IMG/VR virus record: IMGVR_UViG_3300025413_001239 | Direction: 5' to 3' (one strand) | Source of the DNA: a virus | Taxonomy: Duplodnaviria; Caudoviricetes | Length of the DNA: 64,000 bases | Shown here: positions 1-64,000 of the stretch, in pieces | Numbering within the stretch: position 1 is the first letter of the stretch | Layout of the letters: every line of letters starts with the position of its first letter | Notes under the pieces: generated by a model | Database searches by the model: none | What the model saw: the letters and a program-made list of their open reading frames with translations, nothing else | What the model was told of the DNA's origin: nothing | Translations under genes and position numbers: made by a program

Positions 1-1
1 T

Positions 2-1030
2 TCTGTTAAGGAACTTATTAAATCTCAAAAAAGTGGTTATACCGTATCATTGAAAGAAGTAGTTGATGGCAAATTGACAGGTAAAACTGTAAATAGAAAA
101 ATTGACGGTGCTACTACATGGACCCCAGGTGACAAATTGGCATTCGAGAGTCTTTCTGGATTCACTGATGTAGTTTCTACTAGAGATTTCAATAACCAAA
201 TGTGTGCTGTAATGGTAACCATTAAGGAATATGCGCTTAAGCATGACAAAGAAGTGTCGAACATACTTAAAGCGGCATATGAAGGTGGTAATCAAATCAA
301 GACAAGTGATGAATGGTTACATGCGGCTTCTGATGCGGTAGCTAAGACATACAACTTTGAAAATGGTAAGTACTGGTACGACATGTTTAAGGGTCAAAAA
401 GGTACTAAAGAAGGTCTTGATTATAGTGTTGGTGGTAGTAAGGTGTTTAACTATGCTGATGCTTTGCAATACTTTGGTATCTCTGATGGTGTTAATCGTT
501 ATAAATCAGTATATGACCAAATCTCTAAATACTTAGTTGAGTTAAATCCATGTGATTTCAATAAGACATGTAAATCTGGTCCATTAGCTTATGATGATGC
601 TGTTAATTTGTACTTCTTGAAGTCTATTAATGATGTTCATACAGGTAAAAAGGATAGTGTTAGTTATGCTGAAAATAAGACAACTGTAATGGCTGATGGT
701 AACTGGAAGATAAACTTTGCAACTGGTAGTTCAACTATTAGTGAATCATCTTCAAAGGACTTAGAAACAATTTACAACTTATTAATTCAAGCTGAAAATA
801 CTAAACTTAAGATTATTGGCCACACCGATAATGTAGGAAATCCAGATGCTAATTTGACATTGTCTAAGGGTCGTGCAAATTCAGTAGCACAATACTTGAA
901 AGATAAAGGGGTTCCATCTGAAAGGTTCCAATTAGTGGATGGTGCTGGTGATACACAACCTGTAGCTGATAATAGCACCGCTGCTGGTAAAAGTAAGAAT
1001 CGCAGGACTGAAATTCAATTATTAAAATAA
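2..1030 (+). CDS. ABC-type substrate-binding protein with C-terminal OmpA domain (5' truncated by window edge)
   Basis: Frame open to the window edge; C-terminal OmpA motifs IIGHTDNVG, LSKGRANSVAQYL, NRRTEI; lies upstream of ABC permease and ATPase. Confidence 0.8.
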   Translation, partial: SVKELIKSQKSGYTVSLKEVVDGKLTGKTVNRKIDGATTWTPGDKLAFESLSGFTDVVSTRDFNNQMCAVMVTIKEYALKHDKEVSNILKAAYEGGNQIKTSDEWLHAASDAVAKTYNFENGKYWYDMFKGQKGTKEGLDYSVGGSKVFNYADALQYFGISDGVNRYKSVYDQISKYLVELNPCDFNKTCKSGPLAYDDAVNLYFLKSINDVHTGKKDSVSYAENKTTVMADGNWKINFATGSSTISESSSKDLETIYNLLIQAENTKLKIIGHTDNVGNPDANLTLSKGRANSVAQYLKDKGVPSERFQLVDGAGDTQPVADNSTAAGKSKNRRTEIQLLK

Positions 1031-1067
1031 TTTAATCAGTTAATAAGTTAAAAAATAAGGTTAACCT

Positions 1068-1736
1068 TTAAAGGTTAACCTTATTTCTTTTTATATGTCT
1101 ATTGTAATAACTACACAGTGGTTGAAGATTACTATAATACCATAGTCTAATAAGTGTCTCTTCATCCTCAGCTAAACTTGTTGGAATTATATGGTCAATA
1201 TCCCAACCATAATTTAATTCACCATTGTATAGGCCATAGTTATCCCAATTCATCCATGATTCCCATTTAGATTCAATAAATAATTTAAATTGTTCACTTG
1301 AACATCCTAATATATCTATAGTTCTATTTTTCTTACTGAAATTATTGGTCTTAAATATTTTTTTTAAATTTGTTCTAATGTTTTCTTTTAATGCGAAAAA
1401 TCTATCTGAATGATATTTCTTTTTTCTTTTGATTGTTTCATTCTTATTAATTTTTTCTTTATTTTGTTTATAATATGTTTTACGTTTCTCTTTAATAATT
1501 TCCGAATTTTCTATATAATAAACTTTACGCTTCTGGCTAATAGTCTTTTTATTTTCAATATACCTTTTTTTTCTGTATTTGCTTATTTTTTCATCGTTTA
1601 AAATCGCTGTTTTTTTACTTCGTTCTATTGAGCATATTTTACAATCATTACGCCTACCATCAACAGCATCAAGTCTTTTATAAAAGTCGGTTAATGGTTT
1701 TTCAGTACCACATTTATTACATATTTTTGTTTCCAT
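1068..1736 (-). CDS. HNH homing endonuclease
   Basis: N-terminal CxxC, Lys-rich linker, C-terminal GCS..FK..IE...WMNWDNYG..WDIDHIIP..NLQPLCS motif. Confidence 0.85.
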   Translation of the reverse strand: METKICNKCGTEKPLTDFYKRLDAVDGRRNDCKICSIERSKKTAILNDEKISKYRKKRYIENKKTISQKRKVYYIENSEIIKEKRKTYYKQNKEKINKNETIKRKKKYHSDRFFALKENIRTNLKKIFKTNNFSKKNRTIDILGCSSEQFKLFIESKWESWMNWDNYGLYNGELNYGWDIDHIIPTSLAEDEETLIRLWYYSNLQPLCSYYNRHIKRNKVNL

Positions 1737-1738
1737 AA

Positions 1739-1906
1739 TTAAAATATTTTATCTATAGTCTTATTTTTTAATAAATCATCATAAATTAATTTCTCAATAT
1801 ATGCAGATTTATTTGGTTTAATTTTACCAATTAAGGTATCTAGTTCACGGTTTAATGTTACAGTAACCCGTACTTTTTTTTCTTCAGTTTTTAATTTTTT
1901 TCTCAT
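1739..1906 (-). CDS. Small ribbon-helix-helix (CopG/Arc-like) DNA-binding protein
   Basis: MRKKLKTEEKKVRVTVTLNRELDTLIGKIKPNKSAYIEKLI; ATG at 1906; paralogs precede the other two HNH genes. Confidence 0.6.
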   Translation of the reverse strand: MRKKLKTEEKKVRVTVTLNRELDTLIGKIKPNKSAYIEKLIYDDLLKNKTIDKIF

Positions 1907-2046
1907 ACTAATAAATATCTTGAAATAATAAAAAGTATGAATTTTTATTTGTATCATTAAAATAATTTTCGTACATTTACATAAACACCTTATTTATAAG
2001 TAGTCGAAATTACTCTATTAAAGTAATTCACTTAAGTATAAAATTT

Positions 2047-2075
2047 AAAGGAGACTGTAATGGTCTCCTTTTTTT
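2047..2075 (+). terminator. Intrinsic terminator
   Basis: AAAGGAGAC-loop-GTCTCCTTT followed by T run. Confidence 0.7.
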
Positions 2076-2089
2076 TTAACAAAAATAAA

Positions 2090-2120
2090 TTTGTTGGTAT
2101 CAAATTAAGTTATATATTTG
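2090..2120 (+). promoter_or_regulatory. Bacteroidota primary-sigma promoter (example of a class recurring dozens of times)
   Basis: TTTG (2090-2093), 19 nt, TATATTTG (2113-2120); the same CGTATATTTGCA-type motif precedes most transcription units. Confidence 0.85.
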
Positions 2121-2136
2121 CATTAAATTAAAAAAT

Positions 2137-2340
2137 ATGGAATTTACATTCGCAAACAACAGTCAGACATCAGTTTCTGTTTTTACAGTAGATGCACATT
2201 TACCGTTTTGTTTTTCAGTTAAGCAACAAACCAAAACAAAACGTGGTACTAGAATAAATACAGCTTATTGTGGCTTAGATAAAGAAGCTGCGATAAAATT
2301 TGCTAACAAGATTCTAGAATTAGCAAAAGAAATTAAATAA
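2137..2340 (+). CDS. Hypothetical protein
   Basis: ORF directly after promoter. Confidence 0.6.
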   Translation: MEFTFANNSQTSVSVFTVDAHLPFCFSVKQQTKTKRGTRINTAYCGLDKEAAIKFANKILELAKEIK

Positions 2341-2358
2341 TCAGTAAAAAAAGTAATA

Positions 2359-3132
2359 ATGAATAAAGTATTTAAGCCATTTGAGTTTATATCAGAAACC
2401 ACAAAGCGAACTATCATGCTTGGGTTTATCGGGTTAGTATTAGGGTTTTGGGTGGTAATGTCGGCAACATCAACAACTCATCTATTTCCCTCAGTTAAGC
2501 AAGTATTCGCAGGATTCTCAGACTTGTATGCTGATGGACTTGTGGTCCATGTATTTAGCTCATTAGGGCTGTTTTTAAAGGCTACACTCATCTCAATCAT
2601 AGTTTCTCTCATTCTTTGTTATTCTGCCCCAATTTCGGCTCTTAGACCCATAGCGGTATTTGTTTCTAAGCTAAGGTATTTACCATTAACAGGTATATCA
2701 TTTTATATTGCAATTTTGGTTCATGAAGCTAGGTCTGTTCAAGTCTGGATTCTAGTTGTGTTTATGACAACATTCCTCACAACTAGTCTTTTACAAATGC
2801 TTACTGATATTCCCGAAGAAGAATTAGACCATGCAAGAACACTTGGTTGCAGCCGATGGGAAATATTACTTGAGGTAGTTATAAAAGGTAGATTAGACTA
2901 TGTATTTGAAATGGTAAGACAAAATTTAGCTATGATTTGGATGCTTCTTGTATCAATTGAGAGTATACTTGCATCAGCTGGTGGTATCGGGTTTCTTATC
3001 AAAAATAATGACAAGTTAGGTGATAACGGCAAAGTAATTGCTTTGCAAATTATCATAATAGCAATTGGTGTTTTTTTAGATTTCACATTAACAAAACTAC
3101 GTAAATTAATCTTCAGATACTCAAATTTTTAA
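2359..3132 (+). CDS. ABC transporter permease (TauC/SsuC-like)
   Basis: Multiple TM helices; EAA-like loop EEELDHARTLGCSRWEILLEVVI. Confidence 0.9.
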   Translation: MNKVFKPFEFISETTKRTIMLGFIGLVLGFWVVMSATSTTHLFPSVKQVFAGFSDLYADGLVVHVFSSLGLFLKATLISIIVSLILCYSAPISALRPIAVFVSKLRYLPLTGISFYIAILVHEARSVQVWILVVFMTTFLTTSLLQMLTDIPEEELDHARTLGCSRWEILLEVVIKGRLDYVFEMVRQNLAMIWMLLVSIESILASAGGIGFLIKNNDKLGDNGKVIALQIIIIAIGVFLDFTLTKLRKLIFRYSNF

Positions 3133-3134
3133 AA

Positions 3135-3974
3135 ATGAATTATACATCAACCGATACAATTTTATACCTTGATAAGGTTAGCGTGGGTTATAAAGATAAA
3201 AATGACCACAGCAAAGTAAATATGATACTTAAAGACGTATCATTGGAAGAAAAAGACATTCACCGTGAAGGTCATTCAGCTACTGGTCAAACAATAGCCT
3301 TTATTGGTCGTTCAGGTCGTGGTAAATCAACACTTTTTAAGGCCTTAACTGGTCTGTTGAAACCTACAAGTGGTAAAGTACTTATCATGGATGGTAACCC
3401 TAATATTCATAATTCAGCTAAAGAAGTTGCTGAGGGCGATGTTGGATTTGTTGACCAGAAGTATACGCTTTTTCGTCATAAAACTCTCACCCAGATTCTA
3501 CATTATGCGATGCGCAAGATAAACAAGACCAAACAAGAAAAGGATGCTATTATTGATAGTTATTTAGCTGATTGGGGTCTTGCTGAACATAAGGATAAGT
3601 ACCCTTGTGAACTATCAGGTGGTCAAAGGCAACGTACAGCGATACTTGAACAGATGCTTACATCTAAGCACTTTATCGTGTTGGATGAACCAGCATCGGG
3701 ACTTGATGTTTACGCAATCGAAAAGATGAAATCGTCATTTAATAAAATTTTATCTGATGATGAATTGAATACTATTATCTTTAGCACTCACGACATTAAA
3801 TTAGCCGTTGAAATGGCTGATAGTATTTATGTAATTGGTCGTCCAGAAGGTGTGGAATACAGTACTATTTTAAGACATTTTGATTTAAAACAAATGGGTA
3901 TTGCTTGGCAAGAGTATGGAAATGCTCATAGACAATTAACTCAAGATATTAAAAGTTTATTACTTAATTCTTAA
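3135..3974 (+). CDS. ABC transporter ATP-binding protein (TauB/SsuB-like)
   Basis: Walker A GRSGRGKST, signature LSGGQRQR, Walker B IVLDEP, H-loop STHD. Confidence 0.95.
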   Translation: MNYTSTDTILYLDKVSVGYKDKNDHSKVNMILKDVSLEEKDIHREGHSATGQTIAFIGRSGRGKSTLFKALTGLLKPTSGKVLIMDGNPNIHNSAKEVAEGDVGFVDQKYTLFRHKTLTQILHYAMRKINKTKQEKDAIIDSYLADWGLAEHKDKYPCELSGGQRQRTAILEQMLTSKHFIVLDEPASGLDVYAIEKMKSSFNKILSDDELNTIIFSTHDIKLAVEMADSIYVIGRPEGVEYSTILRHFDLKQMGIAWQEYGNAHRQLTQDIKSLLLNS

Positions 3975-4762
3975 TTATCACGTTTGATATTACGATTGTG
4001 ATAACTACAAAGTGGTTGAAGATTGGAGTAATGATTTAATTTAATTACTTCGTCTTCAACTTTTGTTGTTTTAAGAGGTGTAATATGGTCAATATCCCAA
4101 CCATAGTTTTCAGTTCCGTTATAAAGTCCATAGTTATCCCAATTCATCCATGGTTCAAATAACCCCTCAAGATGCTGTTTAAACTCTTCAAATGTGCAAC
4201 CTAATATTTCGTATGTCTTAGATTTTTTTGTATAACCACCGTTTTTTATACTAACATTTATTCTATGTCGAATAGCATCTTTAGCTCGATAAAAAGGGTC
4301 TTTACGTTTTTCTATCAGTGATAGTTTTTCACGTTTTCTAACTTTATCCCAGTTATTTTTTCTATACTCTTTTTGTCTAATTTTTATACGTTCTTTATTT
4401 GCTTCGTAATAAGCTTTTAGTTTTTCTTTATTCTTTTGCGTATATTCGAAAGATTTTTGTTTTATCTTATCTTTATTCGCTTCTCGATATTTAAGTTTAA
4501 TTACTTTACTTTGTTCTTTAATACGGTCATTATTTTTCTGATACCATTGTTTTTTATATTCTTTTAGTTTATCAGAATTTAATTTAGCGTATTCTTTTTT
4601 TGTTACTGCGTATTTATCAAAGTTTTTTAAATATTCGGTGTGTTTCTTTTCTTTTTCACAAGACTTACAATAAGACCTTAATTTATTCTTAGTTTTATTG
4701 TATATTGTAAAACCAGATAATTGAATATCTAATTGGCATATACTACAAACTTTACTTTCCAT
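3971..4762 (-). CDS. HNH homing endonuclease
   Basis: Likely start MESKVCSIC at 4762; WMNWDNYG..WDIDHITP..NHYSNLQPLCS motif. Confidence 0.85.
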   Translation of the reverse strand: MESKVCSICQLDIQLSGFTIYNKTKNKLRSYCKSCEKEKKHTEYLKNFDKYAVTKKEYAKLNSDKLKEYKKQWYQKNNDRIKEQSKVIKLKYREANKDKIKQKSFEYTQKNKEKLKAYYEANKERIKIRQKEYRKNNWDKVRKREKLSLIEKRKDPFYRAKDAIRHRINVSIKNGGYTKKSKTYEILGCTFEEFKQHLEGLFEPWMNWDNYGLYNGTENYGWDIDHITPLKTTKVEDEVIKLNHYSNLQPLCSYHNRNIKRDN

Positions 4763-4910
4763 CTGACTTAAATTTATTGAAATATTCAACTAATAACCAG
4801 TTGATTAGTTTTGATTTGTTCTCTTGGTTTAATAATTGATAATTTTCCTCAGAAATACTAATACTCAGTTTTTTCTTTTTGTTCTCAGTAGACTTTTGTT
4901 TTCTTCCCAT
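4752..4910 (-). CDS. Small RHH-like DNA-binding protein (not in ORF track)
   Basis: 52 aa MGRKQKSTENKKKKLSISISEENYQLLNQENKSKLINWLL...; overlaps HNH start. Confidence 0.55.
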   Translation of the reverse strand: MGRKQKSTENKKKKLSISISEENYQLLNQENKSKLINWLLVEYFNKFKSDGK

Positions 4911-5186
4911 AATTGTGATGTTTATATATAATAAATATCACGAGTTTTCTGAAAAATTCGTATTGTTACGAATTTTATTTTTAAAATGTTCGGTAAGTAA
5001 TGAATCAATTAGTTTAGATTTATTAAATTTACCCTCATCTAATTTTTTAAGAATTTCTTGGTCTAAGGCAATGCTAATTTTTTTTGGGTTATTTTTCATA
5101 AAAATAAATATAATAAATTATTTGTCTAAGTCAATTAATGTTCGTATATTTGCATCCTAATCAATATTTATATAAAAAAAAAAGAA

Positions 5187-5354
5187 ATGAAAAGAGTTTT
5201 ATCAGCATTAGCGTTAGTCGCTTTAGTAACTTTGGCAGCTTGTGGTTCGGGAACCAGCCAAAATGACACAACAAATGACACTTTGTCATCTGTAGGACCT
5301 GATACGTCTTATGGTATAACAATTGATACTACCAAGTTAGATTCTACTAAGTAG
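5187..5354 (+). CDS. Small lipoprotein (not in ORF track)
   Basis: MKRVLSALALVALVTLAAC lipobox, Thr/Asp-rich tail, ends in TAG. Confidence 0.7.
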   Translation: MKRVLSALALVALVTLAACGSGTSQNDTTNDTLSSVGPDTSYGITIDTTKLDSTK

Positions 5355-5437
5355 AGTTAATAAGTGTTTCAAGCTAAGTGAATTACGGGTGTTCTTTTGA
5401 ACACCCAAAATTTACACCCGAATTAAAAATTAATGTT

Positions 5438-5872
5438 ATGGATTTATTTGATGATTTATTTAATGATTTTTTTAAGAATCGTAAACCGATTAAAAAAGTT
5501 GATGATAAGCCATTCATAAGTGAATTAAAAAGTCTTATGAATGCATTAAGTGATTTTAAAACCTTCGACCCAGAAGAAGGTGAAGAAATCCAAAATAAAT
5601 TGGGTGAACCAGATGAGGTTCAAAAATTTGTTGAAAATGACATGCACTTCACCAGATTAATCTGGAATACACCACATGGTAAATTCATTAAGGTTCTTGT
5701 TACAAATGACCCAGATTCTTTTGAATTACCAACATATGATAAGGAACCTAAATCTCTTCAAGAACAACTTGATGAAGCGGTTGAAGCTGAGAATTTTGAA
5801 TTAGCTATCAAATTAAGGGACCAAATCAACGGTACAAAAAAAGTTAAAAGAACTAGGAAAAAAGTTGAATAA
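5438..5872 (+). CDS. UVR (UvrB/C motif) domain protein
   Basis: C-terminal LQEQLDEAVEAENFELAIKLRDQI; likely start MDLFDD at 5438. Confidence 0.75.
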   Translation: MDLFDDLFNDFFKNRKPIKKVDDKPFISELKSLMNALSDFKTFDPEEGEEIQNKLGEPDEVQKFVENDMHFTRLIWNTPHGKFIKVLVTNDPDSFELPTYDKEPKSLQEQLDEAVEAENFELAIKLRDQINGTKKVKRTRKKVE

Positions 5873-5934
5873 AAATTTGTTAGTTTGAAATAACTAACGT
5901 ATATTTGCAGAGTAATTAAAAACAAAGCAAATTT

Positions 5935-6005
5935 GGTTCTATAGCTCAACGGCAGAGCTGGACTCTCTAAAAGTCTTGATGTTGGTTCGATTCCGACTAG
6001 AATCA
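5935..6005 (+). tRNA. Amber suppressor tRNA (anticodon CUA)
   Basis: Full cloverleaf: GGTTCTA/TAGAATC acceptor, GCTC/GAGC D stem, GGACT-CTCTAAA-AGTCT anticodon arm (CTA at 5967-5969), GTTGG-TTCGATT-CCGAC T arm, A73; own promoter at ~5900. Confidence 0.9.
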
Positions 6006-6053
6006 CACTTTACATTTTTTAACAATTATTGTATATTTATAAAAAAAAGAAAT

Positions 6054-6410
6054 ATGACACATTAGGTATCTAACACTGAGAAATTAAGAGTAATCACAAG
6101 AAGAGACTTGAGTTTAGGGTATCAAGCAACAATGGCATGTCATGCTGCAATAGACTTTCAGCACGAACATATAGCTGAGTCGATACAATGGCACAAGTCA
6201 TCTAATTATTTAGCCATTTTAACTGTTAAAGACGAACAAGAACTTATTGACTTAATGGTCAAAGTTAGTCTTAGAGGTATTAAGTATACCATTTTCCGTG
6301 AACCAGATTTAGAGAATCAAATTACAGCTGTGGCTTTAGAAGCTACAAATGCTAGTAAAAAAGTAACAAGTTCTTTACCATTACTTGGAAAGGAGGTAAG
6401 TTATGTATAA
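6054..6410 (+). CDS. Peptidyl-tRNA hydrolase (Pth2-like) with in-frame TAG at codon 4
   Basis: ATG ACA CAT TAG GTA TCT... continues in frame into KLRVITRRDLSLGYQA..CHAA..FREPDLENQITAVAL; conserved N-terminal strand lies upstream of the TTG used by the ORF track. Confidence 0.75.
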
Positions 6411-6753
6411 TTTACTAGAAAACGAAACTTGTAGTTTACAGGGTTGTTTAGCTGATAAAGCTTATGCTATTGTTGATTTATCAACGAAAAGGGTTCATAG
6501 AATAAGTTTCAGCAAATCATTATTAGAGCATATTATAGACACAACCGATAGTCCTTTTGTTGTAAAAGAGGTAACATTTGTTTTAGGTCGAAAATTGTTA
6601 AGTGGTGAAACTAGTTTAACGGGTATATATGCCTTGGTTAAGAGTAAAAATAATTGGACATTACGAATTTCTTTATTTAAAGATATTGCAAACTATCTTT
6701 GTGATTTTGAAACTAGAAGTCTTAGAGAGTGTATAATAACAAAAATTAATTAA
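6403..6753 (+). CDS. Hypothetical protein
   Basis: ORF overlapping the pth stop. Confidence 0.6.
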   Translation: MYNLLENETCSLQGCLADKAYAIVDLSTKRVHRISFSKSLLEHIIDTTDSPFVVKEVTFVLGRKLLSGETSLTGIYALVKSKNNWTLRISLFKDIANYLCDFETRSLRECIITKIN

Positions 6754-6757
6754 TAAA

Positions 6758-6965
6758 GCGCCTTTAGTTTAACTGGATAAAATATCCGAGTCGAATCGGA
6801 AGTGGTGTTGGCTTTTTAAGGTTGTGAAAGCTAGATTGAAACGTCAAAGGGAGGTTGCAACAGTACCGATGATTAGTAAACTAGTTAGTAATGGTAAACG
6901 GGCTAAAAAACGTATTTAGTCTCTTAACTGGTCAAACGGTGGGGGTTCGAATCCTTCAGGGTGCT
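6758..6965 (+). ncRNA. tRNA-like RNA with 6-nt anticodon loop and ~140-nt structured insert
   Basis: GCGCCTT/AGGGTGC acceptor, Arg-type D arm, TCCGA-GTCGAA-TCGGA arm, GGGGG-TTCGAAT-CCTTC T arm; insert 6801-6940. Confidence 0.7.
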
Positions 6966-7082
6966 CATTAAATAACAAATTAAAAATAGAAAAATATGAG
7001 ATAGGTAATCAGGGGTCCAACATGACTTTAAATTTTATAAAAAAAACATCAACAATAACAAAAAAAATAAAATTTAAAGAAA

Positions 7083-7382
7083 ATGAGTAAGATTAGTCAC
7101 AACCCAACAACAATGATAAAGAGCAAGTTCTCTAACGAAGTGCATAAATTAATTTTAGGCCCTAACATGGGTACAAAAACACGTGATAGGTGGCGTTTAC
7201 CTAAAAAGAAATTAACTGATGCTGAAAAGCTTGAGTTGTTTGATAAGATAGTGGAAGCGCATAATTCATGCACAGCTGAGTTAACAGCTTATCAATATGA
7301 TAGGCGAGAAAAGAAAAGAATCAAAAAAGCACGTATTGCTCGTGGCTGGGTGCCAAAAGTTAAGACAAAAAAAGTAGCATAA
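7083..7382 (+). CDS. Basic hypothetical protein
   Basis: 99-aa Lys/Arg-rich ORF followed by terminator. Confidence 0.6.
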   Translation: MSKISHNPTTMIKSKFSNEVHKLILGPNMGTKTRDRWRLPKKKLTDAEKLELFDKIVEAHNSCTAELTAYQYDRREKKRIKKARIARGWVPKVKTKKVA

Positions 7383-7385
7383 ATT

Positions 7386-7411
7386 AAAGGGAGAAGAAAT
7401 TCTCCTTTTTT
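7386..7411 (+). terminator. Intrinsic terminator
   Basis: AAAGGGAGAA-GAAA-TTCTCCTTT plus T run. Confidence 0.7.
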
Positions 7412-7471
7412 ATTTGGTAGTGTTAAGTAAATACCATATATTTGCATTTTATTAAACATAAAATTATACGC

Positions 7472-9442
7472 ATGAAAAATTTACTTACATTGATTTGCTT
7501 ATTAGTAACATTTCAATTAATCGCACAAGACACAATTAAGTCAAAGACTCTAGAACCAATACAAATTACTTGTGTTAGGGCTGATAAGAAAATCCCAGTA
7601 ACACAAAAAACGCTCTCCGATTCGGCTATTCAAGCGAATTATCAGGGTCAAGAAATACCTATGTTGTTAGGTTCTCAAACATCAATTTACACGAATTGTG
7701 ATGGTGGTCATAACGCTGGTTATAGTTACTTTAGCATCAGGGGTATTGACCAAACAAGAATAAACATAACTCTTAATGGTGTTCCATTGAATGAAGGTGA
7801 AGACATGGCTTGTTATACGTCTAATTATCCAAGTTTTACCAGCGCAATTCAATCTATGCAAATTCAACGTGGTGTGGGTACATCATCTAACGGCGCATCA
7901 TCCTTCGGTGGCTCATTGAACTTTCAAAGCAAGGATGGCCTTATTAAGGGTACTGATATTCAAATAGGTGGTGGTTCATTTAATACATCAAGATTTGACA
8001 TATCCACATCCACAGGTTTATCCAAACACAAATTAGCCTTATTCGCTAATATTGGTGGTATACAAACTGATGGCTTTAGAGATAATTCAGGTTGTAAGGG
8101 TGGTTCCGCTTTTGTGAGTCTTGGTTACTTCGGGAAGTCTAGTATTACAAAACTTAACCTATTAACAGGAATATCACAAAACAAACAAGCTTGGATGGGT
8201 TCAAGTGATTCAGCATTAGCAGCTAATTATCGTGATAACCCAAGAGGTGGTGATAATATGGATAATTTCAATCAAACGAATGTTCAATTGCAGAACATAA
8301 CAATGTTTAATACACGGTTTAAATTAACCAGCACTGCGTTTTATAATTACTTAGATGGTCACTATAATGTGTTTAACTTAAAGGATATACCAGTTAATAA
8401 TTATTTTGCATACGAAAGCCAGTATTCACGATGGATTGGTGCGGTAACTCAATTAGATTATAACTATGGTGATTTTAAGGTTACTTCAAGCCTTTCAGCC
8501 AGTACTTATACGAGGTTCCATAATGGTTATGAGATTTACGATACAACACTTACTGAATATCCCTATACTAATAGTGGTAAAAAGAATGATGCAAATGCAT
8601 TCATAAAGTTTAGTTATGACACTAAAAGAGTCTTGTATTATATCGACTTACAAGAAAGATTTGTTGATTATAAGTACTCTGGTGATACAAGTGTTTATCA
8701 AAGCTGGAAGTTCTTTAACCCAAAGGCTGGTGTTAAGTTCTTCATAAACAAGAGTTTGGATGTGTATTGGAGCGTAGGTTTATCTCATAGAGAACCAACA
8801 CACTCAATAATGCTTAATGGTTGGTTGTACTTAAACTCTTATAATCCGATTACAATAGTTAAGCCTGAGGAAGTAATTGATAATGAAATAGGTGTAAATT
8901 ACACGTCAAGTAAACTAAAATTACAAGCTAATGTTTATGTAATGAAATTTACGAATGAAATGATAGCTGCTGGGCCGATGGGTAATAACAGTCTTCCTAT
9001 TATGATGAATGTTCCTAATAGTCTAAGATATGGCTTCGAATTTGATTGTACTTATAAAGTAAATAAGTCGTTTACTTATGATATTAATTCAACATTATCT
9101 AATGGTCAGTTTAAAGTTGATAGCGGTACGTATAGCTACTTATTTAATCCAAATTTTATGTTTAAGCATTCGATTAACTATACACATAATAAGTTATTTG
9201 TAAGCCTTAATCAAGCATATATTTCAAGAGTTTACATTGATAAGGCTAATCAATTTACTTTGCCAATATCATCTACAATCGGTTTGAATCTTGGATATAC
9301 CTTTGGTCGTTATCAAGTATCAATTCAGGGTAACAATTTAACAGGTGAGAAGACTTATAGCAATGGTTCAGTTACTGGTGTTAGGTATAGAATACCTAAC
9401 GCTTTACAAAATTACTTCATAACCCTTAAAATACACTTATGA
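7472..9442 (+). CDS. TonB-dependent outer-membrane receptor
   Basis: Signal peptide MKNLLTLICLL..; plug motifs FSIRG, RINITLNGVPLN, IQRGVGTSSNG..GGSLNF; beta-barrel body. Confidence 0.9.
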   Translation: MKNLLTLICLLVTFQLIAQDTIKSKTLEPIQITCVRADKKIPVTQKTLSDSAIQANYQGQEIPMLLGSQTSIYTNCDGGHNAGYSYFSIRGIDQTRINITLNGVPLNEGEDMACYTSNYPSFTSAIQSMQIQRGVGTSSNGASSFGGSLNFQSKDGLIKGTDIQIGGGSFNTSRFDISTSTGLSKHKLALFANIGGIQTDGFRDNSGCKGGSAFVSLGYFGKSSITKLNLLTGISQNKQAWMGSSDSALAANYRDNPRGGDNMDNFNQTNVQLQNITMFNTRFKLTSTAFYNYLDGHYNVFNLKDIPVNNYFAYESQYSRWIGAVTQLDYNYGDFKVTSSLSASTYTRFHNGYEIYDTTLTEYPYTNSGKKNDANAFIKFSYDTKRVLYYIDLQERFVDYKYSGDTSVYQSWKFFNPKAGVKFFINKSLDVYWSVGLSHREPTHSIMLNGWLYLNSYNPITIVKPEEVIDNEIGVNYTSSKLKLQANVYVMKFTNEMIAAGPMGNNSLPIMMNVPNSLRYGFEFDCTYKVNKSFTYDINSTLSNGQFKVDSGTYSYLFNPNFMFKHSINYTHNKLFVSLNQAYISRVYIDKANQFTLPISSTIGLNLGYTFGRYQVSIQGNNLTGEKTYSNGSVTGVRYRIPNALQNYFITLKIHL

Positions 9443-9981
9443 TAGAGTTTATTGGTGCTTTATTCACGCTTTTATCAGCATATTATACTGTAAAAGAAAA
9501 GGTCATTTGTTGGCCGTTAGCGATAGCATCAACGATTATCTACATATATTTACTATATATTGAGAAATTGTATGGTCAGGTATTTGTCGATATATTAACG
9601 TTATTTCAATGCGCTTACGGTTGGTATTATTGGGATAAAACTGATAATAAGCAGCCTGAAAGACTTAAACCCATTAAGTTTGTTAGAGATATATTTCTTT
9701 TAGTTCTAATATCTAGTATTACAATATACTACATAAGAACATATACTAATAATCCACAACCAGTATCGGATATTACGTCAACATACTTAGCACTTTTAGC
9801 TAATTGGTATTTAGCTAAGAAGTTTATTGATGGGTTTTATGTTTGGGTTATAGCCGATATAATACTAGCGTATATGTTTTATTATCAACATATGTATTGG
9901 TCAATGGGTTTATTTATTATTTTAATAGGGTTCGCCCTTCAAGGTCAATTCGCATGGCAAAAGAGTTTAAAAACGGACTAG
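9439..9981 (+). CDS. pnuC: PnuC-family nicotinamide riboside/vitamin transporter
   Basis: TM pattern; WPLAI, LYGQ, YGWYYW, W-x-LAKKFIDGFYVWVIAD motifs. Confidence 0.9.
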   Translation: MIEFIGALFTLLSAYYTVKEKVICWPLAIASTIIYIYLLYIEKLYGQVFVDILTLFQCAYGWYYWDKTDNKQPERLKPIKFVRDIFLLVLISSITIYYIRTYTNNPQPVSDITSTYLALLANWYLAKKFIDGFYVWVIADIILAYMFYYQHMYWSMGLFIILIGFALQGQFAWQKSLKTD

Positions 9982-10955
9982 TACTTGGGAAATGTTTTCC
10001 ATTTCACTTAGGACATAAATATCTTATTGATTCAGCAATTAAGCAATGTGATACGGTTCACGTTATGGTTTGTTCACTTAAACGTGAAAATATAGCTGGT
10101 GAATTACGTTATGAATGGGTTAAAGAAACATATATGAATAACCCTAGTGTGAATGTTATTCATTGTGATGATGAAAATCCTCAACATCCACCAGAATGTG
10201 CTAGTGTTGATGAATTTTATAATAAGTATTGGGTACCGACTGTATACAAGCATGTTAAGGAACTGGATGTTGTATTTACTTCTGAGGATTACGGTGATGA
10301 ATTTGCCAGTTACTTAGGTGTTAAGCATGTGCTTGTTGATAAAGCTAGAACAGCTTATCCTGTATCTGGAACTTCGGTTAGAGAGAATCCTTATGCAAAT
10401 TGGGATTTAATACCTGATAATGTTAAAAAATACTTTATTAAAAAGATTGTTATTTTAGGTCCTGAATCTGTTGGTAAATCAACGATGGTTAAAAAGTTGG
10501 CTGAGCATTTGGGTTGTAAGTATATCGATGAGTTCGGTAGGACTTATACTGAATTAACTGGAACTGATAATCTTCAAATATTTGATTTTGAAGCGATAGC
10601 TCATTGGCATAATCATCATATTGAAAAGGCTGAAATTGATAAGTACTTAATAATTGATACAGAAGCGATTACAACTAAGATATTTGCTGAAATGTACTTA
10701 GGTAAACGTGAAAGTGAATCTAAATTCATAGATGAAATCATAAGTGAGCAACATTTCGATTTATACTTAGTGCTAAACGTTGATGTTCCTTGGGTTGATG
10801 ATGGTACAAGAGACTTTCCAGAGGGTCGTGAAGAGCATCTAAACACTATTATCTCTAATTTAGAGGAAAGAGGTTTAGAATACAAGCTTATTAGCGGTGA
10901 TAATTACGATGAAAGATTTGAAAAAGCCTTAGAAGAAGTTAAAAAGTTGGGATGA
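9954..10955 (+). CDS. nadR: NadR-like NMN adenylyltransferase / ribosylnicotinamide kinase (no HTH)
   Basis: GKCFPFHLGH nucleotidyltransferase motif, VSGTSVR, P-loop GPESVGKST, PWVDDGTR; likely start 9954. Confidence 0.9.
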   Translation: MAKEFKNGLVLGKCFPFHLGHKYLIDSAIKQCDTVHVMVCSLKRENIAGELRYEWVKETYMNNPSVNVIHCDDENPQHPPECASVDEFYNKYWVPTVYKHVKELDVVFTSEDYGDEFASYLGVKHVLVDKARTAYPVSGTSVRENPYANWDLIPDNVKKYFIKKIVILGPESVGKSTMVKKLAEHLGCKYIDEFGRTYTELTGTDNLQIFDFEAIAHWHNHHIEKAEIDKYLIIDTEAITTKIFAEMYLGKRESESKFIDEIISEQHFDLYLVLNVDVPWVDDGTRDFPEGREEHLNTIISNLEERGLEYKLISGDNYDERFEKALEEVKKLG

Positions 10956-10958
10956 CAT

Positions 10959-12194
10959 TTAAATAACAATTAAATCGTTATTTATTTGATTACGGACATT
11001 ATTGTTCATAATCACACTAGTGTAATCCAGTGGCTTTGTCATTGAAGCAAGGTGATTGTCGTAATATCTTTTCATTATGTTGATAGCTGAGTTTAAATCT
11101 CTATCTATTTCGACATTATCACTTAGTTTAACAGTTCTATCCTTTAACTCAACTTTATCTTTAAATAGCTTACCAGTAAGACTATTCAATTGAGTGGTGT
11201 ATTTTTCATCAATCTTAATTAAATCACATTGTTTATTTTGTGACTTATACTTAAGAAATTCTAAGAACATATTAATATTAGATTCATTAAATGATTTTCT
11301 AATACCCTTTTTATTCTTATTTACTCCTTCTGTTGACATAAGGGTTTTTACTGTTAAATCGCCAACTACAATTGTTTTGTAGTTCATATTCACTAATTTT
11401 TTACTCTGAATATGTAGAGTTTGTTTAATTTGACTATTCTTCTTATTATATAGTTTTCTTTTAACTTTATTTAATTTATTAAAGGATTTACTATTCTTTT
11501 GTTTTTTGCTTAACTTAGACTTAATCTTATTAATCTGTTTACCGAAGTACTGATTAATCCTCTTTGATTTATTTTTAAGAATAACAACGGTACCATTGTT
11601 ATCCACACCAGTACCTAAATTCTTTAGACCTAAATCAATAGCGAGTACTCTTGATTTAATTATTAAATCATCTGAGTAGTTTATTTTATCATCGACAACA
11701 ATATCACAAAGCCACTTATTATTAATAAATTTGACTCTAATTTCTTTAATATTTAATTCAGATAAGTTTGTTAAATGACTTGAATATTTAAAATTAATTT
11801 TATTTATTGAAATTATACTATTTTCTTTGAATATCCAACCATTTAGGTTAAAAACTAATGTATGATACTTTCCGAGTTCTTTTGTCTTTGGTGGTCTAGC
11901 TGTATTATCTTTTTTAATAAGTGTGAAGAAAGATTGGTATGATTGAAATATTTCAGCTGCCACAACTTGTGCTGCTTTTGCATTAAATTGTTTCCAAGAT
12001 TCCTTGGTTGAATATTTCAATGGTGGAATGAGGTTAATTAAATCAAACTTTGAGTATACCTTTTTAGTTGATTCATAGTGTTTTTGCTGAATATCAATAA
12101 GAGTGTTCCAAATATCCATACGAATATCAGACAACTGTTTTAGTTGAGATACCTGTTCTGTTGTTGGGTGTAACCTTATTGAGTATGTTTTCAT
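10959..12194 (-). CDS. tnpB: Solo TnpB-family RNA-guided nuclease with rearranged RuvC-II and no Zn finger
   Basis: YSIRLHPTTEQ N-terminus, AIDLGLK, VVGDL (G at canonical E), IDEKYTTQ, DRDLNSAINI. Confidence 0.85.
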   Translation of the reverse strand: MKTYSIRLHPTTEQVSQLKQLSDIRMDIWNTLIDIQQKHYESTKKVYSKFDLINLIPPLKYSTKESWKQFNAKAAQVVAAEIFQSYQSFFTLIKKDNTARPPKTKELGKYHTLVFNLNGWIFKENSIISINKINFKYSSHLTNLSELNIKEIRVKFINNKWLCDIVVDDKINYSDDLIIKSRVLAIDLGLKNLGTGVDNNGTVVILKNKSKRINQYFGKQINKIKSKLSKKQKNSKSFNKLNKVKRKLYNKKNSQIKQTLHIQSKKLVNMNYKTIVVGDLTVKTLMSTEGVNKNKKGIRKSFNESNINMFLEFLKYKSQNKQCDLIKIDEKYTTQLNSLTGKLFKDKVELKDRTVKLSDNVEIDRDLNSAINIMKRYYDNHLASMTKPLDYTSVIMNNNVRNQINNDLIVI

Positions 12195-12308
12195 TTAATA
12201 TATAATTAACTTTATTCTCTGTTATATATTATAAATATCAGGTAAAAATAAAAAAGACAATAAATTTCGAAAAAAGTTGGGATATTTATAATAAATATCT
12301 TAACAAAT

Positions 12309-13169
12309 ATGATTTCAAATATAAGAAAAATTTTAAGGGAAAACGTTGATAAAACGATAACTTGTCAGAAGTGTGGTTGGCATTGGAAAGAGTCTGAATC
12401 TTCAAAAGAAGAGATGTATAAGTGCCATAAGTGTGGCCATGATAATAAACTACCAAGACCATTTGTTGACCCAAACCAATTATCATTATTTGAATCGTTA
12501 AGGTCTAAAGTACTTAACAAAAAGCCTCTAAATGAAAAACTCTTATTAAAGAGTTGGGATGAATATGCTAAACTAGTAACCAAAGCATACGCTGAGGCAC
12601 CAGAATACGAATCAGATGCTGTAAGGCATTGGAACGCTCTTAATCAATCCAATTATACACTATTTAAAAGGCTTTTAAGTAAAATCAATGTACTTTTTGT
12701 TACGGTAGATAAATCTAAAGTTGGTGGTGTGAATATTCTTGGTAGAAACTATAAGATAATATATCAAGCTGGCGAACCATACGCAACTCAAAGTGAAATG
12801 AAAGCTGATTTACAAAAAACAGGGACACTTAAAATTAATATAGATTATTCTGACCATCCTATTTTTTCTGTTGAAGATAATATAGTATTTAGAACAGTAC
12901 ATGATTATATTGTTCATATCTTAGGTAATAAACAATTTGGTGCACAAGGTGAAATAGCTTCATATAATTTACACGCTAAATTAGTACCTAGAGAAGCTAT
13001 ACCAGCCATATTTACAGAGGTTGTTGGTCAAGCATGTACTAGGGTTGTAACTGGTAGTTTCCCAGTACAAAAAATTGCAATTCTTAAAGGTTTCGATTAT
13101 CTAAATATTGGTAAAGTTGAAGACTATGAAATAAAAAATAAAGAATTAGATTTGACTAATCCAAAATAA
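12309..13169 (+). CDS. Hypothetical phage protein with N-terminal Zn ribbon
   Basis: CQKCG...CHKCG; FRTVHDYIVH..GEIASYNLH motif. Confidence 0.6.
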   Translation: MISNIRKILRENVDKTITCQKCGWHWKESESSKEEMYKCHKCGHDNKLPRPFVDPNQLSLFESLRSKVLNKKPLNEKLLLKSWDEYAKLVTKAYAEAPEYESDAVRHWNALNQSNYTLFKRLLSKINVLFVTVDKSKVGGVNILGRNYKIIYQAGEPYATQSEMKADLQKTGTLKINIDYSDHPIFSVEDNIVFRTVHDYIVHILGNKQFGAQGEIASYNLHAKLVPREAIPAIFTEVVGQACTRVVTGSFPVQKIAILKGFDYLNIGKVEDYEIKNKELDLTNPK

Positions 13170-13260
13170 AGTCATATATTTGCAGCATGAAACAGTTTAT
13201 AAAGGATAGAGTTGAAGATACTTTTCGTATATTTCGATATATTTATTATAAAAGAAAAAT

Positions 13261-14124
13261 ATGCGAACATTTTGGAAGACTGAAGAAGTTGAATTATTAA
13301 AAGAATTGTATGAAAATCAAGGTTTGTCGATAAGTGAATTGTATCCGATTTTTAGTTTGAGATTTAATAGAACTTTAGATAGTGTTAAAGTTAAAATGGG
13401 TAAACTTAAACTAAAACATACTAAAGAACAAATAGCTAAATTAAAATCAAGGTTGAATTCTGGTGAATTAAATGGGATGTACAATAAAACATCTGCAATG
13501 AAGGGGTTAACTAAAGAAAATTCTGAAATTGTTAGATTAAAATCAGAAAAAACGTCTAAAACTAGAATAGAAATGTATAAAAAAGGATTATTACCAGATG
13601 TATCTGGGGAAAATAATCCAATGTTCGGGGCAACTCCTTGGTCGAAAGGTAAAACAAAATTTAATGATATTAGATTATATAATATTGGGATTAAAAGTTC
13701 AATTAGTAAAAAAGAATTGTGGTTAAAGAAAACTAATGAGGAAAAAGAAATCATAATAAGAAGATTAAATGATGCTATGATTCAAGTTAGGAAACCAACT
13801 AAAATTGAATTAAAAATGGTCGATTATTTAAGTAAATTAGATATTGAATTTATTAAAAATTTTAGAATAAAGAATTTTTTAGTTGATTTTTATTTACCTA
13901 ATAATAATTTAGTTATTGAATGTGACGGTGATTATTGGCATGCAAATCCATTAATTTATGAAGGAAAAGAGTTAGATAAGATTCAACTAAAAAATCGTAA
14001 CAGAGATAGAAAAAAGGAAGAAATGTTAATAAAATCCAACATTAATCTTGTTCGTTTTTGGGAATTTGATATTAAAAATCATTTTGAAAGTGTTGAACAG
14101 AAATTATTAACAATGTTAAAATAA
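13261..14124 (+). CDS. Homing endonuclease, NUMOD3-like repeats plus Vsr/DUF559-type nuclease
   Basis: GELNGMY, GENNPMFG repeats; VDFYLP..VIECDGDYWH..RFWE. Confidence 0.8.
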   Translation: MRTFWKTEEVELLKELYENQGLSISELYPIFSLRFNRTLDSVKVKMGKLKLKHTKEQIAKLKSRLNSGELNGMYNKTSAMKGLTKENSEIVRLKSEKTSKTRIEMYKKGLLPDVSGENNPMFGATPWSKGKTKFNDIRLYNIGIKSSISKKELWLKKTNEEKEIIIRRLNDAMIQVRKPTKIELKMVDYLSKLDIEFIKNFRIKNFLVDFYLPNNNLVIECDGDYWHANPLIYEGKELDKIQLKNRNRDRKKEEMLIKSNINLVRFWEFDIKNHFESVEQKLLTMLK

Positions 14125-14128
14125 ATAT

Positions 14129-15271
14129 ATGATAGATAAAATTGGTATTAGATATACGTTTAAGATTTCGGTACCACTAGATGTTTTAAAGATAAAAGAA
14201 GTTTTTACTAAGAATGGTCATCAACTATTTCTAGTTGGTGGTTGTATTCGTGATACCATATTAAATGTAACACCTAAAGATTTTGATTTAGTTACAAATG
14301 TTTCGCCAGAAGAGGTTATTAGAATTTTAAAGCATGAAAAGTTTGTTACAACAATATTAGAAACTGGAAAATCATTTGGTGTTATTAATGTTATAACTAG
14401 CGATAATGAATTTGAAATTGCTACGATGCGCAATGATGTGTTTAGTGATACACCAAATGGGAGGCATCCAGACCGTGTTATCTTTGGTGATATTTTTACT
14501 GATTGTATGCGAAGGGATTATACCATGAATGCGCTTTTTTATGACTTAGATACTAATGAAATAATTGACTTCGTTAATGGTGTTAATGATATTGAAAAAT
14601 CTTTAATTAAGGCGGTTGGGAATCCAGAAGAAAGATTTAAAGAAGATAAATTACGCAAACTTAGGGGCGTTAGGCTGGCGGCCAGATTTGGCTCTGAATT
14701 GGACCCTGAGATTGATGCCGCATTAAAAAGAGATGCCAGTCTGGAAGGTATATCTGGTGAAAGAATCAGAGATGAGTTTATAAAGGGTATCAAATCAGCT
14801 AAGTCAGTTGTTAAATTCTTGGAAATGCTTGATAGGTATCATTTATTTAATTGGATATTTAAGGGCTTACATGTAAATAAAGACTTTATTGAGGATAGAA
14901 ATGTTGTAGTTCTTATTGCTATTTTATTAAAGGGTAACAACATAGGTGTTATAGCTAAGCAATTGAACAATCTTAAGTATTCTGTTGATGAGATTAAATC
15001 AATCACATTCTTATTGAGTTTATTGCATTTAACACCTGAGACAGCAGTTGCTTTAAAGAGACAACAAAAGAACGCTTACACATCAAATCATCAAATAATT
15101 GATTTTGCTAACCGTGAAGGTTTAAATACAAGATTGATACATGCGTTTTTAAATTTTGAGTTGACCGTTACTGGCGAAGAAGTTATGCAAAAGTTCAATT
15201 TGAAGCAAGGCAAAGAGTTAGGTGATATGATAAATAAATTGGAATTGGATAATTTTAAAAAAAGTTTGTAA
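14129..15271 (+). CDS. cca: CCA-adding tRNA nucleotidyltransferase / poly(A) polymerase family
   Basis: LVGGCIRD, KDFDLVT, RRDYTMNAL, EDKLRKLRGVR, ERIRDE; tRNA genes in the window lack encoded CCA. Confidence 0.9.
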   Translation: MIDKIGIRYTFKISVPLDVLKIKEVFTKNGHQLFLVGGCIRDTILNVTPKDFDLVTNVSPEEVIRILKHEKFVTTILETGKSFGVINVITSDNEFEIATMRNDVFSDTPNGRHPDRVIFGDIFTDCMRRDYTMNALFYDLDTNEIIDFVNGVNDIEKSLIKAVGNPEERFKEDKLRKLRGVRLAARFGSELDPEIDAALKRDASLEGISGERIRDEFIKGIKSAKSVVKFLEMLDRYHLFNWIFKGLHVNKDFIEDRNVVVLIAILLKGNNIGVIAKQLNNLKYSVDEIKSITFLLSLLHLTPETAVALKRQQKNAYTSNHQIIDFANREGLNTRLIHAFLNFELTVTGEEVMQKFNLKQGKELGDMINKLELDNFKKSL

Positions 15272-15345
15272 AAAAGTTGTTTATTCAAAATAAGTTCGTA
15301 TATTTGCATTATAATTATAATTTTTAAATTTAAAAAGGTAAAAAG

Positions 15346-15570
15346 ATGAAGACAATCACGTTAGAACCGAGTACTAACACTCACACAATGACAGATGTTT
15401 TGGAATCAACAGCAATTGATACAAGCATCCTTAAGTTAAAAACAAACAAAAAGAGCAAGGTGGTTCACGGCGAACACGGCACTTTGGGTATCGAAAGCGA
15501 ACACGTAATCAAATACGTTCAGCAAGAACTTAACCCGATTACCAAGAAGTTGCAAAACGCTTGGGACTAA
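15346..15570 (+). CDS. Conserved small phage protein (paralog of 58956)
   Basis: HGEH..QQELNP..WD pattern. Confidence 0.6.
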   Translation: MKTITLEPSTNTHTMTDVLESTAIDTSILKLKTNKKSKVVHGEHGTLGIESEHVIKYVQQELNPITKKLQNAWD

Positions 15571-15696
15571 AAAATTTAGAAAAGAGAAAGCCAAAAACTT
15601 TCTCTTTTTTATTTTAAAAAAAAATTTGTTCGTTTCAAAAAAAGCTGTATATTTGCATTCTAAATAATTTATTAATAATTAAAAAAAAAAAAGACA

Positions 15697-16455
15697 ATGA
15701 AATTAATTTGGAGAGAGTTTAATTTTAATTCAGTTTATTACGACACTGAAAAAAAAGAAATGGTTAGTTGTACAACAGCTGAATTTCTTAGGTACTTAAA
15801 GGGTGTTTATACCAATAAGGAGCGATTCATTAATCGTTTCATTGATAGGCACAAAGCAACAATGGTAGAATATGACTTGAAGGGTCATAGTGAGCCAGAT
15901 TACAATATCTGCATTGAGTTCTTTGATAAGTTGGTAGCTGATTACGATGCTGCGAAACCATTCACTTTCAAGGAATCATTCGAGTTGGAAAACAAAGAGT
16001 TTCAAGCATTGGTATTCTCTTCAATTGATATTACCGATATGATTTCTCAATTGGGTGCTAAGAGAATTAAGACTGATGGTATTGAGTTGGACCAAAATAT
16101 CTATGATGATGATGGTAACCTTCTTGGTAAAGAAAAGAGGTCTAATATCTACGAGGTTCACGAAGTTGATGGTGAGAAATTGGGCTTGGAAGAAAAGTTG
16201 TATGTTGTTAAGTGCTGGTGTACAACAACAGATAAGGAACATTGGTTGTGGATTGATGATAAATACAAAGACGACCCATTAACAGCGATTGCCTCAACGT
16301 TCATGGTGCACGAAAATGTTATCCCACATATTAAGTGCTTAAAAAGACAAGGTGATGTTCTTTTGGCTGAAATGACTAAGGAAGTTACACCTGAGGGTGA
16401 GATTGTTTCTTTGACAAAAGACCAATACTTCTCTTTGTTAGCAGCACAAGCTTAA
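15697..16455 (+). CDS. Conserved phage protein, DUF6745-like C-terminus (paralog of 60528)
   Basis: CWCTTTDKEHWLW..AIASTF..RQGD..Y..LL.AQA. Confidence 0.55.
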   Translation: MKLIWREFNFNSVYYDTEKKEMVSCTTAEFLRYLKGVYTNKERFINRFIDRHKATMVEYDLKGHSEPDYNICIEFFDKLVADYDAAKPFTFKESFELENKEFQALVFSSIDITDMISQLGAKRIKTDGIELDQNIYDDDGNLLGKEKRSNIYEVHEVDGEKLGLEEKLYVVKCWCTTTDKEHWLWIDDKYKDDPLTAIASTFMVHENVIPHIKCLKRQGDVLLAEMTKEVTPEGEIVSLTKDQYFSLLAAQA

Positions 16456-16511
16456 AGTTTATTTTTTAATTTATAAAGGAGAGGGCAACCTCTCTTTTTT
16501 ATTATAACTAT

Positions 16512-16820
16512 ATGAATCAATTAAACGAAAAAAGTCAACCACATGGCTTATGGGTTGAATATTATAAAGACGGTAAAATACGTAGTGAGCATAATTGGTT
16601 AAATAGTGACCGACATGGTGTTTGTAAGGACTATCATGAAAATGGTGTCCTGTTTATTGATGCTGTGTATAAAAATGGCAAAAGAGTTACTTGGTCTAGA
16701 TATTTCGAAAATGGTAGTCTAGAAGTCTTTGAGCTTTATGATAAAATGGGTTTATGTTATATGAAATTTTTTAATCACAGTGGTGATATAAACCAACGTT
16801 TTCATCGTTTTTTACTTTAA
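16512..16820 (+). CDS. MORN-variant/YwqK-like repeat protein
   Basis: MNQLNEKSQPHGLWVEYYKDG..HG..YHENG repeats. Confidence 0.8.
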   Translation: MNQLNEKSQPHGLWVEYYKDGKIRSEHNWLNSDRHGVCKDYHENGVLFIDAVYKNGKRVTWSRYFENGSLEVFELYDKMGLCYMKFFNHSGDINQRFHRFLL

Positions 16821-16855
16821 CATTATTTGCATATATTTATTAGAAAAATAAATAT

Positions 16856-17206
16856 ATGGCAAAATATCTTGTAATTTTTAGTGATAATCACGGTGAAGAA
16901 TTTGATGTTAATGGCTTTAGACTTATGACTGAAAAAGAAGCTGATAAGTTTGAGGATTTAGCGAATAACATTAATTTTGAATTTCATTATTACGCAAACT
17001 CAGAGTCTTTATCTTATTCAAATGGTGAAGACTTCTTATCCAGAATTGAATTTAAGCAAGTATCTAACGAAGAGTACGAAAAACTTGATAAGTTATTTGG
17101 TGGTCAATTTGGAATCTTTATTGGTGAAGAGTACTTAAATATGGTTCTTAAAGGTGAATCAGATGATAACGATGAAGAAAACGATGATTATAATGACAAT
17201 TGGTGA
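16856..17206 (+). CDS. Acidic hypothetical protein
   Basis: ORF behind ATATTTATT motif. Confidence 0.6.
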   Translation: MAKYLVIFSDNHGEEFDVNGFRLMTEKEADKFEDLANNINFEFHYYANSESLSYSNGEDFLSRIEFKQVSNEEYEKLDKLFGGQFGIFIGEEYLNMVLKGESDDNDEENDDYNDNW

Positions 17207-17275
17207 AAAACTTTAAAAAAGATTTGTCTAATTCAAAATAACCACGTATATTTGCACTTCAAATAGCTAATAAAG

Positions 17276-18568
17276 ATGAAGTGTATTAAAACAAGGAAAA
17301 TTCAGTTGTTGCCATTAGGTGATTTTAATGAAACCTACAAATACGTTAATAATTTAAGTTCAGGCTTAGCGTCACTCGGTAATGAAATGATAAGGAGACA
17401 TGTTTTATCATTTTATGAAATGGACGTACTAAAAGATTCAACTCCAGATGCTAAAACTAGAACTAATCTAATGAAGGAAAAATACGGAATGTCACTCCAA
17501 AATATGGGTTATGATGTTTCAAAAAAGTATTCAGCCACAATTCCTTCGAATATTCGCACAACATTTAATCAAAAGGTCTTTAAAAAAATAAAAGACAGTT
17601 ATTTTGGTATTTCAATAAATAAAGAATCTATACCATCATTCAGAAAAGACTCAATGGCAATTCCATTTAGTTATGATAATAATATCAGTTTGAACGAATT
17701 TGGGGTGTATGATTTTAAATTCTTTAATAATGTCAATTTTAAATTAAACTTTGGACGTGATAGGTCTAATAATAAAGTTATCATTGACAGAATTTTATCT
17801 AATGAATATAAGCCATTATCTTCACATATAAAAATTGATAAGAAAAAAATATTCTTAGATTTAACATATTCTTTTGACTCAGATGAAAATGTTAACATAT
17901 CTAAAGATAAAATTGTTGGTGTTGATTTAGGTATAAATAGACCTATGACAATTGCTAGGGAAGATGGTACTTATGCAAAACAAATAGAAATCGGTGGTAA
18001 GATTCAATACTCTAGATTATCAATTCAAAAACAAAGAAGAAGCTTACAAAGTGCTTTAAGGCATTCATCTGGTGGTCATGGTACTGGTAAAAAAATAGCT
18101 AAATTAAAATCATTAAAAGATTATGAACATAATTTCATGAAAACCACTAATGATACACTAAGTCGTGAATTAATAAAATATTGCGTTAATGAAGGTGTTG
18201 GTGTAATTAAATTAGAAAATCTAACTGGTATAACAGAAAATGCTAATAATTTTCTTAAGTCTTGGTCTTATTATCAATTACAACAAATGATTGAGTATAA
18301 AGCTGCTGAATTTGGAATTACAGTATTATATGTTAATCCTAGATATACCTCTCAAACTTGTCCAACTTGTGGCAATATTGATAAAACTCAAAGAGATTCA
18401 AAGGATAAAACAAAATTTGCTTGTTCAAATGAAATTTGTTCTGATATTAATATAAATAAAGATGCTGATATTATTGGTGCCTTTAATATCTCAAAAAGAG
18501 ATGGTGTTATCGCTTCTAAAAAAATATTACAAGAAAAAAGTGATAAAAAGTTGTTAGTTTCAGAATAA
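17276..18568 (+). CDS. Compact type V CRISPR effector (Cas12f/TnpB-like, 430 aa)
   Basis: RuvC triad GVDLG, IKLENL, KDADIIGAFNI; Zn finger CPTC..CSNEIC; KTRKIQL N-terminus; immediately upstream of anti-repeat and CRISPR array. Confidence 0.85.
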   Translation: MKCIKTRKIQLLPLGDFNETYKYVNNLSSGLASLGNEMIRRHVLSFYEMDVLKDSTPDAKTRTNLMKEKYGMSLQNMGYDVSKKYSATIPSNIRTTFNQKVFKKIKDSYFGISINKESIPSFRKDSMAIPFSYDNNISLNEFGVYDFKFFNNVNFKLNFGRDRSNNKVIIDRILSNEYKPLSSHIKIDKKKIFLDLTYSFDSDENVNISKDKIVGVDLGINRPMTIAREDGTYAKQIEIGGKIQYSRLSIQKQRRSLQSALRHSSGGHGTGKKIAKLKSLKDYEHNFMKTTNDTLSRELIKYCVNEGVGVIKLENLTGITENANNFLKSWSYYQLQQMIEYKAAEFGITVLYVNPRYTSQTCPTCGNIDKTQRDSKDKTKFACSNEICSDININKDADIIGAFNISKRDGVIASKKILQEKSDKKLLVSE

Positions 18569-18589
18569 GTTCGTATATTTGCATAAATA

Positions 18590-18751
18590 AAAAAAGTTCT
18601 TTTACATATTGAGCCTAACGGCTGGGCTGGTTGTTCAGCCTTAAGGTGAATCCACGAATAAACGTGGTGATACTCTAGAGTATTGGAGGAAACTCACTCA
18701 CCAAATACCTTTAAATATAGGGTTTATAATGTCGTTAATGGTATAAACAAT
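18590..18751 (+). ncRNA. Putative tracrRNA
   Basis: Own promoter TATATTTG 18574-18581; hairpins GGCTG-GTTGTT-CAGCC and CCACG-AATAAA-CGTGG; anti-repeat ATACCTTTAAATATAGGGT 18705-18723. Confidence 0.75.
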
Positions 18752-18769
18752 TAAGAAATGCGCTATTCA

Positions 18770-19398
18770 GGTGTTAATGACCCTAATTTGAAAGGTATAA
18801 ACAACTAACGCTTGCAATGCAGTTCAGGTAGTGTTGGTGTTAATGACCCTAATTTGAAAGGTATAAACAACAGTATTATATAATTGTTGTTGCATTTGAT
18901 GGTGTTAATGACCCTAATTTGAAAGGTATAAACAACAGAGGTGTTCTAGCTTGACTTCACTAATATGGTGTTAATGACCCTAATTTGAAAGGTATAAACA
19001 ACGGACTGGCATCGTTAATGGTTGCTGGTCACGGTGTTAATGACCCTAATTTGAAAGGTATAAACAACAAAACTTTAATAGACCACTCTTAGGGTCTAGG
19101 TGTTAATAACCCTAATTTGAAAGGTATAAACAACCATAATATTATTTTTAATTCACCGCAATGTGGTGTTAATGACCCTAATTTGAAAGGTATAAACAAC
19201 GGGTTGAGTTAACTGGTCTGTTATTGTCATGGTGTTAATGACCCTAATTTGAAAGGTATAAACAACGAAACTGAACGTTTACTAAAAGACAAAGAAGGTG
19301 TTAATGACCCTAATTTGAAAGGTATAAACAACGAGACTGAACATTTACTAAAAGACAAGGAAGGTGTTAATGACCCTAATTTGAAAGGTATAAACAAC
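18770..19398 (+). CRISPR. CRISPR array, 10 repeats of 36 nt, 9 spacers of 29-30 nt
   Basis: Repeat GGTGTTAATGACCCTAATTTGAAAGGTATAAACAAC at 18770, 18836, 18901, 18967, 19033, 19099 (one G>A), 19165, 19231, 19297, 19363. Confidence 0.98.
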
Positions 19399-19559
19399 TT
19401 CGTCACTCAGGTACGTATTTAATTTTTTTTAAAGTTTTTAGTGAAAAAACTTGACAATTCAAAATAAGTTTGTATATTTGCATTGTAATTAAAAAATTTT
19501 ACACTTTTTAAAAAAGTGACATATTTATAACAAAAGGGAAACCCATAAACAAAAAGATA

Positions 19560-19643
19560 ATGATAAACGTTAACAACATATTTAATTTTAATTTTGAAGC
19601 AGCTGAGGCAGATTTTAGCCATCAGAGGGTTGAGGTATTGTAG
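19560..19643 (+). promoter_or_regulatory. Putative 27-aa leader peptide ending in TAG
   Basis: MINVNNIFNFNFEAAEADFSHQRVEVL*; lies between promoters and a terminator preceding the tRNA cluster. Confidence 0.45.
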
Positions 19644-19673
19644 TTAACGAATCGAAAGAAACATATTAAACGA

Positions 19674-19703
19674 AAGCCCTTAACCAAAAGTTAAGGGTTT
19701 TTT
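19674..19703 (+). terminator. Intrinsic terminator upstream of tRNA cluster
   Basis: AAGCCCTTAAC-CAAAA-GTTAAGGGTTT plus T run. Confidence 0.75.
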
Positions 19704-19712
19704 ATTTATATT

Positions 19713-19783
19713 CGAGGTGTAGTTTAGTGGTAAAATGCCGCACTGTCTATGCGGTGTCACGATTTCGATTATCGTCATCTCGG
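19713..19783 (+). tRNA. tRNA-Asp(GUC)
   Basis: CGAGGTG/CATCTCG acceptor, CCGCA-CTGTCTA-TGCGG, ACGAT-TTCGATT-ATCGT, G73. Confidence 0.85.
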
Positions 19784-19785
19784 CA

Positions 19786-19870
19786 CGGAAAAAATTCCTA
19801 GGGATAGGAACTATCTTGATAAAGATAAGTACTGCACGAATCATAATAAGTTCGAATCTTAATTTTCCGC
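19786..19870 (+). pseudogene. Degenerate tRNA-like element (6-nt loop TGATAA, long variable region)
   Basis: CGGAAAA/TTTTCCG, TTCC/GGAA D stem, TATCT/AGATA stem, TAAG-TTCGAAT-CTTA T arm. Confidence 0.5.
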
Positions 19871-19910
19871 AACGGAGAATCACAACTCTAAAAAAAATGT
19901 GAAACTGGAG

Positions 19911-19983
19911 GGGGGGTCATGTACCAAGGCTGGCGAGAAATACTTGCAATATTTCTGGAAGATTTCAATTATCTTACTCTCCA
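19911..19983 (+). tRNA. tRNA-Ala(UGC), atypical D arm
   Basis: Loop CT-TGC-AA in AAATA/TATTT stem; G3.U70 and A73 alanine identity elements; AAGAT-TTCAATT-ATCTT T arm. Confidence 0.7.
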
Positions 19984-20046
19984 CAGGTGTCACTGATATA
20001 CTGACCGAGCATGGGGATTAGTAATAATCCCTAGTATATCTAATAA

Positions 20047-20121
20047 GGTGCCGTAGCTGAGATGGTTTAGCGGTTGGTTGAAGCCCAGCGACTTACAAGG
20101 GTTCGATTCCCTTCGGTACCA
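20047..20121 (+). tRNA. tRNA-Phe(GAA)
   Basis: GGTGCCG/CGGTACC, GTTGG-TTGAAGC-CCAGC, AAGGG-TTCGATT-CCCTT. Confidence 0.85.
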
Positions 20122-20178
20122 GATAGTCAATGTTAATCCACCTGCACGTTGGTGATTATCGCACACTAGGAATAGTGA

Positions 20179-20583
20179 CTAAGTGATTAACAAAGTTCTT
20201 TGATTTATGATATTAGCAATAATATCAAGAAATTTTTTAGATGTATTTATTTTGAATTTTTGTTGAAATGATGTATCAATAATACATAAATCAATTTTAT
20301 TTTCAATACATGATTTAAATTTATTCTGGTCATTTATTTGTGTCTGGTTTAATTTATTAATACCGAAAATCGGTTCATAATGAAATATTCCATTCAATTC
20401 AAATGCTAAATTAAGTGACGGAATGTAGATGTCTAATTCAGAACCGATTGCATCCTTCTTATTATAGTCTATTTGTAGATTAGGGTAAAGAATTGTTAAT
20501 TGTTCTTCAAGATATATTTCGAGTTTAGAGCGTCTTGTGCCAGTTGTTTTATGTTTATTATAATTGTGAGTAAATTGAATAAA
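20179..20583 (-). pseudogene. N-terminally truncated PD-(D/E)xK (Vsr-like) homing endonuclease
   Basis: RSKLE..ELDIYIPSLNLAFELNGIFHY; no ATG between tRNA-Glu and the conserved part. Confidence 0.6.
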
Positions 20584-20586
20584 AAT

Positions 20587-20672
20587 GCTATGGTCGACTA
20601 GTGGCTCAGGTCGCATCCCTTTCAAGGATGTGGGGAGAAATCCCCTCACGGGTTCGAATCCCGTCCATAGTA
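20587..20672 (+). tRNA. tRNA-Glu(UUC) with long variable arm
   Basis: GCTATGG/CCATAGT, CATCC-CTTTCAA-GGATG, extra GGGGA-GAAA-TCCCC stem, ACGGG-TTCGAAT-CCCGT. Confidence 0.85.
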
Positions 20673-20994
20673 CAAATGTTTTAGTTATGATTAAGCGAAC
20701 AATTAGTGGTAGTTTTACTAATATGGTAAAACCTGACCCAAGTGTTATGAAAGATAGTGATTTTGATTTGTTATCGTTCTGATAGAACACTGGTTGTATT
20801 CACAATATGTAAGAGCGCATATACCAATTGCTGCTTTATGGGACAGAAAAGTTGAGGGGAAAGTTCGATTCTTTCGAAGGACACATTATTAACAAGTTAA
20901 AAAAAATGAGCGCAATGAAACAGCTGGACGCAATGTCACCAATCAGATAAGAGAAGAAAGAAAGGTTCTGATTGGTACGAGACAAACACGAAAA

Positions 20995-21387
20995 TTGAAG
21001 AAATATTCTGATAACTTCAATACAATTTTTACTTTCTTTCTAAAGTCTTATAGGAGTGGTATATTAACATTTAGTGGTGTTGATGTTCCTGTTCATTATG
21101 ACATAAATGGTCCTGAGGGTAAATTCACATTCCGAAAATTTGAGAATGGTGATTACGTTAAGGACATTATTACTTCATGTCACCCAAATATTATTAAGGG
21201 TGTAATAATTGCAAAAAAAAGTTGGGGGTTACACATAAAATTATGGAGCGAAGGTATTGCTGATTGGTGCTTTACCGAAGAAGAAATCCTGAAGCAATTC
21301 AGCGATAAGGGTATTCTTATTCCTGAACCTCTTTTAAACGACTTCAAGAATCACGTAAATAAGGCTAAACAAAAAAGATATGAATAA
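20995..21387 (+). CDS. Hypothetical protein (start uncertain)
   Basis: ORF track; TTG start. Confidence 0.55.
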   Translation: MKKYSDNFNTIFTFFLKSYRSGILTFSGVDVPVHYDINGPEGKFTFRKFENGDYVKDIITSCHPNIIKGVIIAKKSWGLHIKLWSEGIADWCFTEEEILKQFSDKGILIPEPLLNDFKNHVNKAKQKRYE

Positions 21388-21438
21388 TATTTGGTAATAT
21401 CAAATAAAATCGTATATTTGCACTCTAAATTATAACAC

Positions 21439-21684
21439 ATGAAATTAATACACATTGTTGAAACGATTGATGAAAAAGTATCATCAATATTGTCTTTTCC
21501 TGTTAAGGATGAATCAAAAGAAAAAGAAGTTGAAGAAGAAGTAAACGCTAAGTTTATTGAACTTATCAATCAATTTCAGTACCCAGCAACACTATCAGAG
21601 GATAGTGAAAAGCACTGGATACAACAAAAAATCTATCATCATAAAAATCATCTTCGTTTAGAAATCTCTTCATCACAAATATAA
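21439..21684 (+). CDS. Hypothetical protein
   Basis: ORF after promoter. Confidence 0.6.
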   Translation: MKLIHIVETIDEKVSSILSFPVKDESKEKEVEEEVNAKFIELINQFQYPATLSEDSEKHWIQQKIYHHKNHLRLEISSSQI

Positions 21685-21694
21685 ATTATAAAAT

Positions 21695-22258
21695 ATGATA
21701 CATACAATTGCCCATTTATTAGGTATTAAACTTGAAGGTTCTGAGTGTTCCGCCGAGATTGAAAAGAAAGTTGTTGAACAACTGGAGAAAGTTCCTTACA
21801 TTCAATACCCGACAGCTTTCCATACGGTAGACATCATTGCTACTCGTCAAGGTGAATCTGGTTTTGAATTGCTATTAGGTCGTAAACACAAATCCACTGA
21901 ATGGGTTTTCATTGGTGGTTTTGTTGAACCAAAACAAACAGCTGAAAGTGCTGCCTTGCGTGAATTACACGAAAAAACTAATATCCTTATCGAGAATGAA
22001 TCAAGACTGGTTTATTTAGGTTCTCATTTCATTGATGATGCAAGATACAAGGATTCTTGTCATAAGATTTCAACCAGCCTATTTACAATTCAATTAACCG
22101 ATGAAGAAGCTGCGCAAGCTAAAGGTGGTGACGATATTTCAGAAACCAAATGGCTTAAATTGGGTGAAATTGAAGTTAACTTAAAAGAACATCATAGAGT
22201 TTTGCTTTATAAGTTTTTAATTAGTACTTCAAAATGGCATCATTCACATAATCTTTAA
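21695..22258 (+). CDS. Nudix hydrolase (NadM-associated ADP-ribose pyrophosphatase-like)
   Basis: YPTAFHTVD, GGFVEPKQTAESAALRELHEKT Nudix box, GGDD..W. Confidence 0.8.
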   Translation: MIHTIAHLLGIKLEGSECSAEIEKKVVEQLEKVPYIQYPTAFHTVDIIATRQGESGFELLLGRKHKSTEWVFIGGFVEPKQTAESAALRELHEKTNILIENESRLVYLGSHFIDDARYKDSCHKISTSLFTIQLTDEEAAQAKGGDDISETKWLKLGEIEVNLKEHHRVLLYKFLISTSKWHHSHNL

Positions 22259-22316
22259 AAAAAAGATTTGTTAGTTCCAAATTAATTCGTATATTTGTAT
22301 TCTAAAAAAAAAAATT

Positions 22317-22832
22317 ATGAACCCTGTTTGGCATTCTGAGTCATCCGTTAGACACTTTGGTGGAAAATTAGAGGATTATTTAAAAATTCATGAAAAAATG
22401 GATTGTCATAAAGCATATGTTTCTGATAATCGTGCGAGAGTACTTACACATACAATGTTTTGGGTTATCGAAGTTATGATACCAATATTTGGTTCGTATA
22501 TAACCCTTGAAAGTGGTAGAAAAGTCTCTGTAAAGGATATATGTGAGCGACACATCCTAGAGGACTTTAAGATGAAATTTATCCCAACGCCACAAGATTT
22601 CATCCAAGAAATGGACTTCAAGTCTTGGATGCAAAATGGTAACGGTGTTTGTCCATCGGCTGCAAAGCTTTATAAGGAATTAGTTCCAGAAGAAATTAAA
22701 TCTGAGGAAGTTAAGCCTGAGAAACCTGAGATTAGAGTAGGTCGGCCATTTAGACCACTTCCAATGATTTTGGATGGTACTAAGCGTAATCGTGGTGGTC
22801 GTAGTGGTTATGAAAGTAAAATTTTAGATTAA
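22317..22832 (+). CDS. DUF6915-like protein (paralog of 59317)
   Basis: MNPVWHSESSVRHFGGKLEDYLKIH..HILEDF..FIPTPQD. Confidence 0.65.
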   Translation: MNPVWHSESSVRHFGGKLEDYLKIHEKMDCHKAYVSDNRARVLTHTMFWVIEVMIPIFGSYITLESGRKVSVKDICERHILEDFKMKFIPTPQDFIQEMDFKSWMQNGNGVCPSAAKLYKELVPEEIKSEEVKPEKPEIRVGRPFRPLPMILDGTKRNRGGRSGYESKILD

Positions 22833-22833
22833 T

Positions 22834-23142
22834 ATGACAATAAAAGAAAGATTCTCACCAGAGAACACGGAAGCCAAGCTCAGGGCTAAAATTGAGAAAA
22901 AATTCGGCAAAGAACACAATATCAAAACGGCTATCTTCAAGGCTGTTAGTGAGTACAATGACGAATACGATAACTACAACCCAATTCTTATCTTAATTGA
23001 TAAGGACTTTAATGAGGTTGACCATAACATTCAAGTTTTGGATTTATGTCCCGATATGGAAGACCAAGGTATTTTCGATGAAGAAAATAATTACGATTCA
23101 TGGGAAACGTTATCAGTTGAGGATTTAACCATTAAATTTTAA
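22834..23142 (+). CDS. Acidic hypothetical protein
   Basis: Coupled to upstream gene. Confidence 0.55.
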   Translation: MTIKERFSPENTEAKLRAKIEKKFGKEHNIKTAIFKAVSEYNDEYDNYNPILILIDKDFNEVDHNIQVLDLCPDMEDQGIFDEENNYDSWETLSVEDLTIKF

Positions 23143-23922
23143 TAAACATTTAACTCCATTTACTTTTTTTGTGTTTATTGTATATTTATAGTACATCAAT
23201 TTACAATGGATGAATTAGTTAAAAAATTTATAGGGGATAAATATAGGACTACTATTGACTTTGTATCTGTTATAGAATACCCAACATTAATTAATTATTC
23301 AAATTGGTAATTATGACCCCCACCTCTATCTACACCTTCATCGCAAAGCGTGACGGGATACCAACTAGCGAGGCACTGATGCAAATGCAATTAGACCGCT
23401 ATAAAAGATTAATAAAACACCCCCGTAGTGATAAGCATAAGACTTATTTAAGAGAGGGTATTTATAACACAAAAAAAGCATTAGGAAATGTCTAACATGA
23501 AACATTGTATGTTCGAAAATACATACGCAGACTTGAAAGATAGTCTTGAAAAAATGGACAATAACCACTACGATGATTTGTCAGAAACAGAACAAAAGTA
23601 TTTTAAGTTATTGGTGAAACTTTGTACTAACATAAGCGAAGGTTATCAAGAGCAAGTTAATAAACTTTTAAAACAAAAGAAATGACAAAAGAACAAATTG
23701 AGCAAGTAATACAAGACACGTTTACTCAGTTTAAGGGTAGTGATAGGGGTGCTAGGGTTCTAGCTTGTAGGCAAATATTCGAAACTTACTACACCCCACT
23801 AGAGGCAAGCCATAGGGACTTGGTGGAAGTGTTGGAAGGTATTAAAGATGCGCTTTCAACAATAGGAGTATCAGTTCCACCTACTACGCAATCAGTATTA
23901 TCTAACGCTAAAAAGTTAATCA

Positions 23923-24131
23923 ATGAATAACGGCGATGAAGTAGAAATATTAAAAGGACAATTTAAAGGTGTTATCGGGAAGATAATTAATGATGATATG
24001 TTTATATGTTTATATGTTCTTGTTGTGGACAGAAACCTTTATCAGCGCAAATAGAAATAAATTCAGAAACTCAAATATTCGTATGGAATAGATATTTGGA
24101 TATTAAAAAATTAATCAATGAAACAGAATAA
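23923..24131 (+). pseudogene. KOW-like small gene frameshifted by an 8-nt tandem duplication
   Basis: ATGTTTAT at 23998 and 24006; removing one copy gives an intact 66-aa ORF. Confidence 0.6.
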
Positions 24132-25556
24132 AGAAACCCCCACAATCGCTGAAATGAGCGAAGTAGTGGCGAAATATATGGGATGGGAAAAGAAGAAAAT
24201 AAGTAGACAACAATATGTTTGGGAGTTAAATGATTTCTTTCAGTGTTATGTTGGTGAAGAAAACTTTGATAAAGATTGGAACAGGCTTCACGAAGTTTGG
24301 GAGAAGGTGAGGGAAGAACCACAAGAATTATGGGACGGTGGTAGAATACAAAGTTCTATATTATGGGAAACTCCCCTCGAAACCCTCACAGCCCTATACA
24401 ACTGCATAATATTTATTAATCAATTAAAACAACAAGCAAATGGAAAACATTCTAACATTTAAAGATGATGTCACTTTTAATAGTGAACAAGTTTATTCAG
24501 TATGCCTTAGAGGTGCGAGACTGTATGACAAAAATAAACCTATGGTTATCTGGACTAAAGATAATTATAAGTTAGTTGATACACCTATTAGAATTGACCC
24601 CACTTGCACAGCTACAATAGTTTCACAAAATCATTACAAGTTTGATGATTTACGAGATACTGATTACATAGATAATTATAATATTTCAGCACGATTTTTT
24701 GATGGTTTATTAATAGCTATGGAAAATATTTATAAGGATTTTTCACCTAGAGAGATAGTAACTATTTTAAGATTTAAAATTAACTAATAATGCAAACAAA
24801 GACATTTAGTGTGAAGGATGGTACACTTAGACTAGAGAACAACAATATTAATCTTCATTTTGACGGGAAAGATAAAACCACATTACCGTTAGCAAGCACA
24901 GATAGAAGTAAAATTGATTTACCTTTATATATCCTCCCCTCCACCCTTATCCGCAAGCCAAAGACTGATGAGGAATTGGCAGGGGAAAAGTATCCATATT
25001 TACCTTTTCAGATAGGGATTAATCCAAAGGACAGTAAACCTATTATTGGCGATTACCATTTAGAACATAGGCAACATTTCCTCCATGGTCTTAAGGCTAG
25101 AGGTGGTGAGTTTCATTTGACAAGGGAGCAAGTTAATGAAATTTATAGAATGGGTTTTGATGATAGGCATATTGATTTTAGTAACTTTATCTCCTCACTC
25201 ACTCTCCCTATCTACCCTCACACAATCACAGTAGAACACGATGAAGAAAAATATTTATGGGAAACTTTAATACCTAGTTATGAATAACACACCACACACC
25301 CAACTTCCCGAAAACTTGATAGTAATTGATAGGGAATTATTGGAGAATGAAATAGAACGTACAAAAAGCGGTATTTATGATGCACACTTGGTATTAAAGT
25401 CTATTAGGGATAAGTCCTACCCTCTCACACCGATATTGGAGGATGCTTGGAGTAAAAGCTATCAGCGTTCTTTAGAAAATACTACATCTACAACTTGCCA
25501 ACAACACGATTTGGAAGAATATTCTTCACAACCAATAACACTTAAAAAGAAATAGT

Positions 25557-25892
25557 ATGACAAACTTAAATCTTACTCTTAAAGGTAAATGGTTCGATAT
25601 GATATTATCGGGCGAAAAGAAAGAAGAGTATAGGGAGGTTAAGGATTATTGGGAAACTAGATTAATAGTACCACACGAATCAGAAGATGGCGAATTTGAG
25701 CCACACTTTGTATTATTCAAAGAATTTAACACTATCACCTTCACTCATGGATATGCTAAAAACGCCCGTAAAATGATAGTAGAGTGTAAAGGTATTGATA
25801 TAGGTTCTGCACGTCCCGAATGGTCGGATAATTGGCAAGTAGATGTATTTATAATAAAACTTGGCAATATCATTAAAACTGAAAATATATGA
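25557..25892 (+). CDS. ASCH-domain protein
   Basis: L.LKGKWFDMILSGEKKEEYRE..YWETRL..ITFTHGY. Confidence 0.8.
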   Translation: MTNLNLTLKGKWFDMILSGEKKEEYREVKDYWETRLIVPHESEDGEFEPHFVLFKEFNTITFTHGYAKNARKMIVECKGIDIGSARPEWSDNWQVDVFIIKLGNIIKTENI

Positions 25893-27008
25893 GCAACTTA
25901 AATTTAATGGTAGGGGATTGGGTGATATTCAATACTAATAGTAACCCTATAAAAGTTACGGTTGATACATTGATAGATATTGAAAAGTATAAATATGTAG
26001 AAAATAAACCTTATGATTATGTTGGCATCTTCCTTTCGCCAGAAGTGATGGAGAAGATTGAAAATATATCTAAAAATGAAAATAGAGGTAGTAGATACGG
26101 TTTTTTAGATGGATACTATAACATAGATAGAGATACTGATTTAGTTGCTATTTTTGAAGATGATGGTTTATTATACATTTATACTTACGAATATTCACAC
26201 GAGCAATTTCAATTAGTTTGTACTTTCCAATACCTCCACCAACTCCAGCAACTAATACGATTATTCACAGGTAAAGAAATAGAAGTAAAATGGGAAAAGT
26301 AAGAAATTCTGATATAAGGCAATTTAATGCTTTAAAACAATGGTTAAGATATAGAGTAGACTTAAAGGCACATCTATCTATGTCACGCCTCAAACGAGTA
26401 GTGAAGGGTAGGCATTGGCGAAAGAATAGAAGGACTAAAATTTACAATCATTTTAAAGATTATTATAAATGTTACGCATGGAACAAACAATCGAACAACA
26501 AGCAGAAACGATAGTAGATAAGTATAAAAACTTATTAAAGACATCGGATTTACAAACTTGCTACACGGGAGATTTAGAAGATGAAACAAAGGTAACTGCC
26601 ATCCAATGCGCTATCACAGAAGTAAAGGCGTGTATAGAAACGGCGAATGATAGTATTGCATTTAAACAAACTAAACGTGATAGGCTTAATGATATTTTAG
26701 TACACTTAAAACAAATGTAAAATGTATATAGAACTAACAAAAAGCGGTAATAAACATTTTCTATCTGTTATGGCAGATACTCCTATTGGTGACTTAGAAG
26801 CCACTTGCTTATTTCATGAAGAAATAAACGAGAGTAAGTATAGGGGTGTTTTGAACTTATCTAATGTTATTGACAAAGAAAGTTTTATATTAAAATCACA
26901 AGAGTTCGGAAATGGCAATATCGAAATTGGTTGTTTTAAGGACAATATACCCTTATTTGATGATTTCGAAGGGTTCAAAAAATACTTTGTAAACAAATTT
27001 CATAAGTA

Positions 27009-27533
27009 ATGAGTAGTCTATTAAAAGATAAAAGAGCGATAGGTGTAATCATCGCTAGAATGCAGGTTCCGTATTTAACGGAATCACATAAGGCCACTAT
27101 TCAAACAGTATTTGATAGGCACACAAGGGTTGTAATTTTTTTAGGGGTTAACAATGACGGAATGACTGAAAAGAATCCGTTTCCCTTTGATTTCAGAAAG
27201 GAAATGATTAAACAAACGTTTCCTGATAACGACTTCAATATCATACCGCTACCAGATAATCCAGATAGTAATGCTGCTTGGGTTAAGCAATTAGATACGT
27301 TTACTCGTGCGTTTTTAACGCTTGATGAAACTGCGGTATTGTATGGTGGTCGTGATAGCTTTATCCCTTGGTATAAACTGGATAATGGTATCTATGATTG
27401 TGTTGAGTTGGCACCTAATGATTACGATTCTGGTACCGATTTAAGACTATTAGAGTCTATCAAATTACCTAAGTACACACGAGAATCAGCACAAGCTATT
27501 CTTTGGGCTATCAGAGTATCTAGCAAACGCTAG
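27009..27533 (+). CDS. NadM-like nucleotidyltransferase domain protein
   Basis: GVIIARMQVPYLTESH, VIFLG, NPFPFDFRKEMI, LYGGRDSF, SGTDLR. Confidence 0.7.
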   Translation: MSSLLKDKRAIGVIIARMQVPYLTESHKATIQTVFDRHTRVVIFLGVNNDGMTEKNPFPFDFRKEMIKQTFPDNDFNIIPLPDNPDSNAAWVKQLDTFTRAFLTLDETAVLYGGRDSFIPWYKLDNGIYDCVELAPNDYDSGTDLRLLESIKLPKYTRESAQAILWAIRVSSKR

Positions 27534-27581
27534 TTCATGGTAATTACCATTGGGTGAACTCCAACACACGCATACAACGAC

Positions 27582-28109
27582 TTAAGCAATAAACTTAAAT
27601 GAATTAACACGATTTAGCCATCCCTTAAGGAATTTACCTTGTGCTGGGTGGTGTGCAACGATGTCATTATAATACTTGGTCCTAGATGCTTTGATTTTAT
27701 CAAATAATTCGCTTTGATTAGCCTTATTGATAGCTTCAACACTTTTAGGTCCAAATACACCATCAGCAGTTATACCAAGGCATTGTTGCGTTTTGATAGC
27801 AGCAGTACCCACACCACAGTTATAAGCAAAATCTACAATCATTTCTGTAATTGATTGGTTAGTAATTGAATCCCCACGAAGTCTATCCCAGTAATGTGCC
27901 TTAGCGATGCTCATAGCATCTTCAGCTGTAATAAGTTTAAGGTCATCAACATCAATGTCACCATCACCGTCTTTATCATAACCCTTAGCTTTCCATTCGG
28001 AAAGAATCACACCATACTTAGTCTCTTTTCCATTGTCGCCAGGTACACATTCGAATGAACTTCCCTCAAATTGTACTAATTTAGGAAAATATTTTTTAAA
28101 ATCACTCAT
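27582..28109 (-). CDS. Endolysin, glycosyl hydrolase 108 with peptidoglycan-binding tail
   Basis: EG..D.G..TKYG, DFAYNCG, ADGVFGPKS, FLKGWLNR. Confidence 0.9.
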   Translation of the reverse strand: MSDFKKYFPKLVQFEGSSFECVPGDNGKETKYGVILSEWKAKGYDKDGDGDIDVDDLKLITAEDAMSIAKAHYWDRLRGDSITNQSITEMIVDFAYNCGVGTAAIKTQQCLGITADGVFGPKSVEAINKANQSELFDKIKASRTKYYNDIVAHHPAQGKFLKGWLNRVNSFKFIA

Positions 28110-29196
28110 TTTCTATATATTTAAATTTTTTATTATAAACACTATTTCTTTCACCTTTACATACCTTACAAATACTAGCTTCTTTTAAATTTAAGATATT
28201 AGCCGCATCCCTTATTGTATTAAATATCTGAATTATATTATTTTCATCATCTATTAATGCAATTTTTTTTCTTTTTGGTATTTTTGGTTTAGCACGTTCT
28301 TTATTGGCCCAATATTTATCCCTACCAATTTTTAATTTTTCAAGAGTTTCCTCTGTTTTTGGAACACCTTTATGTTTCTTACTAAGATTTTTAAGATGTT
28401 CTTTTCTTTTTTCAGTCATGATATATTCTTTTTTTATTTTAACTGGTTTTTCTTTTTTTAATCTGTAACCCTTGACAACATAATGAATTTCATTATTTAA
28501 ATTTTTTAAATTTAAATAATCGTCTTTACTAATATATTTCCAATCATAACCCATACCATTTATAGATTGCTTAGATAAATAACGTGTTATCGCACTTTCA
28601 CTAATATTTGTAAGTTTAATTGCCTCAGAAATTGATTGAAAAACATATATAACTCTATCATCTTTAAGTTGTGCAATACATCTACTAGTTGTATTATCTA
28701 TACCTTTAGGTGTGATTTTACCCTTGTTAGATAAACTAATTTTTAACTTTGTTTCTTGACTTAATATTCTACCCTTAGCTGATGGTGGTTTAAATCCAGA
28801 TTTTTTATGAGCTTCACTAATTTTTCGTTTAGCTTCTTCAGTATGTTTATACCCCTTATTCGCAACACTAATTTTTAATTTTATTTCATTGGTCAATTTA
28901 CTAGATTTTCCACCCTCTAAAATATTTAACATTTTATAACCTAAATCCTTATAGTGTTTGATATAATATATCTCGTATTCGTCAAATATACTCTGTTCAA
29001 TATTTAAGGGTAATTCTAGTATTATTTCAAAATTATGTGCATCAAACCCATATTTTTTAATTGAATTATATATTGCTGGTTGTTTTATTGTTTGTAATCT
29101 CCTGTAATTTGATTTTCTTTTAACAAGATTTCTAGTTTGTCCAATGTAAATTTTATTACTTGGCGATGTTATTTTGTAAATATAAGCTTTATTCAT
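28102..29196 (-). CDS. GIY-YIG homing endonuclease with NUMOD3/NUMOD1 repeats
   Basis: YIYKITSPSNKIYIGQT, HTEEAKRKIS, F.SISEA; likely start 29196. Confidence 0.9.
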   Translation of the reverse strand: MNKAYIYKITSPSNKIYIGQTRNLVKRKSNYRRLQTIKQPAIYNSIKKYGFDAHNFEIILELPLNIEQSIFDEYEIYYIKHYKDLGYKMLNILEGGKSSKLTNEIKLKISVANKGYKHTEEAKRKISEAHKKSGFKPPSAKGRILSQETKLKISLSNKGKITPKGIDNTTSRCIAQLKDDRVIYVFQSISEAIKLTNISESAITRYLSKQSINGMGYDWKYISKDDYLNLKNLNNEIHYVVKGYRLKKEKPVKIKKEYIMTEKRKEHLKNLSKKHKGVPKTEETLEKLKIGRDKYWANKERAKPKIPKRKKIALIDDENNIIQIFNTIRDAANILNLKEASICKVCKGERNSVYNKKFKYIENE

Positions 29197-29346
29197 AATG
29201 TTCTTTATTATAAATATCATAAGATTATATAATGTACAGTCAAAAAATAAAATCTATATAAATATTTTTTAAAAATTGCCATTTTAGTTGGTTCTAGGGT
29301 TGTTCTAAATTTTAATTAAATTATTAATTATTGGTAAATGTTTTAT

Positions 29347-29418
29347 TTAAGGGACACATTCAAATGAACTTCCTTCCCATTTAACGAGAGTGGGAAAATA
29401 CTTGTTAAAATTTGCCAT
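29347..29418 (-). pseudogene. Orphan 5' fragment of the endolysin gene
   Basis: MANFNKYFPTLVKWEGSSFECVP* vs endolysin MSDFKKYFPKLVQFEGSSFECVPG. Confidence 0.8.
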
Positions 29419-29646
29419 AATAACTATTTTATTATAAATATTTGATAAATTCAAAAAGGTTTCGTATATTTGCAAAAAATTACTTATTATGAATTTAGCA
29501 TCTGATTCTTTGTTACTTAATGCGCTTATGAATTCGATGTCAGGACAATCGAATAAATCACCGAAAGGTAATGACCCAACTAAATGGTTTTGGATTGGGA
29601 TTGGTATTGCTGTTGTAATAATTTTATTAACGCATAAAAAATAGAT

Positions 29647-30168
29647 ATGTTTAAAATTAATAGATTTTTTAGAAAGATTTGGAATTTGATTAGATGGTTT
29701 CCAATTATTTGGAAAGATGAAGATTTTGATGATTACTTTATATTTCAAATACTTAAGTTTAAATTAAAAAACCAATCTGAGTATATTGGTTATCATGATA
29801 GACACTTATCAGCAAAACGTGATGCTGAGAAAATGATGTTATGTGTTAAACTTATTGAAAGGGTTCAAGATGAATGGTATGGTGTTGAATATATGAGTTA
29901 TCATAATCCTCAATTTAATTGGATTGATTCAGTATCACATCCAGATTCATATGAATTGGATATTGTCGATGACCCTAATGATAATTTTGATGAATACTTT
30001 AAGAAGTATCCGTTAATTTATAAAAAAGTTATTAACGACCCTAAGCCAATTTTTGGTAATGATTCTAGATTTCGTATCGCTATGAATATAGCACATATAA
30101 ACGAAGAAAGAGCACATAAGTTATTATTCAATATTCTGCAAAGTGATATTCGTAAATGGTGGGATTAA
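29647..30168 (+). CDS. Hypothetical phage protein
   Basis: ORF track. Confidence 0.65.
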   Translation: MFKINRFFRKIWNLIRWFPIIWKDEDFDDYFIFQILKFKLKNQSEYIGYHDRHLSAKRDAEKMMLCVKLIERVQDEWYGVEYMSYHNPQFNWIDSVSHPDSYELDIVDDPNDNFDEYFKKYPLIYKKVINDPKPIFGNDSRFRIAMNIAHINEERAHKLLFNILQSDIRKWWD

Positions 30169-30329
30169 AATTTAAAGGATGATTTTTAGATTGCTTTCTA
30201 AATTAATTGATTTAACATCACATATTGTTAATCTAGCAATAAAACTCAGATGGTGGGGCTTAGTTAATAAGCTTGTCAATTTTAAGAAAAAAAACATAGC
30301 AGCTAATGCTAGAAAATTTGTTAAAACAC

Positions 30330-30707
30330 ATGAATAAGTTAAACGCTGATGGTGAAAGAGATGGCTATTGGGAGGAAACCACCGAATTTGGTTCTTTTGA
30401 TAAAAAGTGGTATATAAACGGTAAACTTGATGGTTTATTTGAGCAGTATTTCAGTAATGGTCAATTACGTTTTAGAATATTTTTTAAAGATGGTTTACGA
30501 CATGGTCCGTATGAAGAATATTGGAATAATGGTCAATTAGATAATCGTGGTACCCGTAAAAATGGTAACCTTCATGGTTTTTGTGAGTCTTATTGGTCTG
30601 ATGGTGAAGTTTATTTTAAGGGGTTTTTTAAAGATGGTGTCGAGTTTGGTTTTTTCGTTGAGGGGTTTGATTCATCAGACAAAATTTTTAACGTATTTTA
30701 TTTATAA
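30330..30707 (+). CDS. MORN-variant/YwqK-like repeat protein
   Basis: MNKLNADGERDGYWE..HGPYEEYWNNG..FYL; likely start 30330. Confidence 0.8.
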   Translation: MNKLNADGERDGYWEETTEFGSFDKKWYINGKLDGLFEQYFSNGQLRFRIFFKDGLRHGPYEEYWNNGQLDNRGTRKNGNLHGFCESYWSDGEVYFKGFFKDGVEFGFFVEGFDSSDKIFNVFYL

Positions 30708-30718
30708 AAAATTATATT

Positions 30719-31407
30719 ATGGGTGATATTGAATGTGGTAATTGTGATATTTGTAAAAAAGAAAATGTTGTTGGTATTGAAAGAACTTATTTTAGATATG
30801 AAGGTGTAAAGTGTGAATGTCATGGTAACTATCATTTTGAACTTGTTAGGCATTGTCCCACTTGCACCCCAAAAGAACCTGTTGAAACTAAAATTCACAT
30901 AAGGACAAGTTTACTAAGTAAAATTTCAATTGAAAAGAAAAAAGCTATGCGAAATGATGCTACAGCTATTTTCGAATTAAATAAAGGTTTTACATCTCAA
31001 ACAGATGACAACGCAATGAAAGCAGCATTAGATATGGCGGCGCATGTATTGTCATTAACCACAGATGTATAATTTTATAAAAAAAATAGGTGCTGGCTTG
31101 GCTGGTGGCGATTGGAATAGAATTAAAGTAATCATCCAGACTGAATTAAAGGATATGGATGTAACAGTTGTAATTTATAAACCGCAATAAAATGGCAAAG
31201 ACAACAATAACAACGACAATTGAGTTAACTACTGAACAATTAACGAGCCTGATTAAGGGCTATTTTAAGGATAAGAAGGGCCTCGATGTAACAAAGGTTA
31301 CCTATAAGGTATCTGACACATCTGATGACCGTTTTGGTGGTTATCCTTCGTATAATCTAACTAAGATTGAAATAATCAATGAGGTTAACGAAGATACTAT
31401 AATTTAG
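30719..31407 (+). other. Two small hypothetical genes (30719-31072 Cys-rich; 31192-31407)
   Basis: ORF track. Confidence 0.55.
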
Positions 31408-31455
31408 TTTTGGTGGATTAAATAAAATCCCTTACATTTGCTGAAAATAAAAATA

Positions 31456-33051
31456 ATGGAAAAGTATATAACAGCAATGTTCGCTTACCCATCTGGTAGT
31501 GGACTTCATATTGGGCATTGGTATAATTATGCCATTGTGGATTCATATTGCAAAGTACAAAAATACAAGGGTAATCAAGTGTTTCAACCGTTTGGTTGGG
31601 ATTCATTTGGTCTTCCTGCTGAGAACTACGCTAAAAAAGTTGGTCGTAACCCTAAAGAGGTTACGGAAGAAAATATTGTTTCGTTTGAAAATGAGATGAA
31701 ACGAATGAATACTTCATTCGATATTAAGTTCTCAACACATTCTGAGGAGTATCAAGAGCGCACTCAATGGCTTTTTAATAAGCTTAAAGAACATGGCCTT
31801 GCATATAAGGCTAAACGTGCGCAATGTTATTGCCCATCGTGTGAAACTGTTCTTGCAAATGAACAAGTTAAGAATACTAAAGTAGTGTCTGGTCTTCCTG
31901 ACGATGGCAACTGTGAACGTTGTAATACAAAAGTTACTGTCGTTGAAAAAGAACAATGGTTCTTTAAGATAACAGCTTATGCTGACCGTCTTATTGAAGG
32001 ACTTAACACAGTTGATTACCCTAATAAGACAAAAAAGCAACAAATAGAATGGATTGGTAAATCTGAGGGCTATGAAATAGACTTCGGTAACGGTGTCGTA
32101 GTGTTTACTACAAAGCCTGAAACAATCCTTGATGTTGAGTTTATCGTTGTACCTCTTGAAGAAGATGGTATCGAAAAACAAATAGGTGAAGCAACATGCC
32201 CAGTCAGCGGTAAAACTATTCCTATTTGGACAGCCAATTATGTTATTAAGGGTTACGGTACTGGTTACGTTATGGGTGTTCCTAACGATGATAAGAGGGA
32301 CCGAGACTTCGCTATCAGACATGCAATCGAATTTAATGAAGATAAAAGCAATATCTCAGATGAATCGTTTGTGAAGACTTTTGCTAAACCTAAGACTAAT
32401 TACAGACTTAAGGATTGGTGTGTATCGAGGCAAAGAAGCTGGGGTTGTCCTATTCCTGTTGAGGATGAAACAGATACGCTTGACACGTTTGTAGATAGTT
32501 CATTTTATACTATTGAATACGATAAGACAAGACCTGTTGATGTTTATGTTGGTGGTAACGAACACGCATGTGGTCATTTGATTTTTTCCAGATTTATCTG
32601 TAAATTTTTATTTGATATTGGTTATATTGATTTCGATGAACCATTTAAACAAGTGATTCATCAAGGTATGATACTTGGAACCGATGGTGAGAAGATGTCT
32701 AAATCTAAGGGTAATGTAATTAACCCTGATAGCTATTCACCTCAATTATTAAAAATGTATCTAATGTTTATAAACCATTATTTTGATGGCGGTAAATGGC
32801 AAGATAACGGATATAAAGGTTGTGAAAGATTTAAAAATAAATTATTTAACTGGCTTAATACAGCTGAGGATAACATTACCGATACAATTGATTTTTATAA
32901 ATTTGAATCAGTTATTTTAGACTATTGGGATAGATGGAAAACAAATAAAGTTGTTTCGGAATGGATGGTTTTTTATAATAACAATAAAGATAAAAAAATT
33001 AGCAAAGAGATGGCTACAAAAATAGAGTATTTCTTCAATACTTGTTTTTAA
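31456..33051 (+). CDS. leuS: Leucyl-tRNA synthetase, shortened form
   Basis: MFAYPSGSGLHIGH, GWDSFGLPAENYA, WCVSRQRSWG, DTFVDSS, YVGGNEHA, KMSKS. Confidence 0.9.
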   Translation: MEKYITAMFAYPSGSGLHIGHWYNYAIVDSYCKVQKYKGNQVFQPFGWDSFGLPAENYAKKVGRNPKEVTEENIVSFENEMKRMNTSFDIKFSTHSEEYQERTQWLFNKLKEHGLAYKAKRAQCYCPSCETVLANEQVKNTKVVSGLPDDGNCERCNTKVTVVEKEQWFFKITAYADRLIEGLNTVDYPNKTKKQQIEWIGKSEGYEIDFGNGVVVFTTKPETILDVEFIVVPLEEDGIEKQIGEATCPVSGKTIPIWTANYVIKGYGTGYVMGVPNDDKRDRDFAIRHAIEFNEDKSNISDESFVKTFAKPKTNYRLKDWCVSRQRSWGCPIPVEDETDTLDTFVDSSFYTIEYDKTRPVDVYVGGNEHACGHLIFSRFICKFLFDIGYIDFDEPFKQVIHQGMILGTDGEKMSKSKGNVINPDSYSPQLLKMYLMFINHYFDGGKWQDNGYKGCERFKNKLFNWLNTAEDNITDTIDFYKFESVILDYWDRWKTNKVVSEWMVFYNNNKDKKISKEMATKIEYFFNTCF

Positions 33052-33063
33052 AACATATGGGGG

Positions 33064-33807
33064 TTACCCCATATGTTTTGTTATTTCTTTAAACCAATTA
33101 TTTTTATTTGAAATAGTATATGCACTAGGTGAATTTTTTCTAAACTCTTCTTTAAGTTTATATTTATTTGCTTCCTCAATACATTTTTCAATTGTCCAAT
33201 AACCTACAGGTTTTCTTAATTCTGGAAATATTTTCATTATATCATTTAACCAATTATTTTTTTTTGCTGATGACCAAGCACCATGGTATTTTGTAATAAA
33301 TTCTTTTTTTGATTTACAATTTTTTGCCGCCTCATAACATTTATCTTTAGTCCAATATAATTTACCTGTCCCTAATTCACCACCATCACTTTTATTTAAT
33401 ACTGTCCAATTTAATTCTCTATATTTTTTTATTAATGACTTTTCAATTTGAATTGCTTCATCTAAATTTATATAATCGGAAATTTGAATTAAATTTGGTT
33501 CTAAACCAGTTTTCATAATATGTTGGTATACTGGACTATTAATTCTATGGTGGTTTTTATTTCGTTCATTTAAATTATGGGTTATACCAATATATATTGT
33601 TTTTTCACTAAACTCGTATATATAAACGCATCTAAATAGTTTATTACCTTTAATGTTCTCATAATTAGACCAAATTTCATTAACCCAACCATTTCTTCTC
33701 ATAGCCATAAATGCACCAGCAGCATTTTTAACAAAATCTTTTTTAGTTGAATATTTTTTTGATTCCTCAATACATTTTTCCTTTGTCCAATATTTTTTCT
33801 TTCTCAT
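33064..33807 (-). CDS. GIY-YIG-type homing endonuclease with YWTKEKC repeats
   Basis: VYIYEF..IYIGIT core flanked by three W-T-x-E-K-C repeats. Confidence 0.8.
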   Translation of the reverse strand: MRKKKYWTKEKCIEESKKYSTKKDFVKNAAGAFMAMRRNGWVNEIWSNYENIKGNKLFRCVYIYEFSEKTIYIGITHNLNERNKNHHRINSPVYQHIMKTGLEPNLIQISDYINLDEAIQIEKSLIKKYRELNWTVLNKSDGGELGTGKLYWTKDKCYEAAKNCKSKKEFITKYHGAWSSAKKNNWLNDIMKIFPELRKPVGYWTIEKCIEEANKYKLKEEFRKNSPSAYTISNKNNWFKEITKHMG

Positions 33808-34274
33808 ATTAATAAATATATGTAAAAATTAAAAAGAGCATAAAAATTTTGATTTGCACCTTATTTATTTTTAAAATAATTGTTTGTATCAAAATTTTTT
33901 AGTATCTTCGCATAAAAGTAAAGTAATATGACAACAGTATTCGCAATGTTGGCGGTTTTTATTAGTCTTTTTGGTAATAAAATACATGAATTATGTATTC
34001 ATATTGCTGTAAAATTATATTTGTATTTTAATAAAAGTTAAGTAATATGACAACAGTATTCGCAATTCTAGCATGGTTATTCTTAGCAAAGATTGTTTTT
34101 GAAAAACAATATAAGGCTTGTTTTAAAGCTGGTACGTATAGTAGTGATTCAGATAAACGATTTACAGCAAGATTATTTGCTATATTTGCACCATTAACTG
34201 TAATAATTTATGCAATTCGTGCAGTTTTTTTTGAAGATTGGATTTAATTCCATATCTTTGTTGAAAATACACAT

Positions 34275-35000
34275 ATGGTACAACAGTTATTGAGTTTGTT
34301 AGTTCTAGTAATACTAGAGTTGGTGTTAGGTATTGATAACCTTATCTTCGTGAATATTATCATTGATAACTCACATCATAAGGTAAGAACCAAACTAAGG
34401 AGGGTTTGGGCTATTTGTGGTGTTATCACTAGGTCAATCTTATTGTTTGGTTTAAGTTGGCTTTTATCACAGAAGGGTAAACCTATTATAACGCTTTTTG
34501 ATAAGGGTTTTGATTTAGCTAGTCTGGTTATGTTATCGGGTGGTTTATTCCTGATATATAAGACTGTATTAGAGATACATGAGAAGCTAGAAGGTGAATC
34601 AACGCATTCACATAGCAATCATCAAATGCCGTTTCATAAGGCTGTAATCCAAATCATTCTTATTGATATGGTATTTAGCTTTGATAGTGTGATAACCGCT
34701 GGCGGTACGGCAAAGGTACTATGGGTCATGATTTTGGCCGTTATTATCGCCATGATTGGCATGTTTTACTTTAGTGAAGCAATCGCCAACTTTATACATA
34801 AGAGGCCAACCCTTAAGATATTAGCCCTGTCGTTTTTGGTTATGATTGGGTTTACGCTAGTAGTTGAAGGATTCAGTAGTGAAGCTGCTGAAACACTTAA
34901 CCTAAAGAATTACGTTTATTTTGCGATGTTATTCTCGTTTGGTGTTGAGTTAATTAATTTAAGAATCAGAAAAAAGAAGAATTATGATATTGATAAGTAG
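34275..35000 (+). CDS. TerC-family membrane protein
   Basis: LELVLGIDNL, DMVFSFDSVITA, Y.YFAMLFS. Confidence 0.9.
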   Translation: MVQQLLSLLVLVILELVLGIDNLIFVNIIIDNSHHKVRTKLRRVWAICGVITRSILLFGLSWLLSQKGKPIITLFDKGFDLASLVMLSGGLFLIYKTVLEIHEKLEGESTHSHSNHQMPFHKAVIQIILIDMVFSFDSVITAGGTAKVLWVMILAVIIAMIGMFYFSEAIANFIHKRPTLKILALSFLVMIGFTLVVEGFSSEAAETLNLKNYVYFAMLFSFGVELINLRIRKKKNYDIDK

Positions 35001-35310
35001 TCCTTATAGTCACCCAGATGTGACGATTAAGATGGAAAGGGTTAAGAAGATTGCAATATTTGTTGATGCTGAAATCAAGAAAAGCAATTTGGTTTTCTCA
35101 CCAGTATTATATGGACTTAAGGTCTTACAATATGTGGATGGAATGGACGATTGGGCAACATGGAAAACATTTTGCGAAAACGCAATTTTGGTATCTAATG
35201 AAGTTTGGGTGCTTATGTTCGAAGGTTGGGATAAATCCACAGGTGTTAAGGCTGAGATTGAATTCGCAATAGCTAATAACATCCCAGTCAAGTATATAAC
35301 CATTGAGTAA
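34984..35310 (+). CDS. DUF1937-like protein
   Basis: ISSPYSHPD, VFSPV, GWDKSTGV.AEIEFA. Confidence 0.75.
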   Translation: MILISSPYSHPDVTIKMERVKKIAIFVDAEIKKSNLVFSPVLYGLKVLQYVDGMDDWATWKTFCENAILVSNEVWVLMFEGWDKSTGVKAEIEFAIANNIPVKYITIE

Positions 35311-36298
35311 TGTTAGAGTTCAAAAAGCCTATACCTGTTATCGTTGAAGAAGACAAAGAAGGCTACGCATTATATGTTACTGATAGTGGTCTATTAGAGA
35401 ATGACATTTGGTGTATTGTGTTATGTGATGGTGGTCATGTTAGACATTATCGTTCTGACCAAATTAAAATTCATGCAAACGCAACGTTTGGGATTAAAAA
35501 AGATAAAAATGAAAAAGATTAAAGGTTTAGTGTTAATTGTACTTGGTGTACTTATTTTTATGTCGGGTCTGGTTATACTTACATCAAGCACCGATAGAGA
35601 TAATAATTATTTTTATTACAGTCGTGGTTATACCTTAATTGAAAAAAATCAGGGTGGCCATGAGTATAAGGGTAGATACAATGGTGATTATTTCTTCACT
35701 GTACGGTATGATGACGATAAGAATACTTTTTGGACTAAAGAGGTTATAGTTAAATATATCTAGGAAATTTTATTAAATCTTATTATGTTTATCAAAAAAT
35801 GTAGGAAATCTAAATTTAAAAATAAAATAACCATTTTAACCAAGGTTAATTATTTAATTAAAAGTGGTCGATGGAATAACAAAGATAATAGCCATCGCAT
35901 TTACTATTGTGAAACTTGTAAAGCATGGCATATGACTTCTATGGTTGAGTCAGAATTTGACCCGACAATAAAGCCTGTTGATGTTACTGTTACATTCACT
36001 GATAGATGGGATGCATTACTAAAAAAAGATATATGATTTGGTTGTATATCATTTTAGGTTATTTCTTTTTATATAAGTTATTTTCAAACAGCAAATTACA
36101 TGATGAATAATTATGGGAAAATTAATAGTTAAGTACAATGGTGGGTTAAGCGCAATTTTATGCTCGTTGTGTGAAAAGATTATAAAGACTGGCAAGGACT
36201 ACACAGATGAAGAAGCAGCTTATTCTAGGGGTGAAATTAAGGATTTACCTGAACAGCATTGTGATAGTTGTAAATTACTTCTTGGTAAACCCAAATAA
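35310..36298 (+). other. Small hypothetical genes (35310, ~35510, 35785, 36113)
   Basis: ORF track. Confidence 0.5.
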
Positions 36299-36315
36299 TT
36301 TCGTATATTTGCAGC

Positions 36316-37050
36316 ATGTGTTATAAAAAGAAAATATTATTGGTCTTATTTACCCTTATATTCACATGTATAAGGGGTCAATTTAAAAGTACTAGCTCAA
36401 TTGGTGGTAATTATTCACAAGGAAATACTGGCCTTATGCTTGGTTCACTTCAATCTGTTTTACAGTTTGATTCAACTAAGTTTTATGCTAATGTATCACC
36501 TTACTTTTGTTATAGCCAAGTCATGTCTGGTGGTCAATGGGTTACAAAGCAACGTGAATCATACTTAACCACTTCATTTTTAAGAAAATTTGATGATGTC
36601 AATTTCTATGTATTTACAGATGTAGAAAATTCACTTCAAAAGAAATTCAATTTAAGAGCATCTGTTGGTGTTGGTTTAGGTAAATACATTGAAAATAAAA
36701 ATATACGTATATCAACTTCTTTAGGTGTTATGCCTGAATATTATAGTTCATTTTCAAATCAAATTGAAAAGTCCTTAAGATTATCTTTAAGATTACATAT
36801 ACAAACTAAAGGTAAAATGAATTTTAGCACTATAACGCTTATACAACCAGCGATTCTCATGGACCCATTCATAGGTTATAAAAATAACTTTAATTTGAGG
36901 TCAACAAATAACTTTAGTGTTCCGATAAGTAAAACGTTATCAGTAGGTTTACAAGTACTTGTAACAACATCTACGTTATCTGAATACACCAGTACAACGA
37001 TAAAAGCAACGGATATTACTTCATCATTCATAATAACATATTCAAAATAA
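36316..37050 (+). CDS. Putative outer-membrane beta-barrel (DUF481-like)
   Basis: Signal peptide, alternating beta-strand pattern, GGNYSQGN, GVGLG. Confidence 0.6.
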   Translation: MCYKKKILLVLFTLIFTCIRGQFKSTSSIGGNYSQGNTGLMLGSLQSVLQFDSTKFYANVSPYFCYSQVMSGGQWVTKQRESYLTTSFLRKFDDVNFYVFTDVENSLQKKFNLRASVGVGLGKYIENKNIRISTSLGVMPEYYSSFSNQIEKSLRLSLRLHIQTKGKMNFSTITLIQPAILMDPFIGYKNNFNLRSTNNFSVPISKTLSVGLQVLVTTSTLSEYTSTTIKATDITSSFIITYSK

Positions 37051-37267
37051 ATTTCATCAAAACGATAAAAAAACTAAAATAAATTTGTTTAATTCAATAA
37101 AATTAAGTATATTTGCAACATGAAAATAAATAGAAAGTTACTCGTCTTGATTACAAGCATTATCTTTGTAATCCCTTTTGTAATACTAGTTATATGTGCT
37201 ATTGATGCATCTCTTTATGGTCGTTCATTTGGTAGTACAGTTTTAGATAATTTAATAAATGATTAGC

Positions 37268-37756
37268 ATGAAAAAGTTATTCACACTATTTATGGTATTG
37301 ATTACCATATCTTCATATTCACAGAAATACATATCGTTCACGCCATCAATATTTACAAACGCTGGTTCATTCAATGATAGATTTAGCCCAACAATTGAGG
37401 TTGGACAACAATTTAAATCCTTTAGTCTTGGGTTAGACGTTGGTAAGCTAAATACAACACCACAAAATAGAAATGGTTATAAGGATAGCACTTTCTATTT
37501 TGAAGTTAGACCCAATCTGAATGTATTTCAACAAGATAAATTTACAAATACACTTACAATTGGTTTAGGTTATGTTGTTAATTCATCACAACCAATTATG
37601 AATGAATTTACAACTGGTATGGAATATACACCTAATGAAAGATGGTCTTATAATATTTACTTCGGTACTTATTACTTTAGTGGTAAATCAGCTGCTAGTA
37701 ATAGCAATTTTTTTGGCGTATCTTTTATGTATTTTCTTAAACCTTATAAATTTTAG
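37268..37756 (+). CDS. Putative small outer-membrane beta-barrel protein
   Basis: MKKLFTLF signal peptide, amphipathic strands, aromatic C-terminus. Confidence 0.55.
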   Translation: MKKLFTLFMVLITISSYSQKYISFTPSIFTNAGSFNDRFSPTIEVGQQFKSFSLGLDVGKLNTTPQNRNGYKDSTFYFEVRPNLNVFQQDKFTNTLTIGLGYVVNSSQPIMNEFTTGMEYTPNERWSYNIYFGTYYFSGKSAASNSNFFGVSFMYFLKPYKF

Positions 37757-37779
37757 ATATATATTAAATAAAAAATAAT

Positions 37780-40255
37780 ATGCTTTTACCAGTATATGGC
37801 GGAACGCTAATTAAAAAAGAAAACAAATGGTTTGTTACATTTACACGAACCATAAACACACCAACACTATTTCCAGAAGAGAAAGTTGTTGAAGAAGAAT
37901 TACAAGTATTTCCAGATGAAAAGTACCCTCTGGAATCGCTTGAAGCGAATGTGGATAAAATTGTTGATTTTACGGTAGCTAAGAAGTTTTTGGCTAAAGA
38001 AACTCTTTGGTATGCAAAGATAAACGTAACACCTAAAAAAGAAACTTGGGATGATTTGGTTGCTAAATTTAAGTCTGAGGTCAAATGGTCTTCTGATGTA
38101 AACGTTATGTTTATTGAATGGCTTAAGGAAACATATAAGGTCCCAAAAAAGAAGTAACATGAAGTTATGGCGATTATGGGCAAAGGCCCTTGGAGAGAAA
38201 GCTGGCAGCACAAATGAAGAGGCTGATAGGATAGCTATCATTAGAACAATTATTATTTTAATCTATCTTGGAACAAACATTTGTATTGTTGCTGGGATAA
38301 TAAGACATTGGTGAAATGGAAGAGAAGTTAAAGGCTAAGGAATTAGTTCAAGAGTTTTACAATATTATTAGCGAAGGTATGGAAAGAAATCCACCAGAAG
38401 AACATATGATTTCTCATATACTCGCACCAATGTATTGGGATAAAGCTAAAGAATGTGCTAAAAGAGAACTAGCTAATATCCTTCAAGTGATTGATGAATC
38501 CATACTTTACAAGCAAAAGAAAAGGGATTTCTGGAAAAACGTTGATAATGAAATTGATAAGTTATGATAACAGCAGAACATTGGGTTAACCAACAATTCA
38601 GTAAACAGATTATATCAGAAGATATCTATGCTTCTAAACAAGGTATTATTGAAGCTATGGTAATATTTGCTAAACTTCATGTTGAAGCAGCATTAAAAGA
38701 AGCTATTAAACAACTACCAGTTGATGATAAATTAAATAAGGATATTTTTGTTATGGAAAAAATAATAAATTGCTATCCACTAACAAACATAAAATAAAAA
38801 GTTATGATATATATTTTATTAACATTATACTTGTTGGGTGTGTTTATAACACCTATCATTTATCTAAATATGTCTTTTTCACTTAAGTATACACCGATAA
38901 CCAGCTTTTTCGGTTTGATTATCAGGTCTGTATTTTGGCCATTAGCTATAATTGAACGTATCTTTTTTTATTGAAAATATTAAATTATGAATATTAAAAA
39001 AGTCTTAAAAAGATTAGTTGGTGTTAACATATTAATAAATCTATTTGTTATACTAGTATGTTTGGGTGATACTCAAAACAAATATGGTAAGGTATTCATA
39101 GAGAAATATTCTTGTGTGTTAATTATTTGTTTAAAATCATGTTGTGTTATAGTATTAGCACTTTTATTGATATTTTTAATAGCGTGGTGCTTTGGTATAA
39201 CCGAAGAAAATAACGATGACGACAATAATTTTGATTATTATTATTAAATTATGATAGAAAAATACTAAATCACGAGAGTTTTATTCTCGTTCAATGAACC
39301 CAGTTGGTAAAGATAATATTATTAACCCATTAAATAAATTAAAATGACACCAAAAGAAAAAGCAAGAGAATTATTTGAAAAATATACAGATTATTCTGAC
39401 AGCCAAAAACAATGTGCATTAATTGCAGTTGAGGAAATATTAGGACATATGGGAGCTGATAGAGGTTATAAATTTTGGACTGAAGTTAAACAAGAATTAG
39501 AAAAGCTATGACACCAAAAGAAAAAGCTTGGGAGCTTGTATCTAAATTCGGCCAAATATACGTATGGGATAACAATATGCCTAACGAATTTAATGAAGAG
39601 TTCAGTGGAACAATGCCTAGGCAAATAGCCAAAGAATGCGCTTTAATATGTTGCAATGAAGTATTAGGTCATATGGGTGCTGATAGAGGTTATGCATTTT
39701 GGACCGAAGTAAAACAAGAAATTGATAGCTTATGAAATTAAAAATTAACACGCCATTAATTAATGGTGAATACGTTAAATTACAAAATAGAAAAGAAATT
39801 CAACATTTCTTCTCGGCAATTTCTGATAACGAATTACAAAATTATATTGACACAGCCGTTGATTTAAATAATTTGTATTCAAATTATTATTTTCAATTTT
39901 TTGATTCATTTAATGATTTTCGTTACTATATTTTATTTAAAACGTTTGAGATTAAGAAAAATATTTTACTTAGAGAGTTAATTTCAAACTCTTTAAAAAA
40001 GAAGTATAATCTTGATGATATTACTCCTTATTTTAAGGATGGTATGTTGTTAAATAGTGAGGATGAAAATGATTTTTATGTTATGATTCAAATTTTTAAA
40101 GATACAACATTAGATGATATGTTAAAATATTCTAATCTATGATAACAGACGTTAAGGATATTTTAGAGTTTGCTGAATGGCGGCATAATAACCGATGGTT
40201 CGATTATGACATCGAAGCTAATAAATGGCGACATACCTTTATGTGGGGTAAATGA
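37780..40255 (+). other. Run of small hypothetical genes incl. paralogs 38316, 39344, 39508
   Basis: ORF track plus 39344-39511 and 40139-40255 read by eye. Confidence 0.6.
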
Positions 40256-40257
40256 AC

Positions 40258-41624
40258 TGTTCATTAAAACTTAAAAAATATTAGTAAAAATTAGATAAAA
40301 ATAAATGCGTGTATTTTTGTCTTTTTCATTTTTTCAATATATTTATTATTAAGGGTGTAAATACATCCATCGTTAAATTATGTTAAGAGCAATTAAAATA
40401 AGACTTTACCCAAATAAAACTCAACAAAGTTATATTAATAACTTGATGGGTTGTTATCGTAAAGTATATAATCTATCTCTTAATTATAAGATAAACGAAT
40501 ATAACTTAAATGGTGAAAACGCTAATATGAAAAGTATTGGTAATCAATTTCATAATAATTGGACAAAATCAGATGATTACCAATACCTAAATAATCATAA
40601 CACAAAAGTTTTGAAACAAGCAATTATTAATATGCTTGATTCGTATAAAAGATTTTTTGTTAATGGTAATGGTTATCCTAAATTTAAATCAAAACATGAT
40701 AATAAACAATCATGCAGATTTCCATCAGAAGCAATATCTAAACGTAACGATTATTCATCATATAAACTAACACTTATATCACAATTAAAAGATATTAAAT
40801 TTAGTTGTTCTGAAGAATATTCAAAATACTTAAACAAGCATAAAGATAATATTAGGTCTGCAACATTAACCAAAAATAAATCAGGTGAGTATTATTTAAG
40901 TATCTTAATTGATGGAGATTTATTAAAATCATTAAACACACCAAGTAATCAATTTATTGGTATTGATTTAGGTATAAAGGATTTTATTATAACGTCTAAT
41001 GGGGAAAGATTTGAAAATATTAAGATAAAAAGGGGTAATGAAAAAAAGTTAGCTAGACTACATCGTAAGTTATCTAAAAAACAAAAAGGAAGCAAGAATA
41101 AAGAAAAAGCGAGAATTAAGTTAGCTAAATTTAATCATAAACTAACTAATATTAAAGAAGAATATTTACATAAGATAAGTAATCAATTATTAAACGAAAA
41201 TCAAGTTATTGTAATTGAGGACTTAAATGTGAAGGGTATGATGAAAAATCATAATTTAGCAAAATCAATACAAGAATTAAGTCTTTACAATTTTAAGAGT
41301 AAATTATTGTATAAGAGTAATTGGTATAATAGAACAATAATTGAGATAGATAGATTTTATCCTAGTTCAAAGTTATGTTCATCTTGTGGGTATAAGAATA
41401 TTGATTTAGAACTGAGTGATAGGGAATGGACTTGTCCATCATGTAAAACAAAGCATGATAGAGATTTTAATGCTTCTATTAATATTCTAAATGAGGGGGT
41501 AAGGTTATATAATAATATAATACCCATCCGTTGTGGGGAATTAACGCCTTTGGAGAGTAGTCAACAGACACTCAATGAATTAGGAAATCGGGATTTGCAT
41601 AATATTGTGTAAGTTTCGTTGAAC
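40258..41624 (+). mobile_element. Non-autonomous IS605/IS1341-type element carrying only tnpB
   Basis: TGAAC immediately before the left end and at the right end; excision restores ATG AAC GGT ACT.. ORF coupled to the upstream gene. Confidence 0.65.
40380..41612 (+). CDS. tnpB: TnpB RNA-guided endonuclease (canonical)
   Basis: AIKIRLYPN HTH, GIDLGIKD, VIEDLNVKGM, FYPSSKLCSSCG..CPSC, DRDFNASINI. Confidence 0.95.
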   Translation: MLRAIKIRLYPNKTQQSYINNLMGCYRKVYNLSLNYKINEYNLNGENANMKSIGNQFHNNWTKSDDYQYLNNHNTKVLKQAIINMLDSYKRFFVNGNGYPKFKSKHDNKQSCRFPSEAISKRNDYSSYKLTLISQLKDIKFSCSEEYSKYLNKHKDNIRSATLTKNKSGEYYLSILIDGDLLKSLNTPSNQFIGIDLGIKDFIITSNGERFENIKIKRGNEKKLARLHRKLSKKQKGSKNKEKARIKLAKFNHKLTNIKEEYLHKISNQLLNENQVIVIEDLNVKGMMKNHNLAKSIQELSLYNFKSKLLYKSNWYNRTIIEIDRFYPSSKLCSSCGYKNIDLELSDREWTCPSCKTKHDRDFNASINILNEGVRLYNNIIPIRCGELTPLESSQQTLNELGNRDLHNIV

Positions 41625-41767
41625 GGTACTGCTATGAGTAAAGCTAATTATGAAAAGAATTACATGAAAACAACTGAGGAATTAACTGAATTATTTCTTA
41701 AGGATAGAGAAAAAAATTTGGTGGTTAAAAAAGATTAACGTATATTTGCATTCATAAATAAATACAA

Positions 41768-44188
41768 ATGGAAATAATAGCAGGTAAATGGTATAAGAAT
41801 TCTCAATGGACAAGTTCAAATGACTTATGTAAAGCAACAGGTGTTGTAGGTTCTAATGTAATCCATTTTAATGAAAAAATTACTAATGGTAAGTTTAAAA
41901 AGGAAGATAATTTTTGGTGTTATTTATCAACTTGTGTAGAGGCTGAATATGAAGAGTATGGGAAATATTTACCTGATGGCCACCCAGATAAACGTAAAAC
42001 AAGAAAAATTGAGGATATGCCTGTTGAATTAGTTAATTTTCCATCAGAAGGTTATTGTGAAACAACTGATAAAAGACTTGTTAAGTACTTAATTAGTAGA
42101 CCTGAATCAATGGGTGGTAACCCCCTAAAAAGTGATGCGAAGGGTATCGCTTGGAATCCTACCAGTTATTGGTATGTCGTGGGTGTCTCACTTAAATCGG
42201 TCTACACATTAGAACATTTGGAAAAGTTCTTCACTGAAAAGCCTAAACCTATTAATGAATGGGGTTTAAATACCTATTTAGTAATCGTTAAAGAAGGTTA
42301 TTTAGATTATGGTTATAAACTTACCAATAAACCAAAAACTAAAATTGGTCACGTTGGTAGAATTGATTTTTTTCGTAATGATGAATCTGTTACAGGTGTA
42401 AGTGGTATTGAATGGGTATTTGAGAAGGACTTAGCTAAGTGGTTTGCAACCAAAGAAGAAGCTGAGGCATTTGCTAAAACACTTAATAAAGACTCAATGA
42501 ATAATGAATTTAAAAAGGGTGATTATATTGTTACTCTTAATGTAGGTGTTACAACTACTAGTTGTGGTAAAAATGGCTTTTGTTTTAAACAACGTGAGGA
42601 TGCTAACTATATAGAGCCAGTATGTGATTTAAAAAATAGTGACACTAATAGTCATTGGGGGTTAACATTTGATAAATCTAACCATTTAAAAGATTGGCGA
42701 TATGCAACTAAGGATGAGATTCAAATTTATAATGAGTTAAAAAAGCCTTTTGATGTAACTGCGTTGCCTAATGTTGGTAATTATATTACCGTTACACATA
42801 ATGATAATGAAGATGAAAAAATTATATGCAAGTATAATAGGAAATGGGATGCTTTAAGATGCTATGGTCCTATAATTAGTAATTTCGATTCTATTGGTAA
42901 ATTTACGTTTAACAATGATTTAGGTGTTTGTTTTATCGGTGATGATAGAAAGTATAGACCTTCGACTGATGAGGAGATTGCTTGGCTTGATGCTTGTGTT
43001 AAAAATGGTGGTATTGTTGGTGGTATAGTTGATATTATAGAACTTATTGATTTTAAAACATGCGCTGGTAGAATTGTTAAGGCTAAAAAGGACCGTCCGT
43101 ATTCCATACCAATAAAAATTGGTGAATATGGAACATTAGATGATGAATATGGAATTAAATTATCTAATTATAGCGGTACTTTTGGTTTTGTTGAGGACAC
43201 ATTTTATGAGGATTTTGAGGTAATGCCTAAGGGGTTCACGTTACCAGAACCTAAAGAAGAAATTGAGAAGGAACCTGAATATAAGGTTGTTGAATGTAAA
43301 TCACAAGCTGAATGGGACTTTGTATCTAAGAAGTTAGGTTATACATGGAATGAACCAAGATTTGATTATTGTAATGATAATTGCATTAATATTCAACGAA
43401 AATCTCGTAGTAATCTTGCTTTCTATAAAAAAGAAAATAGCTTAATATACTCATTCGATGAATGGTGTAAAAAGTTTAATCATACTTTTGATAAATTTGA
43501 TGGTATTGAGTATGTGGAACTAGATATAGATTTTTGTGGTTATAAAGAAGGTGATATAGCTAAAGTAATTAATACGGATGGTTCTGTATTTGAAATATTT
43601 GCACCAAATAGGAAATCGCAGTCAAGTTTTACTCCAAATGTATTTGCTAGTAGAACTTACTTAAATCCATCAACCAAAGAGGCGTATGATAAGCAACATG
43701 CTACGGTAACACTTGATACATCAGGTAGTATGGTTGGTCTTTATAAAGAAACACCTAAAACAGTTGATTTTAAGGTTGGTGATTGGGTTGTATTTGAAGT
43801 TGATAAATGCTTTGGTGATTTAAGTTATTGCAAGACTGTTGCTTGGGATAGAGATATGGTCCTTCAAATTGAAGGATTTGAAACTCGTGGTGGTAACCCC
43901 AAATTTACAGCTAAACAAATGCAAAATCGTTATCCTCACCATAATTGGGGAAGTTTTGATGGTGTAAATTCCTATGACATAGGCAATACTGTAAGTCTTT
44001 TCAGACACGCTTATTCTTGGGAAATTCCAAGTGAAACAACAAAAGATACAACTTATGAACTTAAACCAATTAGCACAGTTAAGACTTATCAATTGTTTAT
44101 TGAGAAAACACAAGCTAAGCCAGTTGTTGCTGATAAGCCAATTAATTTAATTAAAACAAGAAAGTTACAAATAAATTTGGTGGATTAA
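41768..44188 (+). CDS. 806-aa modular phage protein of concatenated small domains
   Basis: Recurrent WRYATKDEI / YRPSTDEEI / KGDYIV / KVGDWVV modules. Confidence 0.65.
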   Translation: MEIIAGKWYKNSQWTSSNDLCKATGVVGSNVIHFNEKITNGKFKKEDNFWCYLSTCVEAEYEEYGKYLPDGHPDKRKTRKIEDMPVELVNFPSEGYCETTDKRLVKYLISRPESMGGNPLKSDAKGIAWNPTSYWYVVGVSLKSVYTLEHLEKFFTEKPKPINEWGLNTYLVIVKEGYLDYGYKLTNKPKTKIGHVGRIDFFRNDESVTGVSGIEWVFEKDLAKWFATKEEAEAFAKTLNKDSMNNEFKKGDYIVTLNVGVTTTSCGKNGFCFKQREDANYIEPVCDLKNSDTNSHWGLTFDKSNHLKDWRYATKDEIQIYNELKKPFDVTALPNVGNYITVTHNDNEDEKIICKYNRKWDALRCYGPIISNFDSIGKFTFNNDLGVCFIGDDRKYRPSTDEEIAWLDACVKNGGIVGGIVDIIELIDFKTCAGRIVKAKKDRPYSIPIKIGEYGTLDDEYGIKLSNYSGTFGFVEDTFYEDFEVMPKGFTLPEPKEEIEKEPEYKVVECKSQAEWDFVSKKLGYTWNEPRFDYCNDNCINIQRKSRSNLAFYKKENSLIYSFDEWCKKFNHTFDKFDGIEYVELDIDFCGYKEGDIAKVINTDGSVFEIFAPNRKSQSSFTPNVFASRTYLNPSTKEAYDKQHATVTLDTSGSMVGLYKETPKTVDFKVGDWVVFEVDKCFGDLSYCKTVAWDRDMVLQIEGFETRGGNPKFTAKQMQNRYPHHNWGSFDGVNSYDIGNTVSLFRHAYSWEIPSETTKDTTYELKPISTVKTYQLFIEKTQAKPVVADKPINLIKTRKLQINLVD

Positions 44189-44219
44189 TAAACATCACAT
44201 ATATTTGCATCATAAATAA

Positions 44220-45728
44220 ATGGTTATGGTTGATTACAAAATTAAAGGAACGAAAATACCCAAATTAAGCGGTGTCGATGTTAGATTATCTCATTGGGGT
44301 GAATCATCAACAAATACTCGAAATCATGAATCATCATCATCTCTTGTTTCATACGGTTCAAAAGTTTTTAATGGTGAAGTATGGATAATTTGCGATTTAC
44401 CAAAAAGCACTGATAGTTACCATTATATGTTTAAATTGGTAGATATTGAAAAGCTGCTGCGGAATCAAGTAATAGTCCTGAATCAACCGTTTCCCAACCA
44501 CAAAATGGTGATGGTCCAATCAAATTAATTAAAACAAAAGTTCTTAAAATAAATTTGGTAGATTAAAAAATATCACGTATATTTGCATCATAATAACAAG
44601 GATAATTTTTAAACAAAAAAAACAAGTAAAATGGCAGACGCTAAAAGTAAAAAAGTAACCGTTAAGGGTGAAGTAAGTGAAGAAGTAGTTAAAGTGAATC
44701 CTTTCTTGGAGTCAGCGTTGGAAAACGTGAACAAGACTGAGGCAGATGTTTTGACCGAAAAAGTCACATTGTTCTTGGAAGAAGCGGCAATCGAAACCGA
44801 AATGCAAATTGCTGAGCGTACCACTGGTGCTATCCCAAGAAAGGAATTGGAGTTAAGAACCGCTACTCGCAACCTTGATAAGGCTGAGGTGGCTCTTGAA
44901 AAAGCTAAAGTTGCTGTTCCAAGCAACAGTAAATTGGAAACGTATTTGTCAAATTTGTATTCGGCTGAAAATGCTGTAAGACATGCAAAGGTAACCGTTG
45001 AGGCTATCGAAGGTCAAATCACTGACTTGAATAAAGAAGTGGTTAAGCTTGAAGAAATCCTTGCACGTTTCAAAGCGTAATTTTAGTCTAAGATGAAAAA
45101 CCCCAACAAAATAAATTGTTGGGGTTTTTGTTTTTATCAGAATTTATCTGTATATTTGCAATAAAATAACTTATATGAAAGTATTATTAACAACTTTATT
45201 ATTAACATTAGCTTCTTGTGCTTGTACAATAAAAAAACCAGCACCAGTTGAATTTGAAAAAAAGACTTTCATTGCAGATTCCGTGGTGTATCACGACTTA
45301 CAAACGGACAACATTGCTCAGGTGGACCCTTACACTCGAGTTCACTTAAAAGGAACCGATGTTTGGTTACAAATAAATGGTTTTGTTTGTGAAGGGCAAG
45401 AAGTTCAAGTTTTTGTCGCTAAAAAATAAACACTATGAGTTTTATACTTTTTGAATCATTTAGTGGTGTTGAACATAAGATTAATACCAATCAGATTACA
45501 CACCTTAAGATTCATCCTAATGAAGATAAGTGCATATTAACAGGTGTTAATCATCAGGATGCTAGAACGTTACCTAATTTTGAAATACGCTTAGCGTGTG
45601 GCAAAGTCATAGATAGAAATACACTAATCGGAGCCGCATCACCTAGCTTCATAAGGTTACAAGAATCTCAATACAGAACTGTAAGATTTGAAATTGAGGA
45701 ATTAATAAGAAAATTAAAAGACTTATAA
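44220..45728 (+). other. Hypothetical genes 44220, 44631 (coiled coil), 45175, 45435
   Basis: ORF track; terminator at 45096-45129. Confidence 0.6.
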
Positions 45729-45730
45729 GT

Positions 45731-46168
45731 ATGTCAATAACAACAGCATTTAAGAATGCTTTTATAAAAGCCAAACAACGAAATTGGCCTGAGATTTATA
45801 TCGGTGTGGACATTCATGATACCATGATTAAATCCAATTATAAGCATGGTGAAATACCAACTGAGTTTTACCCTTACGCTATCGAATGCTTACAAGCACT
45901 CTCAAAACGTAAAGACATCAAGCTTATGCTTTATACATGCAGCCACCAACATGAGATTGAACAATACATGGAACTCTTTAAATCCCATGATATACACTTC
46001 AATTTTGTTAACGAAAACACCGATGTTAAAACAGACTTGGGTGGTTATGGCAACTACGATAAAAAACCCTATTTTAACGTTCTACTGGATGATAAAAGCG
46101 GTTTCGATGGTGAACGAGATTGGCTGGACATTAAGATACTCTTAGATATTATTAACCCATTAACATAA
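45731..46168 (+). CDS. HAD-superfamily hydrolase-like protein
   Basis: IYIGVDIHDT, LYTCS, VNEN, KPYFNVLLDDK. Confidence 0.7.
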   Translation: MSITTAFKNAFIKAKQRNWPEIYIGVDIHDTMIKSNYKHGEIPTEFYPYAIECLQALSKRKDIKLMLYTCSHQHEIEQYMELFKSHDIHFNFVNENTDVKTDLGGYGNYDKKPYFNVLLDDKSGFDGERDWLDIKILLDIINPLT

Positions 46169-46208
46169 TCCAATGTACAAATCAAGATAAAATTAACGAA
46201 TTTTACTT

Positions 46209-47060
46209 ATGAATCAAAGAAACGATAAAGGCTTAAGAGAAGGTTATTGGGAAGTTTATTATCCAAATGGCAAATTGGGATGGTTTGGCACATATAAAAA
46301 TGGTATTTTTATTGGGTATTATGAAGATTACAACAAAGATGGAATCATGATTAATAAAGATTTTTTCTTATGAGTAATATAGTTTATAAAGAATACTTCC
46401 ATGAGAATGGTAAGATTTGGCAACGTGGTTATAAGAAAGAACATAGAAGAATAGGTCACTGGGAATGTTTTTACAATAATGGCAACTTGAAATGGTTTGC
46501 CACATTTGATAAGAATCACAATTTAGTTGGATATAGTGAAGATTACGATGAGGATGGTAAATTATGACTTAAAGAATTTTACTTATGAATCAATATAACT
46601 TAAACAGAAAAAGACATGGTCCATGGGAACAATACTACGAGAATGGTCAACTCTGGTATAAAGGTGAATTCATTGACGGAAAAAGACATGGTCCATGGGA
46701 ACGTCACATAAATGATGGTAATTTATTGGCTAAAGGTGAATATATTAATGATAATTACATCGGATTCTGGATATGGCATAATATTACAAATCAAGATAAA
46801 ATTAATGAATTTTACTTATGAATAAACTTAATGAAAACGGTGAAAGACATGGACTTTGGGAAAAATACCATACAAATGGTAAACATCATTATAAGGGCGA
46901 ATATATAAACGGTAAAAGAAACGGACTTTGGACATTTTATTGGTGGAATAATACCCCAAGTTATACTGGCTTCTTTAAAGATAATGCATTTATTGGTTAT
47001 TTTGTATTTCATTATAATTTTGCTGGTTTATTAATAAACTCTAAGAGTTTTTATCTTTAA
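46209..47060 (+). repeat. MORN/YwqK-like mini-gene block 1 (46209-46373, 46370-46567, 46585-46821, 46818-47060)
   Basis: Each MN..G.W/HG.WE..NG..F(Y/F)L; ATGA overlaps. Confidence 0.85.
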
Positions 47061-47107
47061 CATTTGTTAGTTTCAATTTATTAACGTATATTTGCAAAAA
47101 AAACACA

Positions 47108-47916
47108 ATGACAAAAGTACCTAAAGCGTATATTAACGCAAATTACACATTGGCAGTAAAGCCAACTGAAGAACAACTATTGGAATATTATAAGGATTTC
47201 GGCCACGATACTATAGAAAGTATCCTAGAAGAACAAGGTTCTTGGGAAGAAGTAATCCGTCAATGGTTCGTTAACACAATCTTCAATCAAGACTATAAAG
47301 ACTATCAAACAGCCAATAATATCTTCCAATATGAAGATGATGGTGAATCAATTGAAGTTGATATAGTTGATGATGATAAATGGGTAAGTGATGAAGATTA
47401 TATTTACTAAAAATTAAGTCATGGAAAAAATATATCATTTAAGAATACTCGATGGAAGCAGTCGAGGTTATACAATCTCTGTTACCAGTGACAGAGTGGA
47501 TAGTTATCAAGCTAATTACCATTTCTATAATATAGTTGATGGGTATAAAGTTGATGTGGCCTTTTATCCAAGTGGTCGTACAATAATTGAAAGAATTGAA
47601 GATGGAGAATAAAGAACTTTGTGGTTCGTGTGGTGTAAAAATGGCTCAATGGTGCTACCTATCAGGTTATGGGAACGGTGAAAGCCCTTACTCTTGTGAT
47701 GATTGTGTTACATCAGTAGACTACGATGGTTGTTCATGTAACTGGCACTACTTACAATACGAACAACCAGAAGGTATAGAAGGTAAAGACTTTAGATTCA
47801 TACTTAGTGAGGGTATAACAAAAGAAGATGGAATCTGGATTCGTTTAGATGAACAAGGAAGACCCTACCCTTGTGCTGAATACTGCTTCGATGAAGAAGG
47901 CTTCGATAAAGATTAA
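47108..47916 (+). other. Three hypothetical genes with own promoter (47108, 47421, 47587 Cys-rich)
   Basis: ORF track. Confidence 0.6.
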
Positions 47917-47920
47917 AAAT

Positions 47921-48692
47921 ATGAATCAGTATAACTCCGAGGGGCAACAACATGGTTATTGGGAATATTACTCATATGTTAAACTATCATCCAAAGTTGA
48001 ATACGTTAATGGTAAAATTCATGGTTTATTTGAGCGGTATTTCAGTAATGGTCAATTACATATTAAGGGAGACGTGTTTAATGATATACGAATTGGCTTC
48101 TGGAAACAATATAACTGTAATGGTGGGTTAGAAGTAACTGAATTTATACTATGAATCAACTTAATAAAAACGGCGTTAAGCATGGGCCTTGGATTGAATA
48201 CTGGGTTAACGGTGTAATGGATTATTCATGCGAATTTATAAATGGTCGTAAGCATGGTTTATATATCGGTAATCATCCTAATGGTAATCTACAATCTAAA
48301 ATTATGTATGATATGGGCCACAGAGATGGAAAACAAGAAACATTTTACGAAAATGGTAAACTAGGACATTCTGGAAATTTTAAACGTGGTAAACGATTCG
48401 GTTATCATATCATAAATAATGAAGATGGTAGTTTATTCATTAATTATTTTTACTTATGAATAAAAGAAATGAAAATTGTGAACCTCATGGACCTTGGGAA
48501 AAATACTACGAGGACAATATATTGAAAGCTAAAGGCTTATATGTAAATGGTAAAGCTCATGGTCAATGGGAATTTTATTGGGGTAATGGTAACTTTCAAT
48601 GGCAAGGCACTTATAAAATGAGTGAATTAGTAGGCTTCTGGATAGGGTATACTTATGAAGGTGATTTGGCTTCAAAAGAATTTTTTTTATGA
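47921..48692 (+). repeat. MORN/YwqK-like mini-gene block 2 (47921-48154, 48151-48459, 48456-48692)
   Basis: Same motifs and overlaps. Confidence 0.85.
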
Positions 48693-48771
48693 ATCAAATT
48701 TGCTTATATCAAATACCTTTCGTATATTTGCTGCCTATACTCTAGTATAGGCATTTTTAATTTAACATATT

Positions 48772-49469
48772 ATGAAAATAACAAAATTACTATTTGAAAA
48801 AAATTATAATGGTGAATACACTTGGTTGCCATTAGCAGATATACCAAAGGAGTTCTTGGTGCCTGAAAACATGATAATGGTTCATATTGAACATGGCTAC
48901 CATGATAGTAATGGTTGGAATGAAGGTCATACAAGAATTCAAATCGCTGAGGAAAGAGAGATGAATGAAAAGGAAAGAGAAGAACTGAGAACGTTTATCG
49001 CACAAAAAAAAGCTGAACGTAAAAAAGAAAGGTACGAACAGTATTTAGAACTTAAAAAATAAATAAAATGGAAAAAGAATTTATCCCTTACGAAGAAGCA
49101 TTAGCATTAAAAGAATTAGGTTTTGATGAACCTTGTTTTGGGTTTTTTAAAACTAATAAAGAATTTGAACAATACCATACCTTTTATAAAGGTAAATTCT
49201 TTGGATGTACAAATAAAATATTATCTAGAATGTTAGATGGTGAAAACGTCAATTCTAAAGTTTTATCACCAACATTCTCACAAGCATTCAGATGGTTTAG
49301 AGATAACCATAATTTACATGGTCAAGTAAATATTCGTACTTGGTTTATATATGAAACGTCTAATGGTAATTTAACCATGGTAGATTTATATGATAAGCTC
49401 AATAACTCTCACGAAGAATCCGAACTGGTATGTCTTAAAGGATTAATTCAAATAGTAAAAAATAAATAA
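48772..49469 (+). other. Two hypothetical genes (48772, 49068)
   Basis: 49068 has the ALALKELGFDEPC..PTFSQAFRWFR pattern typical of Bacteroidota phage proteins. Confidence 0.6.
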
Positions 49470-49534
49470 TGTTTGGAATAATAAACTAACTGGTAGCGAT
49501 AAAACATGGTGGAAAATAGTTAAACAGGCAAAAG

Positions 49535-52368
49535 ATGAATAAGATACTTAATGGCTTAAGAGAATGACCTTGGGAAATGTATAACCACATTGGTGGATTA
49601 TCCTACAAAGGAACTTATCTACAAAGTCAAAAGATTGGTTATTGGTATTTTGATTGGTTTGGTAAACGCAAAACAGAGTTTTACTTATGAATAAGGTAAT
49701 TAAAGGTTTAAAAGAAGGGCTTTGGGAACAATATTTTTCTGATGGTAGCTTATATTACAGGGGAAGTTATTTGCACGACAAAATGGTTGGTTACTGGGTC
49801 GTTAATTATTTAGTCCGTTTTAAGCATCGTAAACAAGAAACTGAATTTTACTTATGAATCAATTTAACGCTAGAGGTAGCAAACATGGTCATTGGAAAAG
49901 TAATATTGGCGATACGTATATCCATGATGGTTCTTATCTTAATGGCAAAAAACATGGCCCTTGGAAATCAACCTTCGCATTTTCCGATAAGTTAAGCTGG
50001 ACTGGTTTCTATAAAATGGATATGCAAGTCGGATTCTGGAAAAAGTATCAAAAAGGTAAATTATATAAAACTCTATTTTATATATGAATCAATTTAACGA
50101 GAAAGGGGAAAAGCACGGCTATTGGGAACGAAAAATTGGTGGAGTATTCACCCATAAGGGTTCCTATGTTAATGGTAAACAACATGGCTTATGGTTATCA
50201 GCATCTTGGGAAGAATATCATACTAATGGTAAATTACATTATAGAGGACAATACAAAAATGGAAAATACATTGGTAGATGGATATACTATTTTTCTAACG
50301 GCAAGTTAGCTTTTCTGGGTCATTACTTAAATGGTAATTACATAGGCTTCTGGATAGTTAATGATGATGATGGTCAATTAAAATATAAAGCATTTTATCT
50401 ATGAATCAAAGAAACGATAAAGGCTTAAGAGAAGGTTATTGGGAAGATAAACATGGTGATATGGTAATTTATAAGGGTTCCTATGTTAATGGTCAAAAAC
50501 ATGGCTTATGGTTATCAGCATCTCCAACTTCTAATCGGTTAAATTGGGCAGGTTATTTTGATATGGATACCAACGTGGGGTTCTGGTGTTGGTATCTTAA
50601 AGGTGAATTAAAAACAACACTAGAATTCTTTTTATGATTAAGCAAAAACTACATGAATTTGATAATAATTGGTATAGAGGACAATGTATAAATAATATAC
50701 CTGTTGGATTTTGGTTATTTAAGACTAATACAATTTTTGGTAAACATAATAAGATTTTTTACTTATGATATATTATGATAAAATGGACAGAATTAGTGAA
50801 TTATCTAATTATCTTCTCTACGGTTTCAATTTTACTGGCCGTTACATTAACGGATTTAAAATCGGATTTAAAATCGGATTTTGGGCCATAATTGATTATT
50901 CAACCGAATTAACGCATAAAGAATTTTACTTATGAAAATACATCATCATGAAACAACATGGTCTAAAGGCACACTTATTGATGGTGCGCAAATTGGTTAT
51001 TGGGAATACTATCACCACGTTAATCGTGGCAATTTAAAATCAATTAATAAAGTATTTCTTTTATGAAAGAACACTACAAATCAAATTGGGCAAAGGGTAC
51101 ATTTATTAATGGTGATTTTCATGGCTATTGGGAATTTTATCAGTATGGTAATTCTAAAATACTAAGCAATAAAATCACAATTAAAACATTCTTCATATGA
51201 AAGAATACGTAAATCAAACTTGGTATAATAGAGGTGGTAACTTAAAACGAGCTGAATTTTATTTATGAACGACAAAAATACAACCGAATTAATTGAAAGG
51301 TATTATCAAAACGGACAACTTAGTATCAGAGTTACATTAGTAAACGGCAAAAGGACTGGTGCTTGTGAATCATATTTCCAAAATGGTAAATTGGAATTTA
51401 AAGGACCATGCCTAAATAACGAACCCATCGGATTCTGGCTGGATTATCATTATAGCGGTAAATTAAATACAACAGAATTTTACTTATGAACGAATATATA
51501 CTTGAAATAAATTATTATAATAACGGAAAAATACGTTTTAAGTCATCTTATACGGATAATCGAAATAAGACTACAACCGAATGGTATTTCGAAAACGGTC
51601 AGTTAGACTTGATGTGTCATTACTTAAATTATCAACAAATAGGATTCGCTAAATCCTATTATCAATATGGTGGTTTACATACAACAGAATTTTACTTATG
51701 AATCAATATAACGCAAACGGTGAAAGACATGGCCCTTGGGAATTTTATCACAATAAAAAAATTGAATGCAAAGGCCAATACGTAAACGGACAAAAAGAAG
51801 GTCAATGGATATGGTATTACCCTAACGGAACAATAGCATTCAATTACGTAAACGGATTAATGCATGGCACGTTTGAAAGTCATGATGATAAGTCAATACT
51901 TGTTTGTAAAGGCCAATACGTAAACGGACAAAAAGAAGGTGAATGGTGGGAAACTAACATAACGAAAGCATACACATGGTTAAGAACTTATTCAAAAGAC
52001 CATATCAGATTTGAAAAAAAATATGAATACATGGGTCATTTAATACATAAAGCATTCTTCTTATGAATAAGAAAATTAATAGCTTAAAAGAAGAACCTTG
52101 GGAAACCTATTATACTAATGGTAAACTAGCCTCTAAGGGTGAATACATTAACGGCAAACATCACGGACCATACGAATCATTTTATATGAATGGTAACTTG
52201 TATTGGCAAGGCTATTTTAAAGACGGTATTTACCATGGCTTATTTAAAGTATTTTATAATAACGGACAAGTATTCTCTAAAGGTCAACACTTTAATGGTG
52301 GTAAATGTGGCATATGGGAATACTATCACGAAGATGGTCTAATAGATTATAAAGAATTTCACTTATGA
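49535..52368 (+). repeat. MORN/YwqK-like mini-gene block 3: 14 chained ORFs (starts 49535, 49687, 49854, 50084, 50401, 50634, 50765, 50932, 51063, 51197, 51265, 51486, 51698, 52063)
   Basis: Read codon by codon; 23-122 aa each, all joined by ATGA overlaps; first has an internal TGA. Confidence 0.85.
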
Positions 52369-52384
52369 TGTTTAACGAACTTAT

Positions 52385-52523
52385 GTGCCGTAGGCCAGAT
52401 GTCCAACGGACGAGTGTGCCGTAGGCCAGATGTCCAACGGACTTGTGTGCCATCGCCATGAAGGCTCTGGACGAGTGTGCCGTAGGCCAGATGTCCAACG
52501 GACGAGTGTACACAAAAGTGTTC
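52385..52523. repeat. Tandem 30-31-nt GC-rich repeats (4 units)
   Basis: GTGCCGTAGGCCAGATGTCCAACGGACGAGT x3 (one with 2 changes) plus a variant unit; then GTACACAAAAGTG. Confidence 0.9.
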
Positions 52524-52882
52524 ATGAAATTAGAAGTTATGGATAAATATAACAACATAAGACTCTTATTGTAAAAATTACTTAAAATTCCTTAAATTTA
52601 ATTCTATGTGTTCTTAAGTGTACCTAAAACAACCCGTTTACATTATTTGAGTTTTTTTTTGAATTTTTGGTAAAATGTGGTAAAAAGTGGGTAAATGTGG
52701 TAAAATCCAGACGTAAAAAACGGAAAATGGGGTTTTTAAGGCATTTTAAAGAGTTTTTTAAAATATAGCATTTTAGCCATTTTTGAAAAATCATTTTATA
52801 CCACCCACTAAAAATATTTTTTTTCGATATATTACAGGAAATTTTTATACGTCTATATACAGGGCATAAAACCGCTTTTATA

Positions 52883-52972
52883 TACACAAAAGTGTACATG
52901 AAGTCCAGAGCCTTCATGGCGATGGTACACTCGTCCGTATGTCCTCGTGACTACGGTACATAAAGTCCACAC
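52883..52972. repeat. Inverted member of the same repeat family
   Basis: 52903-52930 is the reverse complement of 52445-52472 with one mismatch. Confidence 0.85.
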
Positions 52973-53089
52973 ACAAGCCTGAATGTTCCACGTGAAACAT
53001 AAGATTTTGGCCAGGTTTTTACGGTACCCTTAAAGCTTAAATTTTTCATGTTCAGCCTTAAGAATTGTACCTGAGTACTTGTGGTTTAA

Positions 53090-53353
53090 TTAAACAGTTA
53101 TTTGCGCACTGGATGCGTCATATTTAATTGAACCATATTTACTGTACTGAATTCCAGATTTAAATTCAGGTTCCTTTAACCTAAGAAATTTGTATGCGTC
53201 CCATAGGGCCTTTTTAGCTTCTCTTTTTGTTTTAAATGTTATTGTGTATCCATAGAAGTTATTTCTAGTTGTTACAGAATTATGTGTTTGGATTGCTCTA
53301 CAAAGGGTACTGTTTCCGTTTATTTGACCCGTAATGTTAATAGTTGTTATCAT
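53090..53353 (-). CDS. Hypothetical protein with divergent promoter
   Basis: TACTTTTG motif on minus strand at ~53380. Confidence 0.6.
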   Translation of the reverse strand: MITTINITGQINGNSTLCRAIQTHNSVTTRNNFYGYTITFKTKREAKKALWDAYKFLRLKEPEFKSGIQYSKYGSIKYDASSAQITV

Positions 53354-53549
53354 ATATAAGTTATTTGATGAGCGGCAAAAGTATATGTATGTAAGTCACC
53401 GTAAAAGATGAATTTGGTTATGTGGTAATCTACTAGTATATTTGCAGTAGTTAAGTGGTTAATTGTTAAGGGTTTACATATAAATAAAATAAAAAAAGTT
53501 TTTGCCATATCAAAAAATACCCTTATCTTTGCATTCTAAATTAACAATT

Positions 53550-54323
53550 ATGGTATTAGAAAATGTTCAAAGTAAAAAAGTTATTAAAACAAGTTATGTT
53601 CGTGGTAAGTATCCTTTATTAACTCAAAACAATTACAAAACAATTAAGGGTGAAAAGTTGGGCATCAAAACACTTATATTGTATCTAAGTCCTTATAAGG
53701 ATAATAGTAAGGGTAAAAACTTATGTCCCAAGGCTAGTTTAGGTTGTAGCAAAGCTTGTTTATTTAATAGTGGTATGGGTGGTATGTATGAGCAAGTTGC
53801 TAATGGTAGACGTAATAAAACAGAATGGTTTCTCGAAGATAGGGAAAGTTTTGTTGGTACGCTTATTGTTGAGATTGCGAAAGCGGTAAAAAAGTATAGT
53901 GCTGATTGGCATTTGAGTATTCGCTTAAATGGTACTAGTGATATTGTTTGGGAAAACATTTATTATGGTGGTAAGAATATTTTCGAGCATTTTCCTGATG
54001 TAGATTTTTATGACTATACTAAAATTAGTAGTAGATTCAAAAAACAACTACCAAAAAATTACCACTTAACTTTTTCAAGGAGTGAAGAAAACGAAAGTGA
54101 AGCTTTAAGCTTATTGCGTAAGGGTTTCAATGTGGCTGCCGTATTCTTAAAAAAACCAACACATTACAAAGGGTTTAAGGTAGTTGATGGCGATTTATCT
54201 GATAACCGTATTGGTGACGAAAAGGGTGTAATTGTAGGTTTATCCTATAAGAACGCTACAGGTAAAAATGGTGGTGAATTAAACCAATATGCGAAGACTA
54301 GTGGGTTTGTAATATTTATTTAA
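53550..54323 (+). CDS. Phage Gp88-like protein
   Basis: NLCPKAS.GC..ACL, IRLNGTSDI.WE, FYDYTK, YHLTFSRSE, DGDLSD.R; likely start 53550. Confidence 0.75.
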   Translation: MVLENVQSKKVIKTSYVRGKYPLLTQNNYKTIKGEKLGIKTLILYLSPYKDNSKGKNLCPKASLGCSKACLFNSGMGGMYEQVANGRRNKTEWFLEDRESFVGTLIVEIAKAVKKYSADWHLSIRLNGTSDIVWENIYYGGKNIFEHFPDVDFYDYTKISSRFKKQLPKNYHLTFSRSEENESEALSLLRKGFNVAAVFLKKPTHYKGFKVVDGDLSDNRIGDEKGVIVGLSYKNATGKNGGELNQYAKTSGFVIFI

Positions 54324-54382
54324 AAATAAATTTTGTTAGTAATAAAAATAGGCTTATATTTGCATAAATAAAAATAATAATT

Positions 54383-55273
54383 ATGGATATTAAACAACAA
54401 GCACAAGACATTTTAAGTAAACATGGATTAGATTTTACAATTAGTAAATTACCATTAATAGCTATTGATGAAGGTGGTAATCAGTTGATAACACCTTATT
54501 ATGGTTTAGTCAATTCGAGTAATAACGAATGCATCAATACTTGCCGAGAAGGTTATACCATATCCCAAAACAGTGATGTTATTGAGATGGTGTTAACGGG
54601 TATGCAAAAGTTTGGTGATGAGTTAACAGTTAGCAAGGCTGGGTCAATTAATAACGGACGAAGGGTATTTGTGCAGTTGGAAGTTAAGGGCTTAAAAAAG
54701 ATTGGTAATGATACCATGAAGCAGTTTGTTACTGTTATTGATAGTAACGATGGTAGTACAGGTCTTAGTGTGGGTATATCAGATATTCAAGCACATTGTA
54801 CTAATCAGTTTTTCAGATTCTACAAAAAGGGTAATTCAAGGTTCAGGCATACTGCAACTATTACTCAAAAGATTCAAGAGATTCCTAGTTTAATTGAAAC
54901 AGCTCTGAATGAAAACCTAAGGCAGGTTCGTACATACGAGCGTTTCTTAAGTACTGAATTAAGTAAGAACTTAGCTGATAAGATGGTTAAGGAAGTGTTA
55001 GGTTATGATAGGGTGTTTACGAGCTTAGAAGACTTCGCAAAGATGACTAATCGTTCAACTGATATGATGGATACGCTTTATAACAATATTCAACATGAAT
55101 TTGGTGAGGTTGGTGAAAACTTATTTGGTTTGTTTAATGGTGTAACTAGATACACTACTTATCATCAAAGTACCCCTAAGCGTTTTAATGGGCATGATGA
55201 AAGTCTCATTGTTGGTTCTGGCTATAAGAAAGCCTTAACAGCTTATGACCTTTGTCTAGCTGAAATAAGCTAA
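54383..55273 (+). CDS. DUF932 (TIGR03299-like) protein
   Basis: GLDF, KAGSINNGRRVF, SNDGS, CTNQF, RHT, NLFGLFNGVT. Confidence 0.8.
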   Translation: MDIKQQAQDILSKHGLDFTISKLPLIAIDEGGNQLITPYYGLVNSSNNECINTCREGYTISQNSDVIEMVLTGMQKFGDELTVSKAGSINNGRRVFVQLEVKGLKKIGNDTMKQFVTVIDSNDGSTGLSVGISDIQAHCTNQFFRFYKKGNSRFRHTATITQKIQEIPSLIETALNENLRQVRTYERFLSTELSKNLADKMVKEVLGYDRVFTSLEDFAKMTNRSTDMMDTLYNNIQHEFGEVGENLFGLFNGVTRYTTYHQSTPKRFNGHDESLIVGSGYKKALTAYDLCLAEIS

Positions 55274-55276
55274 AAT

Positions 55277-55320
55277 ACTTATCCACACTTAGCTTCGGTT
55301 GAGTGTGGATAACTTTTTTT
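55277..55320 (+). terminator. Terminator hairpin whose arms contain perfect DnaA-box sequences
   Basis: TTATCCACA 55279-55287 / TGTGGATAA 55304-55312, T run follows. Confidence 0.65.
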
Positions 55321-57560
55321 ATACATGGGTAAAAAAGTAACGGGTAGGTCGGAGTATACCCCCGATGTCGTTTAGAACTATCGTCTTGTCTCAATGACAC
55401 TGCAAAGATAAGGGTTTCGTTTCATATAAAAAAACTTTTTTTATTTTTGTTTATGTGAAAATATAGTATTATATTTGCATCACAATAAAATTAAGTAGTT
55501 ATGAAAGTTGCAAAATTAGTAAGAGTGTCATTAGTTTGTCGTGTAATTTGTGAGGATACAGCTAGTAAACAGGATATTTTGGAATTGGCTATTCCTAAGT
55601 TAAGTGAAGCACTTATGGATAATCCGTATGAATCGGTTGAAGAAATTCTTGATGATACAGAATGTCCTTTTGATTTATCAACTGATGATTAAAAATAAAT
55701 TTTTTTATGTGGAGATATACTAGTATATTTGCAGTATATTTGCAGTATAAAATTTATTATTAACAATTAAACAACGAAGATGTCCCCGTTCAAAGGGCAT
55801 GTAGCTTATCGGACAATATTTCAAAGCGTGTACATTAGGCGCAAATGGTAAAACAGTTAACAAGTGGGTTTATTCGTGGGATTTCAATAATGGGCTTAAA
55901 TTAATGGAACATTCATTTATTGGCAATCCGTTTGTTTCAGCGGTTGAAAGTCTTATATGGAATAAGCCTGAACGTTTGGTATGGGCTGGTGATTATGCAG
56001 ATAAGTGTAAGCAACGTAAAAGTAATGTGTATGACCGTTGCACTGACAAAAACCAAGTTAAGCCTATTGCGATGGTATCTACAAAGGAAAGCAGGTTTAT
56101 TATAAACCATACTAAGGGCTTGTATGTGGATAAAAATAAAGTACCTAAAGACAAATCTCATTGGGGTTTGCAATTACATCCTTTGCCATTACTAACTTGT
56201 GAGGGCAATTTAAGAGGTGGGGGTAGTTTTAGTGGTGCTAAAGGTGCTGAATTTGTTGGTACATGGGCAAGAGATTTAATTTCAGTTAGTTCAAAAAAAC
56301 CTATTGGATTTAAGGAAATTACACCTAACTTTAGTGAAGGTTAATAGATTATTGGATAACCTTATTTTATATAAGGTTATCCTTTTTGATATATCTATTA
56401 GTATGTGAACATAATGGTTTTAATTTGCGTAAAGTGGTTTATTCAAATTATCACGATTGTCATAAGATACCTAAGCGTATTGATGAAGATGACGAAGATG
56501 TTAAAGAAGTGTTGGTTATCAGTTAAATTAAATGAGATGAATGTAGAAAAAATGTCAAGGTTTGATGTAATCCATAAGTTATTTCAATTGGATTTAGTAA
56601 ATGGGGATACTAACGGTTGTGTATCCTATAGTGAGTTTAAGAATCGTGCTAGTATTATGAGGTACGGGAAACAAAACAAAAATCAATTGAAGATTGTTTT
56701 TGTTGGGTTTCCTAAGGAGAATTTATTTGGATTCTATGTTCAATGTGATACTGACCCAAAGTGTATGAAACAAGCTTATGAGTGGTATTGCAAGTTAATT
56801 AAGGGTAAATTAGATTTTGACGATGTGGATATTCACTTTGGTAATTGTGGGTTTCCAATCACTTATGGTTATATTCGTTATATTGAATAATTATCACGTT
56901 TTATATCTCTATTAATTTTTGAACATAAAGGTTGAAGGTTAGTCGTATCAAAAAATACTAGTATATTTGCATCATAATTAAAAGTTTAACAAATGAAAAA
57001 ATTTAATGTTACTTCGGGAGTTCTTGTTGCTTCTGACCCATGTTACACGATTAACCCACCAACATGGTATCAAGGCATCATTGAGAATGTCAAAAACGGT
57101 GAGTGGATTGCTACCGTTGAAGAATACGGTGAGCGTATTGCTGAATTGTTTATATCGCATAAGGATACGCATTTGACCTTATCTGATATGTTTGTTGATG
57201 AAGTTGAATTTCCCTTTGCAGCTGCTGTTGATAGTGGGCAATTTGGCTTTTTTGATAAGGCAGGTTATCGTCAAGACTTATTGGCTAATGGTTTACCTAA
57301 GGCTGATTTTGGTGATGGTTACGATAGAGAAGAAGGCGACCTATGGTATCGTGCTGTTTGTGATTTGACTTTAGGTGATGAAGGTTGGGGTGTATTGCCT
57401 GACGGTGTTGCTTCAAGTTCTGGCTTTGGTGATGGTCGTTATACCGTATATGGTGTTAAGGATGGCAATGGTGAATGGGTTGGCTTACGGGTTGTCTTTA
57501 TCAATTTGGAAACAGATAAAGAAGACGAAGACGAAGACGATGAGTTATAAAAAAGATTTG

Positions 57561-57580
57561 GGGGTATAGAAATATACCCC
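57561..57580. repeat. Palindrome GGGGTATA-GAAA-TATACCCC (also 60470-60489, 61248-61267)
   Basis: Three identical 20-nt copies; two form the spacer of a TTTG..TATATTTG promoter. Confidence 0.85.
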
Positions 57581-57591
57581 TATATGGGTAT

Positions 57592-57655
57592 GTACACAAA
57601 AGTGTACTATACGTCACGAGGACGTTCGGACGAGTGTACTATACGTCACGAGGGC
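57592..57655. repeat. Dispersed GC-rich repeat family member
   Basis: GTACACAAAAGTGTAC, then GGACGAGTGTAC core with TATACGTCACGAGG x2. Confidence 0.8.
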
Positions 57656-58955
57656 AAAATAAATTTGGTAGTTTGGAGATATAGCCTTATATTTGCATCA
57701 AATTAAAAGTTATGAAGAAATTACAGTTTATTGTTACATTAGAGTTTGCTGATAAGATAAGCGATGATAATGAAATTATTGAAGTTGCTAAAAATATCGC
57801 TAGAGCGATTAAGAATGAAGTAAACCACGGTGAAGGTATTGCTCCTGACGATAGTGATTCGTATACTTTAGGCGGTGAAGTTAAGCCTCAATTTATTGAC
57901 GAGTTTGCACCTATTACAATTTAAATTAGGTTAAGTCCTTAAATACTAGTATATTTGCATTCTAAATTACGAAGCATGGCAAAGTTTTTTGTTGTTGATG
58001 GTTATTGGAAAGATGATAAGTCTTCCATTAATGGTTATATTGTTACTGATATGGATAGCAGTGTCGGTTACCCTGTTAATGGCTTAACAGATGAAGATAT
58101 ATTCTTTTATGGTTTAAATGAACTGGAGATTCAAGAAGCTATTGAGTTGGGTGAAGATACCGTTCAAGATTTTGTTATTACAACATATAGAGAATATTAA
58201 ATTTGGTGGTATCGAAAGATACTAGTATATTTGCATCAAATAAAACTTATAAATTATGACTTATATTGTAACTGATATTGAGTATGATACTGATGGTGAA
58301 GATGTTGATTTACCTGAAACGCTTAGTATAGATGTTCCTGATGAAATTGATAACGAGGATGAAATTTTAGATTATATTACTGATAAAATAAGTGATATAA
58401 CAGAATTTTGTACACTTGGTTTTATATTTGAAAAACACTAAAAATTTACAGATTATGCAATTGTATGGGGTTAAATTAAACGATGGTCACAAGGCAAGAG
58501 TTGACCAACAATTTGAGGGTTACTTAGGTAGCGGTTACATTGAATTTTACACTAGGGGTGAAGCCATAAAGAAGGCTAAAGCCTTCGGTGGTTCAATTAA
58601 ACCAATGGGTAAAAACTATACTGTTAAGTCCTTAACGGTTTTGCAGTTATCCAAAAAGGATATACATAAAGTAATTGTACAAAAACTTAAAGGCTTAGAA
58701 GCTTTTATAGATACAGAAGAAATTGATGAGCCTTTATATCAAGGCGATATATTCGAGCAAATTATTGGTGAGGTTTCAGAAATTACAAAAATGAAAGGTA
58801 CAACTTTTCCACCAAACTTTGAAATGGAGTTAAAAGTCTTAAATACGTTATGTTTCAATGCTGATTATATAATGTTAGTAGATTAAAAATAAATTTGCTA
58901 ATTCAAAATATAGTCGTATATTTGCATCATTATTAACATCTAAAAATTTACAATT

Positions 58956-59222
58956 ATGGGAATGGTTAAAAGACAAAAGCACACTTTGTTATTGGGTGAG
59001 GGTATTCACCAACACACTTTGTATGGTAACATTGAAGTTGAGGAAGAACGTAAGGACTTTTCAAAAGTTGTTGTTACAAGTGATGGAGTGTTAAGGCACG
59101 AAAAACCTAATGGTTCATTTGGTGAGCATAAAACTTTACAAGTTGAAAAGGGTAAATGGGTTCAAGGTAAGCAAGTTGAATACAATCCATTTAAGCAATC
59201 CGTATCACAAGTGTTTGATTAA
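58956..59222 (+). CDS. Conserved small phage protein (paralog of 15346)
   Basis: GEH..QVEYNP..VFD. Confidence 0.65.
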   Translation: MGMVKRQKHTLLLGEGIHQHTLYGNIEVEEERKDFSKVVVTSDGVLRHEKPNGSFGEHKTLQVEKGKWVQGKQVEYNPFKQSVSQVFD

Positions 59223-59316
59223 AATGAAAAGGGTAAATTAATTTTTACCCTTTTTTTGTTTATATCAAAAATAGTCTTATATTTGCACCAATATTAACAA
59301 TTTAAAAATTACAGTT

Positions 59317-59709
59317 ATGAACCCATTAGTCCATTCAAAGAGTTCAGTTAAACGTTGGGGTGGTAAAGTTGAAGATTACTTACCTATTCACATTTTACTT
59401 GATAGCCCAAAAGAAACTATGAATAACAATACAAGTAGATGCTTAACACATAATACTTGGTTTTGTTACCATATCATACCTAAGATATTTGGTTACAATA
59501 TAACCAATTCCGATGGTCGTAGTATTGATACTGTTGATATTGCTATGTTACATTGCTGCGAAGATTTTCGTTTTCGTTTCGTTCCTACACCACAAGACTA
59601 TTTGAAACACATGACTGTTGAAGCGTGGATGTGTAATGGAGTAAAGGATGTAGAAAATCCCGAAAGCATACAAGCAGCTAAGGATTTTTTAGAGAAAATC
59701 AGACAATAA
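59317..59709 (+). CDS. DUF6915-like protein
   Basis: MNPLVHSKSSVKRWGGKVEDYLPIH..EDF..FVPTPQD. Confidence 0.7.
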   Translation: MNPLVHSKSSVKRWGGKVEDYLPIHILLDSPKETMNNNTSRCLTHNTWFCYHIIPKIFGYNITNSDGRSIDTVDIAMLHCCEDFRFRFVPTPQDYLKHMTVEAWMCNGVKDVENPESIQAAKDFLEKIRQ

Positions 59710-59800
59710 ATTTGGTAGGTAAGTAATTTACCCTTACATTTGCACTCTATTAATAAATATCGGGATATTCCGAAAAAGTCATCTAATAAAATTTAAAGTT

Positions 59801-60457
59801 ATGGAACTAAAAGAAGCGTTACAAAGGTTTAAGGACTTAAACTTAGAGAAAGCAGTATTAACCTTTGATTGTGGTGGTGATAGTATGGGTGATACTAGTT
59901 GGGAGTTATTATTAGCTGATGGTGAAGCAGTTAAGGACGATGATTTGGAAAGTTACTTTGACGATGAAGTTTATAGGGAAGTAGAGTTCTATGTTAATTC
60001 CGATGGGTATTACAACGGTGAAGCAGGTACTGTTGAGGTTACTATTGAAACTGACGGTGAGGATGATGAATTTTTCAGTTATTATAAGGATGCTATGAGT
60101 GAGTTTACAGAGCAAACCACTAACATCATTGAGGTTAAATTAACGCCCGAAATGTTAGCTTTCATTTCTGAAAATGTATCAAACATTAATGGTGATGATA
60201 GTGGCTTTACTATCAATTACAAAAAAGACTTGCTTTTGACTGATGAACAAGAAACGCTTGTTGATGAGATTGAAAACTTGTTACAAAAGGAGTGTGAAGA
60301 ATATGAGCCTGAAATGGAAGGTGATGATTGCACACTTGAAGATTGGTTTAGTTATACCACAAATTCGGATAATGACGAATTAACTGAATTAACTATTAAA
60401 GACGATAACCTTTTGGTTATCCTTACTAATAGTTTCCAAACATTTAGTGAAAGTTAG
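59801..60457 (+). CDS. Acidic DUF6878-like protein
   Basis: FDCGGDS..N.DG..G motif. Confidence 0.55.
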   Translation: MELKEALQRFKDLNLEKAVLTFDCGGDSMGDTSWELLLADGEAVKDDDLESYFDDEVYREVEFYVNSDGYYNGEAGTVEVTIETDGEDDEFFSYYKDAMSEFTEQTTNIIEVKLTPEMLAFISENVSNINGDDSGFTINYKKDLLLTDEQETLVDEIENLLQKECEEYEPEMEGDDCTLEDWFSYTTNSDNDELTELTIKDDNLLVILTNSFQTFSES

Positions 60458-60527
60458 GAAAAAGATTTGGGGGTATAGAAATATACCCCTATATTTGCAT
60501 TATTAAATAACACATAAAATACAGATT

Positions 60528-61235
60528 ATGGCGAAAATTATTGTTGAAAATTACAAGTTCGATTTTGACTTGGGTTGCAGGCTTTTAAAGTTAAAGCACA
60601 CAGAATGTCCTTTTGTTCAGTTGGAAGATTTTTGGGATGAAATTAAGCCCTTAACTTTCAAGGAGATTGCACAGCTTGAAAACTTGGAGATGCGAAGGAT
60701 TGGTATTGTATGCTTGGGATTGGAAAGGCTTGTTGCAGAAGTTAATCCAAACAGATTAAGTGAGGAAACGCTTATCAAAAAAACTACTTGGATTGGTGAG
60801 GATGGTGGTTTAATTGAACACACATTTGAAGATACCTACGAATTGTTTGAGGTTGATGGGGAATACTTTAATAATGGTTTAACCGATTGGCGTAAGATGG
60901 GTAACTGTTACTTTGTTAAGTTCAAGGATACTTCAACCGATAGGGTTTATATGATTTGGGTTAATTTGTCAAGTGTTTGGAGTACAAACAATAAGCCAAA
61001 GGCTAATAGACAAAATTGGTTTATTGAAGAAGTTCATAAGCGAGAAATTTCACCTATTGATTGTATTGCTTGGACTTTGCAAACGAATGTTGCGAAGGGT
61101 AACATTGAGAAGATTATTAGACAAGGTGATTGCATTTTGGTTAAGCCAAAACACGCAAAGGATGTTACTGACGATAGCCCTGTTAGGCACTTAACAAGTG
61201 AAGAATACAGAAACTTGTTAGTTGCAGAAAGCTAG
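60528..61235 (+). CDS. Conserved phage protein, DUF6745-like (paralog of 15697)
   Basis: KDTSTDRVYMIWV..CIAWT..RQGD..EEY..LLVAES. Confidence 0.55.
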   Translation: MAKIIVENYKFDFDLGCRLLKLKHTECPFVQLEDFWDEIKPLTFKEIAQLENLEMRRIGIVCLGLERLVAEVNPNRLSEETLIKKTTWIGEDGGLIEHTFEDTYELFEVDGEYFNNGLTDWRKMGNCYFVKFKDTSTDRVYMIWVNLSSVWSTNNKPKANRQNWFIEEVHKREISPIDCIAWTLQTNVAKGNIEKIIRQGDCILVKPKHAKDVTDDSPVRHLTSEEYRNLLVAES

Positions 61236-61291
61236 AAAATAAATTTGGGGGTATAGAAATATACCCCTATATTTGCATCAAATTAATAATT

Positions 61292-62959
61292 ATGGCAAAT
61301 ACATTAGAACAAAGAACGGTTTATTTAAACGGTAGAATGGTTACTGTTGGATTAACGGGTGATTTAGGTTATATTGCCATAAACGATACAAACATATATC
61401 CTGACGCTGATAGTCGTGAACAGCATAAAGAAACAATCATACCGTTAATTAATAAAGCTGATTTAAAGGCTTTAAAGGTTGCGATTGACGAGGTGTTAAT
61501 AAATAGTAAGTAATATGAATATTAAGTGTACGCATTGTGGTTCAACTAACATCAAGGCTATTGATAACGAGCCATTAGACTTCAATAACGAGACTTTCGA
61601 TAACGAGTTATATGTTAAGTTCGATTGTAATAATTGTGGCAAAGAATGTACGAAAGTATTCGATTTGAAGCCACAACACAAGAAGCTTGATGAGCTTGTT
61701 GATAGGGTTATCCACCATATCGAAAAGGACTTTAGAGACAAGGACTTAACTGCTGTTGATGATTTGTTAAAGTGTTGCCCAGTTAAAAACCTTGTGGCTT
61801 ATTTGCCTGAAGAGGAATGGGCTGAATTTAAACACCTATTGTTATAACAGTTTAATTAAACAGATATGCCCGAAGTAATTAAAATAGTTAAGGATTGTCC
61901 TTGTTGTGGGGATAATACCAAAGTAAAAAAGGATTTTGATTTTCCTGATACAATGTTATGTTGTGATAAGTGTGGTGCTGATTTTACTAATGATGGCGAG
62001 ATTATACTTGACCCTCGTTTAATTAAATAGATGTACACATTAGTGTACCATACGAGCGTGGATGCAGAAATATTTGGCTATATCAAATAAAGTCCTATAT
62101 TTGCACTCTAAACAAACAGAATATGAGTTATAGTATAATCTACGACAGAGCCTTTATCAAGGTTGACGACAAAAGAACAATACCCTTTCTATTGATGGGT
62201 AGTAACAACTGTTACGACTTAAACAATAAACGTGCTAGGGATTGGGAAAATGCTAGTTTTCATAGTAACGGTATCATTGGTGATAACGAAGCTATCATAA
62301 AGAGCATTGATGATTATCGTGCCAGTTTAATTGAACGGTATGACGGTGTAGAACGTAGTGATGTTTATGACGACAAGCATTTCGGGTACTTTACAAGCCT
62401 TGCCTTTTATGGTAAGGGTACTTGGAAAACAACGTTTTCAGCTTATAGAAGCTACTTTGCTAATGGCATTAAGACAGCTAGAACGATTGAGGAATATAAG
62501 GCGTTATGTATAACTTTTGACGTTAAAGTGTATGTTTGGGATAAACAAAAGGACTTTATTGATAAGGGTATCGAATACAAGGAACGTGTTCATATAAACG
62601 ATACACAACACTTGATTGATACGGTTAAGGAGTTTGAAGATTACTACAAGCCTTTCGGTTATATGGTTTATATAACTAGCCATATAAGCGAATATACAGC
62701 AAAGCGATTAAAGGCTAAAAGAGTACCTAAGCAAAAAGAAGTTAAGGACTTAACAAAAGTATGGGTGTTAGAGTGTTTAAATGTTAATGGTTACTTTGTT
62801 AAGAATGGTCGTAGAAGTTATCGTTATTCACCTTGGAGTGATAATGCTAAGAAGTTTATAACTGAAAGACAAGCACAAGGATACTTAAATAAAATGCTTA
62901 GAAATAAAGATATGTTTGAAGTTAAGCCACTTGAAGGTAGCTTTAAGGTATTGGTTTAA
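61292..62959 (+). other. Hypothetical genes 61292, 61515 (Zn ribbon), ~61866 (Zn ribbon), 62123
   Basis: ORF track; CxxC pairs. Confidence 0.6.
62033..62065. repeat. Dispersed repeat family member
   Basis: GTACACATTAGTGTACC. Confidence 0.6.
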
Positions 62960-63026
62960 TTTCACATATATTCTGTAATACATACAAGGGAACGGTTTAT
63001 ACCGTAGCCCTTTTTTTTATACCTAT

Positions 63027-63073
63027 ATGTTCCGCTGTCACGAGGACAGCGGACGAATGTACTCAAATGTGTA
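63027..63073. repeat. Dispersed repeat family member
   Basis: GCTGTCACGAGGACAGC-GGACGAATGTAC. Confidence 0.7.
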
Positions 63074-63075
63074 TA

Positions 63076-63789
63076 TTAGACTTTATTTCGTTTAACGTCA
63101 CGATTGTAATAGCTACACAACGGTTGTAAGTTGGTGTAATGGTTCAATTGAACCACTTCTTGTTCGGTTAGTGCGGAACTGTTAGGTATTTTATGGTCAA
63201 TATCCCAACCATAATTTGGAGTACCATTATACAACCCATAATTATCCCAGCTCATCCATGACTCAAATTTAGATTCAAGATGTTGTTTAAATTCTTCAAT
63301 TGTACAACCTAGTATTTCAGTTGTTTTTGATGGTTTATTAAACCCTTTAAGACGTAAAGCGGTTTGGATTCTTTTCCTAGTGGTTTCTTTAAGCCGATAA
63401 AGAATATCAGTTTCATACCTGTTTTTACGATAATTATAGGCATACATTGTAACAGCTTCTTTATTACGTTTTTTATATTCATTACTATATGCTTTAATCT
63501 TTTCAGCGTTTTCCTGATAACGAATTTTATTATACTCACTTTTTTTAACCTTAGTTAGTTCATAGTATTGGTTTAATTTAACCGTGTTAGCTTCTCGATA
63601 CTTAACGTTATACTCACGTTTTTTATCCTTATCATAACTAGCTTTAGTACGTTTTAAAACTTTATCTTTATTAGCTTCATAATATTGCTTTGACTTTTCA
63701 GTTATAGATTGTTTATTAGCTTCATAATAGAGTTTTTTTCTTAGTTTAATAGCTTCTTTTTGTTCTGGTGTATATGTTCTTTTTGCCAT
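63076..63789 (-). CDS. HNH homing endonuclease
   Basis: GCTIEEFKQHLESKFESWMSWDNYG..WDIDH..NHYTNLQPLCS. Confidence 0.85.
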   Translation of the reverse strand: MAKRTYTPEQKEAIKLRKKLYYEANKQSITEKSKQYYEANKDKVLKRTKASYDKDKKREYNVKYREANTVKLNQYYELTKVKKSEYNKIRYQENAEKIKAYSNEYKKRNKEAVTMYAYNYRKNRYETDILYRLKETTRKRIQTALRLKGFNKPSKTTEILGCTIEEFKQHLESKFESWMSWDNYGLYNGTPNYGWDIDHKIPNSSALTEQEVVQLNHYTNLQPLCSYYNRDVKRNKV

Positions 63790-63791
63790 AG

Positions 63792-63962
63792 TTATAGTGG
63801 TATTTCAGTTATGTGTTTATTTTTAAATAAGTCTTTAGCGATTAAGTTTTCGATATACTTAGATTTGTTATTATATAGTTCATCAACTTTTTGCATTATT
63901 AATGGGTTAATTGAAACTGTTACAGTAACCTTTTTTTCCTTTTCATCTAGTTTTTTTCTCAT
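63792..63962 (-). CDS. Small RHH-like DNA-binding protein (not in ORF track)
   Basis: 56 aa MRKKLDEKEKKVTVTVSINP..NKSKYIENLI; clear paralog of 1739-1906. Confidence 0.65.
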   Translation of the reverse strand: MRKKLDEKEKKVTVTVSINPLIMQKVDELYNNKSKYIENLIAKDLFKNKHITEIPL

Positions 63963-64000
63963 AGTGTTCTTTATTATAAATATATTAAAACATAAGAAAA

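What the first reader, a model, noticed from the sequence alone, without database searches (positions are those of the whole stretch)
6758..6965. 208-nt tRNA-like RNA with a non-decoding loop and a 140-nt structured insert
Seen: intact acceptor stem (with G3.U70), D arm and T arm, but a 6-nt loop (GTCGAA) and a long insert at the variable-arm position, closed by GTTGGC/GGTCAAAC and TTAAG/CTTAA pairings. One frame is open across most of the insert and ends in TAG. It matches neither tmRNA (it has a D stem) nor an anticodon-loop group I intron. Inference: a tRNA mimic or decoy, a tRNA-processed ncRNA carrier, or an unrecognised intron-like element.
Basis: partly seen in the sequence, partly recalled or inferred. 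Interest (0 to 1): 0.7.

Follow-up and report, generated by a model that had tools for sequence, protein, structure and literature searches.

The report
Phage arginine-tRNA look-alike carrying RNA cargo
A giant lake-water phage encodes a 208-base RNA that is built like an arginine tRNA but has a broken decoding loop and a conserved, folded 140-base domain in its side arm; it belongs to a small undescribed RNA family of unknown function.

Summary
Window 6758-6965 (+) has a complete acceptor stem, D arm and T arm, a 5-bp hairpin with a 6-nt loop, and a 138-nt insert at the variable-arm position.

It is not a one-off. Six other lineages of related uncultured phages carry a homolog at the same place, directly after the same 116-aa gene. 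All the tRNA stems, the helix closing the insert and the first two helices of a roughly 75-nt rod inside it keep pairing through compensatory changes.

With the insert deleted in silico, ARAGORN calls a tRNA in every copy, and tRNA-Arg in two. The bacterial ArgRS identity set (A20, C35, G/U36, A73) is largely kept. The loop is 6, 7 or 11 nt long, so most copies cannot decode.

The RNA is not a tmRNA, a group I intron or a YrlA Y RNA, and it has no conserved ORF.

My best reading is a stable, non-decoding, tRNA-Arg-derived scaffold that displays a conserved cargo domain. It lies in the phage's tRNA and translation-rescue module. Its partner, function and expression are not shown.

This scan has noted other phage tRNA-shaped cargo RNAs on other DNA. 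This family differs in keeping the anticodon arm and placing the cargo in the variable arm.

The parts
6758..6965 (+). Whole tRNA-shaped RNA gene: 208 nt, no CCA encoded, discriminator U at 6965.
   Evidence: Sequence. Model R1 scores it 172 bits. Homologs occur at the same position in six other phage lineages.
6758..6764 (+). Acceptor stem, 5' strand (GCGCCTT). It pairs with 6958-6964.
   Evidence: All 7 pairs are kept across the family and 6 of 7 change on both sides (helix 1).
6767..6783 (+). D arm: stem GTTT/AAAT and loop AACTGGATA with G18, G19 and A20.
   Evidence: The stem pairs in 100% of cells and 2 pairs change on both sides (helix 2). A20 is the main bacterial ArgRS determinant (PMC9976931).
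6785..6800 (+). Anticodon-arm equivalent: 5-bp stem TCCGA/TCGGA with the 6-nt loop GTCGAA. This is not a 7-nt decoding loop.
   Evidence: The stem covaries: TCCGA, CCCGA, TCCGC, GCCGC and TCTGC each pair with their partners. Loop length is 6, 6, 6, 7, 7, 7 or 11 nt across the seven lineages. C35 and G/U36 are kept.
6808..6820 (+). Closing helix Pa of the insert, 5' strand (TTGGCT, a 2-nt internal loop, then TTAAG). It pairs with 6923-6935.
   Evidence: All 13 aligned pairs change on both sides somewhere in the family, and the helix sequence differs in every lineage (helix 4).
6821..6894 (+). Rod: an irregular hairpin of about 75 nt (helices Pb, Pc, Pd/Pe, Pf). It has three internal loops that each pair a GAA-type strand with an AGUA-type strand.
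   Evidence: RNAalifold on the rods alone recovers Pb, Pc, Pe and Pf. 90.8% of cells pair, 7 pairs change on both sides, and 0-2 of 500 shuffles reach this. Rod folds are at or near the MFE in all copies.
6849..6867 (+). Nearly invariant apex GGGAGGTTGCAACAGTACC. GU/AC closes a UGCA loop, and GTTGCAAC is self-complementary.
   Evidence: GTTGCAAC is identical in all 8 sequences and occurs only once in the 64-kb window.
6900..6922 (+). 3' branch of the cargo: one 8-bp hairpin in the window copy. Relatives have two hairpins here, which makes a four-way junction.
   Evidence: Single-sequence folds and the alignment. The window copy is the shortest and has the lowest R1 score, 172 against 195-217 bits.
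6923..6935 (+). Closing helix Pa, 3' strand (CTTAA, CT, GGTCAA).
   Evidence: helix 4.
6936..6940 (+). 3' end of the variable region (ACGGT). U48 can form the Levitt pair with A15.
   Evidence: Sequence. ACGGT or TCGGT is conserved in 6 of 8 sequences, and 48 is T in all.
6941..6957 (+). T arm: GGGGG TTCGAAT CCTTC.
   Evidence: helix 8 (95% of cells paired). The T-loop consensus is visible in the sequence.
6958..6964 (+). Acceptor stem, 3' strand (AGGGTGC).
   Evidence: helix 1.

Best explanation
This is the gene for a stable, non-decoding, tRNA-shaped RNA derived from an arginine tRNA.

The tRNA frame is the acceptor stem, D arm, a vestigial anticodon arm and the T arm. I infer that this frame makes the transcript a substrate for the tRNA maturation enzymes (RNase P at the 5' end, 3' trimming, and CCA addition by the host or phage enzyme). 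The frame would also protect the RNA. It still carries the bacterial ArgRS recognition set, so the RNA may bind ArgRS or be charged by it.

I take the working part to be the conserved cargo of about 140 nt that grows out of the variable arm. The variable arm is the one place where a tRNA tolerates a large insert. The cargo has a covarying closing helix and a rod of about 75 nt. The rod has three GAA/AGUA internal loops of loop-E or sarcin-ricin type and an invariant self-complementary GUUGCAAC apex. Relatives add two small hairpins, and the window copy has one.

I infer that the cargo binds a protein or RNA partner within the phage's tRNA and translation-rescue module (suppressor tRNA, Pth2, the 116-aa protein).

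Shown here: the family, its synteny, the fold, the arginine-tRNA-like frame and the non-canonical loops. Inferred: processing, stability, ArgRS binding and the identity of the partner.
For: - **Family and synteny.** Homologs follow the same 116-aa gene in six other lineages.
- **Covariation.** It supports every tRNA stem and the closing helix and, in the rod, helices Pb and Pc; the two short apical helices Pe and Pf never change on both sides.
- **tRNA frame.** With the insert deleted in silico, ARAGORN at default thresholds calls a tRNA in all 8 sequences: Arg(tcg), Arg(acg), Ser(act), and five with 6- or 11-nt loops. Rfam's tRNA model spans the L030 copy end to end at 34.1 bits.
- **Arginine identity.** A20, C35, G/U36 and A73 are the bacterial arginine determinants (PMC9976931). 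C35 and G/U36 are in all copies, and A20 and A73 in all but one each.
- **Arginine-like body.** Phage tRNA-Arg ranks 1-3 of 79 tRNAs against most frames, even with the anticodon arm left out.
- **No decoding.** Loop length varies between 6, 7 and 11 nt, and position 33 is G in four lineages.
- **Tolerance of the site.** A Spinach aptamer in the V-loop of E. coli tRNA-Tyr is stably expressed, charged and used by ribosomes, while D-loop and T-loop insertions were not stably expressed (PMC5397188).
- **Constraint on the cargo.** The apex is invariant and the GAA/AGUA loops are conserved. An A.G to G.A exchange flanks helix Pf, and L070 changed both strands of one loop (GAA to CAA, AGUA to AGCA).
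Against:
- Only seven lineages are known, all from uncultured phages. The covariation counts are not corrected for phylogeny.
- Three related phages carry the 116-aa gene without the RNA (L027, L028, L069), so the RNA is dispensable.
- The window copy is the most reduced. It has a shorter 3' branch, a weak Pb helix and the lowest model score, so it could be decaying.
- The arginine identity nucleotides could be leftovers of descent and not under selection.
- No partner has been identified.
Confidence: 0.55

Rival explanations
1. It is a Y-RNA-like partner of the phage's Ro60-like protein. The tRNA-like body and the cargo would together dock a Ro60/TROVE-type ring, as YrlA does in bacteria and some phages.
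For: - Earlier scan notes report a Ro60-like gene and an RNA heal-and-seal toolkit elsewhere in this genome (not checked by me).
- In Myxococcus phage Mx1 the Pth and 116-aa gene pair lies about 1 kb downstream of a TROVE-domain gene.
- YrlA RNAs mimic tRNA, and D. radiodurans Yrn1 has a 5-bp anticodon-like stem with a 6-nt loop (PMC4201824).
- Strings like the Rsr-linked motif GNCGAAN0-1G occur in the loop (GTCGAA, GACGAAG, GTCGAAG) in three lineages, and GAYGAAG precedes the 3' strand of Pa in four.
Against: - The Rfam YrlA model gives only 25.8 bits against a cut-off of 69, and that hit spans the T arm plus the neighbouring tRNA.
- The ends of this RNA form an acceptor stem, not a Ro-binding stem.
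- No TROVE or DUF2828 gene lies within 2.5-3 kb in any of the seven loci. YrlA genes lie within 4 kb of rsr.
- The motif-like strings are absent from several lineages.
Confidence: 0.15
2. It is a tRNA-Arg gene interrupted by an excisable insert. The insert would be removed either by self-splicing or by an endonuclease followed by the phage's RNA ligases, and the product would be a working tRNA-Arg.
For: - Deleting the insert gives a tRNA by ARAGORN in all copies and tRNA-Arg in two.
- The phage is reported to encode Rnl1- and Rnl2-type ligases and healing enzymes (not checked by me).
- A long closing helix brings the two junctions together.
- With relaxed thresholds ARAGORN proposes an intron model.
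Against: - After removal, 4 of 7 lineages still have 6- or 11-nt loops, and two of the three 7-nt loops have G33.
- The insert is in the variable region, not the anticodon loop.
- No Rfam intron or ribozyme model matches at E up to 10.
- At 138-152 nt the insert is shorter than any self-splicing group I intron I know of (own knowledge).
- The junction sequences are not conserved.
- The relaxed ARAGORN setting gives about 40 calls in the window, mostly false, and its proposed anticodon stem is not kept in the homologs.
Confidence: 0.1
3. It is a working class-II-style tRNA-Arg with a giant variable arm. It would be charged and would still enter the ribosome, at least in the lineages with 7-nt loops, and would take its cargo along.
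For: - A V-loop Spinach fusion of tRNA-Tyr works in translation.
- L066, L070 and L030 have 7-nt loops with the anticodons UCG, ACG and ACU.
- The ArgRS identity set is kept.
Against: - The window copy and three other lineages have 6- or 11-nt loops.
- U33 is replaced by G in L066 and L070, and position 37 is C in L030.
- The cargo is larger than Spinach and branched.
Confidence: 0.08
4. It is a miniature or divergent tmRNA-type ribosome-rescue RNA.
For: - The surrounding module is about translation rescue: Pth2, an RF-1-domain protein in L028, and SmpB in a related contig.
- In Synechococcus phage BUCT-ZZ01 a true tmRNA follows the homolog of the 116-aa gene.
- The window copy has G3.U70 and a 48-codon open frame.
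Against: - Neither the Rfam tmRNA models nor ARAGORN -m give a hit.
- G3.U70 is present in 1 of 8 sequences.
- A full D stem and an anticodon-like arm are present.
- No frame or tag is conserved.
Confidence: 0.03
5. It is a decaying tRNA-Arg pseudogene hit by an insertion and has no function of its own.
For: - The loops are non-canonical.
- The element is missing from three related phages.
- The window copy is the most reduced.
Against: - Every stem is kept by compensatory change while the acceptor and Pa sequences have turned over completely.
- The cargo core is invariant across lineages whose neighbouring protein is only 60-79% identical.
- There is one orthologous locus per phage and no repeated copies in the window.
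Confidence: 0.04

Closest known systems
Bacterial tRNA-Arg (Rfam RF00005 tRNA; identity set A20, C35, G/U36, A/G73)
   Same: It has the full cloverleaf frame, the T-loop and D-loop consensus, and an A15-U48 Levitt pair. The ArgRS identity nucleotides are kept. Phage tRNA-Arg genes are the nearest bodies.
   Different: The anticodon-type loop is 6-11 nt long and often has G33. The variable region is 138-152 nt where any known tRNA has at most about 20. No CCA is encoded. The window copy fails the Rfam tRNA threshold.
Engineered V-loop aptamer tRNAs (V-Spinach tRNA-Tyr; Masuda et al. 2017, PMC5397188) and recombinant tRNA scaffolds
   Same: A large folded RNA domain sits on the variable loop of an otherwise intact tRNA. 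In that study it was the only insertion site that gave a stable RNA.
   Different: Those constructs are man-made and keep a working anticodon. This RNA is natural, is conserved in phages and has lost canonical decoding loops.
Phage T4 RNAC and RNAD (species 1 and 2 stable RNAs)
   Same: They are small stable RNAs encoded with phage tRNA genes, and their function is still unknown (PMC9697503). Their tRNA-like ends and processing are from my own knowledge.
   Different: I found no sequence or structural homology. There is no published covariance model to test against. The T4 RNAs are shorter and, to my knowledge, are not a complete cloverleaf with cargo on the variable arm.
YrlA / Yrn1 bacterial and phage Y RNAs bound by Ro60 (Rsr) (Rfam RF02553; Chen et al. 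2014, PMC4201824)
   Same: Both are tRNA-mimicking ncRNAs found in phages, with T and D arms. Some YrlA RNAs are cut by RNase P and receive CCA. Yrn1 has a 6-nt anticodon-like loop.
   Different: YrlA is a permuted tRNA whose ends form the Ro-binding stem. This RNA's ends form the acceptor stem. It does not match RF02553, and no Ro60 gene lies within 3 kb.
tmRNA
   Same: Both are tRNA-like RNAs with a large internal domain, and both are encoded by some phages in the same kind of translation-rescue neighbourhood.
   Different: In tmRNA the insert replaces the anticodon arm, there is no D stem, G3.U70 is obligatory and a tag ORF is present. None of these is conserved here.

Membership tests
Canonical decoding tRNA (RF00005) | Cloverleaf with 7-bp acceptor, 4-bp D, 5-bp anticodon and 5-bp T stems, plus the T-loop and D-loop consensus | tested here: met
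   Sequence. The stems are kept with covariation across 8 sequences.
Canonical decoding tRNA (RF00005) | 7-nt anticodon loop with U33 and a purine at 37 | tested here: not met
   The window loop is GTCGAA, 6 nt. The family has loops of 6, 7 and 11 nt, G33 in four lineages and C37 in two.
Canonical decoding tRNA (RF00005) | Score at or above the Rfam gathering threshold (29 bits) | tested here: not met
   The window copy gives no hit even at E up to 10. Only the L030 homolog reaches 34.1 bits.
Canonical decoding tRNA (RF00005) | Variable region of 4-5 nt (class I) or up to about 20 nt (class II) | tested here: not met
   The variable region is 138 nt in the window and 145-152 nt in relatives.
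tRNA-Arg identity (bacterial ArgRS substrate) | A20, C35, G/U36 and A/G73 | tested here: met
   The determinants are from PMC9976931. C35 and G/U36 are in all copies. A20 is in all but L030. A73 is in all but the window, which has U73, also listed as a bacterial determinant. Actual charging was not tested.
tmRNA | Match to the Rfam tmRNA models or ARAGORN tmRNA detection | tested here: not met
   Searches give no hit. A positive control by chance: a cyanophage tmRNA scored 112 bits.
tmRNA | Conserved G3.U70 and a conserved tag reading frame | tested here: not met
   Pair 3:70 is GU in 1 of 8 sequences. No frame is conserved.
Group I intron in a tRNA gene | Match to the group I core model, and location in the anticodon loop | tested here: not met
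   No Rfam Intron_gpI hit at E up to 10. The insert lies between positions 45 and 46 of the variable region.
Group I intron in a tRNA gene | Joining the exons restores a canonical tRNA | tested here: not met
   Deletion in silico leaves 6- or 11-nt loops in 4 of 7 lineages.
YrlA-type Y RNA (RF02553) | Match to the covariance model (gathering threshold 69 bits) | tested here: not met
   The best hit is 25.8 bits. It spans the T arm of the element plus the next tRNA, the dimeric-tRNA artefact that the authors warn of.
YrlA-type Y RNA (RF02553) | Encoded within about 4 kb of a Ro60/TROVE gene on the same strand | tested here: not met
   The gene tables 2.5-3 kb either side in seven loci list no TROVE or DUF2828 hit. 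Earlier notes place a Ro60-like gene tens of kb away in this genome (not checked by me).
T4 RNAC/RNAD-type phage stable RNAs | Sequence or structure homology to T4 rnaC or rnaD | not tested
   There is no model in Rfam 15 to test against. The resemblance is by genomic setting only (and own knowledge).

The most novel reading that the evidence does not exclude
The RNA is charged with arginine by the host ArgRS, because it keeps A20, C35, G/U36 and A73. It cannot decode. Its loop-E-rich rod would then use the charged or ArgRS-bound tRNA body away from normal elongation. Possible roles are a decoy or trap for host anticodon nucleases that cut tRNA-Arg, an arginine-specific rescue or sensing device at stalled ribosomes, or a donor for a non-ribosomal arginyl transfer. 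That would make it the first natural tRNA whose variable arm is a functional domain of about 140 nt.
Probability: 0.15. Interest if true: 0.85.

Novelty: new variant of a known kind. Interest (0 to 1): 0.6.

Why it matters
Natural tRNAs are not known to carry variable arms longer than about 20 nt. Engineers found only recently that the V-loop can hold an aptamer of about 100 nt. This phage lineage appears to have done the same thing itself, and it has kept the cargo and the ArgRS identity marks while letting the decoding loop go.

If the RNA is expressed, it defines a new family of phage tRNA-like ncRNAs that is absent from Rfam 15. It would add a component to the little-understood tRNA and translation-rescue modules of giant phages. 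It would also offer a natural scaffold design for displaying RNA domains.

Its conserved rod, with three loop-E-type motifs and an invariant palindromic tip, is a concrete handle for finding the partner.

Tried and rejected
**Detectors.** Default ARAGORN and Rfam at gathering and E-value thresholds find nothing at the window copy. Relaxed ARAGORN proposes tRNA-Lys(ctt) with a 132-nt intron. I rejected this because the same setting gives about 40 mostly spurious calls in the window, and the proposed anticodon stem is not kept in the homologs.

**Searches for more homologs.**
- Other contigs of the same phage are 100% identical across the element and so give no variation.
- The phage collection gave no match by blastn.
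- IMG/VR gave nothing by pattern or by protein.
- One JGI metagenome pattern scan gave 26 chance hits in coding or unrelated DNA.
- One GTDB genome scan gave 3 hits, all in coding DNA that looks to me like ribonucleotide-reductase genes.
- Model R1 on three huge-phage records (LR756500, LR756501, LR756504) found only ordinary tRNAs and other long tRNA-like genes with unrelated inserts.

**Other checks.**
- I modelled the neighbouring 116-aa protein (pLDDT 80). It has no informative match in Pfam, PHROGs or the PDB by sequence, Foldseek, VIA-align or the ESM Atlas.
- Coding potential of the insert is rejected because no frame is conserved.
- A MITE-like DNA insertion is rejected because the closing helix differs in sequence in every lineage yet still pairs, and there is one copy per genome.
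- Weak R1 hits to the rod part elsewhere in the window (60447-60511) and in L002 are unrelated hairpins.

Full report
**Observation**

- The acceptor stem is GCGCCTT/AGGGTGC and includes G3.U70.
- The D arm is 6767-6783, with GG and A20 in its loop.
- A 5-bp hairpin at 6785-6800 has the 6-nt loop GTCGAA.
- The T arm is 6941-6957, with a TTCGAAT loop.
- Between the hairpin and the T arm lie 138 nt. Two helix segments close them: TTGGCT/GGTCAA and TTAAG/CTTAA.
- Frame 1 is open for 48 codons and ends in TAG.

Default ARAGORN and Rfam see nothing here, even at E up to 10.

**Setting**

The window is AT-rich phage DNA. Earlier notes of this scan describe a roughly 340-kb lake-water phage of Bacteroidota-type hosts. 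The same contig turns up in several bog-lake metagenomes, with the element 100% identical in each.

The element sits in a co-oriented block. The block runs from a suppressor tRNA(CUA) at 5935-6006 through a Pth2 gene (Pfam PF01981), a 116-aa gene (6403-6753), the element and a small amber minigene to a 99-aa ORF, and it ends in a terminator-like hairpin at 7386-7409. The element starts 4 nt after the stop codon of the 116-aa gene, so it is probably co-transcribed and cut out. That last step is inference.

**A family, not a one-off**

I searched with the 116-aa protein and fetched the contigs that encode its relatives. A homologous RNA lies directly behind that gene in six further lineages:
- L060 616-829
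- L062 1773-1999, with the close variants L063, L064 and L065
- L066 2857-3077
- L068 2849-3066
- L030 3366-3583
- L070 2006-2227

These are shown. The neighbouring proteins are only 60-79% identical to the window's. Three relatives (L027, L028, L069) have the gene but lack the whole RNA. In four lineages (the L030, L062, L066 and L068 contigs) a tRNA follows within a few hundred nt; where I checked the anticodon, in L030 and L062, it is a CUA suppressor.

Pattern scans of IMG/VR, one JGI metagenome scan and one GTDB genome scan gave only chance hits. For now the family is known only from ENA, JGI and Logan assemblies.

**Fold**

I counted pairs on the 8-sequence alignment A2 for the structure I specified.
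- 94.3% of pair cells are standard pairs.
- 26 of 42 pairs change on both sides.
- No shuffle out of 500 reaches any of the five measures.
- Structures slid by 1-3 columns pair in only 38-54% of cells.

The acceptor stem has turned over completely: 6 of its 7 pairs change on both sides. The closing helix of the insert has done the same in all 13 pairs. The D, anticodon-type and T stems also covary.

Inside the insert, RNAalifold on the rod segments alone recovers four helices, Pb, Pc, Pe and Pf. On that alignment 90.8% of cells pair and 7 pairs change on both sides, and 0-2 of 500 shuffles reach this. Rod-like folds are at or near the minimum free energy in every copy.

**The rod**

The rod has three internal loops. 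Each sets a GAA-type strand against an AGUA-type strand. I recognise this as the sequence signature of loop-E or sarcin-ricin (bulged-G) motifs. That is an inference from sequence and is not a tested structure.

Two details suggest the loops are structured.
- The purine pair next to Pf switches between A.G (L066, L070) and G.A (all the others).
- L070 alone changes both strands of the middle loop, GAA to CAA and AGUA to AGCA.

The apex, GGRARGUUGCAAC(R)GUACY, is almost invariant. GUUGCAAC is self-complementary and occurs only once in the window.

In relatives two more hairpins follow the rod, which gives a four-way junction. The window copy has a single 8-bp hairpin there, a weak Pb helix and the lowest score against the family model: 172 bits against 195-217.

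**The frame is arginine-tRNA-like**

With the insert removed in silico, ARAGORN at default thresholds calls a tRNA in all eight sequences:
- tRNA-Arg(tcg) in L066
- tRNA-Arg(acg) in L070
- tRNA-Ser(act) in L030
- an undetermined isotype for the five sequences with 6- or 11-nt loops

Rfam's tRNA model spans the L030 copy end to end at 34.1 bits.

The loops read GUCGAA, GUCUAA, UGUCGAA, UGACGAA, AUCAAAGCGAA, UUCGCA and CUACUCA. C35 is invariant, position 36 is G or U, and position 38 is A. The D loop CUGGAUA supplies A20 in all lineages but L030. Position 73 is A in all copies but the window.

These are the bacterial arginine determinants: A20, C35, U/G36 and A/G73 (PMC9976931).

I compared the frames with 79 distinct tRNAs taken from the related phage loci. 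A phage tRNA-Arg ranks 1-3 for most frames. It still does so for five of seven frames when the whole anticodon arm is left out.

G3.U70, the alanine mark that made a tmRNA reading tempting, is present only in the window copy.

**What it is not**

- **tmRNA.** Neither Rfam nor ARAGORN gives a hit, a D stem is present, G3.U70 is not conserved and there is no conserved tag frame.
- **Group I intron or small ribozyme.** No Rfam match. The insert is in the variable arm and is only 138-152 nt long. Removing it leaves non-canonical loops in most lineages.
- **YrlA.** The best hit is 25.8 bits against a cut-off of 69, and it falls on a tRNA-dimer artefact. No Ro60 gene lies in the flanks I could see.
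- **Protein-coding.** No frame is conserved.
- **MITE-like insertion.** The terminal helix differs in sequence in every lineage but always pairs, and there is a single orthologous copy per genome.

**Most likely mechanism**

The variable loop is the one tRNA site that tolerated a large foreign domain in an engineering study. A Spinach aptamer placed there gave a stable, chargeable and even translating tRNA-Tyr. D-loop and T-loop insertions were not stably expressed (PMC5397188).

I therefore read this RNA as a natural version of that design. A tRNA-Arg frame provides maturation, stability and possibly ArgRS binding. The variable arm displays a conserved cargo domain. Because loop length varies between 6, 7 and 11 nt and U33 is often lost, decoding has been given up in most lineages, including this window.

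What the cargo binds is unknown. The candidates I can name are these:
- the Ro60-like protein reported elsewhere in this genome (not checked by me);
- proteins of the local translation-rescue module;
- ArgRS together with a host anticodon nuclease that targets tRNA-Arg;
- a second copy of the RNA itself, through the palindromic tip.

**Context of the neighbouring gene**

The 116-aa gene family turns out to be a regular resident of phage tRNA regions.
- In Myxococcus phage Mx1 it follows Pth and lies 1 kb from a TROVE gene.
- In Alishewanella, Pseudomonas and Klebsiella phages it sits inside tRNA arrays.
- In Synechococcus phage BUCT-ZZ01 an unannotated tmRNA follows it.

Its predicted fold (pLDDT 80) matches nothing informative.

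**Verdict**

It is a new family within the known kind of phage tRNA-like ncRNAs. Its placement of cargo on the variable arm and its retained arginine identity marks are unusual.

Function and expression remain untested, and only seven lineages are known. This scan has noted other tRNA-shaped cargo RNAs in phages on other DNA. In most of those the cargo replaces the anticodon arm, and one carries inserts of about 60 nt in the variable loop. None that I could compare shares this cargo.

Noticed in passing
window 6996-7025; also L027, L028, L060, L062, L066, L068, L070 and L001 about 6298-6332: The amber minigene downstream (ATG, one codon, TAG) is followed by a strongly conserved string, TAGATTATCAGAGGNCCAAC. 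The string is kept in all relatives, including those that lack the tRNA-like RNA and the distant huge phage LR756500. The second codon varies (AGA, TTA, ATG or none), so the conserved unit looks like an RNA or DNA signal and not a peptide.
   Followed up: partly
window 19785-19880: Between tRNA-Asp and tRNA-Phe lies another odd tRNA-like stretch. It has CGGAAAA/TTTTCCG ends, a TTCGAAT T loop and an anticodon-type hairpin with a 6-nt loop (or a 4-nt loop on a longer stem). After it comes a weak tRNA-Ala(tgc) at 19911-19984 that ARAGORN finds only at relaxed thresholds.
   Followed up: no
window 6403-6753 (116-aa gene); L089-L093: This unannotated protein family is a regular resident of phage tRNA regions in unrelated phages (Mx1, Alishewanella, Synechococcus, Pseudomonas, Klebsiella). 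It often sits next to Pth, TROVE, tmRNA or tRNA genes. The AlphaFold model has pLDDT 80 and no informative PDB or Atlas match.
   Followed up: partly
L091 2452-2852 (Synechococcus phage BUCT-ZZ01, ON615601.1): A clear tmRNA lies unannotated in the deposited record, just downstream of the homolog of the 116-aa gene. It scores 111.9 bits on Rfam tmRNA_permuted and 94.5 bits on beta_tmRNA.
   Followed up: no
L089 2416-2490 (Myxococcus phage Mx1, OR576727.2): An unannotated tRNA (Rfam 31.7 bits) lies in the gap after the homolog of the 116-aa gene, about 1.5 kb downstream of a TROVE-domain gene.
   Followed up: no
L082-L088 (huge phages LR756500.1 and LR756501.1): Several genes of 110-205 nt have tRNA acceptor, D and T arms but large, mutually unrelated inserts. 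One of them (L088) sits directly before the suppressor tRNA in the Pth2 module of LR756500. tRNA-shaped RNAs with cargo appear to be common in huge phages.
   Followed up: partly
contig of P0010 (no DNA held); L028 1259-1663; L066 1-186: Related phages carry SmpB (PF01668) or small RF-1-domain (ArfB-like) genes within 1-2 kb of the same module. This points to a phage-encoded ribosome-rescue toolkit.
   Followed up: no

What the first reader, a model, noticed from the sequence alone, without database searches (positions are those of the whole stretch)
7472..10955. Phage operon for importing and activating an NAD precursor: TonB receptor + PnuC + NadR
Seen: three overlapping genes behind one host-type promoter, with no riboswitch-like leader. 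Established: PnuC with NadR imports nicotinamide riboside and converts it to NAD; Bacteroidota pair TBDRs with Pnu transporters for vitamin uptake; Thoeris and SIR2-type defences deplete NAD and phages carry NAD-reconstitution pathways. Inference: a route that rebuilds NAD from extracellular precursor across both membranes, possibly as counter-defence. A phage-borne TBDR is itself unusual.
Basis: partly seen in the sequence, partly recalled or inferred. Interest (0 to 1): 0.75.

Follow-up and report, generated by a model that had tools for sequence, protein, structure and literature searches.

The report
Phage NAD-precursor import operon with receptor
A very large phage of Bacteroidota-type bacteria carries an intact three-gene operon (outer-membrane TonB-dependent receptor, Pnu inner-membrane channel, NadR enzyme) that most likely takes up nicotinamide riboside and turns it into NAD; this extends the recently published two-gene phage pathway NARP3 by a dedicated outer-membrane receptor.

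Summary
Three translationally coupled genes (7472-10955) follow a terminator and a Bacteroidota-type promoter, with a leader of about 27 nt and no riboswitch.

The same trio occurs in all 10 sampled lineages of related huge T4-like phages (contigs of 345-380 kb, one genome of 635 kb).

The receptor belongs to a family that in cells consists mostly of thiamine receptors behind TPP riboswitches. The phage receptors are, with 100/100 support, sister to the small Bacteroidota subgroup that sits beside a full-length NadR and has no riboswitch. The phage NadR groups with true bifunctional NadR enzymes, has all catalytic motifs and lacks the HTH domain.

The Pnu channel is the weak link. It forms its own deep clade outside the NR-PnuC clan that contains E. 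coli PnuC (experimentally characterised) and a NARP3-type phage PnuC, so its substrate rests on its partners.

The best reading is NR uptake across both membranes followed by conversion to NAD (about 0.72). A counter-defence role is untested.

Novelty is limited. Phage PnuC+NadR is published (NARP3, 2026; jumbo phages, 2024). An October 2026 preprint lists TonB-dependent receptors in huge phages and mentions NMN-transporter genes among the neighbours of phage outer-membrane-protein genes.

First readers of this scan also noted the trio or a close variant (two with an intervening helicase gene, one NadR-receptor-Nudix) on other genomes.

The parts
7386..7409 (+). Terminator-like hairpin plus T-run that closes the upstream 99-aa gene and isolates the operon
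   Evidence: 10-pair stem, T-rich tail; sequence
7413..7444 (+). Bacteroidota-type promoter: TTTG (7413-7416), 20-nt spacer, TATATTTG (7437-7444). It ends 27 nt before the ATG
   Evidence: pattern TTTG-N18-21-TAnnTTTG occurs 35 times against 3.9 expected, 32 on the + strand; sequence
7472..9442 (+). TonB-dependent outer-membrane receptor, 656 aa: signal peptide, TonB-box-like LEPIQITCVRA, plug and large beta-barrel. It belongs to the NadR-linked offshoot of the thiamine-receptor family
   Evidence: Plug; AF2 pTM 0.74; Foldseek PqqU 9c4o TM 0.79, YncD, FhuA; trees; pairwise scores
9439..9981 (+). Pnu-family facilitator, 180 aa, 7-TM core only. FxxWxxxD form of the WxxW(x)3D/N motif; gate tryptophans W65 and W173. 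Substrate inferred to be nicotinamide riboside
   Evidence: (profile against 4QTN, 6e-16)
9954..10955 (+). NadR-type bifunctional NMN adenylyltransferase / ribosylnicotinamide kinase, 333 aa, no HTH domain
   Evidence: PRK08099 201.4 bits against cut-off 201; TIGR01526 236.7 against 341; 8x7f 8.6e-48 and 1lw7 2.3e-36, end to end; motifs GKCFPFHLGH, VSGTSVR, GPESVGKST, IIDTE, WVDDGTR; tree
10959..12194 (-). TnpB / IS605 OrfB-type gene that abuts the operon's 3' end. It is a boundary, not part of the pathway. Most relatives have the CCA-adding enzyme gene here or close by
   Evidence: OrfB_IS605, Cas12f1-like_TNB; synteny in relatives

Best explanation
A captured and long-retained bacterial vitamin-B3 salvage operon. 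Host RNA polymerase transcribes the three genes from one Bacteroidota-type promoter, and overlapping stop and start codons couple their translation. (1) The receptor is exported, inserted into the host outer membrane and energised by the host's own TonB-ExbBD. It captures nicotinamide riboside (possibly also NMN or NAD) from dilute surroundings. (2) The Pnu protein lets the riboside diffuse across the inner membrane. (3) The kinase domain of NadR traps it as NMN, and the adenylyltransferase domain converts NMN to NAD. The infected cell thereby gains an NAD supply that most hosts cannot provide. Shown here: gene integrity, coupling, promoter type, absence of a riboswitch, conservation across the phage lineage, and phylogenetic affinity of the receptor and NadR. 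Inferred: the substrates, membrane insertion, TonB dependence, and the purpose (feeding the phage's NAD needs and/or outrunning NAD-depleting defences, as shown for two-gene NARP3).
For: Intact genes and coupling. The promoter class is nine-fold enriched and on the coding strand. No riboswitch.

The trio is present in 10 of 10 sampled phage lineages, including LR745206 (635 kb), IMG/VR contigs and contigs of 345-378 kb.

Phage nature: a T4-type Gp23 capsid gene in LR745206 and G003, plus tRNA genes, homing endonucleases and PHROG hits.

Receptor: careful tree with phage clade 100/99, cellular NadR-linked clade 100/100, and the two together 100/100, nested among TPP-riboswitch receptors. Pairwise scores are higher to NadR-linked receptors than to TPP-linked ones for all 6 phages. 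A TPP riboswitch precedes 25 cellular relatives but none of the NadR-linked loci that were scanned (L014, L017, L024, L025) and none of the phage loci.

NadR: it groups with full-length cellular NadR (support 97) and away from the TPP-linked kinase-only proteins. It aligns end to end with solved NadR structures with all motifs present.

Full NadR was found in only about 14 of 401 sampled Bacteroidota genomes, and this receptor type beside it in 4 of those. A phage therefore needs to bring all three parts.

Published function of phage PnuC plus HTH-less NadR: PMC13464706.
Against: The Pnu protein is not inside the anchored NR clan (E. coli PnuC, NARP3-type PnuC and 11 of 14 Bacteroidota NadR-linked PnuCs; 100/97). 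Its sister position to that clan is weak (79/43; 87/76). Class HMMs score it 9-44 bits better against the TPP-linked set. Pairwise scores slightly favour TPP-linked proteins in 5 of 6 phages. Published NR-contact positions do not discriminate between the classes.

The receptor family is ancestrally a thiamine-receptor family. NadR misses the TIGR01526 cut-off (236.7 against 341). The plug region of the model has low confidence. There are no expression or biochemical data.
Confidence: 0.72

Rival explanations
1. The operon is specifically a counter-defence device (an envelope-spanning NARP3). Its selective value is to refill NAD after Thoeris, Sir2, DSR or similar NADases fire, rather than general metabolic support.
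For: The two-gene PnuC+NadR module restores NAD and rescues phages from Sir2-HerA in an NR-dependent way (PMC13464706). Like Bas30_86, the phage NadR lacks the HTH domain. Early host-type promoter.
Against: Nothing in the window links the operon to a defence system. A fixed, syntenic position next to tRNA-maturation genes across a whole lineage fits a housekeeping auxiliary gene as well. Uptake from picomolar environmental NR may be too slow to outrun an NADase. Relatives also carry a NAMPT-family gene, which would suit recycling better.
Confidence: 0.3
2. The transporter pair is thiamine-type (OMthi/PnuT-like) or takes another cationic vitamin, and NadR is only a neighbour that serves internal NMN-to-NAD conversion.
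For: Most cellular members of this receptor family sit behind TPP riboswitches. The phage Pnu scores better against TPP-linked Pnu proteins and lies outside the NR clan. Relatives have a NAMPT-family enzyme that could feed NadR's NMNAT domain.
Against: No TPP riboswitch in the window or in any of 6 phage loci. No thiamine kinase or pyrophosphokinase in the cluster. The 28-nt Pnu/NadR overlap is conserved in the lineages where it was measured (the window, L001, L125, L126, L127), though other sampled lineages have shorter overlaps or intervening ORFs. The receptor is sister to NadR-linked receptors, not TPP-linked ones (100/100). The kinase domain groups with true NadR, not with TPP-linked kinases. 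The ML position of the Pnu clade is next to the NR clan, never inside a TPP clade.
Confidence: 0.1
3. The receptor mainly remodels the cell surface (superinfection exclusion or receptor masking), as proposed for phage outer-membrane proteins in general. Transport is secondary or lost.
For: This is the discussion in bioRxiv 10.64898/2026.10.24.761521. The window also encodes an OmpA-domain protein just upstream. No phage TonB was found.
Against: Strict translational coupling to a channel and a trapping enzyme in 10 of 10 lineages. 105 invariant columns across receptors that are 38-83% identical to the window's, including plug residues and the TonB-box region. The cellular sister clade has the same operon layout.
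Confidence: 0.06
4. The stretch is bacterial DNA (host island, mis-binned or chimeric contig) and not phage-borne.
For: All three genes have cellular homologues with the same layout.
Against: The identical locus was assembled independently in at least 13 contigs from JGI, ENA and Logan, the longest listed at 343 kb. The nearest cellular receptors are only about 35% identical. The flanks are phage-like (tRNAs, homing endonucleases, PHROG families). Relatives include a curated 635-kb phage genome and IMG/VR contigs with T4-type capsid genes.
Confidence: 0.02

Closest known systems
NARP3 (phage PnuC-like Bas30_87 + HTH-less NadR-like Bas30_86; Sci Adv 2026, PMC13464706)
   Same: A phage-borne Pnu transporter next to a bifunctional NMNAT/RNK NadR without an HTH domain. 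The expected chemistry is NR to NMN to NAD.
   Different: A third, translationally coupled gene for a TonB-dependent outer-membrane receptor. Gene order is Pnu then NadR (it is NadR then PnuC in the T5-like phage Bas27). The host is of Bacteroidota type, not Enterobacteriaceae. The Pnu protein is a minimal 180-aa form outside the clan that holds the NARP3-type PnuC. NadR is only about 31% identical to the T5-like phage NadR. No functional data.
Cellular Bacteroidota TBDR-PnuC-NadR operons (e.g. Chitinophaga filiformis DSM 527, L025; Porphyromonas MAG, L017; G154, G246, G358)
   Same: Same three genes in the same order, no TPP riboswitch. The receptors and the NadR proteins are the sister clades of the phage ones.
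   Different: About 35% receptor identity. Their PnuC lies inside the NR clan whereas the phage Pnu does not. They are chromosomal and rare (about 4 of 401 sampled genomes). I found no paper that describes this cellular operon.
Bacteroidetes thiamine uptake operon (TPP riboswitch - OMthi TBDR - PnuT - kinase)
   Same: Same receptor family and same Pnu family. Outer-membrane receptor plus facilitator plus trapping kinase is the same logic.
   Different: TPP riboswitch present there and absent here. The kinase there is a single-domain protein of a separate clade. Here it is a two-domain NadR with an NMN adenylyltransferase.
Huge-phage outer-membrane proteins / TonB-dependent receptors (bioRxiv 10.64898/2026.10.24.761521; 'SusC' in Mar_Mega_1 and LR745206, bioRxiv 10.1101/2021.07.26.453748)
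   Same: 22-stranded TBDRs encoded by phages of more than 200 kb. NMN-transporter genes are listed among the genes next to 10- to 22-stranded phage OMP genes. One Lak TBDR is transcribed.
   Different: Those papers give no pathway, substrate or origin for this receptor type. One reads a megaphage TBDR as carbohydrate uptake; the other favours surface remodelling. LR745206 has two TBDRs, so the published 'SusC' may be the other one.
NAD synthesis clusters of gut jumbo phages (Microbiome 2024, PMC11662467) and the KVP40 NadV/NatV salvage pathway
   Same: Phage-encoded NAD salvage. pnuC was found in 68 of 174 'NAD-jumbo phages', and a pnuC-nadR-nadM cluster is described.
   Different: No outer-membrane component is mentioned. 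Different phage lineage and habitat.

Membership tests
TonB-dependent receptor (TBDR) | N-terminal signal peptide and TonB-box-like strand | tested here: met
   MKNLLTLICLLVTFQLIAQ then DT. LEPIQITCVRA aligns with the family consensus LxxVxIxGVRA. The TonB box was identified by eye and not tested functionally.
TonB-dependent receptor (TBDR) | Plug domain | tested here: met
   Pfam PF07715 9.1e-11, 42.7 bits against a cut-off of 23.9, covering 3-106 of 107 profile positions.
TonB-dependent receptor (TBDR) | Full-size (about 22-strand) beta-barrel | tested here: met
   AF2 model with pTM 0.74 and barrel pLDDT mostly 75-90. Foldseek top hits are full-length TBDRs at TM 0.73-0.79 and E down to 7e-42. 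Pfam's barrel model does not hit the window protein, but it hits most relatives.
TonB-dependent receptor (TBDR) | Energised by a TonB-ExbBD system | not testable with these tools
   No TonB_C gene in LR745206 (complete) or in two partial relatives. A host system would have to serve.
NR-linked (non-thiamine) subgroup of the vitamin TBDR family | Groups with receptors adjacent to full-length NadR, apart from TPP-riboswitch receptors | tested here: met
   Careful tree 100/100; quick tree 99; pairwise scores.
NR-linked (non-thiamine) subgroup of the vitamin TBDR family | No TPP riboswitch upstream | tested here: met
Pnu transporter family (PF04973) | Family profile match over the 7-TM core | tested here: met
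   PF04973 7.6e-33, covering 3-175 of 175. Phage profile against 4QTN, 6e-16.
Pnu transporter family (PF04973) | WxxW(x)3D/N motif in TM6 and gate tryptophans at the ends of TM3 and TM7 (PMC5749112) | tested here: met
   FYVWVIAD in the window (W to F at the first position; W159F was tolerated in PnuT). WxxWxxxD in other phages, apart from lineage variants such as L126. W65 and W173 are invariant.
NR-specific PnuC (as in E. coli, N. mucosa, Bas30_87) | Membership of the clan that holds characterised NR transporters | tested here: not met
   The NR references plus 11 NadR-linked PnuCs form a clan (100/97). The phage Pnu clade is outside it, and only weakly its sister (79/43; 87/76).
NR-specific PnuC (as in E. 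coli, N. mucosa, Bas30_87) | NR-coordinating residues (Bas30_87 N45, Q94, N180; NmPnuC Q, Q, N, Y) | tested here: inconclusive
   These positions vary inside the NR clan itself and do not separate it from TPP-linked proteins. The phage clade has T/S, C/S and D/N, plus its own near-invariant Q57 one residue away.
NadR (bifunctional NMNAT / ribosylnicotinamide kinase) | NMNAT domain with (H/T)xGH-type and ISxxxxR motifs | tested here: met
   GKCFPFHLGH and VSGTSVR align to GKFYPLHTGH and ISGAQIR of 8x7f.
NadR (bifunctional NMNAT / ribosylnicotinamide kinase) | RNK domain with Walker A, Walker B and lid | tested here: met
   GPESVGKST, IIDTE and WVDDGTR are aligned. AAA_28 5.7e-25.
NadR (bifunctional NMNAT / ribosylnicotinamide kinase) | Curated family cut-offs | tested here: inconclusive
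   PRK08099: 201.4 bits against a cut-off of 201 (just met). TIGR01526: 236.7 against 341.15 (not met).
NadR (bifunctional NMNAT / ribosylnicotinamide kinase) | N-terminal HTH repressor domain (enterobacterial trifunctional form) | tested here: not met
   The match starts at PRK08099 profile position 63 and the protein begins 4 residues before it. Same as Bas30_86 of NARP3.
NARP3 | Adjacent phage genes for a Pnu transporter and an HTH-less NadR | tested here: met
   definition from PMC13464706.
NARP3 | NR-dependent restoration of NAD and rescue from NAD-depleting defence | not testable with these tools
   Needs experiments.
Thiamine uptake operon (OMthi-PnuT-kinase) | TPP riboswitch leader | tested here: not met
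   Present in 25 cellular relatives.
Thiamine uptake operon (OMthi-PnuT-kinase) | Thiamine-trapping kinase (TPK or single-domain NadR-like kinase) | tested here: not met
   The kinase is the C-terminal domain of a two-domain NadR, which groups with true NadR.

The most novel reading that the evidence does not exclude
Nicotinamide riboside (or NMN/NAD) is a so far unrecognised substrate class for TonB-dependent transporters. A whole lineage of 345-640 kb phages installs such a receptor in the host outer membrane and so builds a host-independent, three-compartment vitamin-B3 pipeline: in effect an envelope-spanning NARP3. This lets the phages keep NAD up, including against NAD-depleting immunity, in dilute waters and in hosts that lack any NR salvage.
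Probability: 0.45. Interest if true: 0.7.

Novelty: new variant of a known kind. Interest (0 to 1): 0.55.

Why it matters
If the receptor really takes up an NAD precursor, it would add vitamin B3 to the short list of TonB-dependent substrates. It would also show that phages can equip a Gram-negative host with a complete import route through both membranes, not only with cytoplasmic enzymes. It would explain what at least one class of the recently catalogued huge-phage TonB receptors is for. It corrects the likely default annotations (iron-complex receptor; possibly 'SusC'). It also gives a clean way to tell NR-type from thiamine-type receptor operons: a full two-domain NadR and no TPP riboswitch, against a single-domain kinase and a TPP riboswitch. 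For phage-defence biology, it predicts that NARP3-like rescue in Bacteroidota depends on the outer-membrane step.

Tried and rejected
There is therefore no whole-genome inventory and no expression evidence.
- megablast of 20 kb of the window against phage records found nothing.
- The single Pnu sequence against the PDB found no Pnu structure. A 6-sequence profile was needed to reach 4QTN.
- The sigma-70 consensus scan is uninformative in this AT-rich DNA (29 sites against 32.8 expected) and was replaced by the Bacteroidota motif.
- Class-specific HMMs for Pnu proteins classified all 33 cellular sequences correctly in leave-one-out, yet scored the phage proteins higher on the TPP-linked model. 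I do not read this as thiamine specificity. The TPP set spans several phyla and gives a more permissive profile, and the trees do not nest the phage clade in any TPP clade. It stays as evidence against.
- The D/N position of the WxxW(x)3D/N motif was considered as a discriminator and rejected. D is the rule in both NadR-linked and TPP-linked proteins.
- TAG recoding, suggested by a tRNA with anticodon CTA and the TAG stop of the Pnu gene, has no support in this window.
- A search for a phage TonB found none.
- A NAMPT-family gene seen in relatives has no counterpart in the window.
- One family scan failed on wrong coordinates and was repeated.


Full report
**1. What is there**

The coordinates given run exactly from the start codon of a TonB-dependent receptor gene to the stop codon of a NadR gene.
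- The receptor (7472-9442, 656 aa) begins with a typical signal peptide. Pfam recognises it only through its Plug domain (9.1e-11).
- The second gene (9439-9981, 180 aa) matches the Pnu transporter family over its whole length (PF04973 7.6e-33; TIGR01528 62.2 bits against a cut-off of 42.45).
- The third gene (9954-10955, 333 aa) matches NadR from profile position 63 onward, so it has no HTH domain (PRK08099 201.4 bits against a cut-off of 201; TIGR01526 236.7 against 341).
- Receptor and Pnu overlap by ATGA. Pnu and NadR overlap by 28 nt.

Upstream, a hairpin with a T-run (7386-7409) closes the previous gene. TTTG-N20-TATATTTG follows at 7413-7444. This Bacteroidota-type promoter pattern occurs 35 times in the window against 3.9 expected, and 32 of the 35 are on the coding strand. 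It is therefore a real promoter class of this genome, and it points to a Bacteroidota-type host.

Only about 27 nt separate the -7 box from the ATG. They do not fold. No Rfam family matches at gathering score or at E<=1.

**2. Is it a phage?**

No whole genome is held for the window. The evidence is as follows.
- The identical receptor protein is on at least 13 independently assembled contigs, the longest listed at 343 kb. Proteins 83-84% identical are on contigs of 355-379 kb.
- The DNA matches the 634,780-bp 'uncultured phage' LR745206.1. The protein finds IMG/VR contigs.
- LR745206 and the 70%-identical IMG/VR relative carry T4-type Gp23 capsid genes.
- The window itself has four tRNA genes, three TnpB genes, homing endonucleases, a CCA-adding enzyme, an endolysin-like gene, a split LeuRS gene and many PHROG-only families.
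- The nearest cellular receptors are only about 35% identical.

I treat the phage context as established. Earlier notes of this scan on the same genome say the same; I used them only as a lead.

**3. How constant is the trio?**

I sampled ten lineages of the phage receptor clade (38-100% identity). They are the window, LR745206, two IMG/VR contigs and six metagenome contigs, including ones of 345, 366 and 378 kb. All carry receptor, Pnu and NadR in this order. Several have the same 28-nt Pnu/NadR overlap, and most have the CCA-adding enzyme gene downstream. One lineage has three small ORFs between Pnu and NadR. In the window a TnpB element and two further ORFs separate NadR from the CCA enzyme gene.

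**4. NR-type or thiamine-type?**

A scan of one genome per species with a receptor profile gave 80 cellular loci. They split cleanly.
- In 25 loci a TPP riboswitch sits directly before the receptor. Where a 'NadR' hit is present there, it is a single-domain kinase.
- Four Bacteroidota loci (Hymenobacter, Chitinophaga, a Porphyromonas MAG and a Saprospiraceae MAG) have no riboswitch and a full two-domain NadR.
- No phage locus has a riboswitch.

A sample of 401 Bacteroidota genomes gave full NadR in about 14. Of 13 fetched loci, 12 have PnuC-NadR and three of those also have this receptor.

*Receptor tree.* In the careful tree (LG+C20 PMSF, 48 rows) the phage clade has support 100/99 and the cellular NadR-linked clade 100/100. 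Together they have 100/100, and they are nested among the TPP-riboswitch receptors. The 110-row quick tree agrees. Pairwise scores are higher to NadR-linked receptors for all six phages.

*NadR tree.* Phage plus cellular full-length NadR form a clade (support 97), apart from the TPP-linked kinases (99). NadR aligns end to end with solved NadR structures (8x7f 8.6e-48; 1lw7 2.3e-36). The NMNAT motifs, Walker A, Walker B and the lid are all present.

Two of the three genes therefore clearly come from an NR/NAD-type operon of Bacteroidota. They look like a single capture followed by long vertical descent.

**5. The weak link: the Pnu protein**

It has the family hallmarks: the FxxWxxxD/WxxWxxxD motif and both gate tryptophans. 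It diverges fast, with only 25-59% identity among phages.

I added anchored references: E. coli PnuC, a T5-like NARP3-type PnuC, and PnuCs of Vibrio, Erwinia and Lak phages. These, together with 11 of 14 Bacteroidota NadR-linked PnuCs, form a clan (100/97). The ten phage Pnu proteins form their own clade (99/98) outside it.

The best trees place that clade next to the NR clan, but weakly (87/76; 79/43). Class HMMs and pairwise scores slightly favour TPP-linked proteins. The published NR-contact residues vary inside the NR clan and do not discriminate. The phage clade has its own near-invariant Gln one residue from the NR-coordinating Gln. That is suggestive only.

Its substrate is therefore inferred from its partners. 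A facilitator works by metabolic trapping (PMC5749112, PMC7221760), so channel and kinase must share a substrate, and the kinase here is a true NadR.

**6. Receptor structure and energy**

The AlphaFold model (pTM 0.74; barrel confident, plug partly low) matches full-length TonB-dependent transporters at TM 0.73-0.79, with PqqU and YncD best. No TonB gene is present in the complete 635-kb relative. The host system would have to energise the receptor; this is an inference.

**7. Mechanism proposed**

Host polymerase transcribes the operon early. The receptor goes to the outer membrane and concentrates NR (or NMN/NAD) into the periplasm. Pnu lets NR through the inner membrane. NadR phosphorylates and adenylylates it to NAD.

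Few Bacteroidota have NadR and fewer have this receptor, so the phage must bring all three parts.

The purpose is open between general NAD supply and counter-defence. Relatives also encode a NAMPT-family enzyme. The window has a Nudix protein that resembles the ADP-ribose pyrophosphatase half of NadM. A broader NAD economy is therefore likely.

**8. What is already known**

- Phage PnuC plus HTH-less NadR is NARP3. It was shown to import NR, rebuild NAD and defeat Sir2-HerA (PMC13464706). That paper does not mention TonB.
- pnuC and nadR clusters in gut jumbo phages were reported in 2024 (PMC11662467).
- NadR homologues occur in about 800 phage records.
- A 'TonB-dependent receptor SusC' in Mar_Mega_1 and LR745206 was read as carbohydrate uptake in 2021. 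LR745206 has two receptors, so that note may concern the other one.
- An October 2026 preprint catalogues 1,603 beta-barrel proteins in huge phages, including 22-stranded TonB receptors. It lists NMN transport among the functions of genes detected next to 10- to 22-stranded OMP genes.
- I found no paper that links a TonB-dependent receptor to NR uptake, in cells or in phages.

What is new here:
- the explicit three-step pathway;
- the receptor's origin as the NadR-linked offshoot of thiamine receptors;
- its constancy across a phage lineage;
- the odd position of the Pnu protein.

**9. Verdict**

It is a new variant of a known kind (NARP3 plus a dedicated outer-membrane receptor). Interest is moderate because of the two 2026 papers. 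First readers of this scan also noted the same or a closely related gene set on other genomes, without follow-up.

Noticed in passing
window 5935-6006 (+): tRNA with anticodon CTA, which would read TAG (ARAGORN calls it tRNA-Pyl). The Pnu gene ends in TAG, and a second in-frame TAG lies 10 codons on. Stop usage gives no sign of TAG recoding in this window (8 of 75 ORFs end in TAG; read-through adds little).
   Followed up: partly
window 10959-12194 (-), 17276-18568 (+), 40380-41612 (+): Three TnpB / IS605-OrfB-type genes. The first abuts the NadR stop codon. Together with two ORFs (12309-13169; 13261-14124, DUF559/REase-like) it separates NadR from the CCA-adding enzyme gene (14129-15271), which is close to NadR in most relatives.
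   Followed up: partly
window 21695-22258 (+): Nudix hydrolase. Its best NCBIfam matches are the Nudix (ADP-ribose pyrophosphatase) half of bifunctional NadM-type NMNAT/Nudix enzymes (3.4e-13, far below cut-off). It is possibly part of the phage's NAD/ADP-ribose handling.
   Followed up: partly
L134:411-2117 (+) (IMG/VR relative G003) and L135:835-2508 (-) (LR745206): Relatives that carry the trio also encode a NAMPT/NAPRTase-family protein of about 560 aa (PRK09198 7e-36 and 2e-40, below cut-off). This suggests a second, NARP2-like nicotinamide route that would share NadR's NMNAT domain. There is no counterpart in this 64-kb window.
   Followed up: partly
window 2-1030 (+), 2359-3132 (+), 3135-3974 (+): Just upstream lie an OmpA-domain protein (605 aa on the full contig) and an ABC-transporter permease plus ATPase (nitrate/taurine/sulfonate-like permease). 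These are further envelope and transport genes on the phage.
   Followed up: no
window, 35 sites (e.g. 2090, 5121, 5876, 13151, 15625, 17223): The promoter pattern TTTG-N18-21-TAnnTTTG, mostly as ...(C/G)TATATTTG, is nine-fold enriched and almost all on the + strand. Two sites (60466-60497 and 61244-61275) are identical 32-mers.
   Followed up: partly
window 31438-33051 (+) and 33064-33807 (-): A leucyl-tRNA-synthetase-like ORF (catalytic and editing domain pieces, 537 aa) is followed by a GIY-YIG homing-endonuclease gene on the opposite strand. It looks like a synthetase gene interrupted by a mobile element.
   Followed up: no
LR745206.1 about 79,335-79,634 (-), ORF 883 aa: A second, larger TonB-dependent receptor in the 635-kb phage, unlinked to the trio. 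It may be the 'SusC' noted in bioRxiv 10.1101/2021.07.26.453748.
   Followed up: no
L116, L117, L120 (Bacteroidota genomes G043, G016, G223): Three cellular PnuC-NadR loci whose Pnu protein also lies outside the anchored NR-PnuC clan. NadR-coupled Pnu proteins of non-canonical type therefore exist in cells too.
   Followed up: no
L015-L044 and others (Gemmatimonadota, Acidobacteriota, Cytophagales loci): TPP riboswitch - TBDR - Pnu - single-domain NadR-like kinase operons are widespread. The kinase forms a clade separate from true NadR. This agrees with earlier notes of this scan that it may be an unrecognised thiamine kinase.
   Followed up: partly
window 27582-28109 (-), 34275-35000 (+): A GH108 + PG_binding_3 endolysin-like gene and a TerC-family membrane protein. 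One relative (L125) has two TerD genes right after its trio.
   Followed up: no

What the first reader, a model, noticed from the sequence alone, without database searches (positions are those of the whole stretch)
10941..12283. TnpB with rearranged catalytic site, flanked by a 13-bp direct repeat
Seen: VVGDL at the usual RuvC-II Glu, a downstream DEKYT Glu, and no Zn-finger cysteines. AAAAAGTTGGGAT occurs at both 10941-10953 and 12271-12283; joining the copies restores a nadR ending (KLGYL*) fused to the next promoter. The right end reads ATGTCA directly after the stop codon. Established: rearranged RuvC-II marks the TnpB branch related to Fanzors; IS200/605 elements normally make no target duplication. 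Inference: unusual insertion mechanism, and the predicted guide partly matches the element's own left flank.
Basis: partly seen in the sequence, partly recalled or inferred. Interest (0 to 1): 0.6.

Follow-up and report, generated by a model that had tools for sequence, protein, structure and literature searches.

The report
Solo phage TnpB with target-copy scar
A transposase-less RNA-guided nuclease gene (tnpB, with its guide RNA) sits in the last codons of a giant phage's nadR gene, flanked by a real 13-base copy of the insertion site that this transposon family is not supposed to make and that looks most like a cut-and-repair scar.

Summary
The ORF at 10959-12194 (-) is a 411-aa TnpB. It has Gly278 where RuvC-II normally has Glu, a compensating Glu330, no zinc-finger cysteines, and intact Asp187 and Asp366. 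The Gly/alternative-Glu swap co-varies in 122 of 122 homologues and marks one well-supported clade. This type is already published (RuvC-II-rearranged "RIIr"/TnpB2). The clade occurs almost only on phage contigs.

The 13-bp repeat is exact and longer than in every control. Two related phages (L073, L074) have the site uninterrupted. Close NadR relatives end ...KLGYL*, as joining the two copies predicts. So this is a genuine 1317-bp insertion plus a duplication.

A covarying guide-RNA scaffold, with a pseudoknot, ends exactly at base 10952. The repeat is therefore 2 shared bases plus the first 11 bases that the guide would read.

Relatives have ordinary IS200/IS605 hairpin ends and no significant flanking repeat. 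This copy lacks the left-end hairpin. My best reading (inferred) is a repair scar from guide-directed homing or recombination between occupied and empty phage genomes, not a new transposition chemistry.

Earlier unchecked notes of this scan describe similar target-copy scars beside TnpB elements on other DNA.

The parts
9954..10955 (+). nadR (NMN adenylyltransferase / ribosylnicotinamide kinase type), shortened by two codons. Its TGA stop (10953-10955) is formed at the junction with the element.
   Evidence: Pfam AAA_28 plus cytidylyltransferase-like hits. Relatives end KLGYL*.
10941..10953 (.). Repeat copy A (right-end side). 10941-10951 is native nadR sequence. 10952-10953 (AT on the minus strand) is also the last two bases of the element.
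10932..10951 (-). Predicted 20-nt guide segment and target (CCCAACTTTTTAACTTCTTC on the minus strand), antisense to the nadR codons EEVKKLG.
   Evidence: Lies directly 3' of the scaffold end fixed by the pseudoknot. Only one full match in the window.
10952..11110 (-). Guide-RNA (omegaRNA) scaffold overlapping the 3' end of tnpB. Helix 11048-11033; pseudoknot ATGAC (11042-11038) with GTCAT (10956-10952); helix 11032-11015; terminal hairpin. The 5' limit is approximate.
   Evidence: RNAalifold finds 16 pairs, 10 with compensatory changes. 98.8% of cells pair versus 30-45% in slid controls, and the pseudoknot covaries in four pair combinations. Fold z-score -4.4.
10959..12194 (-). tnpB, 411 aa. 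Asp187 (11634-11636), Gly278 (11361-11363), Glu330 (11205-11207), Asp366 (11097-11099). No zinc-finger cysteines.
12195..12270 (-). Short left end (76 nt) with a promoter-like ATATTTATAAT box (12239-12223). It lacks the subterminal hairpin that relatives carry.
   Evidence: Hairpins of type GAAAGCCCAC..CTTTAG..GTGGGATGAATT are present in L001, L053, L054, L058, L060, L061-66, L069 and L071.
12271..12283 (.). Repeat copy B (left-end side). It is native sequence, contiguous with the orphaned nadR tail.
12284..12291 (+). Orphaned nadR tail ATTTATAA (Tyr-Leu-stop once joined to copy B).
   Evidence: Alignment with empty sites L073 and L074; NadR C-termini.
12309..13169 (+). Downstream gene (zinc-ribbon N-terminus fused to a conserved domain of unknown function). 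It follows the nadR stop directly in empty alleles.

Best explanation
This is a transposase-less (IS1341-type) member of the IS200/IS605 family. It consists of a tnpB gene plus its guide-RNA scaffold, inserted antisense into the last two codons of the phage's nadR gene.

SHOWN. The protein belongs to the published RuvC-II-rearranged TnpB type (Gly for the canonical Glu, replacement Glu 52 residues downstream), in a zinc-finger-less subclade found almost only on phage contigs. The insertion is real, because related phages have the site uninterrupted. The structured guide-RNA scaffold ends exactly at base 10952. The 13-bp repeat is therefore 2 bases that the native site and the element end share (AT) plus the first 11 bases of the sequence the guide would read. 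This copy lacks the left-end hairpin that a TnpA transposase needs, and no transposase was seen in the window.

INFERRED. The TnpB-guide complex recognises the uninterrupted nadR end of related, co-infecting phages and cuts it, so the cassette is copied in or the rival genome is damaged (homing). The repeat is a scar of one such event, or of plain recombination between an occupied and an empty genome. The right side was restored by homology. The left break end kept the motif-proximal 11 bases of the target and was joined to the left end by end-joining or microhomology. It is not a transposase-made target-site duplication.
For: Family and catalytic type: 122/122 covariation of Gly with the alternative Glu; rearranged clade support 98, zinc-less clade support 98; confident model; top structural hits are TnpB 8iaz and 8h1j. 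PMC10691335 and PMC10530073 describe this rearrangement and show such enzymes are active.

Real insertion: NadR relatives end KLGYL*. Empty sites L073 and L074 read ...AAGTTGGGATATTTAT... as one piece with no tnpB.

Repeat beyond chance.

Scaffold and its exact 3' end.

Relatives have canonical left and right hairpins sharing the loop TCTTTAG, and show no significant flanking repeat.

Junction microhomology: the left junction lies in an AAYTTTTT stretch shared by the native target and the left-end interior of relative L001.

Spread: the clade is abundant, with 581 clusters at E<=1e-60, and phage-borne. The exact TnpB occurs on 8 contigs and the truncated NadR on 9, each set including a 343,332-bp contig.

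Possible second occupancy: a 93%-identical TnpB (P0392) and a NadR only 62% identical that also stops after ...KLG (P0281) both list a longest contig of 12,868 bp. This hints at the same site occupied in a diverged phage.

Literature: IS200/IS605 elements make no TSD, and homing into co-infecting phages has been proposed (PMC13565253).
Against: No cleavage, guide RNA or recognition motif (TAM) has been demonstrated. Only this one copy out of 22 related loci has a clearly significant repeat. L002's 8-nt repeat with the same geometry has p of about 0.035. The terminal part of the right end is 11 nt shorter than in relatives L001, L002 and L059, so the guide RNA may be impaired. No donor-type allele (occupied, without repeat) has therefore been seen, and the P0392/P0281 co-location rests only on equal contig lengths. 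P0281's ...KLG end could also be a simple nonsense mutation.
Confidence: 0.5

Rival explanations
1. The structure arose by illegitimate, microhomology-mediated recombination or template switching between an occupied and an empty phage genome during co-infection or replication, with no involvement of TnpB cutting.
For: The same structure is predicted. An 8-of-10 AAYTTTTT-type microhomology exists between the native target and the left-end interior of L001. Large phages recombine heavily, and this region is mosaic among relatives.
Against: It does not explain why the duplicated segment starts exactly at the first guide position. That coincidence follows naturally if the break was guide-directed.
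Confidence: 0.2
2. TnpA supplied in trans excised the element imprecisely, taking 11 nt of right flank with it. It then pasted the element at the same recognition motif in another, empty genome copy.
For: Relatives have TnpA-type hairpin ends. Extra bases carried on the circle junction would end up between the recognition motif and the left end, as observed.
Against: It requires re-insertion at exactly the same site among very many AT-rich motifs. This copy has no left-end hairpin for TnpA to act on. No Y1-transposase-like ORF was found in the window by a crude motif search.
Confidence: 0.12
3. This is a true target-site duplication from staggered-cut integration, for example by a DDE transposase acting in trans as in the DDE-associated TnpB branches, or by an unknown integrase.
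For: A flanking direct repeat is the classical signature. DDE-mobilised TnpBs exist (PMC10691335).
Against: There are no terminal inverted repeats beyond a weak 7-of-8 match (my reading; none listed). The family's ends are asymmetric hairpins. 21 related loci lack a significant repeat.
Confidence: 0.05
4. The left-side copy is kept because it is useful. A recognition motif plus an 11-nt seed-only match would let TnpB-RNA bind without cutting, next to its own promoter and the downstream gene. That would give autoregulation or self-immunity. This does not exclude the scar origin.
For: The native AAATAT precedes the left copy, whereas the element's GTCAT precedes the full-length right copy. The allele is stable on 8-9 contigs.
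Against: Purely inferential. The motif is undetermined, and relatives show no conservation of such a copy.
Confidence: 0.08

Closest known systems
RuvC-II-rearranged TnpBs (RIIr clades of Altae-Tran et al. 2023, PMC10691335; 'TnpB2', e.g. Thermoplasma volcanium TvTnpB, PMC10530073)
   Same: Gly replaces the canonical RuvC-II Glu. A conserved Glu lies about 45-52 residues downstream, just before the (former) zinc finger. RuvC-I and RuvC-III Asp are intact. The guide RNA is encoded at the right end. Zinc-finger loss and virus-specific branches are both reported for TnpB.
   Different: Assignment to a named branch (RIIr-4 versus RIIr-5) was not tested. This subclade combines the rearrangement with complete loss of the four cysteines and is seen almost only on phage contigs.
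ISDra2 / ISFba1 TnpB-omegaRNA of IS200/IS605 (PDB 8h1j, 8exa, 8iaz; PMC8612924)
   Same: Same fold (best structural matches) and same domain set. The guide-RNA scaffold overlaps the 3' end of the gene and contains a pseudoknot. The guide is taken from the DNA just beyond the right end. The family has hairpin ends and no inverted repeats.
   Different: Those have the canonical Glu and a C4 zinc finger, are mobilised by an adjacent TnpA, and make no flanking duplication. Here there is no TnpA, the left-end hairpin is missing, and there is a 13-bp (11+2) junction repeat.
Transposon homing by TnpB (Meers et al. 2023, 10.1101/2023.03.14.532601; 'non-restorative homing' in PMC13565253) and free-standing homing endonucleases of T-even phages
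   Same: A nuclease gene sits between conserved phage genes. Its target is the uninterrupted allele of relatives, while the occupied allele is protected because the element splits the site.
   Different: Homing has not been shown for this element. Published homing gives seamless junctions, not a copy of the target seed.
Fanzor1/2 (PDB 9b0l; PMC10530073, PMC11832414)
   Same: They share the RuvC-II rearrangement and the TnpB core fold.
   Different: Fanzors are eukaryotic or giant-virus proteins and often sit in DDE or other transposons with inverted repeats and duplications. Here the ends are IS200/IS605-like. Fanzor2 ranks below bacterial TnpBs in the fold search.

Membership tests
TnpB (IS200/IS605 OrfB, OMEGA nuclease) | OrfB_IS605 (RuvC) and TNB domains plus the N-terminal HTH, above curated thresholds | tested here: met
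   PF01385 43.4 bits (cut-off 30.5), PF07282 41.3 (26.3), PF12323 29.0 (21)
TnpB (IS200/IS605 OrfB, OMEGA nuclease) | TnpB/Cas12f-like fold | tested here: met
   AF2 model pLDDT 85.8. Foldseek top hits are 8iaz and 8h1j at E about 3e-17.
TnpB (IS200/IS605 OrfB, OMEGA nuclease) | Structured guide-RNA scaffold at the 3' end of the gene, ending at the right end | tested here: met
   Covarying helices and pseudoknot. No Rfam family matched.
RuvC-II-rearranged TnpB (RIIr / TnpB2) | Non-acidic residue (Gly) at the canonical RuvC-II Glu | tested here: met
   Gly278 aligned to Glu of 83 canonical homologues
RuvC-II-rearranged TnpB (RIIr / TnpB2) | Conserved alternative Glu about 45 residues downstream | tested here: met
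   Glu330 (+52). Present in 39 of 39 Gly-type and 0 of 83 Glu-type sequences.
RuvC-II-rearranged TnpB (RIIr / TnpB2) | Alternative Glu lies next to the two catalytic Asp in 3D | not testable with these tools
   Model coordinates are not exposed. Only the secondary structure is known: Glu330 directly follows strand 324-329.
RuvC-II-rearranged TnpB (RIIr / TnpB2) | Groups with other rearranged TnpBs in a tree | tested here: met
   FastTree, 122 sequences. Rearranged set is one side of a branch with support 98; zinc-less subclade support 98. Quick method, unrooted.
IS200/IS605 element (IS1341 type) | Subterminal hairpins at the left and right ends, no inverted repeats | tested here: not met
   Relatives have both hairpins. 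This copy has no left-end hairpin. It keeps only a rearranged right-end hairpin.
IS200/IS605 element (IS1341 type) | No target-site duplication | tested here: not met
   13-bp junction repeat, verified against empty sites
IS200/IS605 element (IS1341 type) | Y1 (HUH) TnpA available in cis or trans | tested here: inconclusive
   None adjacent. A motif search of the 64-kb window found none. The rest of the roughly 343-kb genome and the host were not searched.
DDE-mobilised TnpB elements (IS630/IS1595-type ends) | Terminal inverted repeats and a fixed-length duplication | tested here: not met
   No inverted repeat joins the two ends. Relatives lack repeats.
Fanzor | Eukaryotic or giant-virus host, closer to Fanzors than to bacterial TnpBs | tested here: not met
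   The element is in a phage of bacteria. Fanzor2 (9b0l) ranks 5th, behind TnpB and Cas12f. No Fanzor sequence was placed in a tree.

The most novel reading that the evidence does not exclude
The junction repeat is a molecular footprint of RNA-guided homing between co-infecting phages. TnpB cut the empty nadR end and the cassette was copied in. The motif-proximal 11 bases of the target survived on the left break end. If such seed-copy scars recur beside many transposase-less TnpB elements, as unchecked notes of this scan suggest for other genomes, they would be a sequence-only marker. It would show that TnpB cassettes spread by homing without TnpA, and it could be used to read off guide start and recognition motif.
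Probability: 0.3. Interest if true: 0.65.

Novelty: new member of a known kind. Interest (0 to 1): 0.42.

Why it matters
The protein type is already described, so its catalytic rearrangement adds little. Two things are of value. First, this is a well-documented natural case, with empty sites in hand, of an IS200/IS605-type tnpB cassette carrying a flanking copy of its own guide target, which the family's textbook mechanism does not produce. Second, it shows a large, phage-restricted, zinc-finger-less TnpB radiation whose members have no transposase. If the scar reading is right, such repeats give direct genomic evidence that TnpB cassettes move between phage genomes by cut-and-copy homing. They would also mark the guide start and candidate recognition motif for compact nucleases that could be tested as editors.

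Tried and rejected
The contigs of the closest relatives (P0272 NadR 92%, P0001 downstream protein 96%, P0392 TnpB 93%, P0281) could not be read.
2. An exact search for the predicted empty site in viral contigs found nothing. Single-protein scans with NadR and the downstream protein found nothing useful. The one metagenome scan returned only zinc-ribbon look-alikes.
3. A gapped pattern for the predicted empty site of relative L002 found nothing, so L002's 8-nt repeat stays unverified.
4. No Rfam family matched.
5. GenBank phages have no DNA match and only distant TnpBs.
6. I tested whether flanking repeats are general in the clade. They are not significant apart from the window.
7. I considered that the left repeat copy was part of an element hairpin, or that the ancestor had a tandem repeat. 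Both were rejected because empty alleles carry one contiguous copy and NadR ends KLGYL*.
8. I considered that the right end stops at ATGTC or ATGTCA. The pseudoknot covariation places it after ATGTCAT.
9. I checked for terminal inverted repeats. Only a weak 7-of-8 match exists.
10. Apparent resemblances between right flanks and left-hairpin arms in L054, L057 and L049 were judged to be noise in AT-rich DNA.
11. Matching contig lengths between the TnpB and NadR cluster tables gave two pairs, 12,868 and 13,457 bp. The second NadR (P0351) has an unrelated C-terminus, so it tells nothing about the site.
Full report
WHAT IS THERE

The window comes from a very AT-rich, roughly 343-kb phage. The longest contig carrying this exact NadR is 343,332 bp, and earlier notes call it a freshwater Bacteroidota phage.

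On the plus strand lies an operon of a TonB-dependent receptor (7442-9442), pnuC (9439-9981) and nadR (9954-10955). After it comes a gene for a zinc-ribbon/unknown-domain protein (12309-13169).

Between nadR and that gene, on the minus strand, is a 411-codon ORF (10959-12194). It matches the three Pfam families of TnpB above their curated thresholds.

AAAAAGTTGGGAT occurs exactly at 10941-10953 and at 12271-12283.

THE PROTEIN

I aligned it with 25 homologues and with the window's own canonical TnpB (40380-41612). Gly278 of VVGDL falls on the RuvC-II glutamate. Glu330 of IDEKY falls on a position that is Pro, Arg or Ala in canonical proteins. Asn, Thr, Leu and Asn fall on the four zinc-finger cysteines. 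Asp187 and Asp366 are invariant.

Among 122 full-length homologues the two states are mutually exclusive. 39 sequences have Gly plus the downstream Glu, 83 have the canonical Glu without it, and none is mixed.

A quick maximum-likelihood tree puts the 39 on one side of a branch with support 98. The 15 cysteine-less ones, including ours, form a clade inside it with support 98.

The AlphaFold model is confident (pLDDT 85.8). Its best structural matches are ISFba1 and ISDra2 TnpB, then Cas12f. Fanzor2 comes fifth.

This catalytic rearrangement is published. PMC10691335 describes RuvC-II-rearranged clades in which Gly replaces the Glu and another Glu compensates. It also notes virus-specific branches and branches that lost the zinc finger. 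PMC10530073 shows that such a TnpB (TvTnpB) and Fanzors are active and places the alternative Glu about 45 residues downstream.

So the protein is a new member of a known type. The link to Fanzors is only that they share the rearrangement.

THE FAMILY AND ITS ENDS

A profile of the close clade recovered 25 further loci on IMG/VR viral contigs. It recovered only three on prokaryote genome bins. One of those bin contigs has the same length, 81,877 bp, as viral contig L054. The big protein collection holds 581 clusters at E<=1e-60. The clade is therefore abundant and essentially phage-borne.

All right ends finish in a conserved ...(A/G)T(G/T)TCA(T/G/C), after which the sequences diverge.

Many loci (L001, L053, L054, L058, L060, L061-66, L069, L071) have a left-end hairpin. 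Its loop (TCTTTAG) recurs in the right-end hairpin. That is the classic IS200/IS605 architecture recognised by a Y1 TnpA.

None of these loci has room for a tnpA gene, so they are IS1341-type, mobilised in trans if at all.

THE GUIDE RNA

The last roughly 160 nt of the gene plus the right end are more conserved at the DNA level than the protein needs. They fold into a consensus structure with 10 of 16 pairs showing compensatory changes.

I then noticed that the loop of the first helix can pair with the last five bases of the element. The two variable pairs switch together between subgroups: ATGAC/GTCAT, ATGAA/TTCAT, CTGAC/GTCAG and ATGAG/CTCAT.

Counted over 22 loci, 98.8% of cells pair, against 30-45% when the partner is slid by 1-3 columns.

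This pseudoknot fixes the scaffold's 3' end, and so the right boundary of the element, after ATGTCAT. In window coordinates that is base 10952. The guide would start at 10951 and read CCCAACTTTTTAACTTCTTC, the antisense of the nadR codons EEVKKLG.

The window copy keeps both core helices and the pseudoknot. It is 11 nt shorter than L001, L002 and L059 between the stop codon and the terminal heptamer, and has a different, A/U-rich terminal hairpin. Whether its RNA still works is unknown.

IS IT A REAL INSERTION WITH A REAL DUPLICATION?

Yes. The closest NadR proteins in public data end ...EEVKKLGYL (P0272, 92% identical, two residues longer than ours) or close variants. That is exactly what joining the two repeat copies predicts.

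Two IMG/VR phage contigs with NadR 78% and 73% identical (L073, L074) read ...GAAAAGTTGGGATATTTATTATAA. After 8-9 nt comes the ATG of the zinc-ribbon gene. There is a single copy of the repeated bases and no tnpB.

A more distant syntenic phage (L009) also lacks the element.

So the window equals the empty site plus 1317 bp (10954-12270) plus a second copy of 13 bp.

The TGA that now ends nadR is made at the junction. NadR loses only Tyr-Leu.

The 13-bp match is longer than any of 342 free and 462 anchored comparisons between right flanks and upstream regions of different loci.

Because the last AT of the element is needed for the pseudoknot, the truly duplicated native sequence is 11 bp. The native site happens to have the same AT just before it.

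WHY THE DUPLICATION?

IS200/IS605 elements make no target duplication and have no inverted repeats (PMC13565253), and IS607 likewise (PMC6188088).

In my 22 loci, the subgroup with clearly definable ends (L058, L061-L071) shows none. Only L002 has an 8-nt repeat with the same geometry, which is not significant on its own (p about 0.035). The duplication is therefore a property of this copy, not of the family.

This copy also lacks the left-end hairpin. Its 76-nt left end aligns with the promoter-proximal part of the L001 and L052 left ends. Its first bases resemble the start of the left end in L059 and in the L066 group.

The join between the native TTTTT and the left end lies in an AAYTTTTT stretch that the native target shares with the left-end interior of L001.

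The duplicated bases are precisely guide positions 1-11, and they sit next to the native AAATAT. The full-length target at the right end is instead preceded by the element's own GTCAT.

The simplest account I can give is a break in an empty allele, repaired from an occupied genome. The right side was repaired by homology. The left break end was not trimmed back to the flank, but joined to the left end by end-joining or microhomology.

If TnpB made the break, this is a homing scar. If not, it is ordinary illegitimate recombination between phages.

I cannot separate these two. Imprecise TnpA excision followed by re-insertion, or a staggered-cut integrase, are less likely for the reasons given under the rivals.

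HINTS OF SPREAD

- The exact TnpB is on 8 contigs and the truncated NadR on 9, so the allele is stable in nature.
- A subfamily at least 87% identical to ours, with the same shortened C-terminus, sits on several other contigs.
- One of these, P0392 (93% identical), lists a longest contig of 12,868 bp. So does NadR P0281, which is only 62% identical to ours and also stops after ...KLG, while its 88%-identical relatives continue with YLL.
- If these two genes are adjacent, the same cassette occupies the same site in a clearly diverged phage. That is what homing predicts.

EARLIER NOTES OF THIS SCAN

After I had reached the scar reading, look-ups showed unchecked notes on other genomes. They describe TnpB elements whose left junction copies the first bases of their own guide target, with the same interpretation. 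Other notes describe the same Gly/alternative-Glu, zinc-less TnpB type in other phages. These are leads, not evidence. I did not test them.

VERDICT

The protein is a known type. The element is a transposase-less IS200/IS605-family tnpB/guide-RNA cassette of a phage-restricted clade.

The flanking repeat is real and unusual for the family. It is best read as a repair or recombination scar that happens to copy the guide's seed, possibly left by homing.

Interest is moderate. It would rise if the scar proves recurrent and tied to TnpB cutting.

Noticed in passing
window 12544-12560: A third near-copy of the repeat lies inside the downstream gene (codons LKSWDE). TTAAAGAGTTGGGATGA matches the nadR/right-end junction TTAAAAAGTTGGGATGA at 16 of 17 bases. 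On the minus strand it is preceded by TTCAT. It matches guide positions 1-13 with one mismatch at position 8. Probably chance; the coding sequence is conserved in homologues.
   Followed up: partly
window 40380-41612 (+): A second, canonical TnpB (IEDL, CxxC...CxxC, 410 aa), 33% identical to ours over the C-terminal 228 aligned residues. No transposase is adjacent. With the Cas12f at 17276-18568, the window holds three TnpB-superfamily nucleases.
   Followed up: partly
L073:2890-4854, L078:1935-4180, L079:4613-6752: In three related phages the CCA-adding enzyme gene is hit in two pieces (residues about 8-107 and about 102-380) separated by roughly 1.0-1.2 kb. This suggests an intron or homing-endonuclease insertion at one position. 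The window's copy (14129-15271) is uninterrupted.
   Followed up: no
window 12309-13169: The downstream protein is a fusion. Residues 1-46 (zinc ribbon) match a reading frame that starts right after nadR in L073, L074 and L075. Residues about 83-280 form a widespread conserved domain. In L009 that domain follows nadR directly and carries a long C-terminal extension (692 aa).
   Followed up: partly
window 13261-14124: 287-aa ORF with a DUF559 / Vsr-like restriction-endonuclease fold domain at its C-terminus. It looks like a free-standing homing-endonuclease-type gene between the downstream protein and the CCA enzyme.
   Followed up: no
window 12179-12206 (+): A sigma-70-like TTGAGT-16-TATAAT (10 of 12) lies inside the 5' end of tnpB and points outward toward the downstream gene, which the insertion cut off from the nadR operon. 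It may be an outward promoter. It is a consensus match only.
   Followed up: no
L002:2897-2904 and 4262-4269: Relative L002 has an 8-nt ATTTATTA repeat with the same geometry as the window's. It starts at the AT of the right end and ends just before the left-end block. It lies next to a terminator-like hairpin that could alternatively be the left-end hairpin. A search for its empty site found nothing.
   Followed up: partly
window 28102-29220 (-) and 31438-33051 (+): A GIY-YIG/NUMOD homing-endonuclease gene, and a 537-aa leucyl-tRNA-synthetase-like ORF that is short for that enzyme (possibly split or truncated).
   Followed up: no
L067:2800-3770: A truncated tnpB (277 codons) preceded by a left-end-type hairpin in inverted orientation. 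It may be a rearranged or nested element.
   Followed up: no

Follow-up and report, generated by a model that had tools for sequence, protein, structure and literature searches.

The 64,000-nucleotide (nt) stretch of phage DNA analyzed here (the window) carries a gene for a small RuvC protein, followed by a regular repeat array. Is this locus a genuine CRISPR-Cas system of the phage, a mobile element with incidental repeats, or a decaying relic, and what would its guides be aimed at? We consider it very probable (approximately 0.85 for the proposed explanation as a whole) that it is a genuine type V-F1 (Cas12f1, formerly V-U3) CRISPR-Cas system of an ~340-kb phage of freshwater Bacteroidota. 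Judged from its sequence, this compact type V system is apparently active.

The effector and the phage that carries it

The cas12f gene (positions 17276..18568; this and all features below are on the plus strand) encodes a 430-aa protein. The protein matched OrfB_IS605 and the Cas12f1-like TNB in Pfam, guided_TnpB in NCBIfam (172 bits) and, over its full length, the PADLOC profiles Cas12f PDLC01699 (E 1.6e-89) and Cas12u3 (E 6.7e-89). These matches confirm the 430-aa Cas12f-like effector proposed in an initial annotation. The annotation had also raised the possibility of an undescribed Cas12f-like lineage. This part was not supported, since full-length profile matches at E ~1e-89 mark the protein as an ordinary Cas12f1 member. 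Near identity to a characterized effector, named beforehand as an argument against novelty, was not observed either (~39% to the closest). On sequence grounds, the effector is new as an ortholog only, within a known kind.

Residues 6, 7, and 9 are nearly invariant in the homologues, indicating that the ATG at 17276 is the start codon and that the 420-aa public gene call begins too late. In an alignment of 34 homologues, D217, E314, and D398 of the RuvC domain and C362, C365, C383, and C388 of the Zn finger were invariant. The intact D-E-D triad and Zn finger, here of the CCCC type, had thus been recognized correctly. When the AF2 model of the effector (pLDDT 85) was analyzed with Foldseek, TM values of 0.78/0.80 to AsCas12f and 0.74 to Al3Cas12f were obtained, versus 0.53-0.55 to TnpB. 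In its size, D-E-D triad, CCCC finger, and fold (TM 0.74-0.80), the protein agrees with type V-F1, whose effectors have ~400-550 aa and a WED/REC/RuvC/TNB architecture.

Several other assignments were tried and rejected. With the Cas12f2 (Cas14b) model NF049972 of NCBIfam, the protein scored 85.9 bits against a cut-off of 450. A TnpB/IS200-IS605 OMEGA element, which would have a single omega-RNA with one guide at a transposon end, was rejected because an array is present and the score with NF038281 (IS200_TnpB) was 42 bits against a cut-off of 425. A nuclease-dead dCas12f (sigma-E or CRISPR-associated) would have a mutated or truncated RuvC site and does not fit the intact triad and complete length of the effector. 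Cas12p 'hacker' (500-700 aa), Cas-delta (867-936 aa), CasPhi (Cas12j), and CasLambda (Cas12l) were rejected on size and on sequence/fold scores; for Cas12j, Cas12l, and Cas12p, matches to the effector were at E 1e-3 or weaker, or absent, and TM was 0.43-0.56. These three are phage-borne proteins of 500-800 aa; a tracrRNA is used by Cas12p but not needed by CasPhi or CasLambda.

The Cas12f family is carried on phage-like contigs. The locus itself sits on a 339,484-bp contig, and the carrier is assigned to a phage of freshwater Bacteroidota on the basis of size, gene content, and relatives. No structural phage gene was found inside the window, in which two further TnpB-like ORFs are present. Related loci were detected beside a T4-type capsid gene and on IMG/VR contigs as long as 310 kb, and the position of the cas12f locus is syntenic in a related phage. 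Among 401 sampled Bacteroidia genomes, a single one (G094) contained a Cas12f homologue, which is truncated there.

No cas1, cas2, or cas4 domain is on record from 10 kb upstream to 5.5 kb downstream of the locus in public copies of the contig, nor beside seven related loci. The initial statement that the window lacks these genes stands for this interval; the rest of the window was only sampled, with part of the cas2-sized ORFs scanned. Huge phages with adaptation-less compact type V systems, to which the annotation had referred, were already reported (PMC7162821), and the present locus is likewise phage-borne and without nearby adaptation genes.

The guide RNA scaffold and the array

The CRISPR array (18770..19398) starts 201 nt downstream of cas12f and is predicted to be transcribed in the same direction, as expected for type V-F1. 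Three features point to this direction: the anti-repeat, the promoter, and the conservation of the repeat at its 3' end. The array consists of ten 36-nt repeats (GGTGTTAATGACCCTAATTTGAAAGGTATAAACAAC) and nine spacers with a period of 66. Nine repeats are identical and one has a single G-to-A change; the spacers are 30 nt long, except one of 29 nt. The near-perfect 36/30 array with nine spacers was therefore described accurately at the outset. It was identical in two metagenome samples, giving no sign of ongoing spacer turnover.

The 201-nt gap between cas12f and the array (18569-18769) contains a folded, tracrRNA-like scaffold of ~140 nt (18590..18734, the 5' end being approximate). It comprises stem 1 (18612-15/18620-23), a pseudoknot hairpin (18624-29/18636-41) with the loop GTTGTT (18630-35), a long-range helix (18645-49/18698-702), further hairpins (18652-56/18663-67 and 18669-74/18679-84), and a 30-nt anti-repeat (18705-18734) complementary to nearly the entire repeat. 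The structured region with an anti-repeat directly after the effector gene, also noticed initially, was thus recovered. The fold has a z of -3.17, and the anti-repeat:repeat duplex is present in the minimum-energy fold. RNAalifold revealed compensatory changes in 10 of 12 scaffold pairs across 14 related loci. For a three-helix scaffold structure in 14 loci, 98.6% of the cells were paired, both sides had changed in 11 of 16 pairs, and this level was reached by none of 500 shuffles. The scaffold loop covaries with the repeat 3' end (GTTGTT:AACAAC, GTTGTA:TACAAC, and GTTGTG:CACAAC). The scaffold fold, including the pseudoknot with the repeat 3' end, is thus supported by covariation over the 14 related loci. 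Type V-F1 loci have a long tracrRNA in this position that includes an anti-repeat and such a pseudoknot, and the scaffold, as judged from covariation and fold, agrees with this. Relatives at 42-83% protein identity maintain the helices through compensatory changes, indicating purifying selection.

Promoter-like sites were found upstream of cas12f and of the scaffold. The former (17224..17256) reads TTGTCT-17-TATATT and includes the phage-wide motif CACGTATATTTGCA at 17243-17256. The latter, the tracrRNA/array site (18551..18583), overlaps the cas12f stop codon, includes a perfect TTCGTATATTTGCA at 18570-18583, and is kept at the equivalent place in three related loci (L003, L004, and L013). 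The window contains 33 copies of the motif TTYGTATATTTGCA versus 4.05 expected (~8-fold enrichment), and 31 of the 33 are on the plus strand.

The head of the array carries a truncated repeat (18734..18751), in which repeat positions ~4-10 are joined to 26-35 and which ends with AACAAT. It is devoid of the part that pairs with the anti-repeat and is separated from the first full repeat by an 18-nt 'spacer 0' (18752..18769). Comparable units follow the anti-repeat in the related loci L003, L004, L006, L009, L012, L013, and L128. In L009, L012, and L128, the scaffold overlaps the ORF 3' end and carries one fixed guide.

The regular 36/30 array with unique spacers and the anti-repeat complementary to the repeat render a TnpB/IS605-type mobile element, with an omega-RNA and repeats that are merely incidental, an extremely unlikely explanation of the locus. 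Such an element could be suspected from the Pfam and JGI labels (IS605 OrfB transposase), from the two other TnpB-like ORFs in the window, and from the scaffolds with one fixed guide that overlap the ORF in L009, L012, and L128. However, no TnpA was called adjacent to cas12f, the fold is closer to Cas12f1 (TM 0.74-0.80) than to TnpB (0.53-0.55), and the locus is syntenic in related phages.

We also considered a decaying relic, i.e., a captured Cas12f locus whose use by the phage was lost. The array is identical in two samples and headed by a truncated repeat, and no exact targets were found (see below), all of which would suit a relic. Yet the intact ORF retains every catalytic residue, nine of the ten repeats are identical and the tenth is off by one base, the promoter copy is perfect, and the tracr helices are maintained by compensatory changes, rendering decay very unlikely.

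Spacer matches to a Bacteroidota Fic gene

Spacers 8 (19267-19296) and 9 (19333-19362) are variants of one protospacer in a Bacteroidota wHTH-Fic gene, which corresponds to the Fic codons ETER/HLLKDKE. A wobble-degenerate pattern of the two spacers matched two metagenome loci and 74 genome loci, 72 of the latter belonging to Bacteroidota by record title. For eight of the loci, reading of the matching frame identified a Fic gene. The best matches, located in species representatives, were 28/30; a perfect protospacer for spacers 8 and 9 was not found. The three best protospacers are flanked by ATTA, GTTG, and ATTG (5'-TTR). These flanks weakly suggest a TTR-like PAM, and the TTR position is also a leucine codon. 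BLAST of the genomes with the Fic protospacer recovered only the spacer 8/9 match among the array spacers, and a search of the 401 Bacteroidia genomes with the whole array yielded a credible match for spacer 8 only.

In INPHARED phages, no convincing match was found for any spacer. IMG/VR contained no match for exact 24-nt seeds of spacers 1, 3, 4, 5, and 7 (spacers 2 and 6 were left out) and none for a narrow spacer 8/9 pattern, and the remainder of the window contained no spacer target when up to 7 mismatches were allowed. Two matches of spacer 2 were judged to be due to chance: a recurrent 29-nt match extending over the next repeat, which lies in a conserved gene, and an exact 22-nt match in G124. 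Two of the three positions at which spacers 8 and 9 differ are synonymous, which does not reach significance. None of the Bacteroidota matches had the His variant of spacer 9. The two spacers may either have been acquired independently or have arisen by duplication and subsequent drift.

The wHTH-Fic gene was present in ~9% of the Bacteroidia genomes with a patchy distribution, usually beside toxin-antitoxin or defence-type genes (neighbours were HipA, a reverse transcriptase, or Abi_alpha together with a methylase). The target protein has a Pfam Fic domain and matched PADLOC SoFic, the model of an anti-phage Fic protein, with E 8e-20, the match covering only positions 53-218 of 361. Spacer 8 falls within the coding region and is of the same sense as the Fic mRNA.

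The location inside the coding region and not in a promoter speaks against the idea that Cas12f binds without cutting and, guided by RNA, represses host genes such as Fic. In favor of this idea, a 'dCas14' repressor was proposed for a phage Cas14 that lacks a catalytic residue and has a host-gene spacer (Al-Shayeb et al., PMC7162821), dCas12f relatives with demonstrated repression exist in Bacteroidota (PMC13472631), and the homologue in G094 is truncated. Against it, D217, E314, D398, and the Zn finger are intact here and do not vary within the clade, and the match to the Cas12f profiles extends over the full length of the protein. We regard a repressor as very unlikely.

The sense of spacer 8 is also relevant to a possible cross-talk with a host type VI-B system. 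The repeat is 28/36 identical to that of a Cas13b (type VI-B) array in a Bacteroidia genome, and the match is in the cas13b orientation. This could mean that host Cas13b uses the phage guides, or that phage Cas12f uses host arrays. A Cas13b guide from spacer 8, having the sense of the Fic mRNA, would not pair with it, however, and pairing with the tracrRNA of the phage fully explains the repeat. The five genomes with the best protospacers contained neither Cas13b nor similar repeats (nor Cas12f). Such cross-talk is highly unlikely.

Proposed mechanism and comparison with known systems

In the preferred reading as a type V-F1 system, the tracrRNA scaffold and then the array would probably be transcribed as one RNA from the Bacteroidota-type promoter overlapping the cas12f stop. 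The anti-repeat would pair with nearly all of the repeat, and the six bases at the repeat 3' end (AACAAC) with the hairpin loop GTTGTT, giving a pseudoknot as is typical of the guide RNAs of Cas12f and TnpB. The tracrRNA:crRNA duplex is probably trimmed by a host RNase. If the effector behaves like AsCas12f and Al3Cas12f, a dimer of Cas12f would bind one tracrRNA:crRNA and cut double-stranded DNA beside a T-rich 5' PAM. Since at least spacers 8 and 9 appear to be aimed at a conserved site of an accessory Bacteroidota wHTH-Fic gene, the DNA cut during infection would most likely be the chromosome of the host or a mobile element that it contains.

A more far-reaching scenario is doubtful. Here, Cas12f would be an anti-defence weapon against a host Fic of the abortive-infection type, the repeats, of the VI-B/II-C kind, would be filled by host Cas1-Cas2 in trans, and the truncated repeat with 'spacer 0' would provide a working sgRNA left from an omega-RNA stage.

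With two of nine guides leading to a Bacteroidota Fic gene, the locus adds a documented case to the thin record of phage-borne CRISPR targets, and the Cas13b-like repeat offers a testable route for spacer gain by adaptation-less phage arrays. As a Cas12f1 ortholog, the effector is compact (430 aa), comes from a mesophilic setting, and shares ~39% identity with its nearest characterized counterpart; with a guide RNA already defined by covariation, it could reasonably be included in screens for tools.

Among solved structures, the best match (E 1e-51) was Al3Cas12f (Cas12f-MG119-28 from Alistipes; PDB 9NZO/9NZR), with ~39% identity over residues 75-390 (316 residues, counted by eye) and 27-28% over the structural alignment. 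The two share Bacteroidota origin and, as predicted for the phage protein, the use of tracrRNA and crRNA; the effector described here has 430 aa and is phage-borne, whereas the deposited Al3Cas12f chains have 506-508 residues. Al3Cas12f is reported to be an obligate dimer, and in the MG119 family the PAMs are T-rich and the guide RNAs 129-156 nt long (PMC13186708). AsCas12f1 (Acidibacillus sulfuroxidans, 422 aa; PDB 8DZJ, 8J12, and 7WJU) belongs to the same size class and is the best fold match; its sequence match (E 5e-42) covers residues 162-396 only. The window locus shares with AsCas12f1 and SpCas12f1 the V-F1 type, the order cas12f, tracrRNA, array, the long tracrRNA with an anti-repeat, and the lack of visible adaptation genes. 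It differs in being located on a Bacteroidota phage instead of a Firmicutes chromosome, and its repeat and scaffold sequences show no relationship in detail. Native SpCas12f1 and AsCas12f1 have tracrRNAs of 153-169 nt, a 2:1 protein:RNA complex, and a T-rich PAM (PMC8548392).

The dCas12f associated with sigma-E (Hoffmann et al. 2026, PMC13472631; PDB 9N9C/9N9M) represents a Bacteroidota branch of the Cas12f group and matched the effector with E 1.6e-25 and TM 0.61-0.64. It is C-terminally truncated, nuclease-dead, arrayless, and encoded beside rpoE, in contrast to the intact nuclease, array, and tracrRNA of the window locus. Its scaffold is fused to a single guide, and fused units likewise occur in some relatives of the window locus. 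TnpB with its omega-RNA and the TranC intermediates (Jin et al. 2025, as cited in PMC13565253) share with the window locus the RuvC/TNB core and the guide-RNA pseudoknot. The truncated repeat and the fixed 'spacer 0' resemble an unsplit omega-RNA, but TM values to this group were only 0.48-0.55, and the window locus shows no transposon features among the genes called nearby, has its anti-repeat as a separate element, and includes a true array. In huge phages, compact type V-F effectors were described beside small arrays without Cas1, Cas2, or Cas4, with conserved catalytic residues and certain spacers targeting host genes (Al-Shayeb et al. 2020, PMC7162821). The system analyzed here resembles these variants in being phage-borne, array-adjacent, and adaptation-less; the covariation of its tracrRNA and its Fic target were worked out in this study.

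The Cas12f effector and its guide RNA

The cas12f ORF (17276-18568, + strand) encodes a protein of 430 amino acids. It matched the Pfam models OrfB_IS605 and Cas12f1-like TNB, the NCBIfam model guided_TnpB and, over their full length, the PADLOC profiles Cas12f (PDLC01699, E 1.6e-89) and Cas12u3 (E 6.7e-89). We aligned the protein with 33 homologues (38-83% identity). Residues D217, E314 and D398 as well as C362, C365, C383 and C388 are invariant in this 34-sequence alignment, and the 430-aa effector therefore has an intact RuvC triad and zinc finger, as the initial annotation had proposed. Since residues 6, 7 and 9 are nearly invariant, the ATG at 17276 is the start codon, and a public 420-aa gene call begins too late.

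The region downstream of the gene (18596-18805) folds with -56 kcal/mol (z -3.17; none of 200 shuffles was as good). In the fold, a small stem and a GTTGTT-loop hairpin are accompanied by a long-range helix (GGTGA:TCACC) around three hairpins, and a 30-nt anti-repeat (18705-18734) pairs with almost all of the first repeat. Conservation of this scaffold was analyzed in an alignment of 14 homologues drawn from 12 loci. Of the 12 pairs predicted by RNAalifold, 10 showed compensatory changes. In a three-helix structure, 98.6% of the cells were paired and both sides changed in 11 of 16 pairs. This covariation was equalled in none of 500 shuffles, and pairing fell to 42% or less in a control with slid partners. 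The long-range helix GGTGA:TCACC is replaced by CCTGA:TCAGG and TCTGA:TCAGA. Covariation also links the hairpin loop to the final six bases of the cognate repeat (GTTGTT:AACAAC, GTTGTA:TACAAC, GTTGTG:CACAAC); this pairing is the pseudoknot known from Cas12f and TnpB guide RNAs.

Tandem-repeat and repeat searches placed the CRISPR array at 18770-19398. It consists of ten 36-nt repeats with a period of 66 nt, one of which differs by a single G-to-A change, and nine unique spacers of 30 nt (one of 29 nt). Thus, the structured anti-repeat region and the 36/30 array described from the sequence alone were both recovered. The anti-repeat is followed, ahead of the first full repeat, by a truncated 18-nt repeat (18734-18751). 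This unit is missing the segment for anti-repeat pairing, and an 18-nt "spacer 0" comes after it. Similar truncated units with 24- to 30-nt "spacers 0" are present in the related loci L003, L004, L006, L012 and L013 and absent from L126 and L127.

Other layouts were also seen among the relatives. A scaffold overlapping the cas12f 3' end is followed by a short hairpin and one guide in L009 (4340-4470), L012 (4336-4470) and L128 (5342-5470). In L009 and the downstream L128 unit, the short hairpin closes the scaffold onto a repeat 3' end, and a single guide with no array comes next. These units share the typical arrangement of TnpB omega-RNA, but they belong to loci that have a Cas12f1-type nuclease and an array at another place. 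Two tracrRNA-like scaffolds flank cas12f in L128 (3363-3560, 5342-5490) and L129 (3570-3940, 5364-5940), each with its own mini-array or single guide. By analogy to TnpB, TranC or dCas12f, the truncated-repeat and single-guide units may be working natural single guides; they may also be remnants. In L130 (3560-3960), an array preceding cas12f degenerates into a series of approximately 14-nt units that keep the repeat 3' end alone (GTTACATACAAC-like), with 25- to 30-nt spacers between them.

An essentially phage-borne family

An identical Cas12f protein and the same nine spacers were found on a 339,484-bp JGI metagenome contig and on a 50.7-kb contig of a second sample. The genes of the window include homing endonucleases and numerous PHROG families without known function, along with tRNAs, one of them an amber suppressor; no structural gene was found within its 64 kb. 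A phage origin is supported by the relatives of the nuclease. A relative with 83% identity is on a syntenic contig, and one with 59% identity, on a VirSorter contig, adjoins a T4-type Gp23 capsid gene and a prohead protease gene. Eight relatives with 42-51% identity are on IMG/VR viral contigs of 29-310 kb, and further ones are on contigs of 130-340 kb rich in small unannotated ORFs. Assignment of the source contig to a huge phage is a well-supported inference. No Cas1, Cas2 or Cas4 domains are on record from -10 kb to +5.5 kb of the locus on the public copies of the contig or beside seven related loci.

When 401 Bacteroidia species genomes were searched with the family profile, a single match at E <= 1e-30 was obtained. 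This 372-aa homologue (L135, G094:C3:314411-315484) aligns to profile positions 2-351 and is truncated C-terminally. It resembles the nuclease-dead dCas12f group, because the C-terminal RuvC/zinc-finger part is absent. With relatives on viral contigs and one match in 401 genomes, the family is therefore essentially phage-borne.

The 14-nt motif TTYGTATATTTGCA contains TAnnTTTG, which is the -7 promoter element of Bacteroidota. The window has 33 copies of the motif, 31 of them on the + strand, versus 4.05 expected (approximately 8-fold excess; e.g., at 5141, 15295, 18570, 19469, 29461 and 36300). A perfect copy (18570-18583) overlaps the cas12f stop codon, an arrangement kept in relatives. The motif is probably the main promoter type of the phage, read by a Bacteroidota-type sigma factor.

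Other genes of the window include an operon (7442-10955) for a TonB-dependent receptor (Plug), a PnuC-type nicotinamide riboside transporter and a NadR-like ATPase, which is kept in the 83%-identity related phage (L003). Near the CRISPR locus are homing-endonuclease-like ORFs (13261-14124, 28102-29220; HNH/GIY-YIG PHROGs) and a gene of the CCA-adding/poly(A)-polymerase family (14129-15271). The amber-suppressor-type tRNA (anticodon CTA) is at 5935-6006. A tRNA cluster (19713-20673; Asp, Phe, Glu) directly follows the array behind another perfect promoter-motif copy; its tRNA-Glu is 87 nt long.

Spacer targets and repeat kinship

None of the nine spacers matched elsewhere in the window or in INPHARED, and IMG/VR gave no match to exact 24-nt seeds of spacers 1, 3, 4, 5 and 7 or to a narrow pattern for spacers 8 and 9. 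Between the latter two (19267-19296 and 19333-19362), 3 of 30 positions differ, and their in-frame translations are ETERLLKDKE and ETEHLLKDKE. A search pattern made degenerate at their wobble positions matched two metagenome contigs; a slightly looser one, used for genomes, matched 74 species representatives, 72 of them Bacteroidota by record title. In all eight loci in which the frame was read, the match lies in an ORF of approximately 350 aa, and the products of six of these ORFs were assigned to the Fic-domain proteins. Conservation of the flanking bases extends across nearly all matches. The best matches to spacer 8 (28/30) were in a freshwater Bacteroidetes MAG, another Bacteroidota MAG and a Ferruginibacter, with all mismatches at third codon positions; an exact protospacer was not found in the databases searched. 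Their 5' flanks are ATTA, GTTG and ATTG. This TTR flank is consistent with a T-rich PAM, as in the rest of the group, yet it is also a leucine codon, and the PAM is putative. When the whole array was compared by BLAST with the pattern-matched genomes, the spacer 8 match alone was recovered.

The Fic gene is single-copy in 35 of the 401 Bacteroidia genomes. It adjoins defence- or toxin-type genes in four of five genomes inspected (a HipA toxin kinase; a reverse transcriptase in two genomes; Abi_alpha and a DNA methylase). Its match to the PADLOC SoFic model is partial (E 8e-20), and the gene is at most a candidate member of the SoFic system. SoFic is an abortive-infection AMPylase (PMC12249575; bioRxiv 10.1101/2022.05.11.491447).

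A repeat similar to that of the window was found in one of the 401 genomes (G156), in two arrays. One adjoins a 1144-aa Cas13b ORF (NF038190, 821 bits; gene and array at L124, 3798-7538), and the other is on a different contig (L113/L125, 272-710); no Cas12f homologue was found in this genome. Read in cas13b orientation, the G156 repeat is identical to the window repeat at 28 of 36 positions, and array repeats of the phage relatives share 22-30 of 36. In Flavobacterium columnare, type VI-B arrays without Cas1/Cas2 gain spacers via the type II-C machinery, and the repeats of both systems have a GTTGT end in common (PMC8092290). Many arrays of the Cas12f phage family start with GTTGT or GGTGT. 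By this precedent, it is plausible that host machinery might add spacers to the phage array in trans. No VI-B system was found in the genomes with the best protospacers.

Relation to known type V effectors

In a sequence search against solved structures (PDB), the best match was Al3Cas12f (9NZO/9NZR, E 1e-51), followed by AsCas12f (8J12, 7WJU, 8DZJ; 5e-42), SpCas12f1 (1.5e-37), CnCas12f1 (4e-36), OsCas12f (2e-35), RhCas12f (3e-30), dCas12f (2e-25), Un1Cas12f/Cas14a (3e-18) and ISDra2 TnpB (2e-3). Identity to Al3Cas12f is 39% (approximately 122 of 316 aligned positions, counted by eye). Al3Cas12f, a metagenome-derived enzyme attributed to Alistipes, is reported to be an obligate dimer, and its MG119 family is reported to use guide RNAs of 129-156 nt together with T-rich PAMs (PMC13186708). 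An AlphaFold2 model built from the 34-sequence alignment (mean pLDDT 85) was compared using Foldseek. TM scores were 0.78-0.80 for AsCas12f, 0.74 for Al3Cas12f, 0.72 for CnCas12f1, 0.66 for Un1Cas12f, 0.53-0.55 for TnpB and at most 0.56 for Cas12p and CasLambda. The protein belongs to Cas12f1, in the former V-U3 group. Cas12f2 was rejected (86 bits versus a cut-off of 450).

The window also contains two TnpB-like ORFs, at 10959-12194 (- strand, 411 aa) and 40380-41612 (+ strand, 410 aa), both matching PHROG 506 "transposase" (E 2e-59 and 8e-112, respectively). The former is only 25% identical to the window Cas12f over 218 residues; in this alignment, its zinc-finger positions lack cysteines, and the position opposite the RuvC E314 is not a glutamate.

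The lineage had been called possibly undescribed. The ortholog is indeed new, at approximately 39% identity to Al3Cas12f, but its kind is already known, as the full-length Cas12f and Cas12u3 profile matches indicate. Huge phages were already known from a 2020 report to carry type V-F variants that lack adaptation genes (PMC7162821). What the window adds is a guide-RNA structure with covariation, evidence for a phage-borne clade and a target family for two spacers. Altogether, this type V-F1 CRISPR-Cas12f locus on a huge Bacteroidota phage is real and probably works. Its order and RNA sizes agree with those of the native SpCas12f1 and AsCas12f1 loci.
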